From Podarcis cretensis (Eukaryota), in NCBI GenBank assembly GCA_951804945.1, contig OX638159.1:43276001-43340000 (forward strand): DNA of 64,000 nt, written 5' to 3'. This document shows positions 1 to 64,000 of the stretch, piece by piece (positions within the stretch are counted from its first letter, which is position 1; the number at the start of each line of letters is the position of its first letter). A program made the position numbers and the translations under genes. The notes beneath the pieces were generated by a model. That model was not told the origin of the DNA. It did no database searches and saw only the letters and a list, made by a program, of their open reading frames with translations.

Positions 1-255
1 TAGAATTGCAACCCTAAATATACATTCCTACAAGTAAGCATCTCATAATATATTGGAACCTATTTCCGTGTAAACATGTGGATTGCACTGCAGTTTATTG
101 TACACTTCTTTCAATATCTCATAGACACACATGTGACTTTGATTAAATACAAATTTATTTATCTGTCAAACAGTAGATAGGTAGATGGTTAAGTTCTTTA
201 ATCAGTTGATAGCTTTCTTAAGGAAGACAGAATGGGTAAATAAAAACACTCTTAC

Positions 256-528
256 CACACAAGCATCTTTTCCCCCCTTGTCATCTCCTGCACACAACAT
301 GTTACTTGTCACATACATCGAATGCTTATAGTGATTCTCATCATTGCAGACACTTCTCTGAATAACAGTGACATTAACTTCACGAAGCATAGTAGATATA
401 TTCCTGCTTTTGTTATCAGTAATTCCCCACCCAGCTACTAGACACTGTGTTCCTGCCTCAACATCATTGGAAGTGCTAGGAAGCTCAATGCATTTGACAT
501 GTCGGTCAATCTTCGCACTTTTCTCCAT
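256..528 (-). CDS. Granzyme A/K-like serine protease, exon 4 (S1 Asp189); exon 5 with GDSGGP is outside the window
   Basis: Translates MEKSAKIDRHVKCIELP...CLVAGWG...LREVNVTV...NMLCAGDDKGGKDACV. 273 nt, phase 0->0, TTTAAG acceptor, GTAAGA donor. D189 in KDAC indicates tryptase specificity (granzyme A/K group). Confidence 0.95.
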
Positions 529-1385
529 CTTAAAGGAATCATAAAAGGAAATAGTACTTATAAACAGAGCACAATTGAATAATCTCATTTTAGACTTCCT
601 TTTATTTTATAGTACATTGTAAGACCTATAACATATTTGTAATATAATGTACAACATTTGTTTCTCCTAATGATTCAGTGACAAACAGCGTTACTACAGA
701 TGATCAAAGAATCAGGAATTAGCAGTTCCAAGATCAGAAATCCCTACCTGCTTAACTACACACCTGCACCTGCACAATATTACTATTATACCATATGATA
801 ATGAGTTATCTAAATGATTCAGCCTTCAGCTACTTAAAAAAAAAATCTGCAGGAGAAACCAGTCATCAGTCTCTAATGAGATGTCAGTGGCGCCCATTGG
901 GCTTGGTAGAGCTGAGGGCTGGGAGACCAACAGTAGGTGGAGCCAATGACAAGCAGAGCCAACTAATTCTATTTTTGGATCCATCCTTATTGCTGACTTC
1001 TACAAGGGCAATATTGAGACTAAGGAGGAAGCTCTGCTTTATGCTTCTTGTAGAAGTTGCTTAAGCTCAGGCTTTGGCAAGTCTCCCAGGAAAACTCATA
1101 TAACTAAGCAGGCTGAATAAGAACAGCCAGATGACGATCACTAATTTTGCCAAAGAATAACACTAACACTTTCCTATGCTTTCTAGTTGAATAACCAACT
1201 AAGGCTGTATTATGTTTCCCATTGAACTCTGTGGGGCTTACCCCTGAGTAGACATGTGCATTGATTACACTGTTGCCTATTTAAAATTTAAGGCATCCAA
1301 TTCACTTGACAAGAAAGATATTTAGAAAGATAAGTATAAAATTAATTTTTTGCCCCCAGAATATTCACATTCCATTTAAAAGTAC

Positions 1386-1539
1386 CTTCAAAAGCATAAT
1401 ATCATTTTCCAACGTCTTTTCATTATATTGTGGGTGACCATATCTTCCAATAATTTTAATGCGTTGTTGTTTTTTTCCAGTTAGTGAATGAGCACCAAGA
1501 AAAACTATTGCTTGTGGAATTGATTTTTTTCTTTCTTTT
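1386..1539 (-). CDS. Granzyme A/K-like serine protease, exon 3 (Asp102)
   Basis: Translates (P)KERKKSIPQAIVFLGAHSL...ENDIMLLK, with LGAHS and DIMLL motifs. TTTTCAG acceptor, GT donor, phase 2->0. Confidence 0.93.
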
Positions 1540-1689
1540 CTGAAAAGATAAAAAAAAAATAAAGATTTGGTCAACATTTGCTTCTAGCAAGTGCATTAAT
1601 ATTTGTTTTGCACTCTCCTTTGCCTTTCACAATATTCTTGAGTCTGTGTTGTCATACAGTACATTTCACACTCTGCATACTGCATACTT

Positions 1690-1775
1690 AGGCTGCAGTC
1701 TGAAACATACTTACTTAGGAGTAAGTCCCACTAGACACAATGGCCCTTCTGAATAAACGTGTAAGATTTTGCTGT
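1690..1775. repeat. Short quasi-palindromic interspersed repeat (ACTTAC...GAGTAAGTCCCATTG family); related copies near 4-90, 1203-1272, 4240-4325, 7080-7140, 17310-17385, 41830-41900
   Basis: Recurring motif CATACTTAC..GGAGTAAGTCCCA..AATGG..TCTGAGTAGAC..GGATTGCA at several places in the window. Confidence 0.55.
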
Positions 1776-2075
1776 TTTTTTAATCCATTTTGAACTTAAT
1801 CGTCTATATAAATAGTACAGGATATAATACCCCATTGTTTACTGTGTGGTTGAGAAGCCAAAGTCTACTGGGCATTGCACAGAAAGGTATGAATGGAAAG
1901 CCAGTGTCTGTTTCCTGATACGGAAGACGTCGTAATATCTGAAAGACTGCCTCTTTCCCAACAGATGCCCTTGGCTGTTAAGATCAGCAGAGATTCCTCT
2001 TAGTAGTGCTGCTGCCCATGGAAGTTCAGCGGATGGCAGCCCAAAAGATGGTATTCTTTGTAGGAGACCCTAAGC

Positions 2076-2582
2076 CAGAGGTTTTCAACCTTTTTGAGTA
2101 CATGGCTCCCTTGACCAACTACATTCTTTCTTCGGCATCCCTGTGGGGCTCAGGAGCCCAGTTATGTCACCCTTGCCTGCAGAGCTGGCAGCCTCTCATC
2201 TTTTTCCAAACACACTCCCTTGTGGAGTGTTTCCTCAGCCTCCTCCTCCCCTCTCCTTGGGAGTCCTCTGGGCAGCCACAGTTGCCGCCCCTGGTCTCTT
2301 AGCTGCTGCCCCCTGCCCCAAAGGTAGCTGCCTCCTGACACTGCCCCATAGGGGCCTGGGAAGCGCTCCCTGGCCAGCCCCACAGGCATCATTCACTGGG
2401 GGAGCTTGTAGCCAGGGCTGCTGCAATGATCAGCTGTGCAAGCCTTTGGGAGGCAGGGATGCAAGAGGGCATCAGAGGAGGAAGGGAAGGAAAGAGGGAC
2501 AGAAGCCAGTGTTGCCCACAGCACCCATGGCCATCATTCAAGGCACCCCAGGATGCCACAGCACACTGGTTGAAAACCACTG
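2076..2582. mobile_element. Non-autonomous hAT (Charlie-type) DNA transposon in granzyme intron 2
   Basis: TIRs CAGAGGTTTTCAACC / GGTTGAAAACCACTG. Perfect 8-bp TSD CCCTAAGC at 2068-2075 and 2583-2590. Confidence 0.9.
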
Positions 2583-3385
2583 CCCTAAGCTGTGGAATTC
2601 CCCCTCAAACAGAGGTGCATCTGACTCCTTCATTGAATAGCTTTGGCCTTTGAATTGACCCAAAAAGATTTTTCATCTGGGGCCCTCTTGGAATATCCTG
2701 GGGCCCCCGTTTGGAAACATTGCTCTACACCTATCAAGTTAAGACTTCTAGAAGTTAAAAACAGCTACATTCACTCTATATTTTTATACAGTAGTTCATT
2801 AAATCTTCTCCACTGTTTTAACACTATGAACTTGGGTCCATAAAAGGTTCTGTTCCCCCATCCTTGAAATCAAGCTTGAGGAACTCTGGAAAAGTTATTT
2901 GCAGGAGTTTGCTGGCTGATAAAACATCTTCACCACTTCTCTTGTAAAATAGCTGCCACAGCTTTGTACCAGTAAATTACCTACAGGTTTCAGTATATTG
3001 ACTAGCACAGTAACCAAGCTGGGTGTGTGTGTCACATTTCTACTGGAATCATCTTCATCTTCCATCATAATGAAGTGTTGACTTGCACATGTGATGTGAG
3101 CCATTACAGATTAAACATCACAGATAAAGCGTACACATTGAGCTATGAGTGATCACGTTAATCTTTCAAGCACTGGAAAATCAAATTTATGTGCATGCCT
3201 TTGTGAAACAGCCACAAATACTAAGTAGTCAAGTGACATGCAATTGTGTGTCCTTTGTAAAAGTGTTAACTTCATAATAATCTGCACTGCTTTGAACTTG
3301 GGACCACAAAATGAAATGTTACCCAGATTTTCAACCCGCACTGCAATATCACATTGCACTTAAGTCACGAATCCATGATTTACTG

Positions 3386-3531
3386 CAGAGTGGCTAACGA
3401 CCTGTGGCTTTTTGGATGTTGCTGGATTACAACTCCCATCATTACTGACTATACTGGCCATGCTGGCTGAGGCTGATGAAAGTTGGAGACCTGCAATATC
3501 TAGTCCTGAATACCACAAGTTGCCCAACCCT
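3386..3531. mobile_element. Diverged palindromic hAT MITE (ACTACAACTCCCATCA-core family)
   Basis: Shares the GGATTACAACTCCCATCA...GGCTGATG core with the copies at 19894, 29339 and 32073. Ends in CAACCCTG. Confidence 0.6.
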
Positions 3532-3718
3532 GATCTACTGGATTTTTTTGCCATTCTCATTTTCTTGGATCTTACAGCAGGCAGCTACTACTAGCAGCTC
3601 ACACTAGGAGGCAAAGGCTGTGACCTGACAGAATAACAACTAAAGGGCTTGCCTAAAGGGCCATGCAAAACTATACCAGGAAGAACTTTGAAGAATAGAC
3701 ATACTTCTCTATACTTAC

Positions 3719-3872
3719 GGAAAACAATGAGCTGCTGTTAACACCCAGTTCCTTTTAATCAAAGTACCTCCGCATAAGGATGTGTTACCTTCAACACGTA
3801 TAATGAGGGCAGCCATATAAGGTCTTGAGTGTGGAACTGATTCTTTGCCCCCAATTATATCTGTAGATTGAC
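3719..3872 (-). CDS. Granzyme A/K-like serine protease, exon 2 (propeptide, IIGG N-terminus, His57)
   Basis: Translates (G)[22 protein letters not shown]...[18 protein letters not shown], with the PHSRPYMA granzyme signature and TAAHC motif. CTTAG acceptor, GTAAGT donor, phase 1->2. Confidence 0.95.
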
Positions 3873-5674
3873 CTAAGTAGAAATAAGACACACTAATCAA
3901 ATTGTGTTATATATGCTGTGCTTCAGATTAAAGGTTAATGTAATTGTGTTAAAGCACATGCTGATAGGCACATCAATGGAATTTTATGTTGATTCAATGG
4001 CATGCTGGATATTAGGACATCAGTTAATGCTCCTGAAGCCTAATTCAAACACTTTTGGCATAGTCGCTGCTCAAAACTGCAATGGTGTGATTGCATGGGC
4101 ATGCAAACATTTAAATGCTGTTCCCACAAAAGTTGATGACAGATAGCCTGCAACGTTTATGAGCCTGCATCACATCCATGCAGCGGCCCAGAAGTAATCA
4201 CTCCTGTGGGATTGGGAGACCCACAATTGTAGTCAACCAACTGTTACTCAGAGTAGACCCATTGGGATTAAGTGACTGAAGTTAATTGCCATTAATTTCA
4301 ATGGATCTTCTCTTGAGTAAAAACCCCAGCATGGAAAAGGGTTTTATTTTTCATCCCAACAACATGGGACTTTGGCCATATGATTGAAAATAGAACATTG
4401 ACATAGAACTGATAATTCTTTTCTGTGGTGTTATACTTTCCAGATGCTATAAACAAAATGTTGGGTGGGCCCAAGTCCCATTAAAATAACAAAGATTTAG
4501 TAAATAGTAAGTACCTAAATAGCAATAGTTTACAAGGAATTTATATATGCTTAAACCTTTTTCAGTCTGCTTGTTTTCTCGTTCTCTTTTTGTCTAGCTT
4601 TACAGATGCAGCAGAATGAAGTGGGGAAAAGTGGATAATCTGTAACATTTCAGATGGAAGAGGTGATCACATTTTTTAAATCCCTCTGACATACTGTACT
4701 TCAAAAGCTCCCTGCAAGTAGAAAGCTAGCATGACAGAGGTAGTGCTAGGCTAAAACCTCTCTGCCCGATGTGCTTATTTTCTTCTTGCAGGGTAGGTTT
4801 TTCAGATAACACCCATCCCCCAGCAATTGGAAGTAGCTCTGTCCCTTCTGTCTTGAATTTATTATAGTCAATTTAATGCAGGTGCCTGGCAAAAAAATTC
4901 CATTTTCCTAGGCTTTAAGAACTGCTAAATTTTAATTTAGATTAATTATGAGTTTGCAGTCTAATTGAATGGACTCTTCCTGTTTTCCTTTGTATCCTTT
5001 ATTTTATTTTTCAAAAGTATTGCACATTTATTATGCTACTTCATTAGCTGCCCTGGAAACATACATTTCTGCTGCAAGTGTGGGATATAAATTATGTAGA
5101 GAAGCAAAATAAAGTTTTGCTTTGGCAGAGCAGTCTTAACTAGTGGCTTCAAGGTACTTCCTGCCAGCCACAGTGTAAGGTGGACAGCTTCTGCAATTTT
5201 TTTTTTATTATTATTATTTTGCTGTACTAGCTCCATGCAGAGGTGCCCAAATCAGCCCTTCTCCAGAAGCTGGATCCATGGCTTGCCTAGCTCTCGCCTA
5301 GCTGCCATGACATCCCTTTTTGGAGCACACTGTTTGCAGTAGAATTGCCTCTGCCGCAACACTTTATGTGGCCATATTTGCCCCTTTCAATGCATGTTCT
5401 GAACTTACTGACATGGCAGCTTATCTGCCTGAATTTGAAATCTTTTAACAGCAGCACAGGTTCTACCTACTTGCCATTATCTGTCAGTGGTAACTCCTTC
5501 AAATAGGGAATGGCTGGACAGCCAGGTTTTGCAAACTTGACAAGAGGGAGGTAAGTCTTGTAGAATGCAGGTATTGAGGGATATCAGAAATCCCATGAAT
5601 CTGAAGCCAGCCCTGTTTTCCTTACACTGAATGTGTTGCTGAGGGAAGACAAAACAGATGTAGAACTAACTTAC

Positions 5675-5735
5675 CAGTCTGAATTTTGAAGAGAAAATAA
5701 GTCGCCGAGAAGGACAAAACCAAGAAAAGCCCCAT
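5675..5735 (-). CDS. Granzyme A/K-like serine protease, coding exon 1 (signal peptide MGLFLVLSFSATYFLFKIQT-G)
   Basis: Minus strand reads CCACC-ATG-G (strong Kozak), 20 mostly hydrophobic codons, then G|GTAAGT donor (phase 1). This joins in frame to exon 2 (G+GT=Gly). TATA box about 45 bp upstream. Confidence 0.85.
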
Positions 5736-5779
5736 GGTGGTGGTAACTGCTTTGAGTCCCCTTCAGAACATGTGCCTGC

Positions 5780-5818
5780 TATATATAGGTTGACTATCTG
5801 AAGGAAGTGAGCTGTGGG
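5780..5818 (-). promoter_or_regulatory. Granzyme core/proximal promoter: TATA box with adjacent GATA, ETS and RUNX-like motifs
   Basis: TATATATA at 5780-5787, 45-52 bp upstream of the ATG. AGATAG at 5794-5799 (minus), AGGAAGTG ETS core at 5802-5809, TGTGGG RUNX-like at 5813-5818. ETS and RUNX sites are typical of cytotoxic-lymphocyte granzyme promoters. Confidence 0.6.
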
Positions 5819-5916
5819 TTTTTTTTTCTTTCTCCTTTCCCCCCTCAAATTATTCTACCTTTTGCCCCTCCCCTAGCCAAGATCAATAATAGCAAAAGTA
5901 TCGTGCACAGTTGTTG

Positions 5917-5919
<3 letters not shown>

Positions 5920-5953
<34 letters not shown>

Positions 5954-5960
5954 TGTGTGT
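5920..5960. repeat. (GT)n microsatellite upstream of the granzyme promoter
   Basis: Visible directly in the sequence. Confidence 0.9.
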
Positions 5961-8900
5961 AGCATTGTTCCCTGGGTTATATGGACAAATAGAGAAATTT
6001 GAGAAGGTTAAGGAAAAGGCAGGCAAAAATATTATAAATTAATGGGAAAAACTGAGTCTGTGTTTCCTCTACTCCAGTAGGGGACATATAGGAATATTTG
6101 CTGACAGTATACATAAACAACTTTTATTACTCATGTTCCAATAAGGTGTTTATATTTCTGTGACCTAAAATAGCATTTATAAATAATGAGATAATATTCA
6201 CATATACAGTTCTGTAAATTTTGTTTGATGTTATATTTGTGTATCCAATTACCTTATATCTGCATTTTGTTTGATTTTTCTATTGTTCATAGCATTATTT
6301 GTAATATATAAACATTTAATAATAACAAAATGGGGGAAATGGGTGGTTTCCAAGTGTAAGGGGGAAAGCAATGGGGATTCTTTCCATGTGGGTGCCACAT
6401 CCATTCTGAGCATCTTGACTAAATCTTACTTATATTGAAAGCAGTACAGGTGCACAGCTAGCAATTGAAATACCATGCCAATTAAGACAAATATGTGACT
6501 TGCTGCTGTGAGTCTCAGCAGCTGTTAATTTTAGAAGTGTCTGTCCTGTGTTGCTTCACATAAACATGGGAGGCGGGGGGAAACAGCAAAGCACCTGGGT
6601 TTTTGCAGTGCCACATACTTCTACTCCTCCACCCCTCTAGACTTGGCTCCCCATTAAAGTCCTGTGAACAAGAGCTGGTTGACATCTGTTGTTGGTGAGA
6701 AGCTCATTGAAAGGTGCTAAGGGCTTTGCAAGTGTGATTTTAACGTTTTGCAACAGATGCCAAAATATCCAAGACCAGCACTGGCACTCTGCTACCGTGA
6801 ACATGTAGATATGCCCACAGATGTCCAGGTAAATGAAACTTAACAGATGCTGGCATTTTAATGATTGCATTAGGTCTTCACGGACTCTGGTTCATAAGTG
6901 GTGTATGTGTGTTTTATAAGATTGTATTTACACATTATTTACAGTTGAGTTTGTCCCTAATGCAACTTTCAAAGCTGTTTCCCTCAAAGAGCACTATCCA
7001 ACGAAAGTTAAGTTAAGTTAAAGTCCAGTTTTCTGTTAATAGGATAGATTTGCAGCATAGTCTGAATCATCTTTGGCCAACACTTAAGTCCTGTTCAGTA
7101 GAATTTACTCTCTAGAAAGTGCATAGGATTACAACCACATTTTTAATTCTTGTTCACTGAAATCAATGTGGAGAGTGCTTAACTGGCTGGATTGTGTCCA
7201 GAGTTACGATTCCTATGGGAGAAGCTGGATTGCTCTGTAAAAGTGAGAAGTTTTATTTGGGCTGTTTGCTTGTGCTGTTTCAGCAGCAGCTTTATGAGCT
7301 CGTTGAGTGGCCAGAATATCTTAAAATTGTTACTTAAAGTAAGAAGCTGTTTTTATATGTCCATATAACACCAACTAAATGTTGGTGTCAGTTTTCATTT
7401 TACTCAAATCATTGGTCTATATTTTTTTTTAAGTCGCTGTGAGCTAATGTGAGCTGTCTTACTGCAATTAACATACAACTTTAAACCTTACTGAAAGAGC
7501 GATTCCCACAACTGCACATAAATATGCACATCTAAATTTAAATTGCCTTTGTCTGGCCTAAGGAAGGGCACTTGGTATTTTTAAACTAAAAAAAAAAAAA
7601 AAGCGTCTAGGGAGCAAAGTAAGGTTATTTTGAAATCAGCCTTCAACAAATGTGTCAGTAAAATATAAATAGATTACATGTTAATAACATTTTCCCAGGG
7701 TTGCAGTTTACCTGATCTAAAGAAAAATAACTGTGTTGCTACCTTCAGATTCAGAACAAGTTGTCTAGCACAAGCTGCATTTAACTCCCTGTTCCCCCAC
7801 GAAAGGTTCCATTAAGCTGGTTTCTCATCCGGTGTATATCTCAATATAATAAAAAATAATTTGTCATTCAAAGTGGCACTATAGTTGCTTTCTTTCTAAC
7901 AGTAAGAGCAGATGGCTGAATCCAACAATGGTTGGATGAACTGTATATTTGCCTCTCTTCAATGGATCTTCCACAATACTGATAGCCTTGACTTTTTTTT
8001 AAAAAAAGTATTTTGGTTTGTTACTTTTTAATAGGGCATGTGCTGTACTTTCAAATTGGAGAAAGGCAATGTTAAAGCAATGTGTGGTAATATTTGTTAA
8101 ATCGTATACTGCCTTATATTTCAGAGAAGCCATTAGTTTTCTCAAAGTCGCTTTCCAGGAGGAGAGGCAGCATATAACATATATTCAGATTAAAGCACCA
8201 AATAGTTAATTTACTAAAATATTTAAATGGCTGAAATCACTAATAAGGGTGCACCACTAAAACAGCCACTTATTTTAGCCATAGCACAATACACCCATTT
8301 GGACTGGTGGTGCATGATGGCTGTGCTTTTTCTTTCTTTCCCCCTTTTTTCTCTGTACCCATGGCAGGGAAGGGTCATGTGTGAAATGGCCATAAGCAAA
8401 TGCAGGTATAAACATATATTTTTAGCATAAGGTGCCCATCTGTTCATAATGTGTCTTTTAAGTTATTACAGGAGGTAGAGCAACAAAAGTTTAACCAGGG
8501 GAAAACTTTTCTATTTGTAGGTGAGGTTAGAGTGCTAACATCAAAACTGGAAGGAAGCTAAAATAACTCTGGCGTACGTGCTACATACACTTTAAAATAT
8601 TTTTAGGATTTAATATGGGATTTGTATTGCCAATTGTATACGTTTTCATAGTGGAAAATGATATGCCCCAGTTCTTTTGTAGAAAGGTCAGGTATATTAA
8701 GATGAGCATTCCTTGCTGATCCAACTTCTCAGCATAGTAACTATAACACTGAAGAAAGGCGGAGCAGCAGCACTAGACTTGACCTTGTGTACTTGTTTTT
8801 ACCATGAATAGTCAGCTGGCAAACAAAAGAGCTCTGTGTGAGGGGGCACTAGTTGAAATTTACCCTACTTTTTTCTTATTTATCTTGTTGCACGTGCTTC

Positions 8901-10059
8901 CTAAGAAACAAACAAAAAAATCACTGGGTGACATTTAAATGTGTCAGCCCATTTGCACAATGGAATTCGGCCTGTGCCAATGACATTTCCCCTTCCTTTC
9001 CTTTCCCCTGCTGCCCCCTCCCCCCAAAAAACCCTTCATTAAAATATGTCAGTTCCTTCACATAAGGACACAGGAATCTACCTTATACTGAGTCAGGCAG
9101 TTGGTTCATCTAGTTCAGTTTTGTCTACACTAGGGGTAGCCAACATGGTGAATTATGGACTCTCCTACTTCACAGCTAACTCTTCAGTAACAAATGTTTG
9201 CTGACAGTTTCACAGGGATTCTAGCATTTTGGAAGGCTTTTATGCCACATACCTCAAAACTATCCTCTTAGATGCATGTACTTAACTTTTTGCAGGATGA
9301 AACACTGAGATTCCAAAGGATTATATTACAACAAATTTAATAACTTACCCATGCAGACTTGAGGTTACAGTGAGTAACTTGATTACGGTAAATCAAGTGG
9401 TAATGTCAGTTGCTGTATCTTACAGTGTCCTGTTCTGGGTGTCATGGATGGTTAAAGTGGTATAGATTATCTCTTGGTTCTCAGAAGTGAAATGGTAGGT
9501 TAATAACTGTCACAATTGTCAGGCACGCATATATGCTACCAAATTTGGTAGGATATTGGGTGCTGCCACTATACTGATGACACCCTGCTCTATTTCTTGT
9601 CATCTTAATCGGGTGAGGTCATGCACATTCTGGTCCAGTGTCTGGTCATTGCAATGAGTTGGACGTGGGTGTCTAAATTCAAAACTGAATCCTGATAATA
9701 CAGATGCTGTGTTATCCTGGGTCCAGGAATTAAGTGTTCTTGACAGGGTTGCATTATGCCTGAAATAACATGCATATCCTGGGGGCTAGATTCCACCTTT
9801 TGACTGAAACCCTTGTGTCATAAATGGCAAGGCATGCTTATCCCCAACTATGGTTGCTGTTGGACTGAGATAGTCTGGGCACAGTAACCCATTCTCAAAT
9901 AACTTTTTATTTAAATCCATTCCAATCCATCTTCAGGCCTGGCCGTGGGACTGAGAGTGAGACAGGGTGTGTGTTGCCTAGCTGCTGCTGCTTCAGCTTC
10001 TTGATCTCTCTGCAGATTTCAGTACCATGGTATCCTTCTGGAAATTGGGCACACTATGC

Positions 10060-10460
10060 TACAGTTGTCCTACCTAACCCACAGGCCCTTAACAGCTGGG
10101 GACCAATTTACTTGCAGGATCACCTTATTGACTGCTTTGATCTGCGGACCTGGCACTGTTTCAGGGGCCACATGTGCCACATAAAATGACTTCTGCAGTT
10201 GTAAGAAATTGATCTTATAGTGTGGGAGCAGCACCATTTTGAAACTTCCTTAGCTATTGACACTAGGCAGACACCTTTTTTCAGCACCTGCTTAAAACAT
10301 TTTTGATCAGGCAAGCCTCTCCAGACATATACATGTTGACGTGTTGTAATTTTTTACTGTGAATTTTATTTTATTTTAATTTAATCTTTTAAATCTTTTA
10401 AATTACTTGTTTTAAAATGATAATTTAATATCTCTTGCAAACTACTTGGAGGTTTTATTA
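10060..10460 (+). mobile_element. L2-type LINE 3' fragment
   Basis: GGGACCAATTTACTTGCAGGATCACC...CACCTGCTTAAAACATTTTTGATCAGGCAAGCC then a T-rich tail, resembling squamate L2 3' ends. Family assigned from recall, not a search. Confidence 0.55.
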
Positions 10461-10463
10461 CAG

Positions 10464-10466
<3 letters not shown>

Positions 10467-10500
<34 letters not shown>
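10467..10500. repeat. (GT)n microsatellite
   Basis: Visible directly in the sequence. Confidence 0.9.
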
Positions 10501-10502
<2 letters not shown>

Positions 10503-10774
10503 TTGAAATAAAATGCTGTATATTATAGAATAATATGTATCATTAACATTTACAGGAGGAATGTAAATAGGAGAGGAATATAAAGGAAGAGGAGAGAGGA
10601 GAGGATTAACGAAAATTGAGCGGTAGGTTAGAGGTTTATTGGAAAAGAGGAAGAGCATGATGAATAGGGTGAGGAAGAACATTTCAAGTGGTGTGGAAGG
10701 AGAGCTGGGGCAGTGGGAAATGAAGAAATCCTGGGGTTTGACAAGTAGGAAAAAAATAGCAGGAATGGAATGCA

Positions 10775-10817
<43 letters not shown>
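10775..10817. repeat. (CT)n(GT)n compound microsatellite
   Basis: Visible directly in the sequence. Confidence 0.9.
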
Positions 10818-10823
<6 letters not shown>

Positions 10824-11545
10824 CTTCTCCTGAGTCTTATATACTTGAATAACTCAAAATGTAATTCTGGAGGTTTTCAGAAAAAGAAGCTGGGGTATGG
10901 CTAGGGCCCTATCAAACTAGGCAGCCAGGGAGTCCTTTGGAGCCAGGGAACTGAGCTGTGCTGGGAAGCCTGGGTGGGGGCCAGCATTCAGCAGGCAGCT
11001 GGAGTCAGCCAGGAGTTTCATTGCTCAGCCATGTTCTCTCTGGCTCTGCTCCCCGGCCTGATTGCCAATCTCTGCAATGACCTTTGCTCGTGTGCTGCTT
11101 ACACGCCAGTGTGTGCTAATGCTGCAGTTTGGTTTCCAGCTTGGAACCACTTGTGCTGCTTGCACGAAATGCCTCTGCTACTTCATTGTTTAAGAGAGAT
11201 GATCTTGTCCAGCCTCCTTGAACTGCACAAGAGATTAACTCTCCTTTTGGTTTAAATCCAAGTCTCTTCTAGGGGAAAATGTGTTTGATTATCCATCTCT
11301 TCATCGAGTTAGGAAAATGTCCTTTTCCATTAAGTCTCTTGCCTCATTTTGGCTAGTTTGACTATTCATAGGTCTCGCCTAATCCCCTCCCCCCTCCAAA
11401 TCATTCAAAGCTGTCTTTCTTGCTTTTAATTCCAACTAATGTTACTTTTAGTAATTACTTATGGGTTAAAACTCCATTTACAAAGAACAGTTTGAGATTA
11501 TTTAAATTAAAGCTGAACTCTAACAATTTGCAAACTGACTGATTA

Positions 11546-11597
11546 TAGATAGATAGATAGATAGATCCGTGTGTGTGTGTGTGTATGTGTGTGTGTG
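11546..11597. repeat. (ATAG)n plus (GT)n compound microsatellite
   Basis: Visible directly in the sequence. Confidence 0.85.
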
Positions 11598-12413
11598 TTG
11601 CTTCTACCTATGTGTATTATTGCTGCTGCTGCTGTCCCACCTTTTAAATCTAAATTTCAGCTTAAATTCATTTGGATGTTTTTATTTATTTAGGGTGATT
11701 AATGTTAAACTGACTGTTCCAGTTTTAAACATGGACAAAATGTACATATTCAAAATAAAATTAACATGTAGTTGCATATATGGAAAAAGTGCTCCAAAGG
11801 GAGGCTTTGCTACTTCAGACAAGTTACAATTAAAGCATTCCCCCCCCCCTTTTTGTTTTGTTTTCTAGAATGCATTTTTGAAGTTGGCTGTAGAGTAATG
11901 ATACATTTCCTTATACACTTCCCCTAATTTAATTGTCGTCACCCAGATATTTATTTTTCCAGCTTTGTTCAACAATGTATCTACCTCACTTGAGGTCTTA
12001 TTTATTTATTTAATAATATATCAAATTTAAAAATAACCTACTTTTCTAAACATGTTATATATAACTCAATATAGTTCCCAATTTAAAAACTTGATAAAAG
12101 GAAACACAGTGCAACTTTAAAAGATTATTATTTTCAACTAACAGAAGAGTAAATTTCTCTCCTCTAATAGTATTCCAGCTGGGTATGTGAATATATAGCA
12201 CTCTTCATAGTGGCAATACATCCTGTGCAACATATTTAAAAACAACAACATATTTTCAAAAGATGAAAGAGTTAAAAAGGACACAGATTTCTAAGATGCA
12301 TAAAGATTTGTTAACTTATTTAATTTTATTATTTTTTTTCTTTCCTTTTATATTGTTCAATAGAACCATTTAAGACTTAGAAAGACTGAAATTGTTTTGA
12401 ATATCATGTAAAG

Positions 12414-12551
12414 CAAACCTTGTGCGGTAGGTTAAGTTAAGAATCAATGACTGGCCCAAGGTCACCCAGTGAGCTTCATAACTGGGTGGGGACTGGAACC
12501 CTGGTCCCCCAGTTCTTAGTCCAGCACTTGAACCACTCCACTGCACTGGCT
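12414..12551 (-). mobile_element. tRNA-derived SINE (Squam3-like), 5' portion
   Basis: TGACTGGCCCAAGGTCACCCAG...GAACCC...AACCACT..ACTGGCT, homologous to the full copy at 42785-43079. Confidence 0.65.
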
Positions 12552-14662
12552 GTCTTGGATTACTTTATTTAAAGCAAACTGCTACTTTGAGTTCTCCACA
12601 TTGTCTGTGACTTTAGTAGTGGTCTTGAATGAGAGTGATATCCATGCTGACATTTTCTCAGAAATTGTAAGAGAAATCTTGGCTCCTACCAGCAGGAATT
12701 GCTGGACGCCCACTCTCCTATAATATGCCAAAGTTCCACTTGAACTTGTGGAATGGTTTCAACCAGCACCTTGCAGATCTGATTTATGGTTGAATTTTGT
12801 GTATGGGAGTCTTTGAGGTAAGCGATGCATATTCATATATACCATGGGTGGAAATTAGTATTGTTTGTGCAGGATACAATTTCACGGCCTACAATAGAAG
12901 GGAGCTCTGTCTTTCTCATCAGATGAACCCTGCAAAGGTTTTGCTATTGAGGTAATACATCTCTGTATTTTGGAAACTATTTTCAGGCGCAAGCCAGGAT
13001 AGGGATAGAGTTTCTCTTTATACAGAGCACTGAAATAAGATCTTCAGATGTTTTCAAATTTGCTGTCTTTGAGTTGGAGAACAGAAAACATCGCTTCAGT
13101 TTTTAGGTTATATATGTTCAAAAGCAAAACAATCTGAGTAGTGGGAGGCTTGATTAATTGGCTTCTTTGCATTTAGTGCAATTGAGGCAGTACTTGGCAA
13201 TCAAGCATAAAAATGGAATTTACAATCCTGATCCAGCCTGACAGACTCTTAATTGCAGCGTGCATCAAAAAGTTTCTCCAGAGATAGCTCTGCAGAGTTG
13301 TTTAACCAGGTCTTTGGGTCAGTTTTGACTAGGAAGATGAATTGGTGGGTAGCTCATAACATTTTGCAAATATTTCAATTTGATAAAGGGTTTGCCTGTA
13401 ACTTCAGAGGACTTGCTGCATAGGAAATGGTGCCTTCAGAAGCATGAAGGGTGGTTTTCTTCCAGCTCTTCTGGAATCACAAGTGACAGGAATGGAACGC
13501 AAGTTTTTGAAACTGATGTTTTTAATAGAGGAGAACTCATATTGGTTACAGGAAGCAGCCAGTGCTGTATACCTGTTGCTTTGAGGCCCAAGTAAGAAAT
13601 TTTGAATGATCACCAGTAACATTCCCATTGAGGGTGGCAATATTGTCAAAGTCAATTCTGAATAATAGAATCATAGAATTGTGGAGTTGGAAAGGACGCT
13701 GAGGATCATCCAGTCTAAATGTTTTTTCCCCCTGCCCAATTTCAGTTGCTGGATTGCATTTCCTAAAACTGAAAAGACATTGCAATGGTCATTAGTGCGA
13801 TATGGAATGTTGTGATGCCCTATATATCGTAGATGGCTTTTAAGAAATAATAGGCCATTTGCCAGTGTCTGCTGAAGGCAGGAGTGCTGGGATAGATAGA
13901 TTGTGGGCTGATCCATCAGATATGGTCATTACTCAGAGCAAGCTGTTGTTTAATGCTGGCTCTTTAAAACAGAAACAGAAAAATGCTCACTTAAGTCAGC
14001 TTTCTGAAATAATGCTTTTTTTGGGGGGGGGAATCCATACTTTGTGTCTTCCGTTAGCTTGGATTGTGGTTATAGTTCTGGGGTTAGAACTACAGGCTTG
14101 CTCTAATATTCATGTAGTAGATTTCTTATGAGCAAAAGCACTCTTTAATCTATCATGTACATGCTCAGAGGTGCTCTTTGTAGCAGAAATGTCATTTTAA
14201 AATAGATTCCACATGAGCTGTGGTTCAAATGTAAACCTTGGGAAGAGTACAAACTTCTCATATTTAGTAGTCCCATTGTTGATAAGCCACAGTACTTCCG
14301 TTTTATTTTAGCAGCTAATGGTAGTTGTGCCAAAATAAGTGCATGATGTACACTGAATTATAAACCCATTGGGTTCTTAAAAATACCAATTAATCTTACT
14401 TTTACTGGGAAAATGTGAAAATAGCTTTCTGCTTAGCAGGTTAGCACATTACTGAGAAAATTAGCATTTGCAGTCCAGCAGACCCCTGGCAACCAGCTGA
14501 ACACAGCTTCTGGATGTGGTTGACAGAGGAATCTTAAGGGGAATCCCACTGATGGGCATTTGTAGGAGCTCCATACTGCTGAAGCAAAATGTTCTGAAAT
14601 GCTGTGACCAAATACTTAAACTGTGCTTAAACAGTCCATGTTGCATATAAACAGTCCCGTTA

Positions 14663-15689
14663 CCGTATTTTTCGCACCATAGGACGCACTTTCCCCCTCC
14701 TAAATAGTCAGGGAAAATGTGTGTGCATCCTATGGAGCGAATGCAGGGGGGAGGCAGGCGGGAAAAGCCCCCAAGAGCCGCACACAAGCTTCGTGTGCTT
14801 TTGCGGGCTTTTCCCCAGGAGGGAGAAGGGACTGACTGGCCGCATCAGTCCCTTCTCCCTCCTCGGGGAAAAACCCCCAAGAGCGGCACCCCCTTTAAAG
14901 GCTGTGCGGCTCCTGCGGGCTTTTCTACGAGGTGGGGAAATCTTCCCACCTCCCAGAAAAGCCAGGAGAAGCTGCACAGCCCCTTTAAAGAGCGTGCGGC
15001 TTCTGCGGGAGGTGGGGGAAGCTGCAGCAGATTCCCTCCTCCCGGGCTCCCTTTGAAGCGGCAATGTGGGAGGGGAGCAGCTCCTCTCCCACTTTCCTGC
15101 TTCAAAGCAACTACGGAGGAGGGAAGGAAGGGGACCATGGATCCTCCGCTGCTGACGGCTGCAGTGGATTCCCTCCTCCGTGATTGCTTTGAAGCAGGAA
15201 AGTGGGAGGGGAGCAGCTTACACTTGTGTAAGCAGCTACTCTCCCACTTTCCTGCTTCAAAGTGGAGGGAATCCACTGCAGTTGCGAGCAGAGGATCCAT
15301 GGCTCCACTTCCTTCCCTTGAAGCAGGGTGCGGGGGTGCAGGGGGGAAAGACGGCAGGAAATAGATGCCGGGCAGGAAGACACAACCACACTTTGACCAC
15401 TGAAAGTCCACCCCAGCCTCCCCAGATTTCCACTGAGACGGCCAGGCTAATCTTGATGGCCATAAGTCTGGCTCAGCATTATTAACTGGACTTAGATAAG
15501 CCATGGTTCCCCTTCCTACCCTCCTCTGAGGCTTGATTTAAAGCAGCAAAGTGGACAGGAGCCGCCCACTTTGCTGCTTTAAATAGTTTAGTGCAACATT
15601 TTATCCAGAATATTTTTTTCCGTATTTTCCTCCTCTAAAAACTAGGTGCGCCCTATGGTCAGGTGTGCCCTATAGAGCGAAAAATACGG
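14663..15689. mobile_element. Non-autonomous Tc1/mariner-superfamily (Tc2/pogo-type) DNA transposon, about 1 kb
   Basis: About 27-bp TIRs CCGTATTTTTCGCACCATAGGACGCAC / GTGTGCCCTATAGAGCGAAAAATACGG, flanked by TA TSDs (14661-62, 15690-91). GC-rich interior with no recognisable transposase. Confidence 0.9.
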
Positions 15690-17489
15690 TAATGTAATCT
15701 GTAAGTTTTGTAAGAATTCTGTCTTCTGGATCCAGTTACCTATATTCTTCCTTTTCTCATTGAGGGTGAGGTGGGGAACTCTGTTAGAAAGCTATTTATG
15801 GAAAGAAAACAAACTCCGTTGGCCATGTTTGCATAGGACATTAAACCAGACTTTCTGCTTTGTTATGATTTATTGAGAACAAGGAGCATGCAAGTACAAT
15901 TGTTCCCACTTCACTCCTCCCTTAACGTGAGGAGCTGAAACAAACCAGGATGCATGGGCTTCATGTTACCTCCTAACCAGGGATTGTATTTTGTTGTTCC
16001 CTAACAAGCTACGATCAGCAACACAAGAACAAACCATTGCTCCACGTTGGCTAGCAATCTTGACTTGCTAGGGAGAAACAAACCATGATCCTGGTTCAGA
16101 TGTAACTTCCTGGGATTTTTGATTGTTTGCTTGTTTTGCTCAAGGGAAGATCATTGCTTGATGTCAGTAATCTATGATAAGCCAGAAAGGCTGACTTCTC
16201 ATTTATGTTTGATACGACCATTGTGTTCTAACCTTTGCTTCATTGTAGTCTCTGTGTCCTTGGGAAAGTCATTTCTGCATTAAGACACAGAGGAGGATGG
16301 GAAGTCTATTTTCCACCCCAGAAAAGAATTGGCAATGTTTTCTCTTGTATCATGTATTGCTCTGATAAAAGTCACTACATCTGGAGATAGTGGGTGATTA
16401 GCTTGTTTTCTCTTAATGGATCTTAGAATACAGGTATAGAGAAACACACTCTTTTTTTGTACACAAACAGCAATTGCAAATCTTGAACTCGCTGTGATAC
16501 TCTGGTTATTTACAAATGTAAGTCAATACACAGAACATGAATTGAGAGTGGTTGCTATAGCTCTTCTCAGGAATCTGCACTTGTACTTTGAGCATAAGAT
16601 GGCCTTTCCTAATGATTTAAGAAGAGAATATGCTGTGCAGTTTGTTCTTTTTAAGAATGCATAACTATTTAAATCATGTTGTGACTCTGAAAACCTGAAG
16701 AATAAGAAACGCACATCTTTCATGTTTGGCTTCCAGTAAGTTGCAGAGTAAGTTGCAGAGATAGTCTGTCCAGTAAGTTGCAGAGATAGTCTGTCTCAAC
16801 ATAAGGACAACAATAATCCCAGGAGGCATAGTAAGCAGTGAACGAAACAATAGTTGTGTTGGTTAAGTTTCAGGAAGGATTACAGTTTGGCCTGTATGTT
16901 ATGGCAGCTGATGCCCACTGGATCTGGTGGGGCCACTAAGAGATCACAGGGTTGTGGCCAAGTTCTGGTTCTCCCCCCCCCCCCAACACCCTCCCTTGCA
17001 AAGATGCTATAGTAGACATTTAAGCAGAGCTATTTTACAAACAGTCAACACCTTACTAAACTGGAAATAAATGTTTTATTTTGGTTCAGAAGGGGTCCCT
17101 GCTGCCACAATTGCGTCTCTGCTGGGATTAAAAAAAACCAAGGTTCTTTTTCGCCTGTTCTGGTTGTTTTCCTATCCTACTCCTTTGCAAAGAAATAGTG
17201 GACACTTAAACATTGCAATTCTGTGACTACTTAGCACTAAGGGTCTGTCTTCAGAAGGAGTCCTCGCTTTCACAATTTGTAGTGTGTATTCATGCCACAA
17301 TAACTGTACATTACTCAGAGGGTAAGGCCCTCTGAATTCCATGGGGATTCAGTCCCCCCTGGTAAGTATATACAGGATTGCAGCCCTAATGAGTTAATCT
17401 TAAAGGTACCACACGGGACTGGTAATAAGGGACTCCAGGCTATGGAATAAAATCCAGGAATATTAAGTGGACTAGGAACTGGTACTAGC

Positions 17490-17935
17490 AGTGAGGGTTA
17501 TCAATTGAAGTTGGAACATTCAGGATAAAAGGAAGTACTTATTCACACAGTAAATGGACTTTGCTATTATAAGGATGTAGAAATGGTTGACAATTTAGAT
17601 TGCTTTAAAAGTGGATTAGACAAGATCATGATGAGATGGCCATCATTAGCTGCTAATCATCAGTATCAGAGGCAGCATGCTTCTGAATACCAGTTTCTGG
17701 GGATCATGAGTTGGAGATTACTGGATAGCTCAGTTGGTTAGAGTGTGGTGCTGATAACTCCCAAGGTTGCAGGTTCGATCCCCATAGGGGACAGCTGCAT
17801 ACTGCTGCAGGAAGTTGGACTAGGGTCCCTTCCAATTCTATGATTCTATTAAAAACTGTTTTTCACATGCCCTACCTATGGACTGCTCATATACATCAGT
17901 TTGGCTACCGTGACATGGAATGTTCATTTGTGGCA
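17490..17935 (+). mobile_element. CR1 LINE 3' fragment interrupted by a SINE
   Basis: CAGGATAAAAGGAAGTACTTATTCACACAG...TTTAAAAGTGGATTAGACAAG...CAGAGGCAGCATGCTTCTGAATACCAG, a typical CR1 3' region. Similarity resumes after the SINE. Confidence 0.65.
17721..17850 (+). mobile_element. tRNA-derived SINE with CR1-type (ATTCTATG) tail
   Basis: Pol III A box TAGCTCAGTTGG and B box GGTTCGATCCC, then GTTGGACTAG..GGTCCCTTCCAATTCTATGATTCTAT tail. Confidence 0.8.
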
Positions 17936-19893
17936 AACGTAGATTTCTTGCAGCATAATGTGCCAGGTGGTCACTTGCTCACTTGCCCCATCTCACTATT
18001 CTGGAAACAGCTTGGAAGATCCACCAAAAATGTTTCCAGTGTTGTTCCATCTGTTCCAGCCCTCTCACTTTCATGCCCTTTCTCCCTGCCCTGGATTCAA
18101 CCTCTGCTCTCTTCTAATTGTGTGAAATGTGAGTTTGTTGTAACAGGCTTACTACATAACATAATTATGTTATGCTTAACATAATTGGGTCACATTATTA
18201 CTATGTGGAACGTAAAGCTGTCAAACTCAGGTTATTTAAACAGAAAGCACGTGACATTTATGAAATGTCTGCAGAGCTTCTTTAGGGGATACAGAGCTTT
18301 ACAGTAAAAACGGACATACCCCAGAACTACAAAATCCAGTGTGCAGACTATGTCAAGGTATTAAAATCCTAACTTCCCACTGTCTTGATGGTGCTTTTCA
18401 GATGGATCCCATTAGATGCTTTTCAACATGTATATGTGCATGGGAAGAATCCATGCTAGATTATTTCCTGCTTCGTGGCCCCACAAATAGGTTTTGGTGC
18501 AAGTCATCCTTGTGTTAGAGGCTCTTTCACAGCCCTAAATAGCTTATTCTAAAAAGAAGTGTCAACATTAGACTTAATGAGCCAGAGTGAGAAGTCAAAA
18601 TAAAATATGCACTCTTGGTTTGTATTATCTGACTTGTTGAAATAAACCCTTCCAAGAGAAAAATATGTGAAGCCAGTTGTCATGAAACAATAATATACAT
18701 CCTGACAGCTCTGGAGGCCTGATGTATGGCTGCTACTGGGATGATTTAAGTCTTTTAAGAATGTGATGAAGGAGAGGGGAGAGAGACAATAAAGTAAGGG
18801 CTAGATGTTTCCACCAGTGGGGTACTTTCACTTTGGGGAATGCTTATTTATCCAGTGGTGGGGTTGGGGACTGGTGGGTGGGAAAGGTGGCAGGGTGGAG
18901 ACCAAGGGAGTTTACGCTCATCAGCACTGGAGTGGAGTCTGGAACGAACGTTCAGGCTCTTGGCTGGCAGGGGAGACGGAATGTTCCGAGTCAGAGCTGC
19001 TTTTGGAAGAAGGGGGTTAGCTGCCTGCAAAGGAATGTTTAGCAGGCCTTTCTATTGTCTGTTTCTCCATCCCTCTGCCTCTCTCTGTTTAATGTATTAA
19101 AACTGGGGCAGGAGGAGGGAAAAGAGAAAACAAATGTGTGTGCAGCTGACAGGTTAATAAGTGACAGATACTATTTCCAGCTGGGATCTGGATGGAGTAG
19201 TAGGTAACTTTTGCTGAAGCTGCACCGAGGGATATCGTTTTGGTCATAGTAGTCTGTGTGCCGGGACGAGCGTGATGTGTTTGTGATATGAATAAACTGA
19301 AGCACAAACACGGGAGCCCCTATAATGTAGTCAACACATGGATATTTATAAAGCAGAATGCTGTTTCTCAGTCGTGGCAAACTTGTATCCAAGAGCAGAA
19401 AACTAATCATGATAGTCCCCAATTTTAGGGTTAGCTCTGTCGTGAATTTTCCTAGGCAAGTTGTTTGCCCTCTGCCAATCCCACCCCACCCCTCCACCAG
19501 TATTGCAAGGATAGTAAGACCAAGCCTTACCACTGAGGTGGGGAACCTCCAGACCACAGGTCCAGTTTGGCCAGCCAGGGGTCGCAATTTCTCCCATCAG
19601 GCTACTCCTAGGAAACCACACCCACCTGCTCCACACCTTAGGTCATATGTGGCATCATGTGTAGCGCAGGTACTAACATGGCTTCAAAGGAAAAATTGGA
19701 AGCTTTAAATTGATATTTTCATGTTACAGGAACCATACTTTGGAGCTCCCAGGTGGGCACATTCACTGAACTGTTTTCTGTGCCTGCTAAAAACATTTCC
19801 ACCCAGCCTTTCTGAAAGCCTACTCAGATGTGTAAAATATTTCCATGTGTTTTTAATCTGCCATTAATTTTAATTATTTCTTCAATGCTTTAT

Positions 19894-20020
19894 CAGTGTT
19901 TCTCAAACTTGGGTTCCCAGGTGTTGTTGGACTACAACTCCTATCATCCCTAGCTAGCAGCACCTAGTGGCCAGGGATGATGAGTCCCAAAACACCTGGG
20001 GACCCAAGTTTGAGAAATGA
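19894..20020. mobile_element. Palindromic hAT MITE inserted in an L2-like 3' fragment (about 19725-20120)
   Basis: Arms CAGTGTTTCTCAAACTTGGGTTCCCAGGTG / CACCTGGGGACCCAAGTTTGAGAAA. Core GGACTACAACTCCTATCATCCCT. Confidence 0.75.
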
Positions 20021-20570
20021 CCTCTTTAAATAGTTGTTTTTACTGATAACCTGATTGTGTCATTCTTTTTGGAAATTGACTTGAGGTGTTTTGTTTTAAA
20101 CAGTCAAACAGTATATACATTTTAGGGGGGGAAAGTAAGAGTGAGTTTCCGACTATTCCTTTGCTGGAGAGTGGCATACTCCCACTGCTCACCAGTTTAT
20201 CCTAATGGGCATTGAGAGCATGTCTTGCTCTAGGATCAGGAAAGGGCTTGCATTGAAACCCCTTTTAAAATGGTTCCTCAGTTGATGCAACAGGCAGAGA
20301 AATCATTAAACCATCATCCATTACCCTCAACAATTTTCAAGTGGGCTGTTGGGGGCGGGGGGGGGGGAGTTTGGGAATCACTGGTGCAGATATACTGAGC
20401 TTGATGTACTAGTGCCCTAACTCAGTATAAAGGAGCTTCCTGTGTGAGCTTTGCTGAAGCTTTATTTTGCAAATCAAAGGTGAACTTTGTTATACAATTG
20501 CAGTGTGTCAAAATCTTAATGATGTATGTATAAATTGTAATAAGTATGTGGGCATTCTCTTGTTTTTCAG

Positions 20571-20628
20571 ACTGTCGTTTTACTCTGGACATTCTTCGTT
20601 TTCCATGTATTGCTTGCTCTTCCTAGCA
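20571..20628 (+). CDS. PLPP1: Phospholipid phosphatase 1, exon 4 (C2 motif SGH)
   Basis: 58-nt exon (R)LSFYSGHSSFSMYCLLFLA. TTTTTCAG acceptor, GTAAGT donor. Confidence 0.95.
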
Positions 20629-23281
20629 GTAAGTATACTTTTTAGCAGCCAGTTATGATGGGTTGGTTTTTTTGTTTTGCTTAAAAAATCTGTTTATGTT
20701 GCATAGCATGAAGCTAAAACATTTGCTGCATCAGCATTTCATTTGGGCTGTTTGTGCAGAGGAAGCATTAAAATGAAAAAGACTGGGGTGGGGTGGATGT
20801 TTGCTCTGAGATCTTTTCACTTGACGGTTGGAATATTTGACCACTGCATGTTAGGTAGGCTTTTCCTTAAATTGTCCAGGGAGTCTTTGTGTGAAGGCCA
20901 GTTCAAGCTTTTTTTTTGCTACCCTAGGTGGAAGTCTCGGAAAGTGCATCCCAGGACCACCTGTGACATTACAGAGGGTACCAGGACGCTTTCCGTTAGT
21001 GTCAGCTATCAGCCACACCAGCAGTGATTCAAGACCCGGGACTAATGCACAGCTTCTGATATGGAAGGCACCTTTGAAGTGTGACACCCTAGGCAGCTGT
21101 CTACTCTGCCTGTCTGGCTGAGCCTATCCTGAAAAGTGAGCAGCTCATAAAATGCAGCAGAAGTGCTTAGGCACTTCAGTAAGCAGCATGGCCAGGCTCG
21201 CTTTGCAGGGGGAGAGTCTCTTTTTCCCTTTCTACCTCTGGCAAACTAAGCTTGTCAGAAGCACTAAGAACTCATTCTAACTGAGAGCCCTAGGCATTCT
21301 TTTTGTAACTTCATGCTTTGCTCTGAGTGATTTGGGTAGGCTTAGCATGAGGCAGGGAGTGTGATGCAGATGATGGTCTATCCAGTGCAACCAGTCTCTA
21401 CTTTAAGCAAACAAAGCAAGGAAGGAAGCAGGGGATGGGAATCCGCCCATCAAATGTTTTACAGGCTTCAGCAACATAAATACTAATTTATGACTGCCAT
21501 CCAATCTTGATAAGCTACATTCTAGCTGTTTGTTGCTCTTTGTTTTTGGCCAGGAGAGAAGTAACTACCAAAGCAGATGGGACAATCTAGTCAAAATGGA
21601 GACTTTAGCTTTATGTCTGTGTATTTAAGCAAACAAAACGAATACAAAAAATGTCCACACTTTTTCTGTGGGGTGTGTAGGAATGAATATTGCAAGTTAT
21701 TCCCAGCATGGTTCTGTGGACATGTAGCTATCAGAACCTGAAAAACTAAAACTGTTAAAAACAATGCTTTATAATTTTGCGTAGAAAGGTTTCTTGCTGT
21801 AGGATTGTTCCCAGGAGGAAAATATTTGTGGTTTTTTAAGAGCACTTAATTTGCAGTGTTTATTTTATTATTTCTCTGAAGCATTTCAAAGCTGCTTCAA
21901 CTCCCAACAGAATGACAAGCCTGATCATCTAGCCTGTAGTGACATTAATAAAAATACCTCCTTTTTTTTTTTTTTGGTTGGGAGCCATAGTTAAGCATTG
22001 ACTGATTCTTTCCTGAAATCAGACCTCTTATTTTTGTTGTTGTTCTTGGAGCCTATAAATTGTAGGCTTCCAAGTGAACCTTCTTTACAGTATATGGAAT
22101 AAAATTATCCAGTCATGGACAGTGGCAGTACTACTGACAGTGGTGTCTTAAAAGTCTCTGCTGGCTCTGACCGATTTGAGCCGTGCTATAGAACTGTCCT
22201 GTGTCCAGCTGCTCTGCCTGGCAGCTGCAGGGAAATTTTCTGGCACTGCTACTGAAAAATCCATCAGCTGGAGATGTTTGGTACTGAAACCAGAGCCTTA
22301 TGCGTGCAACGCATGTGCTCCAACACTGTCATTTCAATGCAAAGAACATTGATGCTTCCAATGCTTATATCTATCCAAGGGTGTATTAATTATTATATAG
22401 TCTTAGTAAGTTGAGGAGTCAGCCCAAAATCAGAGGGATGAGTGACTCTCATCAGTTTTGCATGGCAAAGTGAACAGGCTTCACACTTTTAGGAGACTTT
22501 GGTGTGCTGAGCTAGTCTTGCGAATGCCTCCATGCATGCCCAGATCACAGCTAGCCACATAAAACATTCTACAGAAAAATAGGTTGAATTGAGATGTACT
22601 AAGCTGTGTGTGGTATGTGCTGGACAATTTTGAAGACTGGTTTAGTTGTTCAGCATAACAGACAAGTCTTATCTTAGGTTGACCTTGGCACATTGGCGGG
22701 GGAAATGCTACCTTTACAAGCAGACCAATCTAATCCTTGACATCTTTATAATGTATTCTAATGATGGTGTAGTAATTGGGTCTCTCCTACCCCACGAGTA
22801 TTAACAAGGATGAGCTAAAGAGAGCCTTGAGAATTTATATGGAACTTCTCCCTGTTTGGATTGCTCTCAATCCTTAATGAGTTAGTGGCTATGTCTTGTG
22901 CAATAAGAAAGGGCTTACCCCAAGGCTGGTTCTGCCTATTATTGCAATTTGCTGCTTACAAGATACAGATGTGATCATCTTTCCCTCTACGTATACATTT
23001 CATGGCTCCTAACTTTTCCATGTGGCAACACAGAGTTCTGCCAATGGCCCCATGTCAAGTCTTATGCATCTGATAAACCCTCCCCCCAAAAAAAAGTACT
23101 TTCTGATCAGCTTCAACTTGCCATTTGCATGCTTGACTCCAGCTGCAGTTGTGTGCTGCTCGGGACTCCCCAGTTCCTAACATGTGGCATTACTCACAGC
23201 CTGGGTTAATCATAACCAGACGCCTGAAATTTCAGCCTCCTGAGGGCTGGAGGAATCTGACTTATGTTAGTGTGACTGACT

Positions 23282-23286
23282 GCGCG

Positions 23287-23317
<31 letters not shown>

Positions 23318-23327
23318 ATACACACAC
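23282..23327. repeat. (CG)n(CA)n alternating purine-pyrimidine tract
   Basis: GCGCGCGCGCGCGC followed by (CA)n. Confidence 0.9.
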
Positions 23328-24309
23328 AAAAACAAAACCCAACCAAAAAGGCTATGACAGTACATTGGCAACTAGATTACAGCTCTGCCAGGATGACTGG
23401 AGGAACCAATAGAATTTCCCCAGACTCTCCTCAGCCCGTTGCCATTCACTTCAAACTATACCCCTTAACTTCTTCCAGATTGCAATGTTGCAGCTTCTTT
23501 TCTGCGGGAGTGTCTGCTCTGGCCTTCAGGTAGATCCCACAGTTTGTCAGTTACTTAAATCAGCTTGCTGAACCACAAGCCCAGGATTGTAACAGCCACA
23601 GTCTGTGTCAGTGTTAATTCCTTTTATCCCTCCCTCTCCAGTAACACTGATGCTGCTGTAACAGGCAATTTAGATTTGAATTGTGGTCTTAGAAAAGCAT
23701 TTAAGACCTTTTTTTTTTACACCTGGAGGTGGTCATTAGGGTGATAGGTTTCGACAGCAACAGTGGGGACACACCCACACATCTCCCTTGCATGTTTGCT
23801 TGCTTACTTCTACTCATTAGAAATATCTGGAGATATTTGTCAGTTGAGCTGAAGAAGTTTCATTTTCTGTAGTGTTCCCTTTTCAAGGGAGGTGACATGC
23901 TAGGATAAATGTGCTCACAACTAGGAGTAATCTGTGTCTGGAGAGGTTGAGCTGTTTAATCCTCTGCTCTTGAATCCCTTCCACTGTTGGCTGATATATC
24001 CCGAGTTATTTATGTGTGACCAAGCAACACCACAGCTTGCTTAGCTGATGTACTTGTGTGTTTCTGTTAATTCTTACGTTTTCTAAAATGCTTTGGATGT
24101 TCACAATAGGAAAAAGATAAGAGTCGAGTCCTTCCTCCCTTAATTAATCAGTTAATTCAGTTGAGACTTGTAACCTTAATAATATATTTTGTGTGCAGAT
24201 ATCCATGGCTAGCAATATCCATAGCTCCAGTGTTGTGGTTTCAGCAGTGAGTGCACCCATCTGTCAGTTTTCACAGAGACGCATGTCACTCACTACTAAC
24301 ATTCCTACT

Positions 24310-24380
24310 TTGCAGGGAATTGGACTAGATGGCTCTTGGGGCCCCTTCCAACTCTACAATTCTTTGATTCTATGATTCTA
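24310..24380 (+). mobile_element. CR1 LINE / CR1-tailed SINE 3' terminus
   Basis: TTGGACTAGATG..GGGCCCCTTCCAACTCTACAATTCTTTGATTCTATGATTCTA. Confidence 0.65.
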
Positions 24381-26697
24381 ACAAAATTCGCTTGCTTTCT
24401 ACATAAAAGTGACATTTTTGTAGCAACGTAGTCGTGTGCAAAGTAATCCTTGGGAAGTGGGCTGGGGGGGGGAGGGAACTCAGATCAACCCTCTCCTTTT
24501 CAACTCCCATAGGGTTTGGACTTGAGTCATTTTGAAAGAGTAAGCTCTTGCACAGCTCTCAGCCAGGTCAGTCTGTTTAGCAGACAACTAATGAGTGAAG
24601 GTTGCTTTAACGGAGTGAGCTAATGATAGTCCATTTCCCACCCCTTTTCTTCCTTACAGGGCACAATTGGCTTACAGCAAGGGGTTGCATCTATTTAGAG
24701 AGAACTGAATGAAGGGAATGATTCATGTTTATTCCCTTGTGGACAGTTGAGAGAATGTAGTCTATTCTTTGACTGGTATAATGGGGGCAACAAATGAAGA
24801 ATAAAATGCAAAATTGACCTTAAAAATTTTTTTTTAAAAAAAATCTAATTTCTGAAGAAACGCTTTTAAAGGGGAAACATTAGCAAGATTTTAAGGTAAA
24901 TAAAGTTGGTTTTATGATATGGATTTTGATCCCTTCCCCGTACTTGTTTGGAATCTAACTTCTGGTTAGCTGGCCAGCTGCCCTGAATCTTACTGACTCA
25001 GGAGTGGAAAGATTTACTTGTCCTTTGCCTATGAAAATGCAGCTGTTGTCGTGTCTTTTAGCATTTGCGTTTATTGAAAATGGCCTATCCCTCCCCCAAC
25101 CCAGCCAAAGCGCGGAAAAATAAAAATCCTATATAGAGGTGATTCATGACTTGCTGTCCTTGTAGGGGTATCCCAGGAGACAGGGCTACATGGTCTTGTA
25201 TAAGTTCATGAAGAAGGTAGCAGTCAGCAAATAAACTGTACCTGGAATACGAGACTCATGTTGGACCAAATACGTTCACAGGCAGTTGTCTGCATACAAG
25301 CTGTTTGCTGGGTTTTGGAGCAGATATTTACATAGGGCTTAACCATAATCTGTGCCGTTTGCATTGTGTTGACATGATCCCTTTGCTACAGAATTGCTTA
25401 CAGACTTAAACTATGTTTAAGTCTCCTTTAAACTTGTTGCCTAGCAATTTAAATAAATACTCCTATTACACACCCAATGGATACTATATGGCAGCATGTT
25501 ATCATATTGAGATTGTTTATATATATGTCTTAAGATAAGCAAAACAACATTGCTCTGAGCTGCCATGAACCCTTAACTTACAAATAAAGCAATAAGAGAA
25601 AGGGGAGGGGATGCAAATCTCCCAGCTGCCCATGGAAGCAGCCAGTAAGACAGAGCAAATGTGTTGCTGTCCCATGTCTTGCCAGGGTCTTGAAGATTTG
25701 GGCCATACATGCACCTTATAGTCCAAAGGTTGCTATGCCATATTTTGTAGCTAGTCTTAACATTCATACTGATGAAGTAATTTGTGGTATGTCAACCGCC
25801 TGGATGGGGGAAATGGGGAGAAGAAAAAAAGAACCCATTATCCATACTTATCCACCCAAACCTCCCTCTTTTGCCTGACTGGCAGCAATTCTTGCTCTCC
25901 GTAAGTAAGCTGGTAAATAGCTGTTTGCAAGCCAGGTTCGATATTTTTTCAGACAGATACATCTGTTCTCTGTTGCTAACGGGACTCTGTAAACAGATCC
26001 TTGAAGTTAATTTGGGAGTTAGCATGGAGGATACATGTTAGGAAAAGGTTGTCACTTTTATGTCCTACTTGCTGAGTACACAGAAGCATCTGGCTGGCTG
26101 ATGGTGGCAATAGAATGTTGAACCAAGTAGGCCTTCAGTCTGACCCAGCAAAACATTTGTGGGTGGGGTGATCCATCATTTGGGCCTAGTGAGCAGTACT
26201 AATGCTTCAACGATGCATGTTTTCTCTAAACTGAGCTCCTCTCCTGTCAACCATGTACACAACTCATGAGCTGAAATCTTTGGGGAGCATAAAACCAGCC
26301 AAAGTCTTTGGGATTATATGCCCTGATGGAGACTCCCATTCCACTGTATTATTTATTTCATAAAATTTACATACTACTTGATTGTAAAAAACCAACAACC
26401 TCAAAGCAGTTGGCTAATTGGAAGCAAGACAGGCCTAAATTGTGCCTCCAGTCAATGAAGTTTAATTTCCCAATATCTGTTAAATGGGATGCTGGGTCTT
26501 TGTGCTCTTTCTTTGTTACTCCTCCACCAAATAGTTGCTAGCACATGCAGGTGTAATTTCATGGGATTGCTAGGAGAAATCCCCTGGGATTTCCATTTGT
26601 GGCTTTCTGAGTTCCTTAGAGGAAGAGGAAGTCTGTACTTGGAGCTTATAATAAAGAGCAACCAGATTTCTGTATCAGAAATAGCTTGTGAGTTGTT

Positions 26698-26883
26698 TAG
26701 GGTTGCCATACATCCAGAATTTCCCGGAATACTGCAGTCAGAAGCAGTGTCCAGGCATAAATCGGCAAAATGCCCAGGAAAATCTAGGTGTATGGCAACT
26801 CATGTGGGCAGTCTCTTTTTTAAAACAAAAGCTCAACAAGCTTTGTGTCCAGATTTTCACTTTTTTGAAATATGGCAACACTA
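26698..26883. mobile_element. hAT (Blackjack-like) MITE
   Basis: TIRs TAGGGTTGCCATA / TATGGCAACACTA, with an internal TATGGCAAC repeat. TSD not recognisable. A partial related copy lies near 51677. Confidence 0.65.
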
Positions 26884-28381
26884 AATTATGCAAATTTATA
26901 TACATGGTGAATTTTAATAATTTTGTTTCTTCTGCACGTGGGAGGGGGGAGGGAATAAGCTCTATGGGGCACCAATGCCTCATCTCCTGTTGTGTAATGA
27001 TTCCTACTTGAATATTAGTAAATTTAAAAACTTAGCATTTTTGAACCATGTAGATAAAGTTGTGTGAAGGAGCCCAGTTTGCTCCCCCACCATGGCATGT
27101 AAATCAGTGTTCTTGGAAAGAAGAAGCAGGACTGAGTAGAGAAATCTCTCTTCTCTTCTGAGAGCTAAAAAGGAAGTGTATAAGGTTATACTGTGCGGCT
27201 TCTTCCCTTTTTTCACATGCTGCCCACAAACTCAATATAAGTGGGACATGCAACAAAATGCCACAAGCTGCATCGAAAGTGGCCTTTTCCCTCACTGTTC
27301 CCAGTATATTGAAGAGAAACAGAGGTGAAGCATTTGCTGAAATGAGCTGTTAGTGGATTTGATCTGCACAAGAGGCAAATGACATTTTTGATATAGGATG
27401 TGGCAATCTTTAATTAAATCCACGCATTAGTTGGAATTTTAACCTTTATCTCGGGTCTTGTGCTTGTAACATGTGCCAAAATATTAACATGATGTTGGCA
27501 ATCCAGGCACCCATTGTGTCCCTAGTTGGTGCAGAAAGAAGCCATCTTATTTGCTAATGGGGATTCCTCCCAACCCCAGAACCAGCTCTGGTGTAATTCT
27601 ATCAATCTTGAGCTGCCCCTTCAATTTAGATGCTCAAAGACTCGACAGGTTTGCTATTAACCTGAAGGCATGGGAGTTGCCAAAGAGATAGATGGCCACA
27701 TCTTTCTAGGCTATCTAGGTTTCTTTTTCCTTGAATGAAAGAATATATTTTCCCCATCCTGCTCAAAAGTAAGATGTAACAGTAGCTTGTGGGGCATTTT
27801 AAACAAAACTGAAAACCACCTCCCCAAGCACAACTTCTCTGAGTAAAATTGAGCCCCAAGCAGCTGCTTTTAAGTGTTCCTTTAAAAGAGAGAGATGCAA
27901 TCATGGCTCTGCCGTGTCATGTCTCTTTTGGCCCTAAGTGAAACAGAGATCTGTATCTATTTCCGTACTGTAATCTTTGTCTAATGGTAATAACCATTAC
28001 TTATTAGAGCCTATAAACCATGTTTTAGTCTTATTTGAAGTGCTTGAGGAGGCAACTCTGAATAATGATCATTTACTACTTCCACATGCATAAAATATAT
28101 CACAGTGGTTACGTTCTGTCTAATTGCTGGTTCAAAGCCAATCACTGAGCAACACAAGACCTAATTTTTGCACTGATTTATAAAGAGTACATAAATATTC
28201 TAGGTCTTCGTTTTCTGCATGATGGCTTTTTAAAACAGAACAGTACTTGTGTAGGAAAACCATGTACAAATTGTGCATGTAACTGCACATGTAACATTTT
28301 TGCTATCCTTTTCTTTGTGTGAGGCACCAGGCAAAAACTTTTTTCTATAGCCAGGCCTTTGGCTGATTGAATATTCTATGG

Positions 28382-28730
28382 CAGGGGTCAGCAAACTTTT
28401 TCAGCAGGGGGCCGGTCCACTGTCCCTCAGACCTTGTGGGGGTCGGACAAATTCCCTTTTGTTGGGGGGGAGGGAATGAACGAATTCCTATGCCCCACAA
28501 ATAACCCAGAGATGCATTTTAAATAAAAGCACATATTCTACTCATAGAAGACAGGAGTGCCTGGCGTGCTCTGGTCCATGGGGTCACGAAGAGTCAGACA
28601 CGACTAAACGACTAAACAACAACAAATTCTACTCATGTAAAAACACGCTGATTCCCGTACTGTCCGCGGGCCAGATTCAGAAAGCGATTGGGCCGAATCT
28701 GGCCCCTGGGCCTTAGTTTGCCTACCCATG
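28382..28730. mobile_element. Non-autonomous hAT-Charlie element
   Basis: TIRs CAGGGGTCAGCAAACT / AGTTTGCCTACCCATG. Perfect 8-bp TSD TTCTATGG at 28374-28381 and 28731-28738. Confidence 0.9.
28546..28625 (+). mobile_element. 5'-truncated Bov-B (RTE) LINE 3' end
   Basis: GCCTGGCGTGCTCTGGTCCATGGGGTCACGAAGAGTCAGACACGACTAAACGACTAAACAACAACAA. 11-bp TSD ATTCTACTCAT at 28535-28545 and 28626-28636. Confidence 0.85.
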
Positions 28731-29029
28731 TTCTATGGCCTTTTAAACGTGTTTGTGGGAAGGGGGTTATTGGTTTGTGTTTGTGTTTTATTATTATATT
28801 TTATGTTCTCATCTTGTATTTTTATGTTGTGATCTGCTCTGTGATCTTCAGATAAAGGGTAGTATACAACGTAATAATAGTAATTATTATTATAAATTGT
28901 TTTCATGTGTGACTGATGGACAGTGTACGGAAAGCTTTTACATTTTCCTTGTTTGCACTTTCCCTAGCAGAAAATAGCTTATGATGCTGTCCCATGGTGC
29001 CTTAGGAGTCTGCCTTGTTTCAACTTGAA

Positions 29030-29587
29030 GGCCATAGTTTTCTAGTTACAGGAAGTAGAAGTTCTACTTTATTCTGCATCAGTCAGACATCCTCTGGAGT
29101 ACTGTATCCAGTTCTGGGCCCTGCACTTTAAAAATGGGATATTTCAATTAGGAATAGGTTCAGGAAATGGCAACAAAGATATTCAGGGGTGTGGAAAGCA
29201 AGTCCTATAAGGAAATGTTTAAGGAACTGGGCATGTTTTGTCTTGAGAAGGCTATGGGGTGGGGCTGTGGAAGACCCAAAGGGTTATCACATAGAATAGG
29301 TGCCCCAGATGGCAGGACTTGATCTAATAGGTTTAAGCCAGGCATGGCCAAACTTGGACCTCCAGCTGGTTTGGGACTAGAATTCTCATCATCCGTGACC
29401 ACTGGTTCTGTTAGCTAGGGATGATGGGAGTTGTAGTCCCAAAACAGCTGTAGGGCCAAGTTTGGCCATGCCTGGGCTTAAGCTACAGGAGCCATTCAGC
29501 AGTGGAACCAGTTGCCTAGAGGGCTGTCCCTCACTCACAGTCTTCAAGCAGAGGCTGGATAACTATTGTAGTTCTGGATTTCCTGTG
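29030..29587 (+). mobile_element. CR1 LINE 3' fragment interrupted by a MITE
   Basis: CTGGAGTACTGTATCCAGTTCTGGGC...AAGGAACTGGGCATGTTT..TCTTGAGAAG...CAGCAGTGGAAC..CTTCAAGCAGAGGCTGGA, hallmarks of the CR1 ORF2 end and 3'UTR. Confidence 0.75.
29339..29474. mobile_element. Palindromic hAT MITE inserted in CR1
   Basis: TIRs CAGGCATGGCCAAACTTGG / CCAAGTTTGGCCATGCCTG. Flanks GGTTTAAGC / GGCTTAAGC form a near-identical target duplication. Confidence 0.85.
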
Positions 29588-30511
29588 TCAATATAGGATG
29601 AACCTATTTTCTTCTGGAATTGGAAGTCTTGGTGCTGGAGGTGGAGAGCTGACCTGTTGCATTATTATAACTGAAAGCAATTTTGGTGTGCTATATCCAC
29701 CTCTCTCCCAAAGAACTATGTGGTCTGACAGACACAGCCTCTTTATCTTTGCAGAAAATACTCTTAAAACTACAGTTTTCTTGCTGTTAATAATTACAAA
29801 TAAGAAACATAAGGCCACTTTTAATACCGCTTGCAGTCATTTTTGCGGTTTAAGGGAACAGCACCCCACATGCATTTATTTCTATTCAGAGCTGAGGGAA
29901 TGAAAACTGAATGTTTTCCTTTTCAGGCAAGTGGGGAACCTTTTTCAAACAGAGAGATGTATTCCCTCATGGGAAGCTTTCTGGGGGCCAGAGGCAAAAG
30001 TGGGTGGAGCAGTGGTTATTTATTCACTACATTTATATCTCACCTTTCCTAAATCTGTCTACTCCGAGTAAAAGTCAGTTGAATACAATCCATTATAACC
30101 TGTCACTGCAGCTATCTTTGATTTTAAATAGAGAAGAGTGGGCAGTAGTTGCATATGCTCTCTTGGATGGGTGGATCTTGGTCTAAATATTTTAAACTCT
30201 TAAAAAACACGCCTATAAATACCTTTGCAACCCTGCTAGCAGCAGTTTTTGTCTTTTGGGAAAGGATGCAGTTTCTAACATTTTTGGTTCCTTCTTCTTT
30301 GGCCAGTCAAATAGCAGTGGCGAGCTTTTATTTTACTTGATTGCCCACATTATAATTTGAATTGCTCTATCTGCACAGCTTCCTAATAAAAGCATTTAGC
30401 AATTATGTTAATATTTTATTAGCTGCCCCAAGAGTTACTGTTAAATGTAAGCATATAAATTGTAAAATAAACTAAATAAATATGTCATGTAAATGTAGGA
30501 TGTTTTATATT

Positions 30512-30571
30512 AGAGTGTGAAAGACTCGCTCACCTGTTTTATAACAGAGTGTGAAAGACTCGCTCACCTGT
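30512..30571. repeat. Short tandem duplication (AGAGTGTGAAAGACTCGCTCACCTGT x2)
   Basis: Two copies of a 26-bp unit, visible directly. Confidence 0.8.
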
Positions 30572-30997
30572 CCTATAGGCCCCATCATCCTTGACCATTG
30601 TTTATGCTGGTTGGGGCTGATGGGAATTGTAGTCCAACAGCCTTTGGTGGGCCATAGGTTTCTACCCTTGTCCTAAAATGAGGTGAAGTGTATGTAACTG
30701 ACAATGAATACTCATCTTACTCTTCAAAGCAATAGCATGAAGCTCTTACATGCAGCTCTGCATTAAGTGTGTTTCTGGACCTAATTCATGAAGTGGCTTT
30801 GCATTATCTTTATCATGCTGCCTGGAGTGCCCCATGAGTTCTTTAGCACACTACAGCCTATATGCAGTGCTACAGCAGCTGCAGTTGGGTATACAGGCTG
30901 ACAGTGACTGTGTACACACAGTGCCTATTCATTTCAATACCAATTATACTTAAGCAAAATTACCTGCCATGGTTGTCATTGCAAAAGATGTGCTTAT

Positions 30998-31002
<5 letters not shown>

Positions 31003-31056
<54 letters not shown>

Positions 31057-31180
31057 TTATTTATTTATTTATTTATTATTTATACCCCACCCAACTGGCT
31101 GGGTTTCCCCAGCCACTCTGGGCAGCTTCCAACAAAATATTAAATACAATAGTCCTTCAGATATAAAAAGCTTCCCTAAA
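31003..31180 (-). mobile_element. L2-type LINE 3' tip with expanded (AAT)n/(TTTA)n tail
   Basis: (AAT)n at 31003-31056, then TTTATACCCCACCCA..CTGGCTGGGTTTCCCCAGCCACTCTGGGCAGCTTCCAAC..AAAAGCTTCCCTAAA. Confidence 0.65.
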
Positions 31181-32072
31181 ATATATGACCTTTTCAAGTT
31201 AAAAAATATATAAAGGATTAATGGGACTCCAGAGTCATGGCTGTAAACATCAGGCATGGTCTGACGCACTGTCTCCAGTAGTTCTGCTTTTGGTTTGTTT
31301 GTAACCCCTATGGTGCTATAGAGAAGGGCCCCAAACCACATTGGATTAATTCTTAAGAAAAGCTTGAAAGCTAAAACATTATCTTGTACACCCCTTAATC
31401 TGGGCCCAATCCCCTACACACATTCATTTTCTCCCCAAAGTTCTGCCTTTCACTCAATCCCCATCAGAAAAGAGTTCTGAAAAATCTAACAGTGTGTTAA
31501 GTTCACACTGAGATCCAGTTTTATAAGCACAGATGATAAATCCCCCCTTCCCTACCTTCATGTAAGAGACTCATGAGAATATATCTCATCAGTGTTTGTT
31601 CAAAATATTTGTATACCACCCTTCATCTTGTAGATTCCATAGATTAGCTTACTTTATTCCTGTACAATCAGACTGGATGAGATGCTAGAAAAATAGGGTC
31701 CCTAGCACAGGAGAGAAGGTACTTCCTTTGTGAATTAGATACATGTAGAGCAAAGGAATCTCTGGAGGCCAAGTCACCAGAATTTGCTGTAAGGCAGGGT
31801 TGGGTTGGGTTAGGTCTGTTGAGGGCAGTGGACATAGGTGGAGCCAAAATGGTGCAGGGCACCTCCTTTGCTATTGAACACTTCCTCCCTCTAGCTTTCC
31901 CCATTTCTTCTCCTTGTCACCCACATGAAATTACTGATTGCCCTCCGTCGGGTTGCATGATGTAGACTGTGACAAAAGAACATTTGGGGAGGGGGAAATA
32001 ACACTCCTCTCGTCATGGCTGGAAAGAATTACTTGCTTACTACTGTTCCTCTTGTGATCAGATCTTCTAGAG

Positions 32073-32208
32073 CAGTGTTTCCCAACCTTGGGCCTCCAGC
32101 TGTTTTTGAACTACAATTCCCATCATCCCTGACCACTGGTCTTGCTAGCTAGGGATGATGGGAGTTGTAGTACAAAAACAGCTGGAGGCCCAAGTTTGGG
32201 AAACACTG
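32073..32208. mobile_element. Young palindromic hAT MITE (136 bp)
   Basis: 58-bp arms matching at 55/58 positions. Perfect 8-bp TSD TTCTAGAG at 32065-32072 and 32209-32216. Confidence 0.92.
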
Positions 32209-34134
32209 TTCTAGAGTATTAACAGTGACTCCCAAAATCCATTTGACTGCAACCTCTGCTTGTTGCAACATTTGTAAATGCCTTCCTTACCAAAAGCAGT
32301 TCATTCTCTGCTTCCACTTGGGTCTGTGGCTTCTTCTAAAAGGTGGTGCATGTGGGAGAAGTGGAGCATTTCACCAGAGAGTGGGAGGAACACAGTGCTC
32401 AGGATGTATGTGGTGAAGAGGCTGTGTTTTCATTATGAGTGAAAGCTTAACCACATTCTATAAACACATCTCGAAGGGAGCTGTGGGGGTATTCTAATTT
32501 AGCAAATTAAAGGCACTTTTAAGCGGAGACCACCAAAGGTAAAAAGCATCTGATACCTAAGGAAACGGCAGCCTTCAGAGAAGGACAAAAATGATAGTGG
32601 AGAAATTCAACTGCCATGCTGCTAATTTATGAATGTTCCTCCCTTTGCTCAGGGCCAGGCTGCATGTTACAGGGGCCTTGGCATTTGCATTTCTACGGCA
32701 GGCACTGCTGTAAGCACTTTCCACTTGTAGCGATTTGTGTCATCACTTTTCTGCTAGCAGGCTAGAAACACATCACATTATTCAGTTCGTAAGGCAAGTG
32801 CTTCTTAGGCCAGGGGTGGGTGACCTTTTTTAAAGGTGACCTTTTAGGCTCTGCTAGCCAGCATGCAGCAAGTGCCTCAACTTGTGGGACCTTGTTAACT
32901 TCACAGGCTGGAGTTTCTCTTTGAAACTGGGATCACTGGGCTCCAGTCCTGTTTGCTACAGCTGCTCTGCCGCTTCCAAGAATTTTCTTGCATCAAAGAT
33001 ATATGAAAATATATCATTAATTATAGTATTGTACTTATTTTGATGATTCTGGAGTACTGCTTGTATGTACTACATGCCTTGTAATAGCGAGTACCTTGTG
33101 ACTAATACAATCTGTTGTACTTTGCTTGCCATGTAGTCTTTGTATGCTGGCCTGGACCCGGTTTTTCTATTTGTGTCTGTTATACAGAGGGTTCCTTATT
33201 TTTGTGCTCAGCTGTCACCCTGGCAACCTCAGATTAGAAGGCCCAATCTTTTTGCAGGCCTACTCTGAAGGAAGCCCCATGGGTTTTAAAGCATTACTGT
33301 TGAAGTACACAAATACTTTTTTTAGTGTAACAAAGCAACGTAGCTGTTATTTTACTGGAAAGCAAGTTATTTACACATGCCCTACCGGTTTGTTCTGGGA
33401 CTGTGGGAATGGGTTTTTCCATCTCCAAACCTAGGGAAAGGCTGCCCTATTCATGTTGGAGCACTTACTACTTTTGGTGGTGACCATCCTGAAACTTCAG
33501 TCTGTTGGTTTAATGAATAGCTTGCCAGGGGGCAGGGAGAGGCAAAACGGTTGACTTAATGGAGGCTACAGGACTGTTTGTTGTTGTGTCAAAATGGGCA
33601 CATAACTAGAACTAGTTAGCCGTCTTTATGACTTGAAGCTGCCATATCACTTGTGTAAACAATAATAGGAGAAAAGGGCTGCCAATTAATGAATTGGTTG
33701 CGTGCATGTCAGCCTCCATGCATAAGCGGGTGTTTGTTTCATAGAATGCAGGGAGGGAGCGGCTGCTGTTGCTCTTTGTGATGACAAGGTAGGGGCCAGC
33801 CAAGCTCAAGCTGTTTATCTGAATTCAGAGAAGGAAGCAGTTAACCTCTCCTATCAGCTAACAGGCATGTAAATGAAAGTATGCATGTGCAACAAACAGC
33901 AGCAGCAGCTGCTCTTAAAGGAAAATCATCAGTTATTTGAAGTGACAGTGTTTGGTGTAGACGGCTCTGGAAGGCTCTTGTTGGCATTTGTCTGTATCAA
34001 GAGACAGTGGGGTGCGCCTCTGGAGGTGAAGTCAAACTGCTGGAGAATCACAGCACCTGCTGTGACTGCAGAGACCAGTAATTGCATTAGCAGCAACAAA
34101 GTGATTTCTCTGGGGCTGCCCAGATAACAAGACA

Positions 34135-34490
34135 CCCTCTCTCAGCCTCGCTGATGTGGTCCAAAGGAAAGCAGAGCAATACATTTGGCACCAGCTTGGC
34201 TGTGGGAGTTGCTGGAAGGAGGCATACAAGACACCATCCAGCCGTCTTAGGGATTCCACCCCAGATTTGTGTAGGGTTTACTCCTTAGCCTTCTGAAGAT
34301 GTCCCACAAGGCAGTGGGTATGGATTTCTACTCAGGGTTTACTCCCAGTCTCCCAAATGAGTATGGTCGTAAGGCAGTGGAGGCTTAGGATCAGTTTCCT
34401 TCTCCTTGATTGACTAGCTTCCCAGGTTGACAGGCGCCATCTGCCCCTCACTTCCCTCTACAGTACATGCAGAAACTGCTTCCTTGCTGT
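34135..34490. mobile_element. Interspersed repeat fragment, probably LINE-derived (RTE-like)
   Basis: GATGTGGTCCAAAGGAAAGCAGAGCAATAC...GTAGGGTTTACTCCTTAGCCTT...TCAGTTTCCTTCTCCT, recalled as a common squamate repeat. Family uncertain. Confidence 0.4.
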
Positions 34491-36685
34491 ATAGAGTTAC
34501 TAGTTCTTAGCCAGCTGCTTCATACAGCACTTGAGGTTGACTGAGGTGCTTATACAACTTGAAAACCCACTGATCTGGACTGTCACCAGCATTGTCCAGA
34601 AGAGATGAGCATTTGGATCCTCTTTTTCTTTTGGACTTGTACATCAGCTGCTTTTATTGTTGGTAGAATGAACAGCCCAACCTGTGCCTCTTGTCTCATT
34701 GCAGCCTAGCTCCACATCTTAAATAGCTGTGGCCCAAGTAGCTACTTTCCTAAAGTCCATGAATAAACATTAAATCCGAGTTTCCTGTTTTGCCATCTCA
34801 GCCTAGTTTTGTAGATACATTTCTGTTTTGGGGACAGCATTTTAATCATCAGTTCAGTTTTGACAGCTTGGCAAATAGCACGAAATCCTACCACCTAGAT
34901 TTGTGTCCCGGGCCCTCAAATATCTTTGCTTATGGACCACAATCTTCTAAGGGACTGTCTTAGGTCCCACCTTCTCTCCCACTCATAACCACATATACCA
35001 CCTTCCCTCTTATGTGTATAATGTTCCTCTGCCAACTACAGCAATTGCTTGCGTGTGGAAAAACCTTATTAGCAAAGGAATGCATTTTTCAATGTCTTCA
35101 GTGGAATTCCTAAGCTGGAAAGAAGGAAGTATGCCAGCTCTGTATTGCCAGCCTGCTCTTTTTAGACCACCAGCATGACTGCTGCCTCAAGTTCTCACTG
35201 GGACTAAATGATTTACATTGCTGTAGAAGTTAGTCTCAAAAACAAGCCTTGAGGAAACACAGTATTAGCCTTGAAACTGTACTGTGTAATTTTGCTATGT
35301 TGGACTTCAGCAGCAGCAGGAATTACCTACCTTTGCTGTTGATAGTGAACACACATGTATACATTTTTTAAAAATATGCCTGCAGACTGTCTTAGAAACT
35401 TCAGTTTTCTGTCAACAAAACATAGCTGGAATACAACTTTGGTCTGTGGAAAAACCTTTATCTGGTTTTCTAAACATTGCTCCATGCAGCTTTAAACTTC
35501 AGCTTTTTTTTAACCAGCAGAATGAAAGATTTGGATGCCAAAACTATGATGTAATAGCTGCTTTGAAAAACCGATTAGGCATTCCCCAAATATTTAACTT
35601 TGGAAAGTAGCACCTACTGCTCACATAGAGCATGCTCTGTGTATATATTCATTTACACAACCATAATGGTTCTAACAGGTACAAGGAATGGTTGAAGTTG
35701 TCTATGGGAGTGCTAGCCACAACCTGCATCCCATCAAGTCCAGTTACTGCCTGTTTTAGAAAAGGTTATGCCTTTGTTACAGGTCAGTCTGTGGATTATC
35801 CAAAACTTGATCTAGTTTGGTTTCATGGATTTGTTTTATTTTGAGTTTCTGCAGCATGAGGCAATAGATAAGGTACTTGGCTAAGTGCAGCCTCCTGTCT
35901 GTATTGTGGCTCATAACATCAAGCAGGGAGGAATTGACCAGTTGAATCCAGGGTGTAGTTCTGCAGGTGTCATCAGTGTGGTGTCCTTCAGATGTCGTCT
36001 ACTTAACTCCCATCAACTGCAGCCAGCCTTGCCAGTGGTCAGGAATGATGGGAAGACACCTCGGCTCTTCTCCTCCCCACCATCATCACCAGCTACAGCT
36101 GTTTCTCCTCTTCTACCTTACTGCCACCTGCTTGCTTGCCAAACGGGAAGCAGGCAGTGGCATTTGCTCCTCTGTTCTCTGGGCCAGAGCAAGAGGCAGG
36201 TGAACAGAAGGAGCAGGTCCACAGAGCTCTTGGCAGGGGGCTCCTTGCTAGACTATAGCCCATGGTAGATGCTAACCTGTGATGGCTCTGGAAATAATGA
36301 ATTGGTGTCTGGCATTAGTAATGGACTGTAAGGGATAAAAAACAAAACTCATTTCAGATCCGAGGGATATACTATTGATCCCAGTGCTGATGGACCATTT
36401 GTCTGCCTGGGAAAGTGATTTGAGCAGGCTGAGTTTGGAGATAAACTTGAGCGGCTTTGTCATACTAGCTGAGGCTGGTGTGCCAGCCGTGACTTGTCTC
36501 AGACAGACAGCTTGGCCATTGTTATCTATGCTCCAGAAACCTCCATTTTTGATGAATGCATTGTAAGTGGAGTTGCTTTCTAAGATTCAAATTAGTTCAA
36601 ATTCAGCTGCTCTGTTGCTGACTGACAGCAGGCAATGGTAAGGTAATGCAAGGCCTTAAACAAGTGTACTGGCTCCCAGTCTATT

Positions 36686-36737
36686 TCTAATCACATCTCA
36701 GGAGGGCTGATCTAATCACATCTCAGGAGGGCTGATT
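36686..36737. repeat. 25-bp tandem duplication (TCTAATCACATCTCAGGAGGGCTGA x2)
   Basis: Visible directly in the sequence. Confidence 0.85.
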
Positions 36738-36859
36738 ATACGATATTGTTTTAATTAGTGTTTTTATAGTTGTTCTGATTTTGAGTGGAGTGCCCTACCT
36801 GGGTGGATGGAGCAGCCAAGTAATTTTGTTGTCCCCGAGAGGGGGCAATGACAATAAAG

Positions 36860-36860
36860 A

Positions 36861-36909
<49 letters not shown>
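36860..36909. repeat. (TAT)n microsatellite
   Basis: Visible directly; produces the poly-Ile ORFs in the track. Confidence 0.92.
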
Positions 36910-36910
<1 letters not shown>

Positions 36911-37004
36911 TTGCCCTCAGCGTCTCTGAGATCTTTCTTGGAGGCTTTCCTGAAGGAGTCTTGGCTATCAGAGATGAGGCAGCAGTGATTTGAGGGGCAA
37001 GGGG

Positions 37005-37255
37005 ACTTCTCAGTGGAGGCACTGTGGTTGTGGAATTTTCTCTGGAGAGAGCATCAGCTTGTACCAACTCTACCACTTTGGCAGTAGACAAAGAACTTTT
37101 TTATTTTTCCAAGCCTTTTAACTCCATTTCAACTGTACAGTTTTATGCTGGGGGGTTTGGCCCTGCATTTTATTCTGTATTTAACTTTGTATTTTTATTT
37201 GTAAGCCACCTTGAACATTTTTATTGAAGGGAAAGTATACAAATTATTTAAATAT
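37005..37255 (+). mobile_element. L2-type LINE 3' fragment
   Basis: CTTCTCAGTGGAGGCAC..TTGTGGAAT...GTAAGCCACCTTGA..GAAGGG..GTATACAAAT. Confidence 0.5.
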
Positions 37256-37678
37256 GAGTTCATATCCCATCTAGGCATTTGAATACCTTCCTGTGTTAAG
37301 CAAGGATCTCCCTACTCACAGCTACTATTGAAGTAATGAATGGTTCCTTTAGTGCTATAGCTGATAATTAAGGAGAATATGCCTCACATATTATGAAACA
37401 TTGTGCAGCTTGAAGCAAAAGGTGAATAATATGCAATACACAATATGATCCAATTTGCAAGCTCAATAGAAAGGGCATGTGTAAAATTAGGCCACAACTC
37501 AGCACAATGTTCATTATGGTACAAAAGTATTGCACTTAACGTTGTCCCTAGCAAATCAACGGAATATCAAGTTAGAACTACTGTATTTAAAAAAGACCCA
37601 TCCTATTTCTGCCCACCCTGTTAACTAGCTAGACTTTTGTACTTCTGTACTTCTAAACTTTTGTCCTTTTGGTTTTAG

Positions 37679-37855
37679 CTTTATCTTCAGGCCAGAATGA
37701 AAGGCGATTGGGCAAGACTTGTGCGTCCTACGGCTCAGTTTGGTCTTATTGCAGCATCCATCTACGTGGGCCTCTCCCGTATTTCTGATTACAAACATCA
37801 TTGGAGTGATGTGTTGACCGGACTTATCCAGGGAGCACTGGTAGCTATACTTATT
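37679..37855 (+). CDS. PLPP1: Phospholipid phosphatase 1, exon 5 (C3 motif SRxxxxxHxxxD)
   Basis: 177 nt, [65 protein letters not shown] acceptor, GTAAGT donor. Confidence 0.97.
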
Positions 37856-38262
37856 GTAAGTCCATGCAAAGTTACTCTACCATTTGAGCAATATAGCTTT
37901 CTGGCAAAACTACTTTTGCTGAGACTTAATGATGAAACGGGGTGGAGGGAGGATGCCTGCACACTCCTGATGAGTTCAGTGTTGGCTTCCTGTAGTTTCC
38001 ATGGGACAGTGGTGAGATGGGGGAAAGGTAGTATCTTCACTACTCCCAGTGTCAACGTTTCTTTTTCTACTCCTCCTTTAGATACCATGATGTACGGGTG
38101 GGTTAGGGTACATCTCTCTTCCCAAAACTATTTACAAAAGTGAAAGCCTTTCCAATTGGGACTAGCATGCAGAGATTATTGGCACTTGCCCCACTTCCCT
38201 TTCTGACAACAAAGATGAAAGAAGCCTGAAGTGCCTATAAACATGCCGCAGAAGTTAGGCAT

Positions 38263-39083
38263 TAGGACTGGGCAATATGTGGTTTTCAACATCATGTTAT
38301 ATCAGCATATCTCAGCTGCTGCTTCCTCCCCACCTTAGGGGATGAAGACTCAACCGAGATACATTGCCTAGAGTGCTGGGTGCCTCTGCGTGTATGGAGG
38401 CTTGATCAGCTGTGGGGTGGGCAGCCTCCCACCCATCCCTCAGCTGATTAAGCACCCACCTTCCAGCTCACGTGAACCAGAGGCAGAAGGTTGCAGGCAA
38501 TCACCTTCTCAAGCTCTGTCTACCTCTCTGTCTGAAAGGCAGGCAATTTGAGCTAGTAGATACCTGTTTTCCAACACTGTAATATACCACCAACTAAACT
38601 TCCTGATACAGTGGTATATTACGATGTTGGAAAGGAGGATTGGGGGAAGAAGTCCTGGCTCCACTTGTGCTAAGGCAGCCCTGTGAACACTTGCCTTGGC
38701 AAGAGGTAGCCCACCCACATCCCTGTGCAAAGGCGGTTCAGACGCACAGCTTCTTTAAACTGCTCCGCTGATGGAGCGCACAGCTGAGCCCCCACTCTGG
38801 CTTGTGGGGACGGTTTAAGGAAGCCTGCTTCGCAGCCGAATAAGCCATCCGCCTCCAGAGTGTGGAGCAGTTTTAAAAAACTTTGTGCTGTATGGTGTGG
38901 CAGAGGGACTCAGGAGCAGTGGCTGCTTCACCTGCACTATACCACCAGGTGAAGCTACCATTGTGCTGTGGCCCTCAGCTCCCCAACCACCACAATGTGC
39001 CAGCTCAAAATGTCTGAAACCGGTATGGCAATCTGATTGCCATACCAGTTTCAGACAATTTATTGGTATACTGCCCATACCTA
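38263..39083. mobile_element. Non-autonomous hAT (TAGGG-type TIR) transposon, 821 bp, in the last PLPP1 intron
   Basis: TIRs TAGGACTGGGCAATAT / ATACTGCCCATACCTA (13/16 match). Perfect 8-bp TSD TTAGGCAT at 38255-38262 and 39084-39091. Confidence 0.85.
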
Positions 39084-39169
39084 TTAGGCATATTTAAAGA
39101 ATCATTTTGGTGTACTGTCTCTCTCCGACAGCTGTCTCACTGCCTAATGTGTTCAATTTGTTTATCCAG

Positions 39170-39301
39170 GTTGTGTATGTATCTGATTTCTTCAAAGACA
39201 GAGGTCGTACGTTTAAACAGAAGGAGGAAGAAGATTCACACACAACCTTACACGAGACACCTACCAGTGGAAATCACTATGGCAGTAATCACCAGCCATG
39301 A
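39170..39301 (+). CDS. PLPP1: Phospholipid phosphatase 1, last coding exon
   Basis: [43 protein letters not shown]-stop, the PLPP1-type C-terminus. ATCCAG acceptor. Confidence 0.96.
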
Positions 39302-39529
39302 TAAAGTCAACAGCTATTACCCTGTGGAATCTCCCCTTCTATAAAAAGAAAACGTCAAGCATTTCTGACCTATGTAAAGAAATAAATTAAATGCCTCTTG
39401 AAGGGACTGCTGCTGCTATACTTCTTGGATGCTCACTTTACATGTATATAGTAACACTTAGGTATCTAAACTTTAAATCTCTATTGGTTCAAGCTTTTGC
39501 TTTAAACACACAGTATTCTGGCTGTTTTT

Positions 39530-39539
39530 TTTAATTAAA
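39530..39539. terminator. Palindromic TTTAATTAAA giving an ATTAAA poly(A) signal on both strands between PLPP1 and MTREX
   Basis: ATTAAA on + at 39534-39539 and on - at 39530-39535. A + strand AATAAA is also present at 39381-39386. Confidence 0.45.
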
Positions 39540-39735
39540 AATAATGTGGTAACACTTATGTACAAACAGCAATGGTATGTAATATGCTTGCTAGCATGAG
39601 GCTTATGGTGAAATACATACAAGAATGTTAAGCATCTCTCCTGCTTGGGAAGGATTGGCAGATTCTGTCGCTAACTTTACACTTCTGCCTCTGAAGAATA
39701 ATTGGTGATGTTCAAACTCCGTGCCAGGACAATAC

Positions 39736-39788
39736 TTATAGGTAAAGACTTGCAGCAAATACAATATCTCTCTTGATTTTGGTAATGC
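39736..39788 (-). CDS. MTREX: Mtr4 exosome RNA helicase, last coding exon (27)
   Basis: (G)ITKIKRDIVFAASLYL-TAA, the conserved Ski2-family C-terminus. TTAACAG acceptor. Confidence 0.97.
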
Positions 39789-40153
39789 CTGTTAAGGGAA
39801 GAAAATAATATGATGTCATAAGAGTAGCTGTACCTATTGCTGATACTAGCAACAGGGGATATATTAACAATGCGCCTGAGTTGAAGCTCAGTATCAATTT
39901 CAAATTGAGTATCATTTCCCCAGTTTCCATCTCAAATGTGTGTATTACTAGTTTGAGGGGGCTGTGGAGACATCAAGGGCTTTCCAGTTATCTGCTCCAT
40001 GAAAGAACTGGATCACAGCAGATAAAAGGATACATGGAACCTACCATTAATACATTAGGGACACTCTGACTTCTTTAAGAAATTTAAAATTGCCTGTGAA
40101 AAGACTCTACATTTCAAGATGCATGCAATTTATAAGAAGCTGAACATACAGAC

Positions 40154-40258
40154 CTTCTGCAAATTTGTTTTCCAGTTCTGTGTTTCCAATGGCCTTTGCT
40201 GCTTGACACATCTGTCGAAGCAATTCTTCTAGCCGCCTCATACAGCGTATTATGCTCC
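40154..40258 (-). CDS. MTREX: MTREX exon 26
   Basis: (G)SIIRCMRRLEELLRQMCQAAKAIGNTELENKFAE(G). 105 nt, AG/GT, phase 1->1. Confidence 0.96.
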
Positions 40259-42119
40259 CTGCATGGGCAAAAAAGGGCTTGCAGTAAAAGCAGACATTTT
40301 CTAATAAGGAATAGCAGATCCTTTTCTACCAGGTAGTTGTAAAGCTGTCTACTCAAGCAGGACTGAAACATCTCAGTCCTATAGTTTTCCCCAAACAGAT
40401 GATCATAAGGTCATGAATATTAATTTTCCCAACTTGTGTTATCAGAAAGGATGGGTTCCAACTAATGTTATCACCTATAAGTCAACCTAAGGCAATGGTT
40501 TTAACTTATTCTTCTTGCACAGGCTTCTCATTGCAGCTCTCAGGCTACCCCATCATAAGAAGCAGGGTACCAAGCTTCCTTCTTCCTAACCTCCTGCATA
40601 TTTTTGTAGTGTGTACATGAAGGAAATGAATGGCTTCATTTCAAAGATTATGGGATACATTTAGATACATGGTGGAGCAGGTATAAGGTGTGGAAATCTA
40701 GAGGCTAGGAATGTGTGTTCTTCTCACTTTGTAAGTTAAAAAGAAATGAAATCGAAGTTTTATCAGCCAGTCTCAGCAAGAGATTAAATTTAATCATTTG
40801 ATTCCGGATCCAGCAACTCTAGTAAAAAGCCACCTGGAGTCAATTACCAAAAAGACAGAAGTCTGAGCCAAAAGAAGCTGGGATATATCCTCCAAGGGTT
40901 TGCTGCATGCTGTATTCTGAGCAAACCATCACTTTGGTTATATAGACTGACTTCTCTTACAGGGCTCATTATGAAAATGAAACCAAGAACACTTTTACAT
41001 CCACAGAAGCATTTTTGTATGGTTAAAACAGAGGATGTGTGTATGGAGTAAAGGACATTTAAATATACTCCATCTGCCTTTCTGCTAGACATACTGAACT
41101 ATATGAACTTTCTACTTTCCAGTCTCTCAACCACAACATGATGTACATGGCCACTGAAATTTCACTTAAGATGGACTTTGTCATGACAAAGAGAAAAAGT
41201 GCCTTTCTCTCAGTATTTACTCCTTCTTCTGTTAAAGGGATTGCTTATCTGCCATATGGAAACAAGAATGTGCCATTTACTCTGCGTTTGCAAAAATGGG
41301 TGTGATGGTGGTTTGGGGTTATGCTACTATGGTCAGTGCCTTGTCTGTGTTTTATATAATTTCTACCCTACCAATGAAAATTGCTACTGCGGGCAGCTTA
41401 CAAAGCTTAATTATCCCACCCTGCCCGATGCTGCATGTCAAACTTGGCCCATCTCCAGCTAGCAGCAAAAAGTTCACTTATTGGGCAAGACTTACTGCTA
41501 CTACCTATCTGCATGGGAAAGGAGGGTGGGGGGCATTTTTATATGGCATTTGCAAATGCAACCATCCACAGAATTGATTGCCTGCTTCACTGCAACCAAA
41601 TAAATTGTGTATATGACACAAGTGACTTCAAGCCTCTCTTATTCTTTACCCCCAATAACATTTCTGCTGCGTCCAAAGTGATGACTGCTACAGCACACAA
41701 TCCATGCCATCATTGCAAAGATAGCAGAAATGGCTAGTGGCTGGGAAGCAATCGAAGCACCTGGGACAAGGTGCAACAACAACTTCTCATCCTCCCTCTT
41801 GTACCAACCACACAAGGTTAAAAGACAGTTTCAATCCTATGCATAGTTAACATTTGAGTAGGCTTCACTGAATTCAATGGAACCAAGGATCAGGCTGTGC
41901 ACGTTGAGAGATACAGAACACAAGGGACACACTGGGGAGAAAGAGAAAAAAGAATAGGAGCAGAAAGCATGCCATGGGGAGGAGAGACAAGAGAGAAAGA
42001 TTCTCCCACAGGCTGCTGATTAGGAGGCCTCAGTGGAGGGGACTGTTGTCATGCAAACAACTGTACTATCCTACCATCCCACACCTCGGATGCATTAGTA
42101 GTAATACAAGTGCACGTAC

Positions 42120-42282
42120 CTTCAAAGACATCTGTCATTTTGCATATGTGAGCAAACGTTGCTCCATTGGCCCACGTGTGCACGACATCCATCAAGTTCG
42201 GCCTAAACGAATTCAGGTAGTTTTCCTCGTCAATTTCCAATTTAGCTTCTGCCGACACTTTAGCGATTCTTTTTGCACATTC
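42120..42282 (-). CDS. MTREX: MTREX exon 25
   Basis: ECAKRIAKVSAEAKLEIDEENYLNSFRPNLMDVVHTWANGATFAHICKMTDVFE(G). 163 nt, phase 0->1. Confidence 0.95.
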
Positions 42283-42783
42283 CTTTAAAGAGGATTTTGA
42301 AAATTCGAGACAAACCAAATGAAAGTTATCTTCCTGAAATACGCACGCCAGACAATTGACTGTTAACAAGCTGAGATTATTATTTTCAGCGGCAGCAGCG
42401 CTAGATTTATATGGCCCGCTTGTTCCGTAGGTAGCTTACAAAAGAACAAGAAAATGCAATGTTCAAAAACAAGATTAAAAACATTTCTGATAAGGGAAAA
42501 TACAACTGACAAGGAGCTCAATTTGAAAAATAAAACAACTTGCACAGAAAGCTAAGACTCTGTTGACATGTTAGTTGTATAAAAAGCCTGGAGAAATAAC
42601 AAAGGTCTGGCGCTAAAAAGACCATGGAGCCAGGAGAGCTGCTCCATGAACTTCCCAGTCAGGGTGCCATGGGCAAGAAGCTGCACTTCCTAGCAGCCAC
42701 CCACTTCACCTCATTTCCCAGGGCCACCCAGACCAAGGTCTCTGTCGAGTAACTTAAGGCCCACGCAGGTACATGAAGGGAAA

Positions 42784-42784
<1 letters not shown>

Positions 42785-42814
<30 letters not shown>

Positions 42815-43079
42815 AAGAAGAAGAAGAAGAAGAAGAAGAGGAGGAGTTTGGATTTGATATCCTGCCTTTCACTCCCTTTAAGGAGTCTCAAAGCGGCTAA
42901 TAATCTCCTTTCCCTTCCTCCCCCACAACAAACACTCTGTGAGGTGAGTGGGGCTGAGAGACTTCAGAGAAGTGTGACTAGCCCAAGGTCACCCAGCAGC
43001 TGCATGTGGAGGAGCAGAGATGCGAACCCGGTTCACCAGATTACGAGTCCACCGCTCTTAACCACTACAGCACACTGGC
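42785..43079 (-). mobile_element. Full-length Squam3-type tRNA-derived SINE with (CTT)n tail
   Basis: Minus strand begins GCCAGTGTGCTGTAGTGGTTAAGAGCGGTGGACTCGTAATCTGGTGAACCGGGTTCGCAT (A/B boxes) and ends in an (AAG)n run at about 42785-42838 on the plus strand. Confidence 0.88.
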
Positions 43080-43895
43080 ACACTGATTGTGTTGCCTCAT
43101 ACATACCTGCTTCACTCCTCCCTTCAAACAAGTAAGCAAGCCAGGAACACATCAGATAGTGATCATTTTCCTTTACATCTAAACCAGGAAGCTATGACTA
43201 ATGGCATCCAAACAAGTCAGGACTTTAAGACAAATTTAAACCACCTTGGTTTGTTCATTTATCATACCTTCCAGTTTGAATGTAATAGGAAACTATAGTT
43301 AACTGGAGATTTCCTGGCTCCTGATGAGAGGAGCAGAGCAGCTGCGTGTGAGATGTATGAGGGATAATTGTTTTGCAACATTTATAGACTGATTTCTGAT
43401 TTAAAATCTCCAAGATACAAAGCAGTATCTTGGTTTGTTAATCTAAATGCAGCCACTGAGGAAGTGGAGACTGCCAGGCAGATGTCTTCATGGGCCTTCA
43501 TAAGTAAACACAGAAGAAAATGCTAGTTTAACAGGCTCATGTAGCTCACTGGTATGCAAAAACCATATTGGATAAAATATTCCAAAAGCCCTCCCCTCAC
43601 CCTCAAGCTATCTTAATGGTGTTAAAATTTAAAGACAAACTTTAAAAGATATCAAGAAAGATTTTGGATTATATCATCCCAAACACACCATAAAATTTAA
43701 TTTTTAAATGTGCCAAGCTAGCACGATGTGTAGGCATGTCAAGAGCTGTGCCGGTGCAATATCTCAAATATATACTATGGTGTACGTTTAGGTTGCAGAG
43801 CAGGAAAGGGAAGGTAATTGACTTTTAATGGCTTGTAAAACCATTTAGTAATGAATGCGGCATTTCCTATGCCAGAAAAATCTGCTGAAGTTTAC

Positions 43896-43952
43896 CTGCA
43901 TTTGGCGAAGGGGGCCTGCCAACTGTTCTGTTAGTTTGGGCATTTCACTAGA
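43896..43952 (-). CDS. MTREX: MTREX exon 24
   Basis: SSEMPKLTEQLAGPLRQMQ. 57 nt, TTTTTCAG acceptor and GTAAAC donor. Confidence 0.94.
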
Positions 43953-45384
43953 CTGAAAAAAAGATGAAGAAAGCATCAATATCCATTCATTTGGCATTAT
44001 TTAAATTAATTTATAATTTTTTCTCTAAAGACCACAAGTTATGTAGCTGGTGCACAAAGTCTGAAACCAGCAGAGAACGTGTGGGATCAAATGCGTGGTG
44101 GATTGTGCTCATCAATCCTTTAACACTCCTAAGAAAGCTTCTTTTACAGAAAATAGACCAATAATAAGAGTAGTGCCAAACTTCAGTCCAGAATATGGGC
44201 CTCTGGACTTCTTTTCAGTGAAACATTATCCCAATGCCAATATATTACAACACATCAACTTGGAACAAAAATAAACTTTGAGATTACCACTGAACCACAG
44301 AATTTCAAAAATGCTCTTTAGATATTTGACATAGGAGCCAGTGATTACAAATAATTTATCACTGAAAAATGCAACTGAATGACGAGGGGAAAGAAATACT
44401 GAACACTGGCCATGCAAAATTAGAACAGCCTTCACCTTCCTCTTCTATGCAGCCTGCCACATACCCTCAGTACCTGCTCCAGATGATTAGGGGACCCCTC
44501 CAGAGCAGATTCTGGGGGGTGCGTAGGGGGCTTGAGTGGGAGGAGAGGAAAGCGAAGTCACACACTGAGAGGAAGTCCACCTGCACAACAGTGGATTCCA
44601 CCTAAGTTTCTGATACTTATTTATTTTCTGATAAATTTCTGAGTTTCTAAGTTTCTGATACTTATTTTTCATTTCCGCCTGTCAGAGAAATGTCTTTTTC
44701 CTCTCTACTGAATATATGCAATAAGCTTTGGGTGTTTCATGTGCACACCCACTTCCGCTTATGTTCTTCAGAGGGGCAGGGGCTCCTTTGGCAGCAATAT
44801 GGGATGCAATGCAGGACAACACAGCTGTAGGGCGGGGGCAGAACAAAAACCAGAAACTTCTTTGTGAATGAACAGAACAGCTTTCTTCTCATGCGTGAAA
44901 CTTTCTGGATCCTGACCAATGACACTTTTGGAATGCACTTTATAATATAGGAAAATTAAAATAAAAACAGCTAGGAAAATTAAAATAAAAACAACAGAGT
45001 TTTTAAAAATTCATTTTGAGACAAGGAACTCAGTAGAAGGAGATGCCTTGATTGTTGTGGGTGCCATTTAAACTCCTTTTTTCTCTGCTCTGGTTCTGTC
45101 TGCTTGACTGTCTGTTTCCAGCTTCCTCTGGTGTTACTTATCAGGAGAAAATCTCAACCCAGTGAAAGTCCAGGACTCTCTTGCCCTCCCTGCATGGTAG
45201 TGTCTGATCCTGCATGTACCCTGCCCATTTTTTTTTAGCTTGAATCTAGGATTGTATATTAGTTTTACAAATGCTTTTTATCCCCCTTTTCTGACTAGAA
45301 AGCAAGGTAGAACGAAACATTCATTTAGATATAAATTACGGCTGATCAAATTTAGGTTTTTCTGGTTATGCAAACTTAACTTAC

Positions 45385-45490
45385 ATTTTCTTGAAATACA
45401 AAGCAGCTTAGTAAAGCAGTTGCTTGTTCTGCAGATAAGTCATTGAAAAGTCCATTGAACATCATTTCCGTCAGCAACAGCTCATCAGCA
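45385..45490 (-). CDS. MTREX: MTREX exon 23
   Basis: (S)[35 protein letters not shown]. 106 nt, phase 2->0. Confidence 0.95.
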
Positions 45491-46285
45491 CTGGAAGAGG
45501 AAATGCAATCGACAGGGTTAGATATTTCTTCGTCCTTTTATACATTTGAAAGCAATTTTCTGGGAAACTGATGAGTAGCTTCTGTTCAAAAGGCAGAATA
45601 ATTAATAATAAAGACTTTTAAGCCAGAAAGTTCCCTTCCACTACCAATGAGAAAAAGAGAGGGAGCAAGCAAGCAAGTGAAGTATCTGGATGTCGTCATA
45701 ACTTTTACAGATGGCATACCAGAAAACTACAGGGGTCCTGAGAAACAAAATTTGGAAACAAAGGTCAAGATGGATTAGCATGTCATGTAGTGTTCAGAAG
45801 CTGAAAGTGGACTTGCTGAAGGAGATTAAGCAAGAAGAACAGAATCCACACTGCACTTTGGTGCCAGAACTATGGGGGTAAGGGTTTTGGCTTGCCAGAT
45901 GGATTGATCCCCGCTTGCCTCCTCCCATGTGCTCTTCTGGAGATCTACCCAGCCACCCAGTCAACGTCTGGGGGGGGGTGTGGGGGAAGAGGAAGGGGCC
46001 AGTGCATGAGCAAAAGCCCTGGTGCAGGGCCTCCACTAACAACTCACCAGCTGAATCCTGCCCAGCATATTTTATGAGACTGAAGGGAATAAACAAACTT
46101 GGCTAAGCATGTTTATTTGGAGAGAAAGAACAAAATTTAAAAAGGACCATATACCAAGCGTCCAAATAATTTTCTATGCTCTAATGGTTATTATTACAAA
46201 TTCACAACATATATTGGGTTAATTCTGCCAAGCTAAACCAAGACACCTCTGATTTTCAGATGTAACATTAGCAAGTTAATATACA

Positions 46286-46430
46286 ATCATAGAATGATAG
46301 AGTTGGAGGGGACCCAGAGGGTCATCTAGTCCCCCCCCCCCTACAATGTAGGAATCTCAGTGAAAGCATCCATGACAGACAGACACCCAAGTTCATCTTA
46401 AGAACCTCCAAGGAAAGAGAGTCCACCTCC
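46286..46430 (-). mobile_element. CR1 LINE 3' end
   Basis: ATCATAGAATGATAGAGTTGGAGGGGACCCAGAGGGTCATCTAGTCC...ACCTCCAAGGAAAGAGAGTCCACC. Confidence 0.7.
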
Positions 46431-47144
46431 TGTAATGGAACACTCTGCAGAATCTAAACAATGAACACAAAGAAGTCGCATAAAGTTCCAGATTTCACAT
46501 TCTTGTTCTGGGTTTGCAGCTTTTTTGTTACCAATTAATAGTGTTGAATATTCAAAATATGTTAAGGTGTTGCTATCAGAGAGTGAGTGCCACTCCTAGA
46601 TGATTTACACAAACACCATAATATTTGTTTTATAAACTAATATAGGGATCTAAAGAGTAGATACCATGTATCTTTGACATCATATTTCAAAGTGGGATCC
46701 AGACAGTGGTTTGAGGTATGCTCACAAACTGGGCCCACCCAGTACAATTTTTGACTTTACTTCCTCTGAGCAGGAGATACCCAGTGCCACCCTGATAAAT
46801 GGTGGGGTAAAAGTATTTCAAATAAACTGCTTCTGAAAGGACCTGCAATTTCCAAAGTAGTTTGCTTAAGTGACTATGTGGGGGCTGCTGTTTAGAAGAA
46901 CACAAACCAAAGCCCTGCTGGGTTCATGGCGTTCTCTGGATCCCAGCCTCACTGTGCTTTTCTGTCCTTTAAATTTACTGTGTGTTTCACTTTCAATAAC
47001 CTAGGATCACTTCAATACTGCCCCCCCATATGTTTTAACATTAGATTTCTCCTTAGTGTCAGAATGTCCCACTGTATTACACAGAGGGAAATTGCATACA
47101 AACATCTGTTTGCCTGTCTTTTCTACAACAGTAACATATGTTAC

Positions 47145-47308
47145 CTGCTGATTTCACAAGCGACTCGGCCTTTCATCTCTATGACGTCCGAGGAGGTTGC
47201 AAAACCCAACCTTCTCAAAACACGTTTACGACACTTGAGCTCATCCATTTGTAAAACAGTCCTGGCTTTCTTCAGTTCTCGTTTTGCTGCTTTAATGTCT
47301 ACAGCGAT
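47145..47308 (-). CDS. MTREX: MTREX exon 22
   Basis: [54 protein letters not shown](S). 164 nt, phase 0->2. Confidence 0.95.
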
Positions 47309-47869
47309 CTGAAGTTAAACACAAGCAAAGAGGTGTTACGAGAAATCAGGCATTAAGACACTTTTGACCCTGCCTCCTGGGAAAAAAACCAAAGTTTTAT
47401 TGTGAATGTAGAACTTCAATCTCCACAGGCCACATATCCACCCATACATCTGTGAAGCAAAGGGAGAAACAGATTTGTGAGCAAGAAAACAAAAAAAGTT
47501 AAGAATTTTCTATGGCAATAATGCATTACTATCGTAACTATTGATAAGATTTCTAGCCCACCCTTCCCCATAACATCCCAGGGCAGGTTAAAACAGTGTG
47601 AAAATACAATATTAAAATCAGAACCGCTTACAATCAAAACAAAGTGGGTATTAGAAATATATTCCCAGATGTCAATGTCAGAGTAAAGAGGTGGGTCTTA
47701 AGCATCATATAATGAAAACAAGAGAATAAAAGGGCCAGGCACCACTCTGTGAGGAGGGAATTCAGAGCTTAGGGGCTGTCTTCTCCTGGGCAACCCCCCC
47801 CCACTGGAACTTCAATGGGTGGCAAAATTACCTAAAGGGCCCCATGTGCCAATCTCAATCCCTGACAGA

Positions 47870-48340
47870 GTATGTAAAAAAGTCGGTGGTCTCTCAGATA
47901 TTTGGACCTAAGTTATTTAGGGCTTTGAACGCTGAAGTGAGCATTCTGAACTGGTCCCTGAAATAAACTAGTAACAAGCACAGCTGTTTTAAAGCAGGGG
48001 TTATATGAGTTCTAAATGATGATTTTGGACCAGTTAAAAGTTTCCAAGGGGAACCCTGTGTGGAATGTGTTGCAATAATCCAACCTGGAAGTTACCAGAG
48101 CATGGAGCAGAGTGACCAAGTCATTTCTGTTGAAAAGGGGGCACTGGAGGCTTGAGCCTCCAGTGATAATGCTGGACCCAGTAGTACCCCCAAGAGGTCC
48201 CTTTTAACACTGTCCAGAACAGGCCATCTCCCCACCTACCAGGGAACTCAGGACACATAACACCCATGTTGTATCAGGATTCAGCTTCTACTTATTGGCT
48301 CACAACCAGCACATCACTGCTTCTAAGCACTGGTCCACCC
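47870..48340 (-). mobile_element. L2-type LINE internal/3' fragment
   Basis: GGTCTCTCAGATATTTGGACCTAAGTTATTTAGGGCTTT...TTGCAATAATCCAACCTGGAAGTTACCAGAGCATGG...GGATTCAGCTTC, an antisense L2 ORF2 remnant. Confidence 0.6.
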
Positions 48341-49285
48341 GACCCCCTCTCTCAATTCTGATGGGATGGAGCAAGAGATGTATGCTCAAGTATAAGACTA
48401 CGATTTGAGAAAAAACAAAACAAACCCAGCGGGAATTCTTAGCCCTGTAAAGACTAACTGACACTATCCAGACCACATGAGGCACTACACCAAGATGCCT
48501 GCAGACACACTTCCATCAAGGACAAGAGCCAAGTTGTGGGCCTTGCGGGAAAGTGAAAAAACAGTCACCACCAGCCCAAAAACCCTAAGCCTTCCCAATT
48601 CTTTATGCCAATCTGATCTGGAAGAATATCAAATACAGCAATTTCTCAGAGCAGCTCTTACGATAATGTTTATACAACTGGTTCTTGTACTCAAATGCAA
48701 TATTCACATACATGCTTGTAATTACCAAACATACACACAGACATAAATTGTGTCTTTTGCTTTTAATGTTACTCAGAGGTGGCATCGCCCTGCCTGCAAG
48801 CATTTTGAAGGAAAAAGTCATGGTGTAGACATGTGAGCACCCTTCATATTAGATGAGATGCATATGTTTTGCTCTCGTTTTAGAGTAAGACTACACAGTG
48901 AATCTGCCTTGAGCTTCTGGGTATGAAAGGAAAATCTACCATTTCCAAAAGTGCTTCAGCAATGTGTTTCTGAGAGATATTCCTTCCTCAAATTATCTGG
49001 AACTACCACCAATTTACCTGTGTACTTATGTGGCCCATTGCTTTAAGGCTAATGGAATGATTGACAGGACCGATAACCAGGACAGATTCTTTGACCACCT
49101 AGTGCAATATTATCTACTACCTGTCAGCAGATTGGCCAGATGTCTCTCTCTTCTTCACCCACCACCTTTTTTAAACTGGAGATGCTGGGGATTGAATCTG
49201 GGATCACCTGTATGCAAAATGGGTACTCTTATCACCCAATTATTGTCCCTCCAAAATAAGATGCACTTGAAAAGCTTTTCCTTAC

Positions 49286-49474
49286 CTGTGCTTTTCTTTC
49301 ACAAAGTTTGTACACCGTTTCCAAATTAGAATCATTGTGAAGTGGGTGAGAATACATCCTGTGCTCAAAAGCTTCTATTTTTTGGATTACTTTCTTCAGA
49401 CCTGGATCTTTAATGCCCATGTCATCAATAGGATCCAGCAAAGGAACACCATCAGGGAACCGTTTCTGCACTTC
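49286..49474 (-). CDS. MTREX: MTREX exon 21
   Basis: EVQKRFPDGVPLLDPIDDMGIKDPGLKKVIQKIEAFEHRMYSHPLHNDSNLETVYKLCERKAQ. 189 nt. Confidence 0.95.
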
Positions 49475-49589
49475 CTTAAAAGAAAAGACAGATAAAAGCA
49501 AATGTTAGTATCTGATGCTTTTTTTTTTAAGTGTTTAAAAGTATGATCTCTATTGCATCGTGGCAAAAAGAAGATGTTTTCAGATCTCT

Positions 49590-49770
49590 GAGAGTTGATA
49601 TCATGTATTGGTTAACAGACTGGGCTACAAATAATGAACGATCAAGTTTGAGTCTCACCTGTGCCATGAACTTCGCAGTGGCCTTAGGTATCTGATATGG
49701 GCAATAGCAACACTGACTTATCTCACAATAAGGATAACAACTAGATCATGAATGTGAAGTACTTTGTTTT
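49590..49770 (+). mobile_element. Old CORE/MIR-like SINE in MTREX intron 20
   Basis: TGGTTAA..ACTGGGCT..AAGTTTGAGTCTCACCTGTGCCATGAAC..GGCCTTAGG..AATAGCAACACTGACTTATCTCAC..GGATAAC..TGTGAAGTACTTTG. Confidence 0.45.
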
Positions 49771-49816
49771 TGGAAAAGAAGTTCTATGCACTTTCAGCTT
49801 TTCAAAGTTATAGTAC

Positions 49817-49927
49817 CTGTATTGACTTTAGTACGCTCTGCCTGTTATCAAGAGGCCTCAGGTCTTTGGGTATATATAGGCGAACACTGCTGATTGCTGA
49901 CAGAAGATGCACCAAAACAGGAACAAC
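49817..49927 (-). CDS. MTREX: MTREX exon 20
   Basis: VVPVLVHLLSAISSVRLYIPKDLRPLDNRQSVLKSIQ. 111 nt, AG/GT. Confidence 0.95.
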
Positions 49928-51750
49928 CTATTGAAACATATGGTGATGGATGAACTAAAAATGCACATTAATCTGTGATTGCTAAGCAGTTATATTGTTT
50001 TGTGCACAGCATACATTGAGCATAGCCTAGACTTCTCTTACTTAATACACGTAGAGTTTTCAGAGATCATACTACACATGTGTATTTAAATGGTGCCTAT
50101 TGCATGTGTTAAGAACTACAGCATTCATTTGAGCATTGATTTCCTACATAGTGTGTTCAATTGGCTTCACAAGTAGTTTTCCTGAAGAGGGGAGGGGGAG
50201 AGGCAAGCTCCAAAAATAATAAATTCTATTTTAAGATATATTGGAAAATGATGACATCTAAATGATGATTTTATATTTACAGCTCTGCCTGACAAGAGAA
50301 CGTCTCCTACTGACCCAAATGGAGTCACTACAATTATCTTCTAAACAATGCTCAGTGACAGAATGTGCCCAGCTTGGGGCCAACTGCAATAGTTTCATTA
50401 TGGCAAAGGCACTTTTTTCTTCTTCTTAAAGTCCACAAAATAAATTGTCAACTCTGTGTTGGAATGAAGTGAAGGGAAAATGTCTTTAATGTTTAATGGC
50501 TGCATGAAAAAGGGAACTTTTCTCCTGTCAAGCCAACAAATAGTTTAACAGGCTCTCAGAGCCCGCCTAAAAATAAAAAATAAAAGTCAACAGAATATTA
50601 AGGGGCAGATCTTGGGATTTACCATTGAAGCCTGCTATAAGCTTGAATAATCTTTTTTTTTTTTCAGGGCAGGGGGAGATGGGGGTTGAAGTAGCTTTGC
50701 TTTAGCTGAAGAGTTCTAAATCACTGTTATGCATCCTCTGTTCTATGTAAACTCACTGTTATGCTGTCAGAGAATGGTTAAGGCACAGAAAAAGGAAGGA
50801 AGACAAGCTATGGATGTAAAATAATCCATCTAACTACCTAATAGTTCATGCAATATTTCTAAGTCTTGGGATAAAATACACAGACTATAAATTATAGGCC
50901 ATTTCCCAATTTTTATGAATCACTTGTGAATATAGCTATGTACATTTGAAAGTTAACCCTAAATGATGGGGGGGGATTAATAAATGAAAATGCAACAGTT
51001 TTTCATTCCATCTTGGCTAAATGTATTATTAGCCAGGCAAGGAATTGCATATAAGATAGGGGGGGGGGAACTGTTGTTTTTTTTTAAAAAAAACCCCAAA
51101 CAAAAACCAATGCATTACATTGCAGAATTGTATGATCAACTAAAATCTAGTTACCAACTGCCTCTTGGAGGGTTGGGGGACTGAATTTGGAATCAGAAGA
51201 TTCTGTCAACACTTTTGTGCCATTTTATAGCATTGTTTTAACGTCTGCTACTTACTGCACATGGCCTTGGGCCGTTCTTTAGAAAGACGGCTGGGATATT
51301 TTCAGAGCAACCTGAGCAGCTCAACCCTCATGGATAATAGCTGGGTTTATCTTAATCTTTTTCCATTTGGTTGTACACCTATTGCATTTATTGTACACAG
51401 CTGCATTCCTTCCTACTTTTGGGACGACCCTTATAGTTATGTGAATAACCTGATCACCCATCTACCCAGCAGGGAATGCTGCAAGATGCAATTTCATTGA
51501 GTTAGACTTTCACAACCCATAGACCACTGCACCATCTTTTACATCAAAACCACTTCTGTGATTTCCACTGAGAAGCAAACCACTCTTCAGCAAACGTTTG
51601 AGTCCACACTTATCCCCAGGCAGTGACATGGGACCTACTTGTTATTATCAATGTATGTCTATCGTTCTTCCATACTTAGGGTTGCCATATTTCAGATAGT
51701 GAAAAGCCATACAATTGTTGTTTTAATTACTTTAGGGGGGGGAATCTCAC

Positions 51751-51879
51751 CTGCATCTCCCCTTTTTCATCGGGTTTTGCTGGTTTTGCAGCTTCAGTTG
51801 CAGAATTTTTTAAGCTTTCTTTGCTACAGTGCAGGAGGACTTCAGCAACATAGAGTGGGTCCAGCTCACCAGAGTTGGG
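51751..51879 (-). CDS. MTREX: MTREX exon 19
   Basis: PNSGELDPLYVAEVLLHCSKESLKNSATEAAKPAKPDEKGEMQ. 129 nt, GTGAG donor. Confidence 0.95.
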
Positions 51880-52399
51880 CTACAGTGGTAGCAAGAAACC
51901 AAGTTAGTATGAATAAGGAGTTATTCTTTAACACTAGTAAAAGAAGCGTGAGAAACAAGAATGTTTCCATTAGTTAAGTTCTAAATATTCTTTGACTAAT
52001 ATCAAATTATATAGCTCCACATGTTGTTATTCTATATAAACCTGAGAATATTGATATAAATCCACAATAGTTCCTTGGCCGAGGTGGACTATAAGTCTCT
52101 TGATCAAATGAAGTCAATCTTTGCTATGGCAGGTTGTTAAGAATTATTAGCTTTTGTTTGCGAGCCTCTTTCGATCCATAGCTACACAGATCACTCAGTC
52201 TATGGCTCTCTGCCATAATTTGACAGGAAATCTGAAGAGGGTCAAAACTCCAGAAAGCTTGAGGATTATTCAAAATCACAACGGAAGCTCAGTTAGTATA
52301 CTGAAGATCATGAAATGGTCTAAAAGGATACTAGCATAGTTAAAGAACAGAGTCAAAGAAGCTCTTAGAGGCAAGAAGGTTTCCTTCATAAAACGTATA

Positions 52400-52610
52400 A
52401 AAGCTTAATGAATTATTTGCATCTTTCTTCACTGCGGAAATGGAGGGCAAATTATATAACTGCCAAAATGTTTTTTCCAAGAAGGGAATCTGAAGAATTG
52501 AGGATAGCAGTTTGTGATGAGAGCTGAAGTTCTAGAGCCTTATTGACAAACCTAAAACTGACAAATCACCAGGTCTAAATATTACCCATCCAGGAATTTT
52601 TAAATATACA
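52400..52610 (+). mobile_element. CR1 ORF2 internal remnant
   Basis: AATGAATTATTTGCATCTTTCTTCACTG...GACAAATCACCAGGTC..CATCCAGGAATT, a degenerate version of the NxxFASVF...KSPGPDxIHP region of CR1 reverse transcriptase. Confidence 0.5.
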
Positions 52611-54150
52611 AAACTGCTTAACTTCTAACAAAAATTATGGATAAGGAAGGACAAAATCCAGTAAAGTGGATTGTTTTAGCAAACCTAATATGTAGCAATA
52701 TTGCTGCTTCTCCTAAAGTGACCTGAGTTGTAGTTTTGGGCCAGCTATTATTTGTGGTAACTGCTGATTTTTGCTTCCCCGACCCCCAAACTGACTGGCA
52801 TGTGCAGAAGGCTCAAGAGAAGACCTGGCCTCTCTTCCCACACTGATTTTGAGGCACTCATGAACAGTAAGAATCTTTCACAGTATCCTGGAAGACCTCC
52901 TCCTTCCCCCAAGTTCTAATCCTAAGAACTTGAGAGATGGGCAACTGTTGTCTCTCTCAAGTCCCAACCAGCACAGTGTGAAGCCAATTCAGAGTTCTCC
53001 CTGATGCAAAGAAAACTTGGAAGAGGCGGGGTATTTCGCTTTATGCTGGGAGGCAACCAGGGGCAGGTATTTGCTCACCTAGACCACAATTTAGTTGCCA
53101 ATGGCTGCGTTTCAAGTATTTATATATAAAAGGCAGATACAGCAAAAGCCTGTTGGCAAAGGATCAAATCAGAGGGCAAGAAGTGAAACACCTCACCTCA
53201 TCATACGGCATGCTATGGATATTTGCGTCTCACTTCCTTTTGAGAAAAGAAAAGAGGCTTTGCTTGACAGGGGATAGCATGTGAAGAGGACTATCAGAAG
53301 ACACTGGAAGAATTTCACACTGTATCACAGATAGCTTTAAAATGGCCAGTTGTAAATAGAAACACATGATTTGTTCCACTATTAGATTACCCAATAATCA
53401 AAGTATTTATTCATAAAGACAGTTGTGGATAATACCATCCTATTTCGTACAAAAGATATTTACAGCAGCTGTTTTAATTTTGGTTTAAAGAGCTCTGTTT
53501 ACTTGTGTCATCTGAACTGCATTTGAAAATGCAACCCATATGTGGAAAAGAAGCTTTAAGCCAACATGTTAAAACATGTGCTGTTTACTCAAACTTGGAA
53601 CAGGCTCACATATGCATAAAATACTCTAAGGGCACACAAAACAACCAATACTCGGTTACATCATCAGTGCTGGCTGCACTTTAAAACAGGTAGCCAAGTA
53701 TGTCATGCAGAAAACTCCAAAAGGGAGTCTTTTTAAATTCTGCTGGTAACATACAGCGTGCGTTACACAGGAGAAAAGAGAAAGATGCAAGTTAAAATAA
53801 CAATAATACAAAGTTAGCCTGTCACCATTAAAAAAAAAATTCCAAATTATCTGGGTCCCATCAATATCTAAAAAATTAAACAAAACAGCAAGTGAGAGTA
53901 GGCAGCGCTAGGAAACCTGAGGACATTATTCCTATTTTAAATTAACAAAGAGTTTACATGGCATCTAAATATGAAAAGTTGTTCTAATACTGGCAATAAA
54001 AAAAAGCACAGGGAAATACAGGATTCCTTGAGCAGATAGTAGCATATTAGTTATGAACTCTGAAGTGTCATTTTAAAATATGGCTTTTTTTTCCAATCAG
54101 GTATATATTTATCTACCAGTGGAAGAAAAGGCCATCGGATATTGTTTTAC

Positions 54151-54219
54151 CTTCACATTTGATTTCTTGGAGAAGTTCACCACCACGCCCCAGCCAAAGT
54201 CATCATCTTCATTTTTCAC
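54151..54219 (-). CDS. MTREX: MTREX exon 18 (KOW/arch domain)
   Basis: VKNEDDDFGWGVVVNFSKKSNVK. 69 nt. Confidence 0.94.
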
Positions 54220-55391
54220 CTAAAATCAAAATCAAGCTTGTATATAAAGCTGCATCTGAAATAATAATTTATAACATATTCTGACCTTAAGGGAAATTAC
54301 ATCATTTGTAATACAGACGGTTGCAAACAATCACCAAGTGCAGAAGTGAATTTGGAAAGAAAGTTGGTAATTATATTGTTCACTTCAAGGACAGCTGAGA
54401 AATCTGTGAAAATTGCACCCGCCCACCCCTCTCCCCGCTCCATCAGAAGCCCTTCTGTTTGTGGGGTGGCAAATGTGGATCCAAGCCAAGAAAATTAACA
54501 ATCAATAAATGTAACAGCTACATGTGTAAACAGCTGCCAAACAGCAATATGCTGGTCACTCGGGCTGGATTCAAGTAACCAGTCCTGTTAGTGGAAGTCA
54601 GCTACTACAACAGGGCTTTCCCTGTTTCTTTTCTCTGCCCCACAACCCATTTGGCTGTAGAGGGGTAGGATAATCCCACAAATAGTGGGCGGTTGGGTGG
54701 GATCATTTCATTATCACTTCTCAAGATATATCCCATTAATCTCCTATGTAGTGCAATGCCTAGTATTAGAGAGGCAGCGATATGACCCATAATGGAGCTA
54801 GCTGTGCATGGGTGAAGGTATTTCTATATAAACAAGACTAGAATTGACTTTTCCAATTTCAGGGGGGAAATGACGAACTAAGATTTATAAATAATATTTT
54901 TTTCCTAATCATGCTAAATGTCCCGAAACAAACAGATAAAGCAAGTACCACACATAAAGCAAAACTCTCAGAAACATACTCCTAACAAAAGATACAATTT
55001 ATATGAACGAGGGAAGGGGGAGGAAACTCTAGATAAAACCAAAACAAAACACAAATAAATACAAAATTTACAATGTGAACTTCGGAGATACCTCTTCTTT
55101 CCTGTGGATATTTTTCTCGGTATGTTGATATGTTTTGATATTATTAATAATTTTATTATGTTGCACTGTTTCTGAAATGTTTCATTATATAGTAGTTATT
55201 ACTATTACTTATTGTTAATAAATTTCCTTGTGCATCTCATTAACGGAGTGTTAAGATCCACAGGTGCAAAACCCCAACATTATGATGGCATAGGAGCCTC
55301 GTAGAAGAACTGGATGGTAAAATGCTTGTGTTTCTACTTTAGCAGAATGCACATTACAAAAACATAGAAGTGGGGGAGGGAAACTACTTAC

Positions 55392-55564
55392 TTTTACCAG
55401 CCTCCCTGGCTGTAAAAATGGCAAGCAGTACTTTGGCTTGTGAATGTACTCTTCTATTTCTTTACCCAGTTTAGCCAGCTGTTGTCTGATTTTATAGTAA
55501 ATGACCACATTTTCCTCATTTGGAATTTCAATCTCATTGTACTGCTGTTCCAACTTACTGACCT
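55392..55564 (-). CDS. MTREX: MTREX exon 17
   Basis: (K)VSKLEQQYNEIEIPNEENVVIYYKIRQQLAKLGKEIEEYIHKPKYCLPFLQPGRLVK. 173 nt, phase 1->0. Confidence 0.95.
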
Positions 55565-56951
55565 CTGCAAATAAATATTGTAAAACAAACAGATTATATG
55601 AAGTGCACAATATGGTAGCAAACCATGGGCAAGAGTATTCCTCAAGGAAACGCACTATCCATATGTAGAAGAATCTCTCCCCCCCCCCCCGAGCATCTCG
55701 TTTCCCCTCCATTTCCTTCTTCTTCCTGGCAGGGGCCCAAACACCCCAGGGTGTTACAGGGAATAACCTGGTGCAGTGCCAGCATGGCTTCTGGGGGTGG
55801 GACGGGGACAGTGAAAGAGCATTCTTCTATCCTCTATGAGGCTGCCTCTGGGTGTTGCACCCACGCAGAGAAGGGTACTGGCTTACTATTAAAAATTATT
55901 TTGTTGGAGAATATTCGATGCTCACTTCTAAGGACTTCTTTACAATTTAAGTGCACACTCAATATATGCTAGAAAATATAATACACAAAGTGTGAATGCA
56001 ACAGAATTGTGCCAGCAAACAGATGAACTGTATAGGGACGCTTGTCAGAAAGCTGCATTCGCAGCATTCAGCACTTGGTTTGTTAAAGATTTGAACACCT
56101 GAAACCTTCCTTCAGCTGTACTCAGTGGCTGGGGATCTGGCAAGCAGGCAATGAGTCCTGTATATCCAAGGAGACTTTGGGCTTGTGCTCTTTCAACAAC
56201 AACCTCCTGCCTCCGCCCACTCCAGATGCAAGCTGGCAAATTCCCTTTGAAAGGGAGGTCACTTGCAAAAGCAGCTTATAATCTGGCAAGGGCATCTGTT
56301 ATTAAAAGAAAGTAAGGCAGAAAAATCGATGGAACATTTCCAGGCTTTTAGGATCTGTCAGGGAACTGCCATTGGGGCCAGAGGGAGAGAGGGGGCTCCA
56401 GAGGGATTCCGGAGAGCGTCCCGGGATGGGGAGAAGCAGCCCATCTTCTGGGGAAGGAAATCAGCACAGCACCAGTGGAAAAGGGAGGCAGATGGGGGAA
56501 TTGGCGAGGCGGTCCCATGACTCCTTGCTGGGGACCAGCGGGGAGAGCACGGGTCCTCCGCTGCCCACACCCTCCTTGCGCAGAAGGCTTCCGCGCAGGG
56601 AGAGTAGGCGGAGACTAGGCGTCAAAGAGCTTCTTTGCTGGAAGAAGTACAAGAAACGCCCACTGACGGATTCTGCCAGCAATTGAGACAGCCACGGACG
56701 AGTGGCTGTCCGGACAGAAAAGGTTCACTCAGGCAACCCAGCCAGGTGCGGCGCCGGTTTATGCACGAGCAACCCCTAGAACCATTACAGGATCCTGGCA
56801 ATTGGGGCGAATAATGGTTCTTGTCAACTAATTTCATATTCATTAGTAACAGGTCAACTGGCTCTGTGGCGAATATGGTGCAGGTAAGCCCTCTGAACAG
56901 AAATCGCGGTCGGCAAATTGACGAAACAATTAAGTATTTCACATAACTTAC

Positions 56952-57102
56952 TTTCAACTACTCCTGGAATAGCTCTGTAATGTTGGAATTGGTAAAATGA
57001 TTTCTCTAACATGTATTCCGGGTTAATTTCTTCCACACGCAGCAGATTTAATACCATGTTGTATGTCAAATGGAAAGCACTGTTTAGAGGGTCAGCAGAT
57101 CC
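56952..57102 (-). CDS. MTREX: MTREX exon 16
   Basis: [50 protein letters not shown](K). 151 nt, phase 0->1. Confidence 0.96.
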
Positions 57103-58574
57103 CTAAAAGAGAGAACTAAGATGAGCAAAAGCAGGCAACATTCATGTTTAAAACATTTTATCTTGGGAATACAAATGGAAGCCTGGCATTTCAAATCCCC
57201 AAATTATTCTTTACAGTATGTTCACATGCAATTTATATATTGCAAGAATCATGCAAGTGTTCCAGGATGGTATTTGAAGGTAAGCGTTAGAGAGAGAGAC
57301 AGACAAACCTAGTGGATCTCTGTAACGCTTACCTGGGAATTGGCAGGGAGTGTGTTGCCTATGGAGCAGCCTACCATTCCCAGAAACGGGAGAAATTCAC
57401 GTGCAAAGAAAAGTTACTGGACTAGGGCCTATGGCTGCAGTGTTCCTTTCGCACTTGAGAGATCATGTTAATCCATCTAAGAAAAGCTGAGAAAAGTCTC
57501 ACAAAAAGTAAGAATGTCATCCTAACACATACAAAGAGAAAAACTACATCTGAACTTGAAGTCAGTCTTTCACTTGCATTATTTAATAATGATTCCACTC
57601 TCTTAAAATATCAACTTAAATTTTATATGTATCCAACTAAAAGAACAGAAAGGAACCATTATGAATAATCTGGATAATCTCTAAGGAAATTAAAAAGCAC
57701 AAAATGCAAAGGTTGAATGTATAGCTTCAACTTTAAGTGACTGTATTCATTTTTTTAAGGCGGCGGGGGGGGGGAGACAACAAAATAGAAGAATGTAGGA
57801 TTACGAACCAGGGAAGATTTAAAAAACAAAACAAATTTTAAAACTAACCCACCAATGACAGACGCTTGCTATATTGGTATAAAAAGAAAATTTGAGTAGC
57901 TAGGTTAAAGCTAATTTAGCAGCTATTATAGATTATGAATGGAAAGCTGCTGCCACAAGGAGAAATTGTGAGCTTCTGCTCAGCATTATTTTTACCAAGA
58001 GGCATACTGTAAATGGATCAAGTGTGGAAGAGCTAGCAATATTGGCTCCACCCCCTGACACAGGCAAAGGGCTCTTTAGCCCACTGCTCCTCAGGGTGAT
58101 CAGCAACAGAGGCCTGGGCAAAGCTATTCCCTTACAAACTTCAAACTGCTCCAGGGTACTGAGCTGCTGAAATGGTCTTTTATCATTGCTTGCACTGTCT
58201 TGCACGCAGTAACCTAGTTTGACCTTTCTGTGTTATCTGTAACTTCCCAGTTGTAAGTCTGGTACTGCAGAAATGGTGGTTTCGCATCCTAGTTAAGAAA
58301 CCAAGATTACAGCACAGTTCACACATTTGGAACTAACAGGAAACTGGTTTAAACAAACCATGATAGAAACAATGAACTTAAGCACACAAGGGAAAGAAAG
58401 AGGGGAGAAGATGAGGGCCAATGATAGCTCTCAGCTTAATAATGGTAAAAGTCGTTCTTTTCTTCCTTGAGGGTGAAAGACTTTCCCATTGATGTAGAAT
58501 GAAATACCAATCACTGTCAGCTAGTTATTTCGTAATGCTCGTAATGCTCTAAGAAGGGAGTTTATTTTGAGGCA

Positions 58575-58765
58575 ATTTATTTATTAAATCCCATGTTTCC
58601 TCAAGGCACTCAAGACGTTTACATTGTTCTCTCTTCTGTCTATCCTCACAGCAGGCCTATGACGTACTTTACAATGAGAGTATAGGGTGGCTCAAAGTCA
58701 CCTAGCATCATTGCCAAGCAAGGATATCTGAACGTACATCCCCTCAGTCCTATACTCCAACTATT
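58575..58765 (-). mobile_element. Diverged Squam3-like SINE
   Basis: TTTATTTATT..CTCAAG..TATCCTCACAGCAGGCCTATGA..GGCTCAAAGTCACCTAG..CAGTCCTA. Confidence 0.5.
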
Positions 58766-60024
58766 CAACAAAGTTTGGACCATACGTCAAAGATTTGCTG
58801 GTACTCAACCAAAGACAAAGCTGGTCCAAGACTAAGTCAAGGGTGGCTGTGTTGGGACTGAGGTGGAAGAAGCCTCAAACTTGTGTATTTACTCCTTCCC
58901 TCTGGGGTGGATATGAGTTGGAAATCATTCCAACCTCATAAAACTGTGATAAAACTTCACTATGGTTTGTTTGAAACAAGTCAAGATTAGCCAAGATTAG
59001 CCAAGGCTGAAATATAACACTAAATAGCAGTTAATAAAAAATGGAAGCAAAAGCCTCTCCTCACAATTGTGCTGGGGGCAGGAGAAGCAGGTGACACAAA
59101 GGCTTATTGCAACTTGTTTCTGTCATGATAAACCATGAGGTCTACCGTAAGGACTGAACTGGCCCAAAGTTACCTCAAAACACATGCCCCACCCCCTTTG
59201 TATGGTTGTAGGATGCCAATTACAAAAGGTTATTGCAAATTGCACGAGATGGATAGAATCAGATTGCCAACTGTAGTTTGTGACTTCAAGGAACCTGACA
59301 GTGAAGGAAGAAAAATAAAGACTTGAATTCAGGGCTTTGAGATGTGTTTTATTCAATGTGTGCATACTGCATTACACCTAAAACTGATGACAGCTTCCCA
59401 GGAAGTTTCCCATTTTTGCGCACACTACTTGTTGTTATGGCCTTAATGGCTAAAATAATAAACATTTAACTAACACTTTTACTTTAACATCCTTCCCACC
59501 CAGTTTTGTTTTCTTTTTTTTTAACTGAAAAGCACACCATAAAATACTGCACTATTACCAATTTGGCAAACACAAAGCAGTTGCCAAGGAATTTAATTTG
59601 GGCAATAAAGCAATCTGGCACCTGCAGAGTGGGCAAAGAAAAAGGGGAAATACTAACAGCTCAACATTTTCCAGAGATGGAAAAGCACATCAAGCATAGC
59701 TACGTAGGCTTCAAACTATATGACACAGGGTGGACCAACGACTATCTTGCATGGTATGATTTTTCTTCTTCTTTACAGGAATCCCTGTATTTCACTGCTG
59801 GGCTTTAAATTTTCAGAGGAAGAGTGAATGCTCAGGAACTCCAAACCTCCTCCCCACCGACCATTGAAAATTGCTAGGGAACTTAATTCTGCCTGTTGTT
59901 CAGCAACTGTAACGAACTGTGCTAAAAGCTACAGTGCTTTTTTAAAGACAGATGGAATTCAAATACAGTAAGAAATAAAAGAAGGAATAAAATACAATTA
60001 AAAACGAGTATGAATAGTACACAG

Positions 60025-60205
60025 GGACAGGTGAGAAGAGCCTGCTGGATCAGGCCAATGGGCTATCCAGATCTCACAATGGCCAACCAGGTGCCTGCAG
60101 CAAACCTGCAACCAGGGTCCAAACACAAGAGCACTCTCCCGTCTGTGGCTTCCAGCAACTAGCATTCAGAAGCGTACTGCCTCTGACTGGGGAGGCAGAG
60201 CTTCT
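60025..60205 (-). mobile_element. CR1 LINE 3' end
   Basis: GAAGAGCCTGCTGGATCAGGCCAATGG..CTCACAATGGCCAACCAG..TTCCAGCAACTAGCATTCAGAAGC..TGCCTCTGAC. Confidence 0.7.
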
Positions 60206-61677
60206 GACATGGAGGCAGAGAGGTTATTGCCCCCTCTCCACTCACCACATGGCTGATCTGATGAGCAGACCATTTGGTTTGTCCTCATCATGATGCTGGA
60301 CAATGGTCAAAACCTCTGCACCCTGGTGGGAATGAAAACCACCCACTCCAAACACAGCCAACTCAAGCATCCGATGAGCAGGAAGAGAGTAATGAGAAGG
60401 GCTTGGATACAGGGAAGAAGAAGCCCCAAGAAAACCAGATGCTGGCATAGCCACCCCTCAAGTTCCCTGGCACCACTGCTCATGTGTGCTGCGTTCCAAA
60501 CATTTCCTCCCACTGCAGTCACCTTCTCTATAAGACTTGGAGCCATCATGTGCTTCATCTGCCTCCCAGCCCTAATCCTCAGTGTGGAAGAGGACACATA
60601 AGGACATGTGTGCACTTAAGCAGGCCTACTCAGACGCAAGTTCTCTGGGCACAGTGTTGTCACTGTTCTGAAGCCCAGAACTGCATTTATTACCCACCCT
60701 CCCTCTTTACTTCCAAACTCTTACAGGAACGCCTGGTTATCACCACTACAACACCTAACTGCAGTTTGTGTGGAAGGGAAGGCAGATGCCACCTCTTTCG
60801 GTGCTGTTTCCCAGAAGGTGCAAATGGTAGCAGCTCTAGTAATGCTGGTTCTAGCACCTCAGCCAATTCCACTGTGATTAGCAAAATTGGGGGGGGGGGA
60901 GTGTGGCAGATCCAGCCCACCCTTTGCCACCACTGTTCTAGAAGCACTGAATAACTGCTGTCACTTCTTCTGTCTGAGGTGAACAACACTGCCTGTTGTG
61001 TTTCTTTAGGGGCAACCCTGATTGCAAATAATCGTAAAAATTTGGTAACAAAAACAACCTATAAGATACCATTGTCAGAATGTATGTAATTCTACTAGAT
61101 AGAGGAACTACATACAGATTTAAGGACGTGATACTGTAGTTTCCTGAAATGCAAGTCCGTGATATGCTGCCTGGTAGATTTAAGCCTAATGTAAAATAAG
61201 CCTGCCTGGAACAAACGTTTAAAAATGGGTTTGAATTGAAATTATTCTAGCTGCTGTGCTCTGAGTAGCAAAGCACTGAACATACTGACTGCTGCTGAAC
61301 TGCCCTGGCTATTCATCCATGCCAGGTTCTGGGCTGGCAGGTCACATCCCTTGGCAAACTGAGGTCAGTTAAGTTTTCAAAGCCTGCCCACACATGGAGA
61401 TGCTTGGAAACATATGCGAATGAGCTTGATGCAAAACCAGACAAGCCTGCAATTAAGTCTGTGTGTTCAGCTGATGTTTACACATGGGCTCTACACAGCT
61501 GGACAGATTCCACTGGCAGCAGCTTGAAGGTTTGTGTCTCTGTCTTGTCATAAACACAGAGATCAGGAGACGATTTCCAACAAGAGATTAGCTTTGGGGG
61601 CCAACTGTAAAATATAGGCTCCTCCAGTAAGAAATAGTATGAAGGAAAACTGAATGGGAATGAATACAACAGAGCAG

Positions 61678-61800
61678 CAGGGGTGGCTAACCTGTGGACC
61701 TCCTGATGGTGTGGGACTCCCAACTCCCTCCAGCCACTGCCAGAATAGCCAATAGCAAGGGCGGTGAGATATGTAGTTTCGCAACTGGTTAGTAACCCTG
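61678..61800. mobile_element. Diverged palindromic hAT MITE
   Basis: Ends CAGGGGTGGCTAACC / GGTTAGTAACCCTG, with a GGACTCCCAACTCCC core. Confidence 0.6.
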
Positions 61801-62313
61801 TGTTTGAGAGGTGCTTTTGTCATGAAGTATCCGCAGCGTTCTTCACAAGGGCAGCCAGTTATTTAAGAGGGAGCATCTGGCAGACCGAAGCGTGGGAAGT
61901 GCCACAAGTTGTGAGCCAAAGAGGTCACAGAATCAAGTTCAACTCCCACAGGTTTCAACAGATTAAAAAGACATATGTTCAGGATTCTAGCCTAGGTAAA
62001 TTATATTTCCAAATGAATTGTCATTTTATAAAACTAAGCTGCTACAAATGAAAAGCCTGCAAAAAAAATAAAAAATAAAAAATAAAATAAAATAAAAACA
62101 TTGGGAAGGTTTACCAATTACTGCATGGAGTCAAGGCAGTGTACAGTCATCTGCATGTGTACTAGAGCTCTTCAGGACTGCTCTTCTTACTTGCGTTCCC
62201 TGAAAAATCACTCCTCGAGCTTAGGGGGGACTTTTGGGAGAACTGCTCAATGAGGCACGAGGCACCATGGCCTTCTGAAAAGCAGGATCTCCCACCCTTC
62301 ATGGAAACACTTT

Positions 62314-62341
62314 GCAGGCAGGCAGGCAGGCAGGCAGGCAG
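62314..62341. repeat. (GCAG)n tetranucleotide microsatellite
   Basis: Visible directly in the sequence. Confidence 0.85.
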
Positions 62342-62651
62342 GGGCCTCTTGGGATCCCAGTCTATAAAATGAGCAATTTAGAGATCCAGGCTTTCTTTCA
62401 TTTTGCCAAACTTCTTAGGACTCAAACCTGCATTGCAAATTAAGCTTTCCAGCTGAACTTTCTTGAAACAGTCTGTTAATTGAATGGAAGTAAGATAATA
62501 CTGCTCTGTTTTCCCCAATCTGGAATACATTAGCCACAACTAAGATTAACCATAAAAGTTTGTTGTATTATAGGATAAAGTATTGGCCCTTAATACAGTT
62601 TGCTATCTAAACCAGCATACACATACAACTTGCTCAATTTTACTTAATGTA

Positions 62652-62821
62652 CAGTATTTTTCTGTCTATAAGATGCCCCCCCCAATGTATAAGATACCCC
62701 CTATTTTGGGGACTCCGATTTAAGAAAATGGGGGGAGACGGCCCCCATGTATAAGATGCCCCTAAATATTGGACATTATTTTTGAGGGAAAAAACCTAGT
62801 CTTATACATGGAAAAATACGG
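62652..62821. mobile_element. Tc2/pogo-type MITE (170 bp)
   Basis: TIRs CAGTATTTTTCTGTCTATAAGA / TCTTATACATGGAAAAATACGG with TA TSDs. TATAAGAT(G/A)CCCC occurs three times internally. Same TIR class as 14663-15689. Confidence 0.82.
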
Positions 62822-63745
62822 TAGTTTAAATTTGGAATTACCACCATAACCACCCCCTTCTTTGCTCACTGTCACGAAGCCTTTAGAAGCAATGTACCTC
62901 GTGGATTCAAAGGACAGGGGAAATGCCAATTTCTGACAGTTTCCCACTACAACAATAGTTCCAAATGGTGGTTTAAATTTGTTAGTTATTTTAAGCATGA
63001 GCATTACAGAGATTAATAGCATTAATAGTATTACTGGCATCTTCCAATGAAAGGTGCTCATTTTCTGCCCTACAAGGAAGCACAAAATGCTGCAATTAAC
63101 ACGGGTCTGCCACCAAAGATGGCAGGCCAGTGTAAAGTTCCTCCTCCTTCATAACATGTAGTGCAGATTATTCCATTTCCCAGCATCTTACTATGAATTT
63201 CCTCACATCACACTTGCTGCCGTTGGTGTAGAAATACAGTGGACAAAGGGTGAGTTGTATTACAGATGTGGAACTGCAATGTGTACTGAGGTAATTGGGA
63301 AACTAACATTCTCTTTTGCGCAATGCATTCTCCCTCTAGGGAGAACATTAAAAACCCAAAACCAAACACTCACCACATTATGCACAAAATGGGCCATATC
63401 ACTCTACTCTGAATTCACTCTTATCTCTAACAAGAAGTTACGAAACACCTGCTTTGTTATCAAATCTGGAACCCTCCGGTTATGAAACATGGAAGTCTAG
63501 CGCCAGCTTCCGATTCACATAAAGATTACAGGTTAAGATCTGTACTTCAGCTGACTGGAGGATGGGGGACCAATGCAAAAACCAACGAACAGCATAACCT
63601 TGCACAACTATTATCCTGAATGAAATACAGGATTACTATATCACTACAGTAACTACTGTTGGAGGAAAGTTAAAATTAAAGAGCAGTATTTCACATTATG
63701 CTCTTTATACACCTTTAGCAATATTCTTGTCAGAGATCAAGATAC

Positions 63746-63871
63746 CTTAAGAAGTTGTTTTCCAATTGTTGGGCTCATCTTTTCATCCACCATCAGAATA
63801 ACTATTCCCCTATCATCCATGCCTCGACGTCCGGCACGACCAGACATCTGAATATATTCACCTGAGGTGAT
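63746..63871 (-). CDS. MTREX: MTREX exon 15 (helicase motif VI); earlier exons lie beyond the right edge
   Basis: [42 protein letters not shown], with QxxGRAGRRG motif VI. 126 nt. Confidence 0.96.
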
Positions 63872-64000
63872 CTGAAAGAATAACAGAATTAGACAAATAG
63901 GCATATGTGCAAAAACAAGTCAAGGCTCTCAGTCCAAATGGGAGGGAAGCTACATGAGGGATGAGGCAGGAGGAGGGGATACAAAGGCTGAGTAAGAAGC

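Follow-up and report, generated by a model that had tools for sequence, protein, structure and literature searches.

Introduction

Granzyme A (GZMA) is a protease of T and NK cells. Cathepsin C removes its propeptide and the mature enzyme cleaves after Arg or Lys. PMC4646688 pictures the granzyme A/K locus as having hardly changed between sharks and humans, and PMC10366535 gives a DGG rule for the tryptase pocket. According to Assis 2021 (PMC8467205) and PMC13343718, 4.3–8.7% of vertebrate genes belong to nested structures. Most nested genes are young duplicates, 74–78% are located on the opposite strand, and antisense nested duplicates are common (PMC8467205).

The window analyzed here comprises 64,000 nucleotides of the Podarcis cretensis genome. 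Coordinates refer to this window and values x ≤ 0 correspond to contig position 43276000+x (G000:C11). An intact granzyme A-family gene, G1, lies antisense in intron 3 of PLPP1. Most likely (probability of roughly 0.7 for the reading as a whole), G1 is an old squamate tandem duplicate that, prior to the divergence of Podarcis and Zootoca, moved by ~180 kb as DNA and took introns and promoter along. The predicted product is a trypsin-like protease that killer lymphocytes secrete from their granules. Like the vertebrate nested intronic genes described in PMC8467205 and PMC13343718, G1 is a duplicate lying wholly in an intron on the opposite strand, and it is likely a tissue-restricted gene in a broadly expressed host. 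Unlike these, it is an intron-containing immune protease gene, apparently moved locally from its own cluster. The nesting of a granzyme in PLPP1 is an ordinary, common architecture and reveals no new mechanism.

The granzyme gene is nested in intron 3 of PLPP1

PLPP1 is modeled on the plus strand with six coding exons (282 aa), and all five introns are GT-AG. Exons 1 (-47198..-47141), 2 (-23761..-23607) and 3 (-3744..-3464; G000:C11:43272256-43272536) are located left of the window, where the earlier note had expected them. The K-x6-RP motif is encoded in exon 3, which shares 97% identity with PLPP1 of Zootoca and Lacerta. Exon 4 (20571..20628, with SFYSGH), exon 5 (37691..37855, with SRISDYKHH) and the coding part of exon 6 including the stop codon (39170..39301) follow in the window. 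A tblastn search of the window with the full PLPP1 model returned only exons 4–6; the six other matches have E-values of 3.5–8.8. Intron 3 extends from -3463 to 20570 (24,034 bp; positions 1..20570 in the window), and this single intron contains the whole G1 coding sequence (5735..-569).

The joint between exons 3 and 4 is present in RNA-type contigs from two of three such runs of a related organism (X19 and X20, from two studies). In these contigs the last letter of exon 3 is -3464, and the letters that follow it are identical to window positions 20571-20600 (30 of the 30 listed). Full-length PLPP1 proteins are found in RefSeq for Podarcis and Zootoca. The gene models and the RNA joint confirm the antisense nesting that the earlier note had proposed.

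A misassembly that merely places the granzyme inside PLPP1 has a negligible probability. No single short-read contig reaches from PLPP1 exon 3 as far as exon 5 of the granzyme, and the breaks occur at repeats; in organism G there is a gap at a repeat between PLPP1 exon 3 and G1. However, DNA contigs of three of the four other organisms (B, D and F) form overlapping tiles from PLPP1 exon 3 to G1 exons 5 and 4, and where X5 is broken a contig of X14 continues across the break, and vice versa. Furthermore, neither the window nor the 20 stretches to its left contain an N, and accessions of the granzyme and PLPP1 are adjacent in two other annotated genomes.

Gene model and predicted protein of G1

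G1 is located on the minus strand and consists of five exons with an open frame of 268 aa free of stops. The promoter (5780..5809) contains the TATA-like TATATATA at 5787 with an ETS-type CACTTCCT just upstream; the ACTTCCTTC core is common to G1 and the paralog G2. Exon 1 (5735..5675) begins with the ATG at 5735, encodes a signal peptide as judged by eye and ends in phase 1. Together with the start of the intron it is 75% identical to G2 over 87 nt. Exon 2 (3872..3719) encodes the short propeptide, the IIGG start of the mature chain and the catalytic His (AAHC), and exon 3 (1539..1386) encodes the catalytic Asp (NDIML) and the motif HPQY. Exon 4 (528..256) matches Pfam Trypsin with an E-value of 2.4e-17 and includes an extra Cys in VKCIELP and the S1 Asp in KDAC. 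Intron 4 (660 bp, of which 1..255 are in the window) leads to exon 5 (-405..-569; G000:C11:43275431-43275595), left of the window, with GDSGGP and the stop codon. ATTAAA, a poly(A)-like signal, is found ~40 nt downstream of the stop. The interval from 5787 to 256 given in the earlier note stops at the end of exon 4; the gene runs ~0.6 kb beyond the window edge.

All four introns are GT-AG with phases 1, 2, 0 and 0, the same phases as in the paralogs G2 and G3. G1 thus does not show the intron loss expected of a retrocopy. The retained introns and promoter point to a move of G1 at the DNA level.

In the alignment the catalytic triad (His-Asp-Ser) and the tryptase pocket D189/G216/G226 (residue numbers presumed) are intact. 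G1 shares the five exons, their phases, the IIGG start, the triad and a DGG-type pocket with granzyme A (1op8, 1orf and 9k1t; T-cell tryptase locus), which is also its best PDB match. In contrast to dimeric granzyme A, G1 lacks the unpaired Cys93 (HPQY instead of HPCY in G3), and possibly it is therefore monomeric. The odd Cys in VKCIELP, also found in Zootoca, is another difference from granzyme A. Exons 2 and 3 are longer than those of G3 by 6 and 4 codons, respectively. The tryptase pocket and the missing Cys-93 are also features of granzyme K (1mza), but G1 is not its ortholog by tree or PDB score.

In three putative RNA runs (X18–X20, tissues unstated) only short, unspliced pieces of low depth cover G1, and none of the 15 listed of 133 joints in these runs is a G1 splice joint. 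Exon 1 and the signal peptide are absent from the RefSeq models of the gene, which may reflect thin support by RNA. These models and the long stem branch of G1 in the trees would fit a duplicate that has retained an open frame but is decaying or hardly expressed. This is improbable in view of the open frame, the canonical splice sites, the triad, the promoter and the poly(A)-like signal. Moreover, G1 is 91% identical to the Zootoca protein over 144 columns, with an unchanged region around the catalytic Ser. In four other organisms none of the 12 listed of 14 indels falls in G1 exons 4 and 5, and both G1 exonic differences among the 40 listed of 154 rows are synonymous.

Paralogs and gene order

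Two further granzymes, G2 and G3, occupy the usual locus between GPX8 and ESM1, ~180 kb from G1. The gene order is PLPP1[G1]-MTREX-DHX29-CCNO-GPX8-G2-G3-ESM1. Apart from G1, order and strands match those in human. The usual granzyme pair shares chromosomal neighborhood and strand with G1, but G1 is a third copy outside the canonical ESM1-CDC20B/GPX8 slot, which is taken by G2 and G3. The earlier note raised the possibility that G1 belongs to a cluster; it is the only granzyme in the intron.

A search for a granzyme K-lineage gene at the locus found none. The next-best match to exon 4 in the genome (C8:68.38 Mb) was considered as a displaced granzyme K and rejected, because its best score is to trypsin and its scores for granzymes A and K are similar. 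The picture of a nearly unchanged locus is corrected for this lizard, which has three granzyme A-lineage genes, one of them in PLPP1, and no granzyme K found.

Phylogenetic position of G1

The main tree has 46 rows, namely the 95-row set minus 50 rows (near-duplicate snake, bird, turtle and lizard rows and fused-domain rows) plus one Tiliqua isoform. A 44-row tree was built from these 46 rows minus 13, plus 11 added representatives. The full 95-row set was used for a quick tree only.

G1, G2 and G3 all belong to a granzyme A clade made up of squamate sequences only, which is separate from granzyme K. G1 thereby lies within the granzyme A clade of amniotes. Support for the squamate clade and for the Cys-less clade within it is 100/98 and 98/97, respectively, in the 46-row tree, and 100/98 and 99/95 in the tree with granzyme K added. 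In the latter, G1 remains within squamate granzyme A, several starred branches away from K. The granzyme K representative P0383 (3e-124 to PDB entry 1mza versus 1e-70 to granzyme A) is outside the clade holding G1, and the P. muralis ortholog of G1 matches granzyme A (3e-63) better than K (4e-54). Of the assignment as A/K-like in the earlier note, the A part is upheld and the K part is not. Early-squamate gene conversion between A and K could blur this assignment.

The earlier note left open whether G1 is an ancestral copy lost in mammals or a lineage-specific duplicate. A granzyme A/K copy inherited from the amniote or tetrapod ancestor, or else a granzyme K that was displaced, would account for the missing dimer Cys, a feature of granzyme K (PMC4646688), and for the lack of a K-lineage gene at the locus. 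It is very improbable, since AU tests reject both a copy lost in mammals (p = 0.008) and an origin before squamates (p = 0.002) and G1 stays within squamate granzyme A even with K in the tree. The squamate-only clade and the AU tests support lineage-specific duplication. A recent lacertid copy of the neighboring paralog (G1+G2) is rejected as well (p = 0.003). In the tree, G2 and a Phrynosoma domain are grouped together (99/87), and the G1-G2 split is older than the parting of lacertids and iguanians. The stem of G1 is long (0.53–0.57) and has no resolved sister, so that branch-length artifacts may affect its placement and the AU tests. Squamate sampling is biased, as the sequences were collected by similarity to G1.

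Origin and predicted function

According to the tree, squamate granzyme A first duplicated into a Cys-93 lineage (G3) and a Cys-less lineage. The latter duplicated again, giving rise to G2 and G1, with the exact sister of G1 not settled. G1 or a copy of it then may have reached the large intron of PLPP1 through duplicative transposition at the DNA level, as the kept introns suggest; no breakpoints survive. A search of intron 3 for breakpoints, flanking repeats and RT remnants gave nothing diagnostic, and neither transposon ends nor a target-site duplication were found around G1. A 131-bp match between window positions 10181-10307 and the region upstream of G3 was rejected as a carried enhancer because it is a dispersed repeat (40 of the 40 scored matched; 453 candidates).

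PLPP1 splices over G1, as seen in the related organism, and G1 would be tolerated in the intron because its signals for splicing and polyadenylation point to the opposite strand. By analogy to granzyme A, G1 is likely expressed from its own promoter in T and NK cells. The short propeptide would be removed by cathepsin C, and the enzyme would cut after Arg or Lys. The nesting event is datable and its parent paralogs are 180 kb away, so that it lends itself to tests of how expression diverges once a gene is nested.

A more speculative and rather unlikely extension is that granzyme K was lost in squamates, whose granzyme A duplicates then gave rise to a new tryptase of the monomer type. Lacertid G2 would have lost the IIGG start and the open pocket. 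G1 would have kept activity, gained the unpaired Cys and longer specificity loops, and would now, with its regulation changed, take the place of granzyme K in the lizard.

Annotation and occurrence in other squamates

Whether the gene is annotated in other sauropsids was a question of the earlier note. It is already known in RefSeq as a shortened 'granzyme A-like' gene, with the orthologs XP_028604941 (Podarcis muralis, 97% identity to G1) and XP_034956474 (Zootoca vivipara). A literature search, in which most records were judged by listing alone, did not turn up any description of a granzyme within PLPP1/PPAP2A.

The accessions of the orthologs directly follow those of PLPP1 (XP_028604939/40, then ..941 in P. 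muralis; XP_034956473, then ..474 in Zootoca), and the position in Zootoca is derived solely from this adjacency. A granzyme is numbered after PLPP1 in both lacertids versus none of five non-lacertids (Hemicordylus, Euleptes, Thamnophis elegans, Pseudonaja and Rhineura), for part of each species' granzymes in RefSeq; accession numbers are a loosely positional proxy of synteny, as the Hemicordylus granzymes are in separate number blocks.

These data bear on a nesting that is squamate-wide and old, with entry into intron 3 near the squamate base; some of the extra Cys-less granzymes that geckos, skinks or cordylids possess would then be nested orthologs of G1. Such an early entry would agree with the age of the G1-G2 split, with the at least two Cys-less paralogs in Hemicordylus, Tiliqua and geckos, and with the non-coding DNA, in which nothing alignable is left between G1 and G2/G3 beyond exon flanks and dispersed repeats. 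It is unlikely, however, as no non-lacertid sequence groups with G1, the accession proxy separates lacertids from the other squamates, and in Phrynocephalus the locus tags are ten apart (JRQ81_012915 versus _012925), which corresponds to the usual position. An old tandem duplicate that moved before the Podarcis/Zootoca split remains the preferred reading.

The RefSeq models, which for P. muralis have lengths of 230 and 154 aa and for Zootoca a length of 145 aa, lack the IIGG start in addition to exon 1 and the signal peptide. The 268-aa precursor is not among the RefSeq records returned, and the G1 model presented here completes the shortened annotation.

Structure of G1 and its host gene

PLPP1 extends on the plus strand from window position -47198 to 39301 (the window being G000:C11:43276001-43340000, with coordinates of zero or below to its left) and encodes 282 amino acids in six exons. 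Between the end of exon 3 at -3464 and the start of exon 4 at 20571 lies the 24,034-bp intron 3, which holds the whole of G1, a granzyme gene on the opposite strand. No copy of PLPP1 exons 1-3 is present within the 64-kb window. The earlier note, made from the sequence alone, had correctly spotted the antisense nesting and placed these three exons to the left. The spliced RNA that it proposed to look for, joining exon 3 to 20571, is found as well: in contigs from two of three RNA-type runs (two studies, related organism) the match breaks off at the exon 3 donor and resumes with the 30 letters that open exon 4. The PLPP1 transcript is therefore spliced over G1. DNA contigs of three of four other organisms provide overlapping tiles from PLPP1 exon 3 through G1 exon 4; the full stretch is spanned by no single contig, and the breaks in X5 and X14 (DNA contig sets from different organisms) are bridged by each other. 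Run X2 was left out of the count, as it showed no differences in its long pieces and may be the source of the assembly.

G1 is read on the minus strand, with a TATA-like element at 5787, the start codon at 5735, four exons inside the window and exon 5 (-405..-569) left of it. Spliced by coordinates, it encodes 268 amino acids; the introns are GT-AG with phases 1, 2, 0, 0. A signal peptide and a short propeptide are followed by IIGG, AAHC, NDIML and KDAC-GDSGGP. The gene is intact in this genome and the protein is conserved in two genera, the closest sequences being those of P. muralis (97%) and Zootoca (91%), with all next matches at or below 58% over the whole protein. Among PDB entries, granzyme A matches it best. 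G1 lacks Cys-93, the unpaired residue of dimer-type granzyme A, so from its sequence the usual dimer is not expected (PMC4646688). The ninth cysteine of G1, in VKCIELP (window 256-528), is shared with Zootoca and P. muralis and is absent from the nine other rows of the alignment; it might serve as a new site for a dimer or a partner.

Further features of PLPP1 were observed. A second, paralogous exon 2 lies at about -11660..-11535 (46.5% identity with the first exon 2 across 43 amino acids), in agreement with the mutually exclusive exon 2 isoforms of PLPP1. PLPP1 and MTREX are arranged tail to tail with ends ~0.5 kb apart (window 39300-39800), and their 3' UTRs may overlap. In intron 3, a GC-rich patch (window 14600-15700) with short direct and inverted repeats and several open frames of 110-230 codons probably consists of stacked repeats.

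Gene neighbourhood and paralogues

The order over 454 kb is PLPP1(+) with G1(-) inside, MTREX(-), DHX29(+), CCNO(+), GPX8(-), G2(-), G3(-) and ESM1(+). The neighbours carry presumptive names, assigned by motif. Pfam matched seven of ten pieces of these genes, backing the DHX29, cyclin, glutathione peroxidase and IGFBP-type domains, and returned no family for either of the two pieces from MTREX or for one from GPX8. The human order is the same except for G1.

G2 (window 185470-176600; G000:C11:43452600-43461470) and G3 (window 196187-189613) are both on the minus strand and intact, with five exons and the intron phases of G1. G1 shares 54% identity with G3 and 46% with G2. Granzyme A or K queries match only G1, G2 and G3 in the region, which makes G1 a lone third copy. 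In G2 the frame is open and the triad is present, but its mature start is IVEW, not IIGG, and its 216-type pocket position is Val; the P. muralis G2 has the same start and pocket residue. Relatives in Phrynosoma and Ophiophagus (GDGGGP in the latter) also look altered. Judged by sequence, G2 is possibly a non-activatable or re-specified granzyme.

Origin of G1

In the careful tree of 46 rows, the squamates, 33 rows in all, group together in a single clade (100/98). A subclade of 16 rows (98/97) holds G1 and G2, and the dimer cysteine is missing in all 15 covered rows; among the other 17 squamate rows it is present in 13, missing in three and not matched in one. G3 pairs with Rhineura and G2 with a Phrynosoma domain, and G1 is on a long stem without a supported sister. 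Addition of granzyme K (P0383) and one K-like sequence left this placement the same. The earlier note had offered an ancestral copy lost in mammals or a lineage-specific relocation or duplication. For the 46 rows, a branch of G1 before amniote granzyme A is rejected by AU test (p=0.008), which disposes of an ancient copy lost in mammals, and so are a branch before squamates (p=0.002) and a pairing with G2 as its only sister (p=0.003). With the tree, these rejections place the duplication giving G1 within squamates, in line with the second proposal, and probably earlier than lacertids.

Retroposition is excluded, because G1 has kept its introns, promoter and 3' end, and its exon 1 with the intron start and its 3' flank are alignable to G2. 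No breakpoints of the move were found in PLPP1 intron 3. RefSeq numbers, a weak hint on position since they are loosely positional and cover only part of the paralogues, put the G1 orthologue directly after PLPP1 in both lacertids and no granzyme there in all five other squamates with both numbers seen; in Phrynocephalus, the PLPP1 and granzyme tags are ten apart. On this pattern, the move would fall after the squamate duplication and before the split of Podarcis from Zootoca, a lacertid-only move being the simplest reading.

Proposed working and published context

The own promoter of G1 would drive expression in killer lymphocytes, and the product would be activated by propeptide removal. Cleavage after basic residues is predicted from the DGG pocket (PMC10366535). 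The antisense orientation should keep the processing signals of G1 out of the PLPP1 transcript. Interference between the two genes is hypothetical and possible only in cells transcribing both; in mammalian nested pairs, expression divergence is not in excess, according to PMC8467205. The same paper gives nested genes as 4.3-8.7% of vertebrate genes, mostly duplicates and about three quarters antisense.

According to PMC4646688, the A/K locus is conserved and flanked by the same genes, and anole has two A-like genes. Neither PPAP nor DHX29 appears as a term in the text of that paper, and PLPP1 is absent from that of PMC10366535 (figures aside in both). No report of a granzyme nested in PLPP1 was found in the literature searched, and the orthologue of G1 is already in RefSeq as truncated models. 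The arrangement is apparently undescribed, though of a common class.

Granzyme K and other squamate granzymes

What is left of interest concerns how granzymes evolved in squamates, namely the loss of the IIGG start in G2 and the granzyme K lineage, of which no gene was found at the GPX8-ESM1 locus or among the 140 of 329 genome-wide candidates that were scored. The slot adjoining ESM1 is occupied by a Cys-93 granzyme A. Granzyme K may have been lost in squamates, and the anole gene called 'K-like' in PMC4646688 may be a duplicate of granzyme A.

In Thamnophis and Anolis, public models under the names polyserase-2-like or TMPRSS9-like resemble fusions of tandem granzyme A genes, as do long models from Phrynosoma, Ophiophagus and P. 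muralis (fusion-like proteins P0001, P0005, P0006, P0052 and P0156). Colubrid snakes have species-specific expansions.
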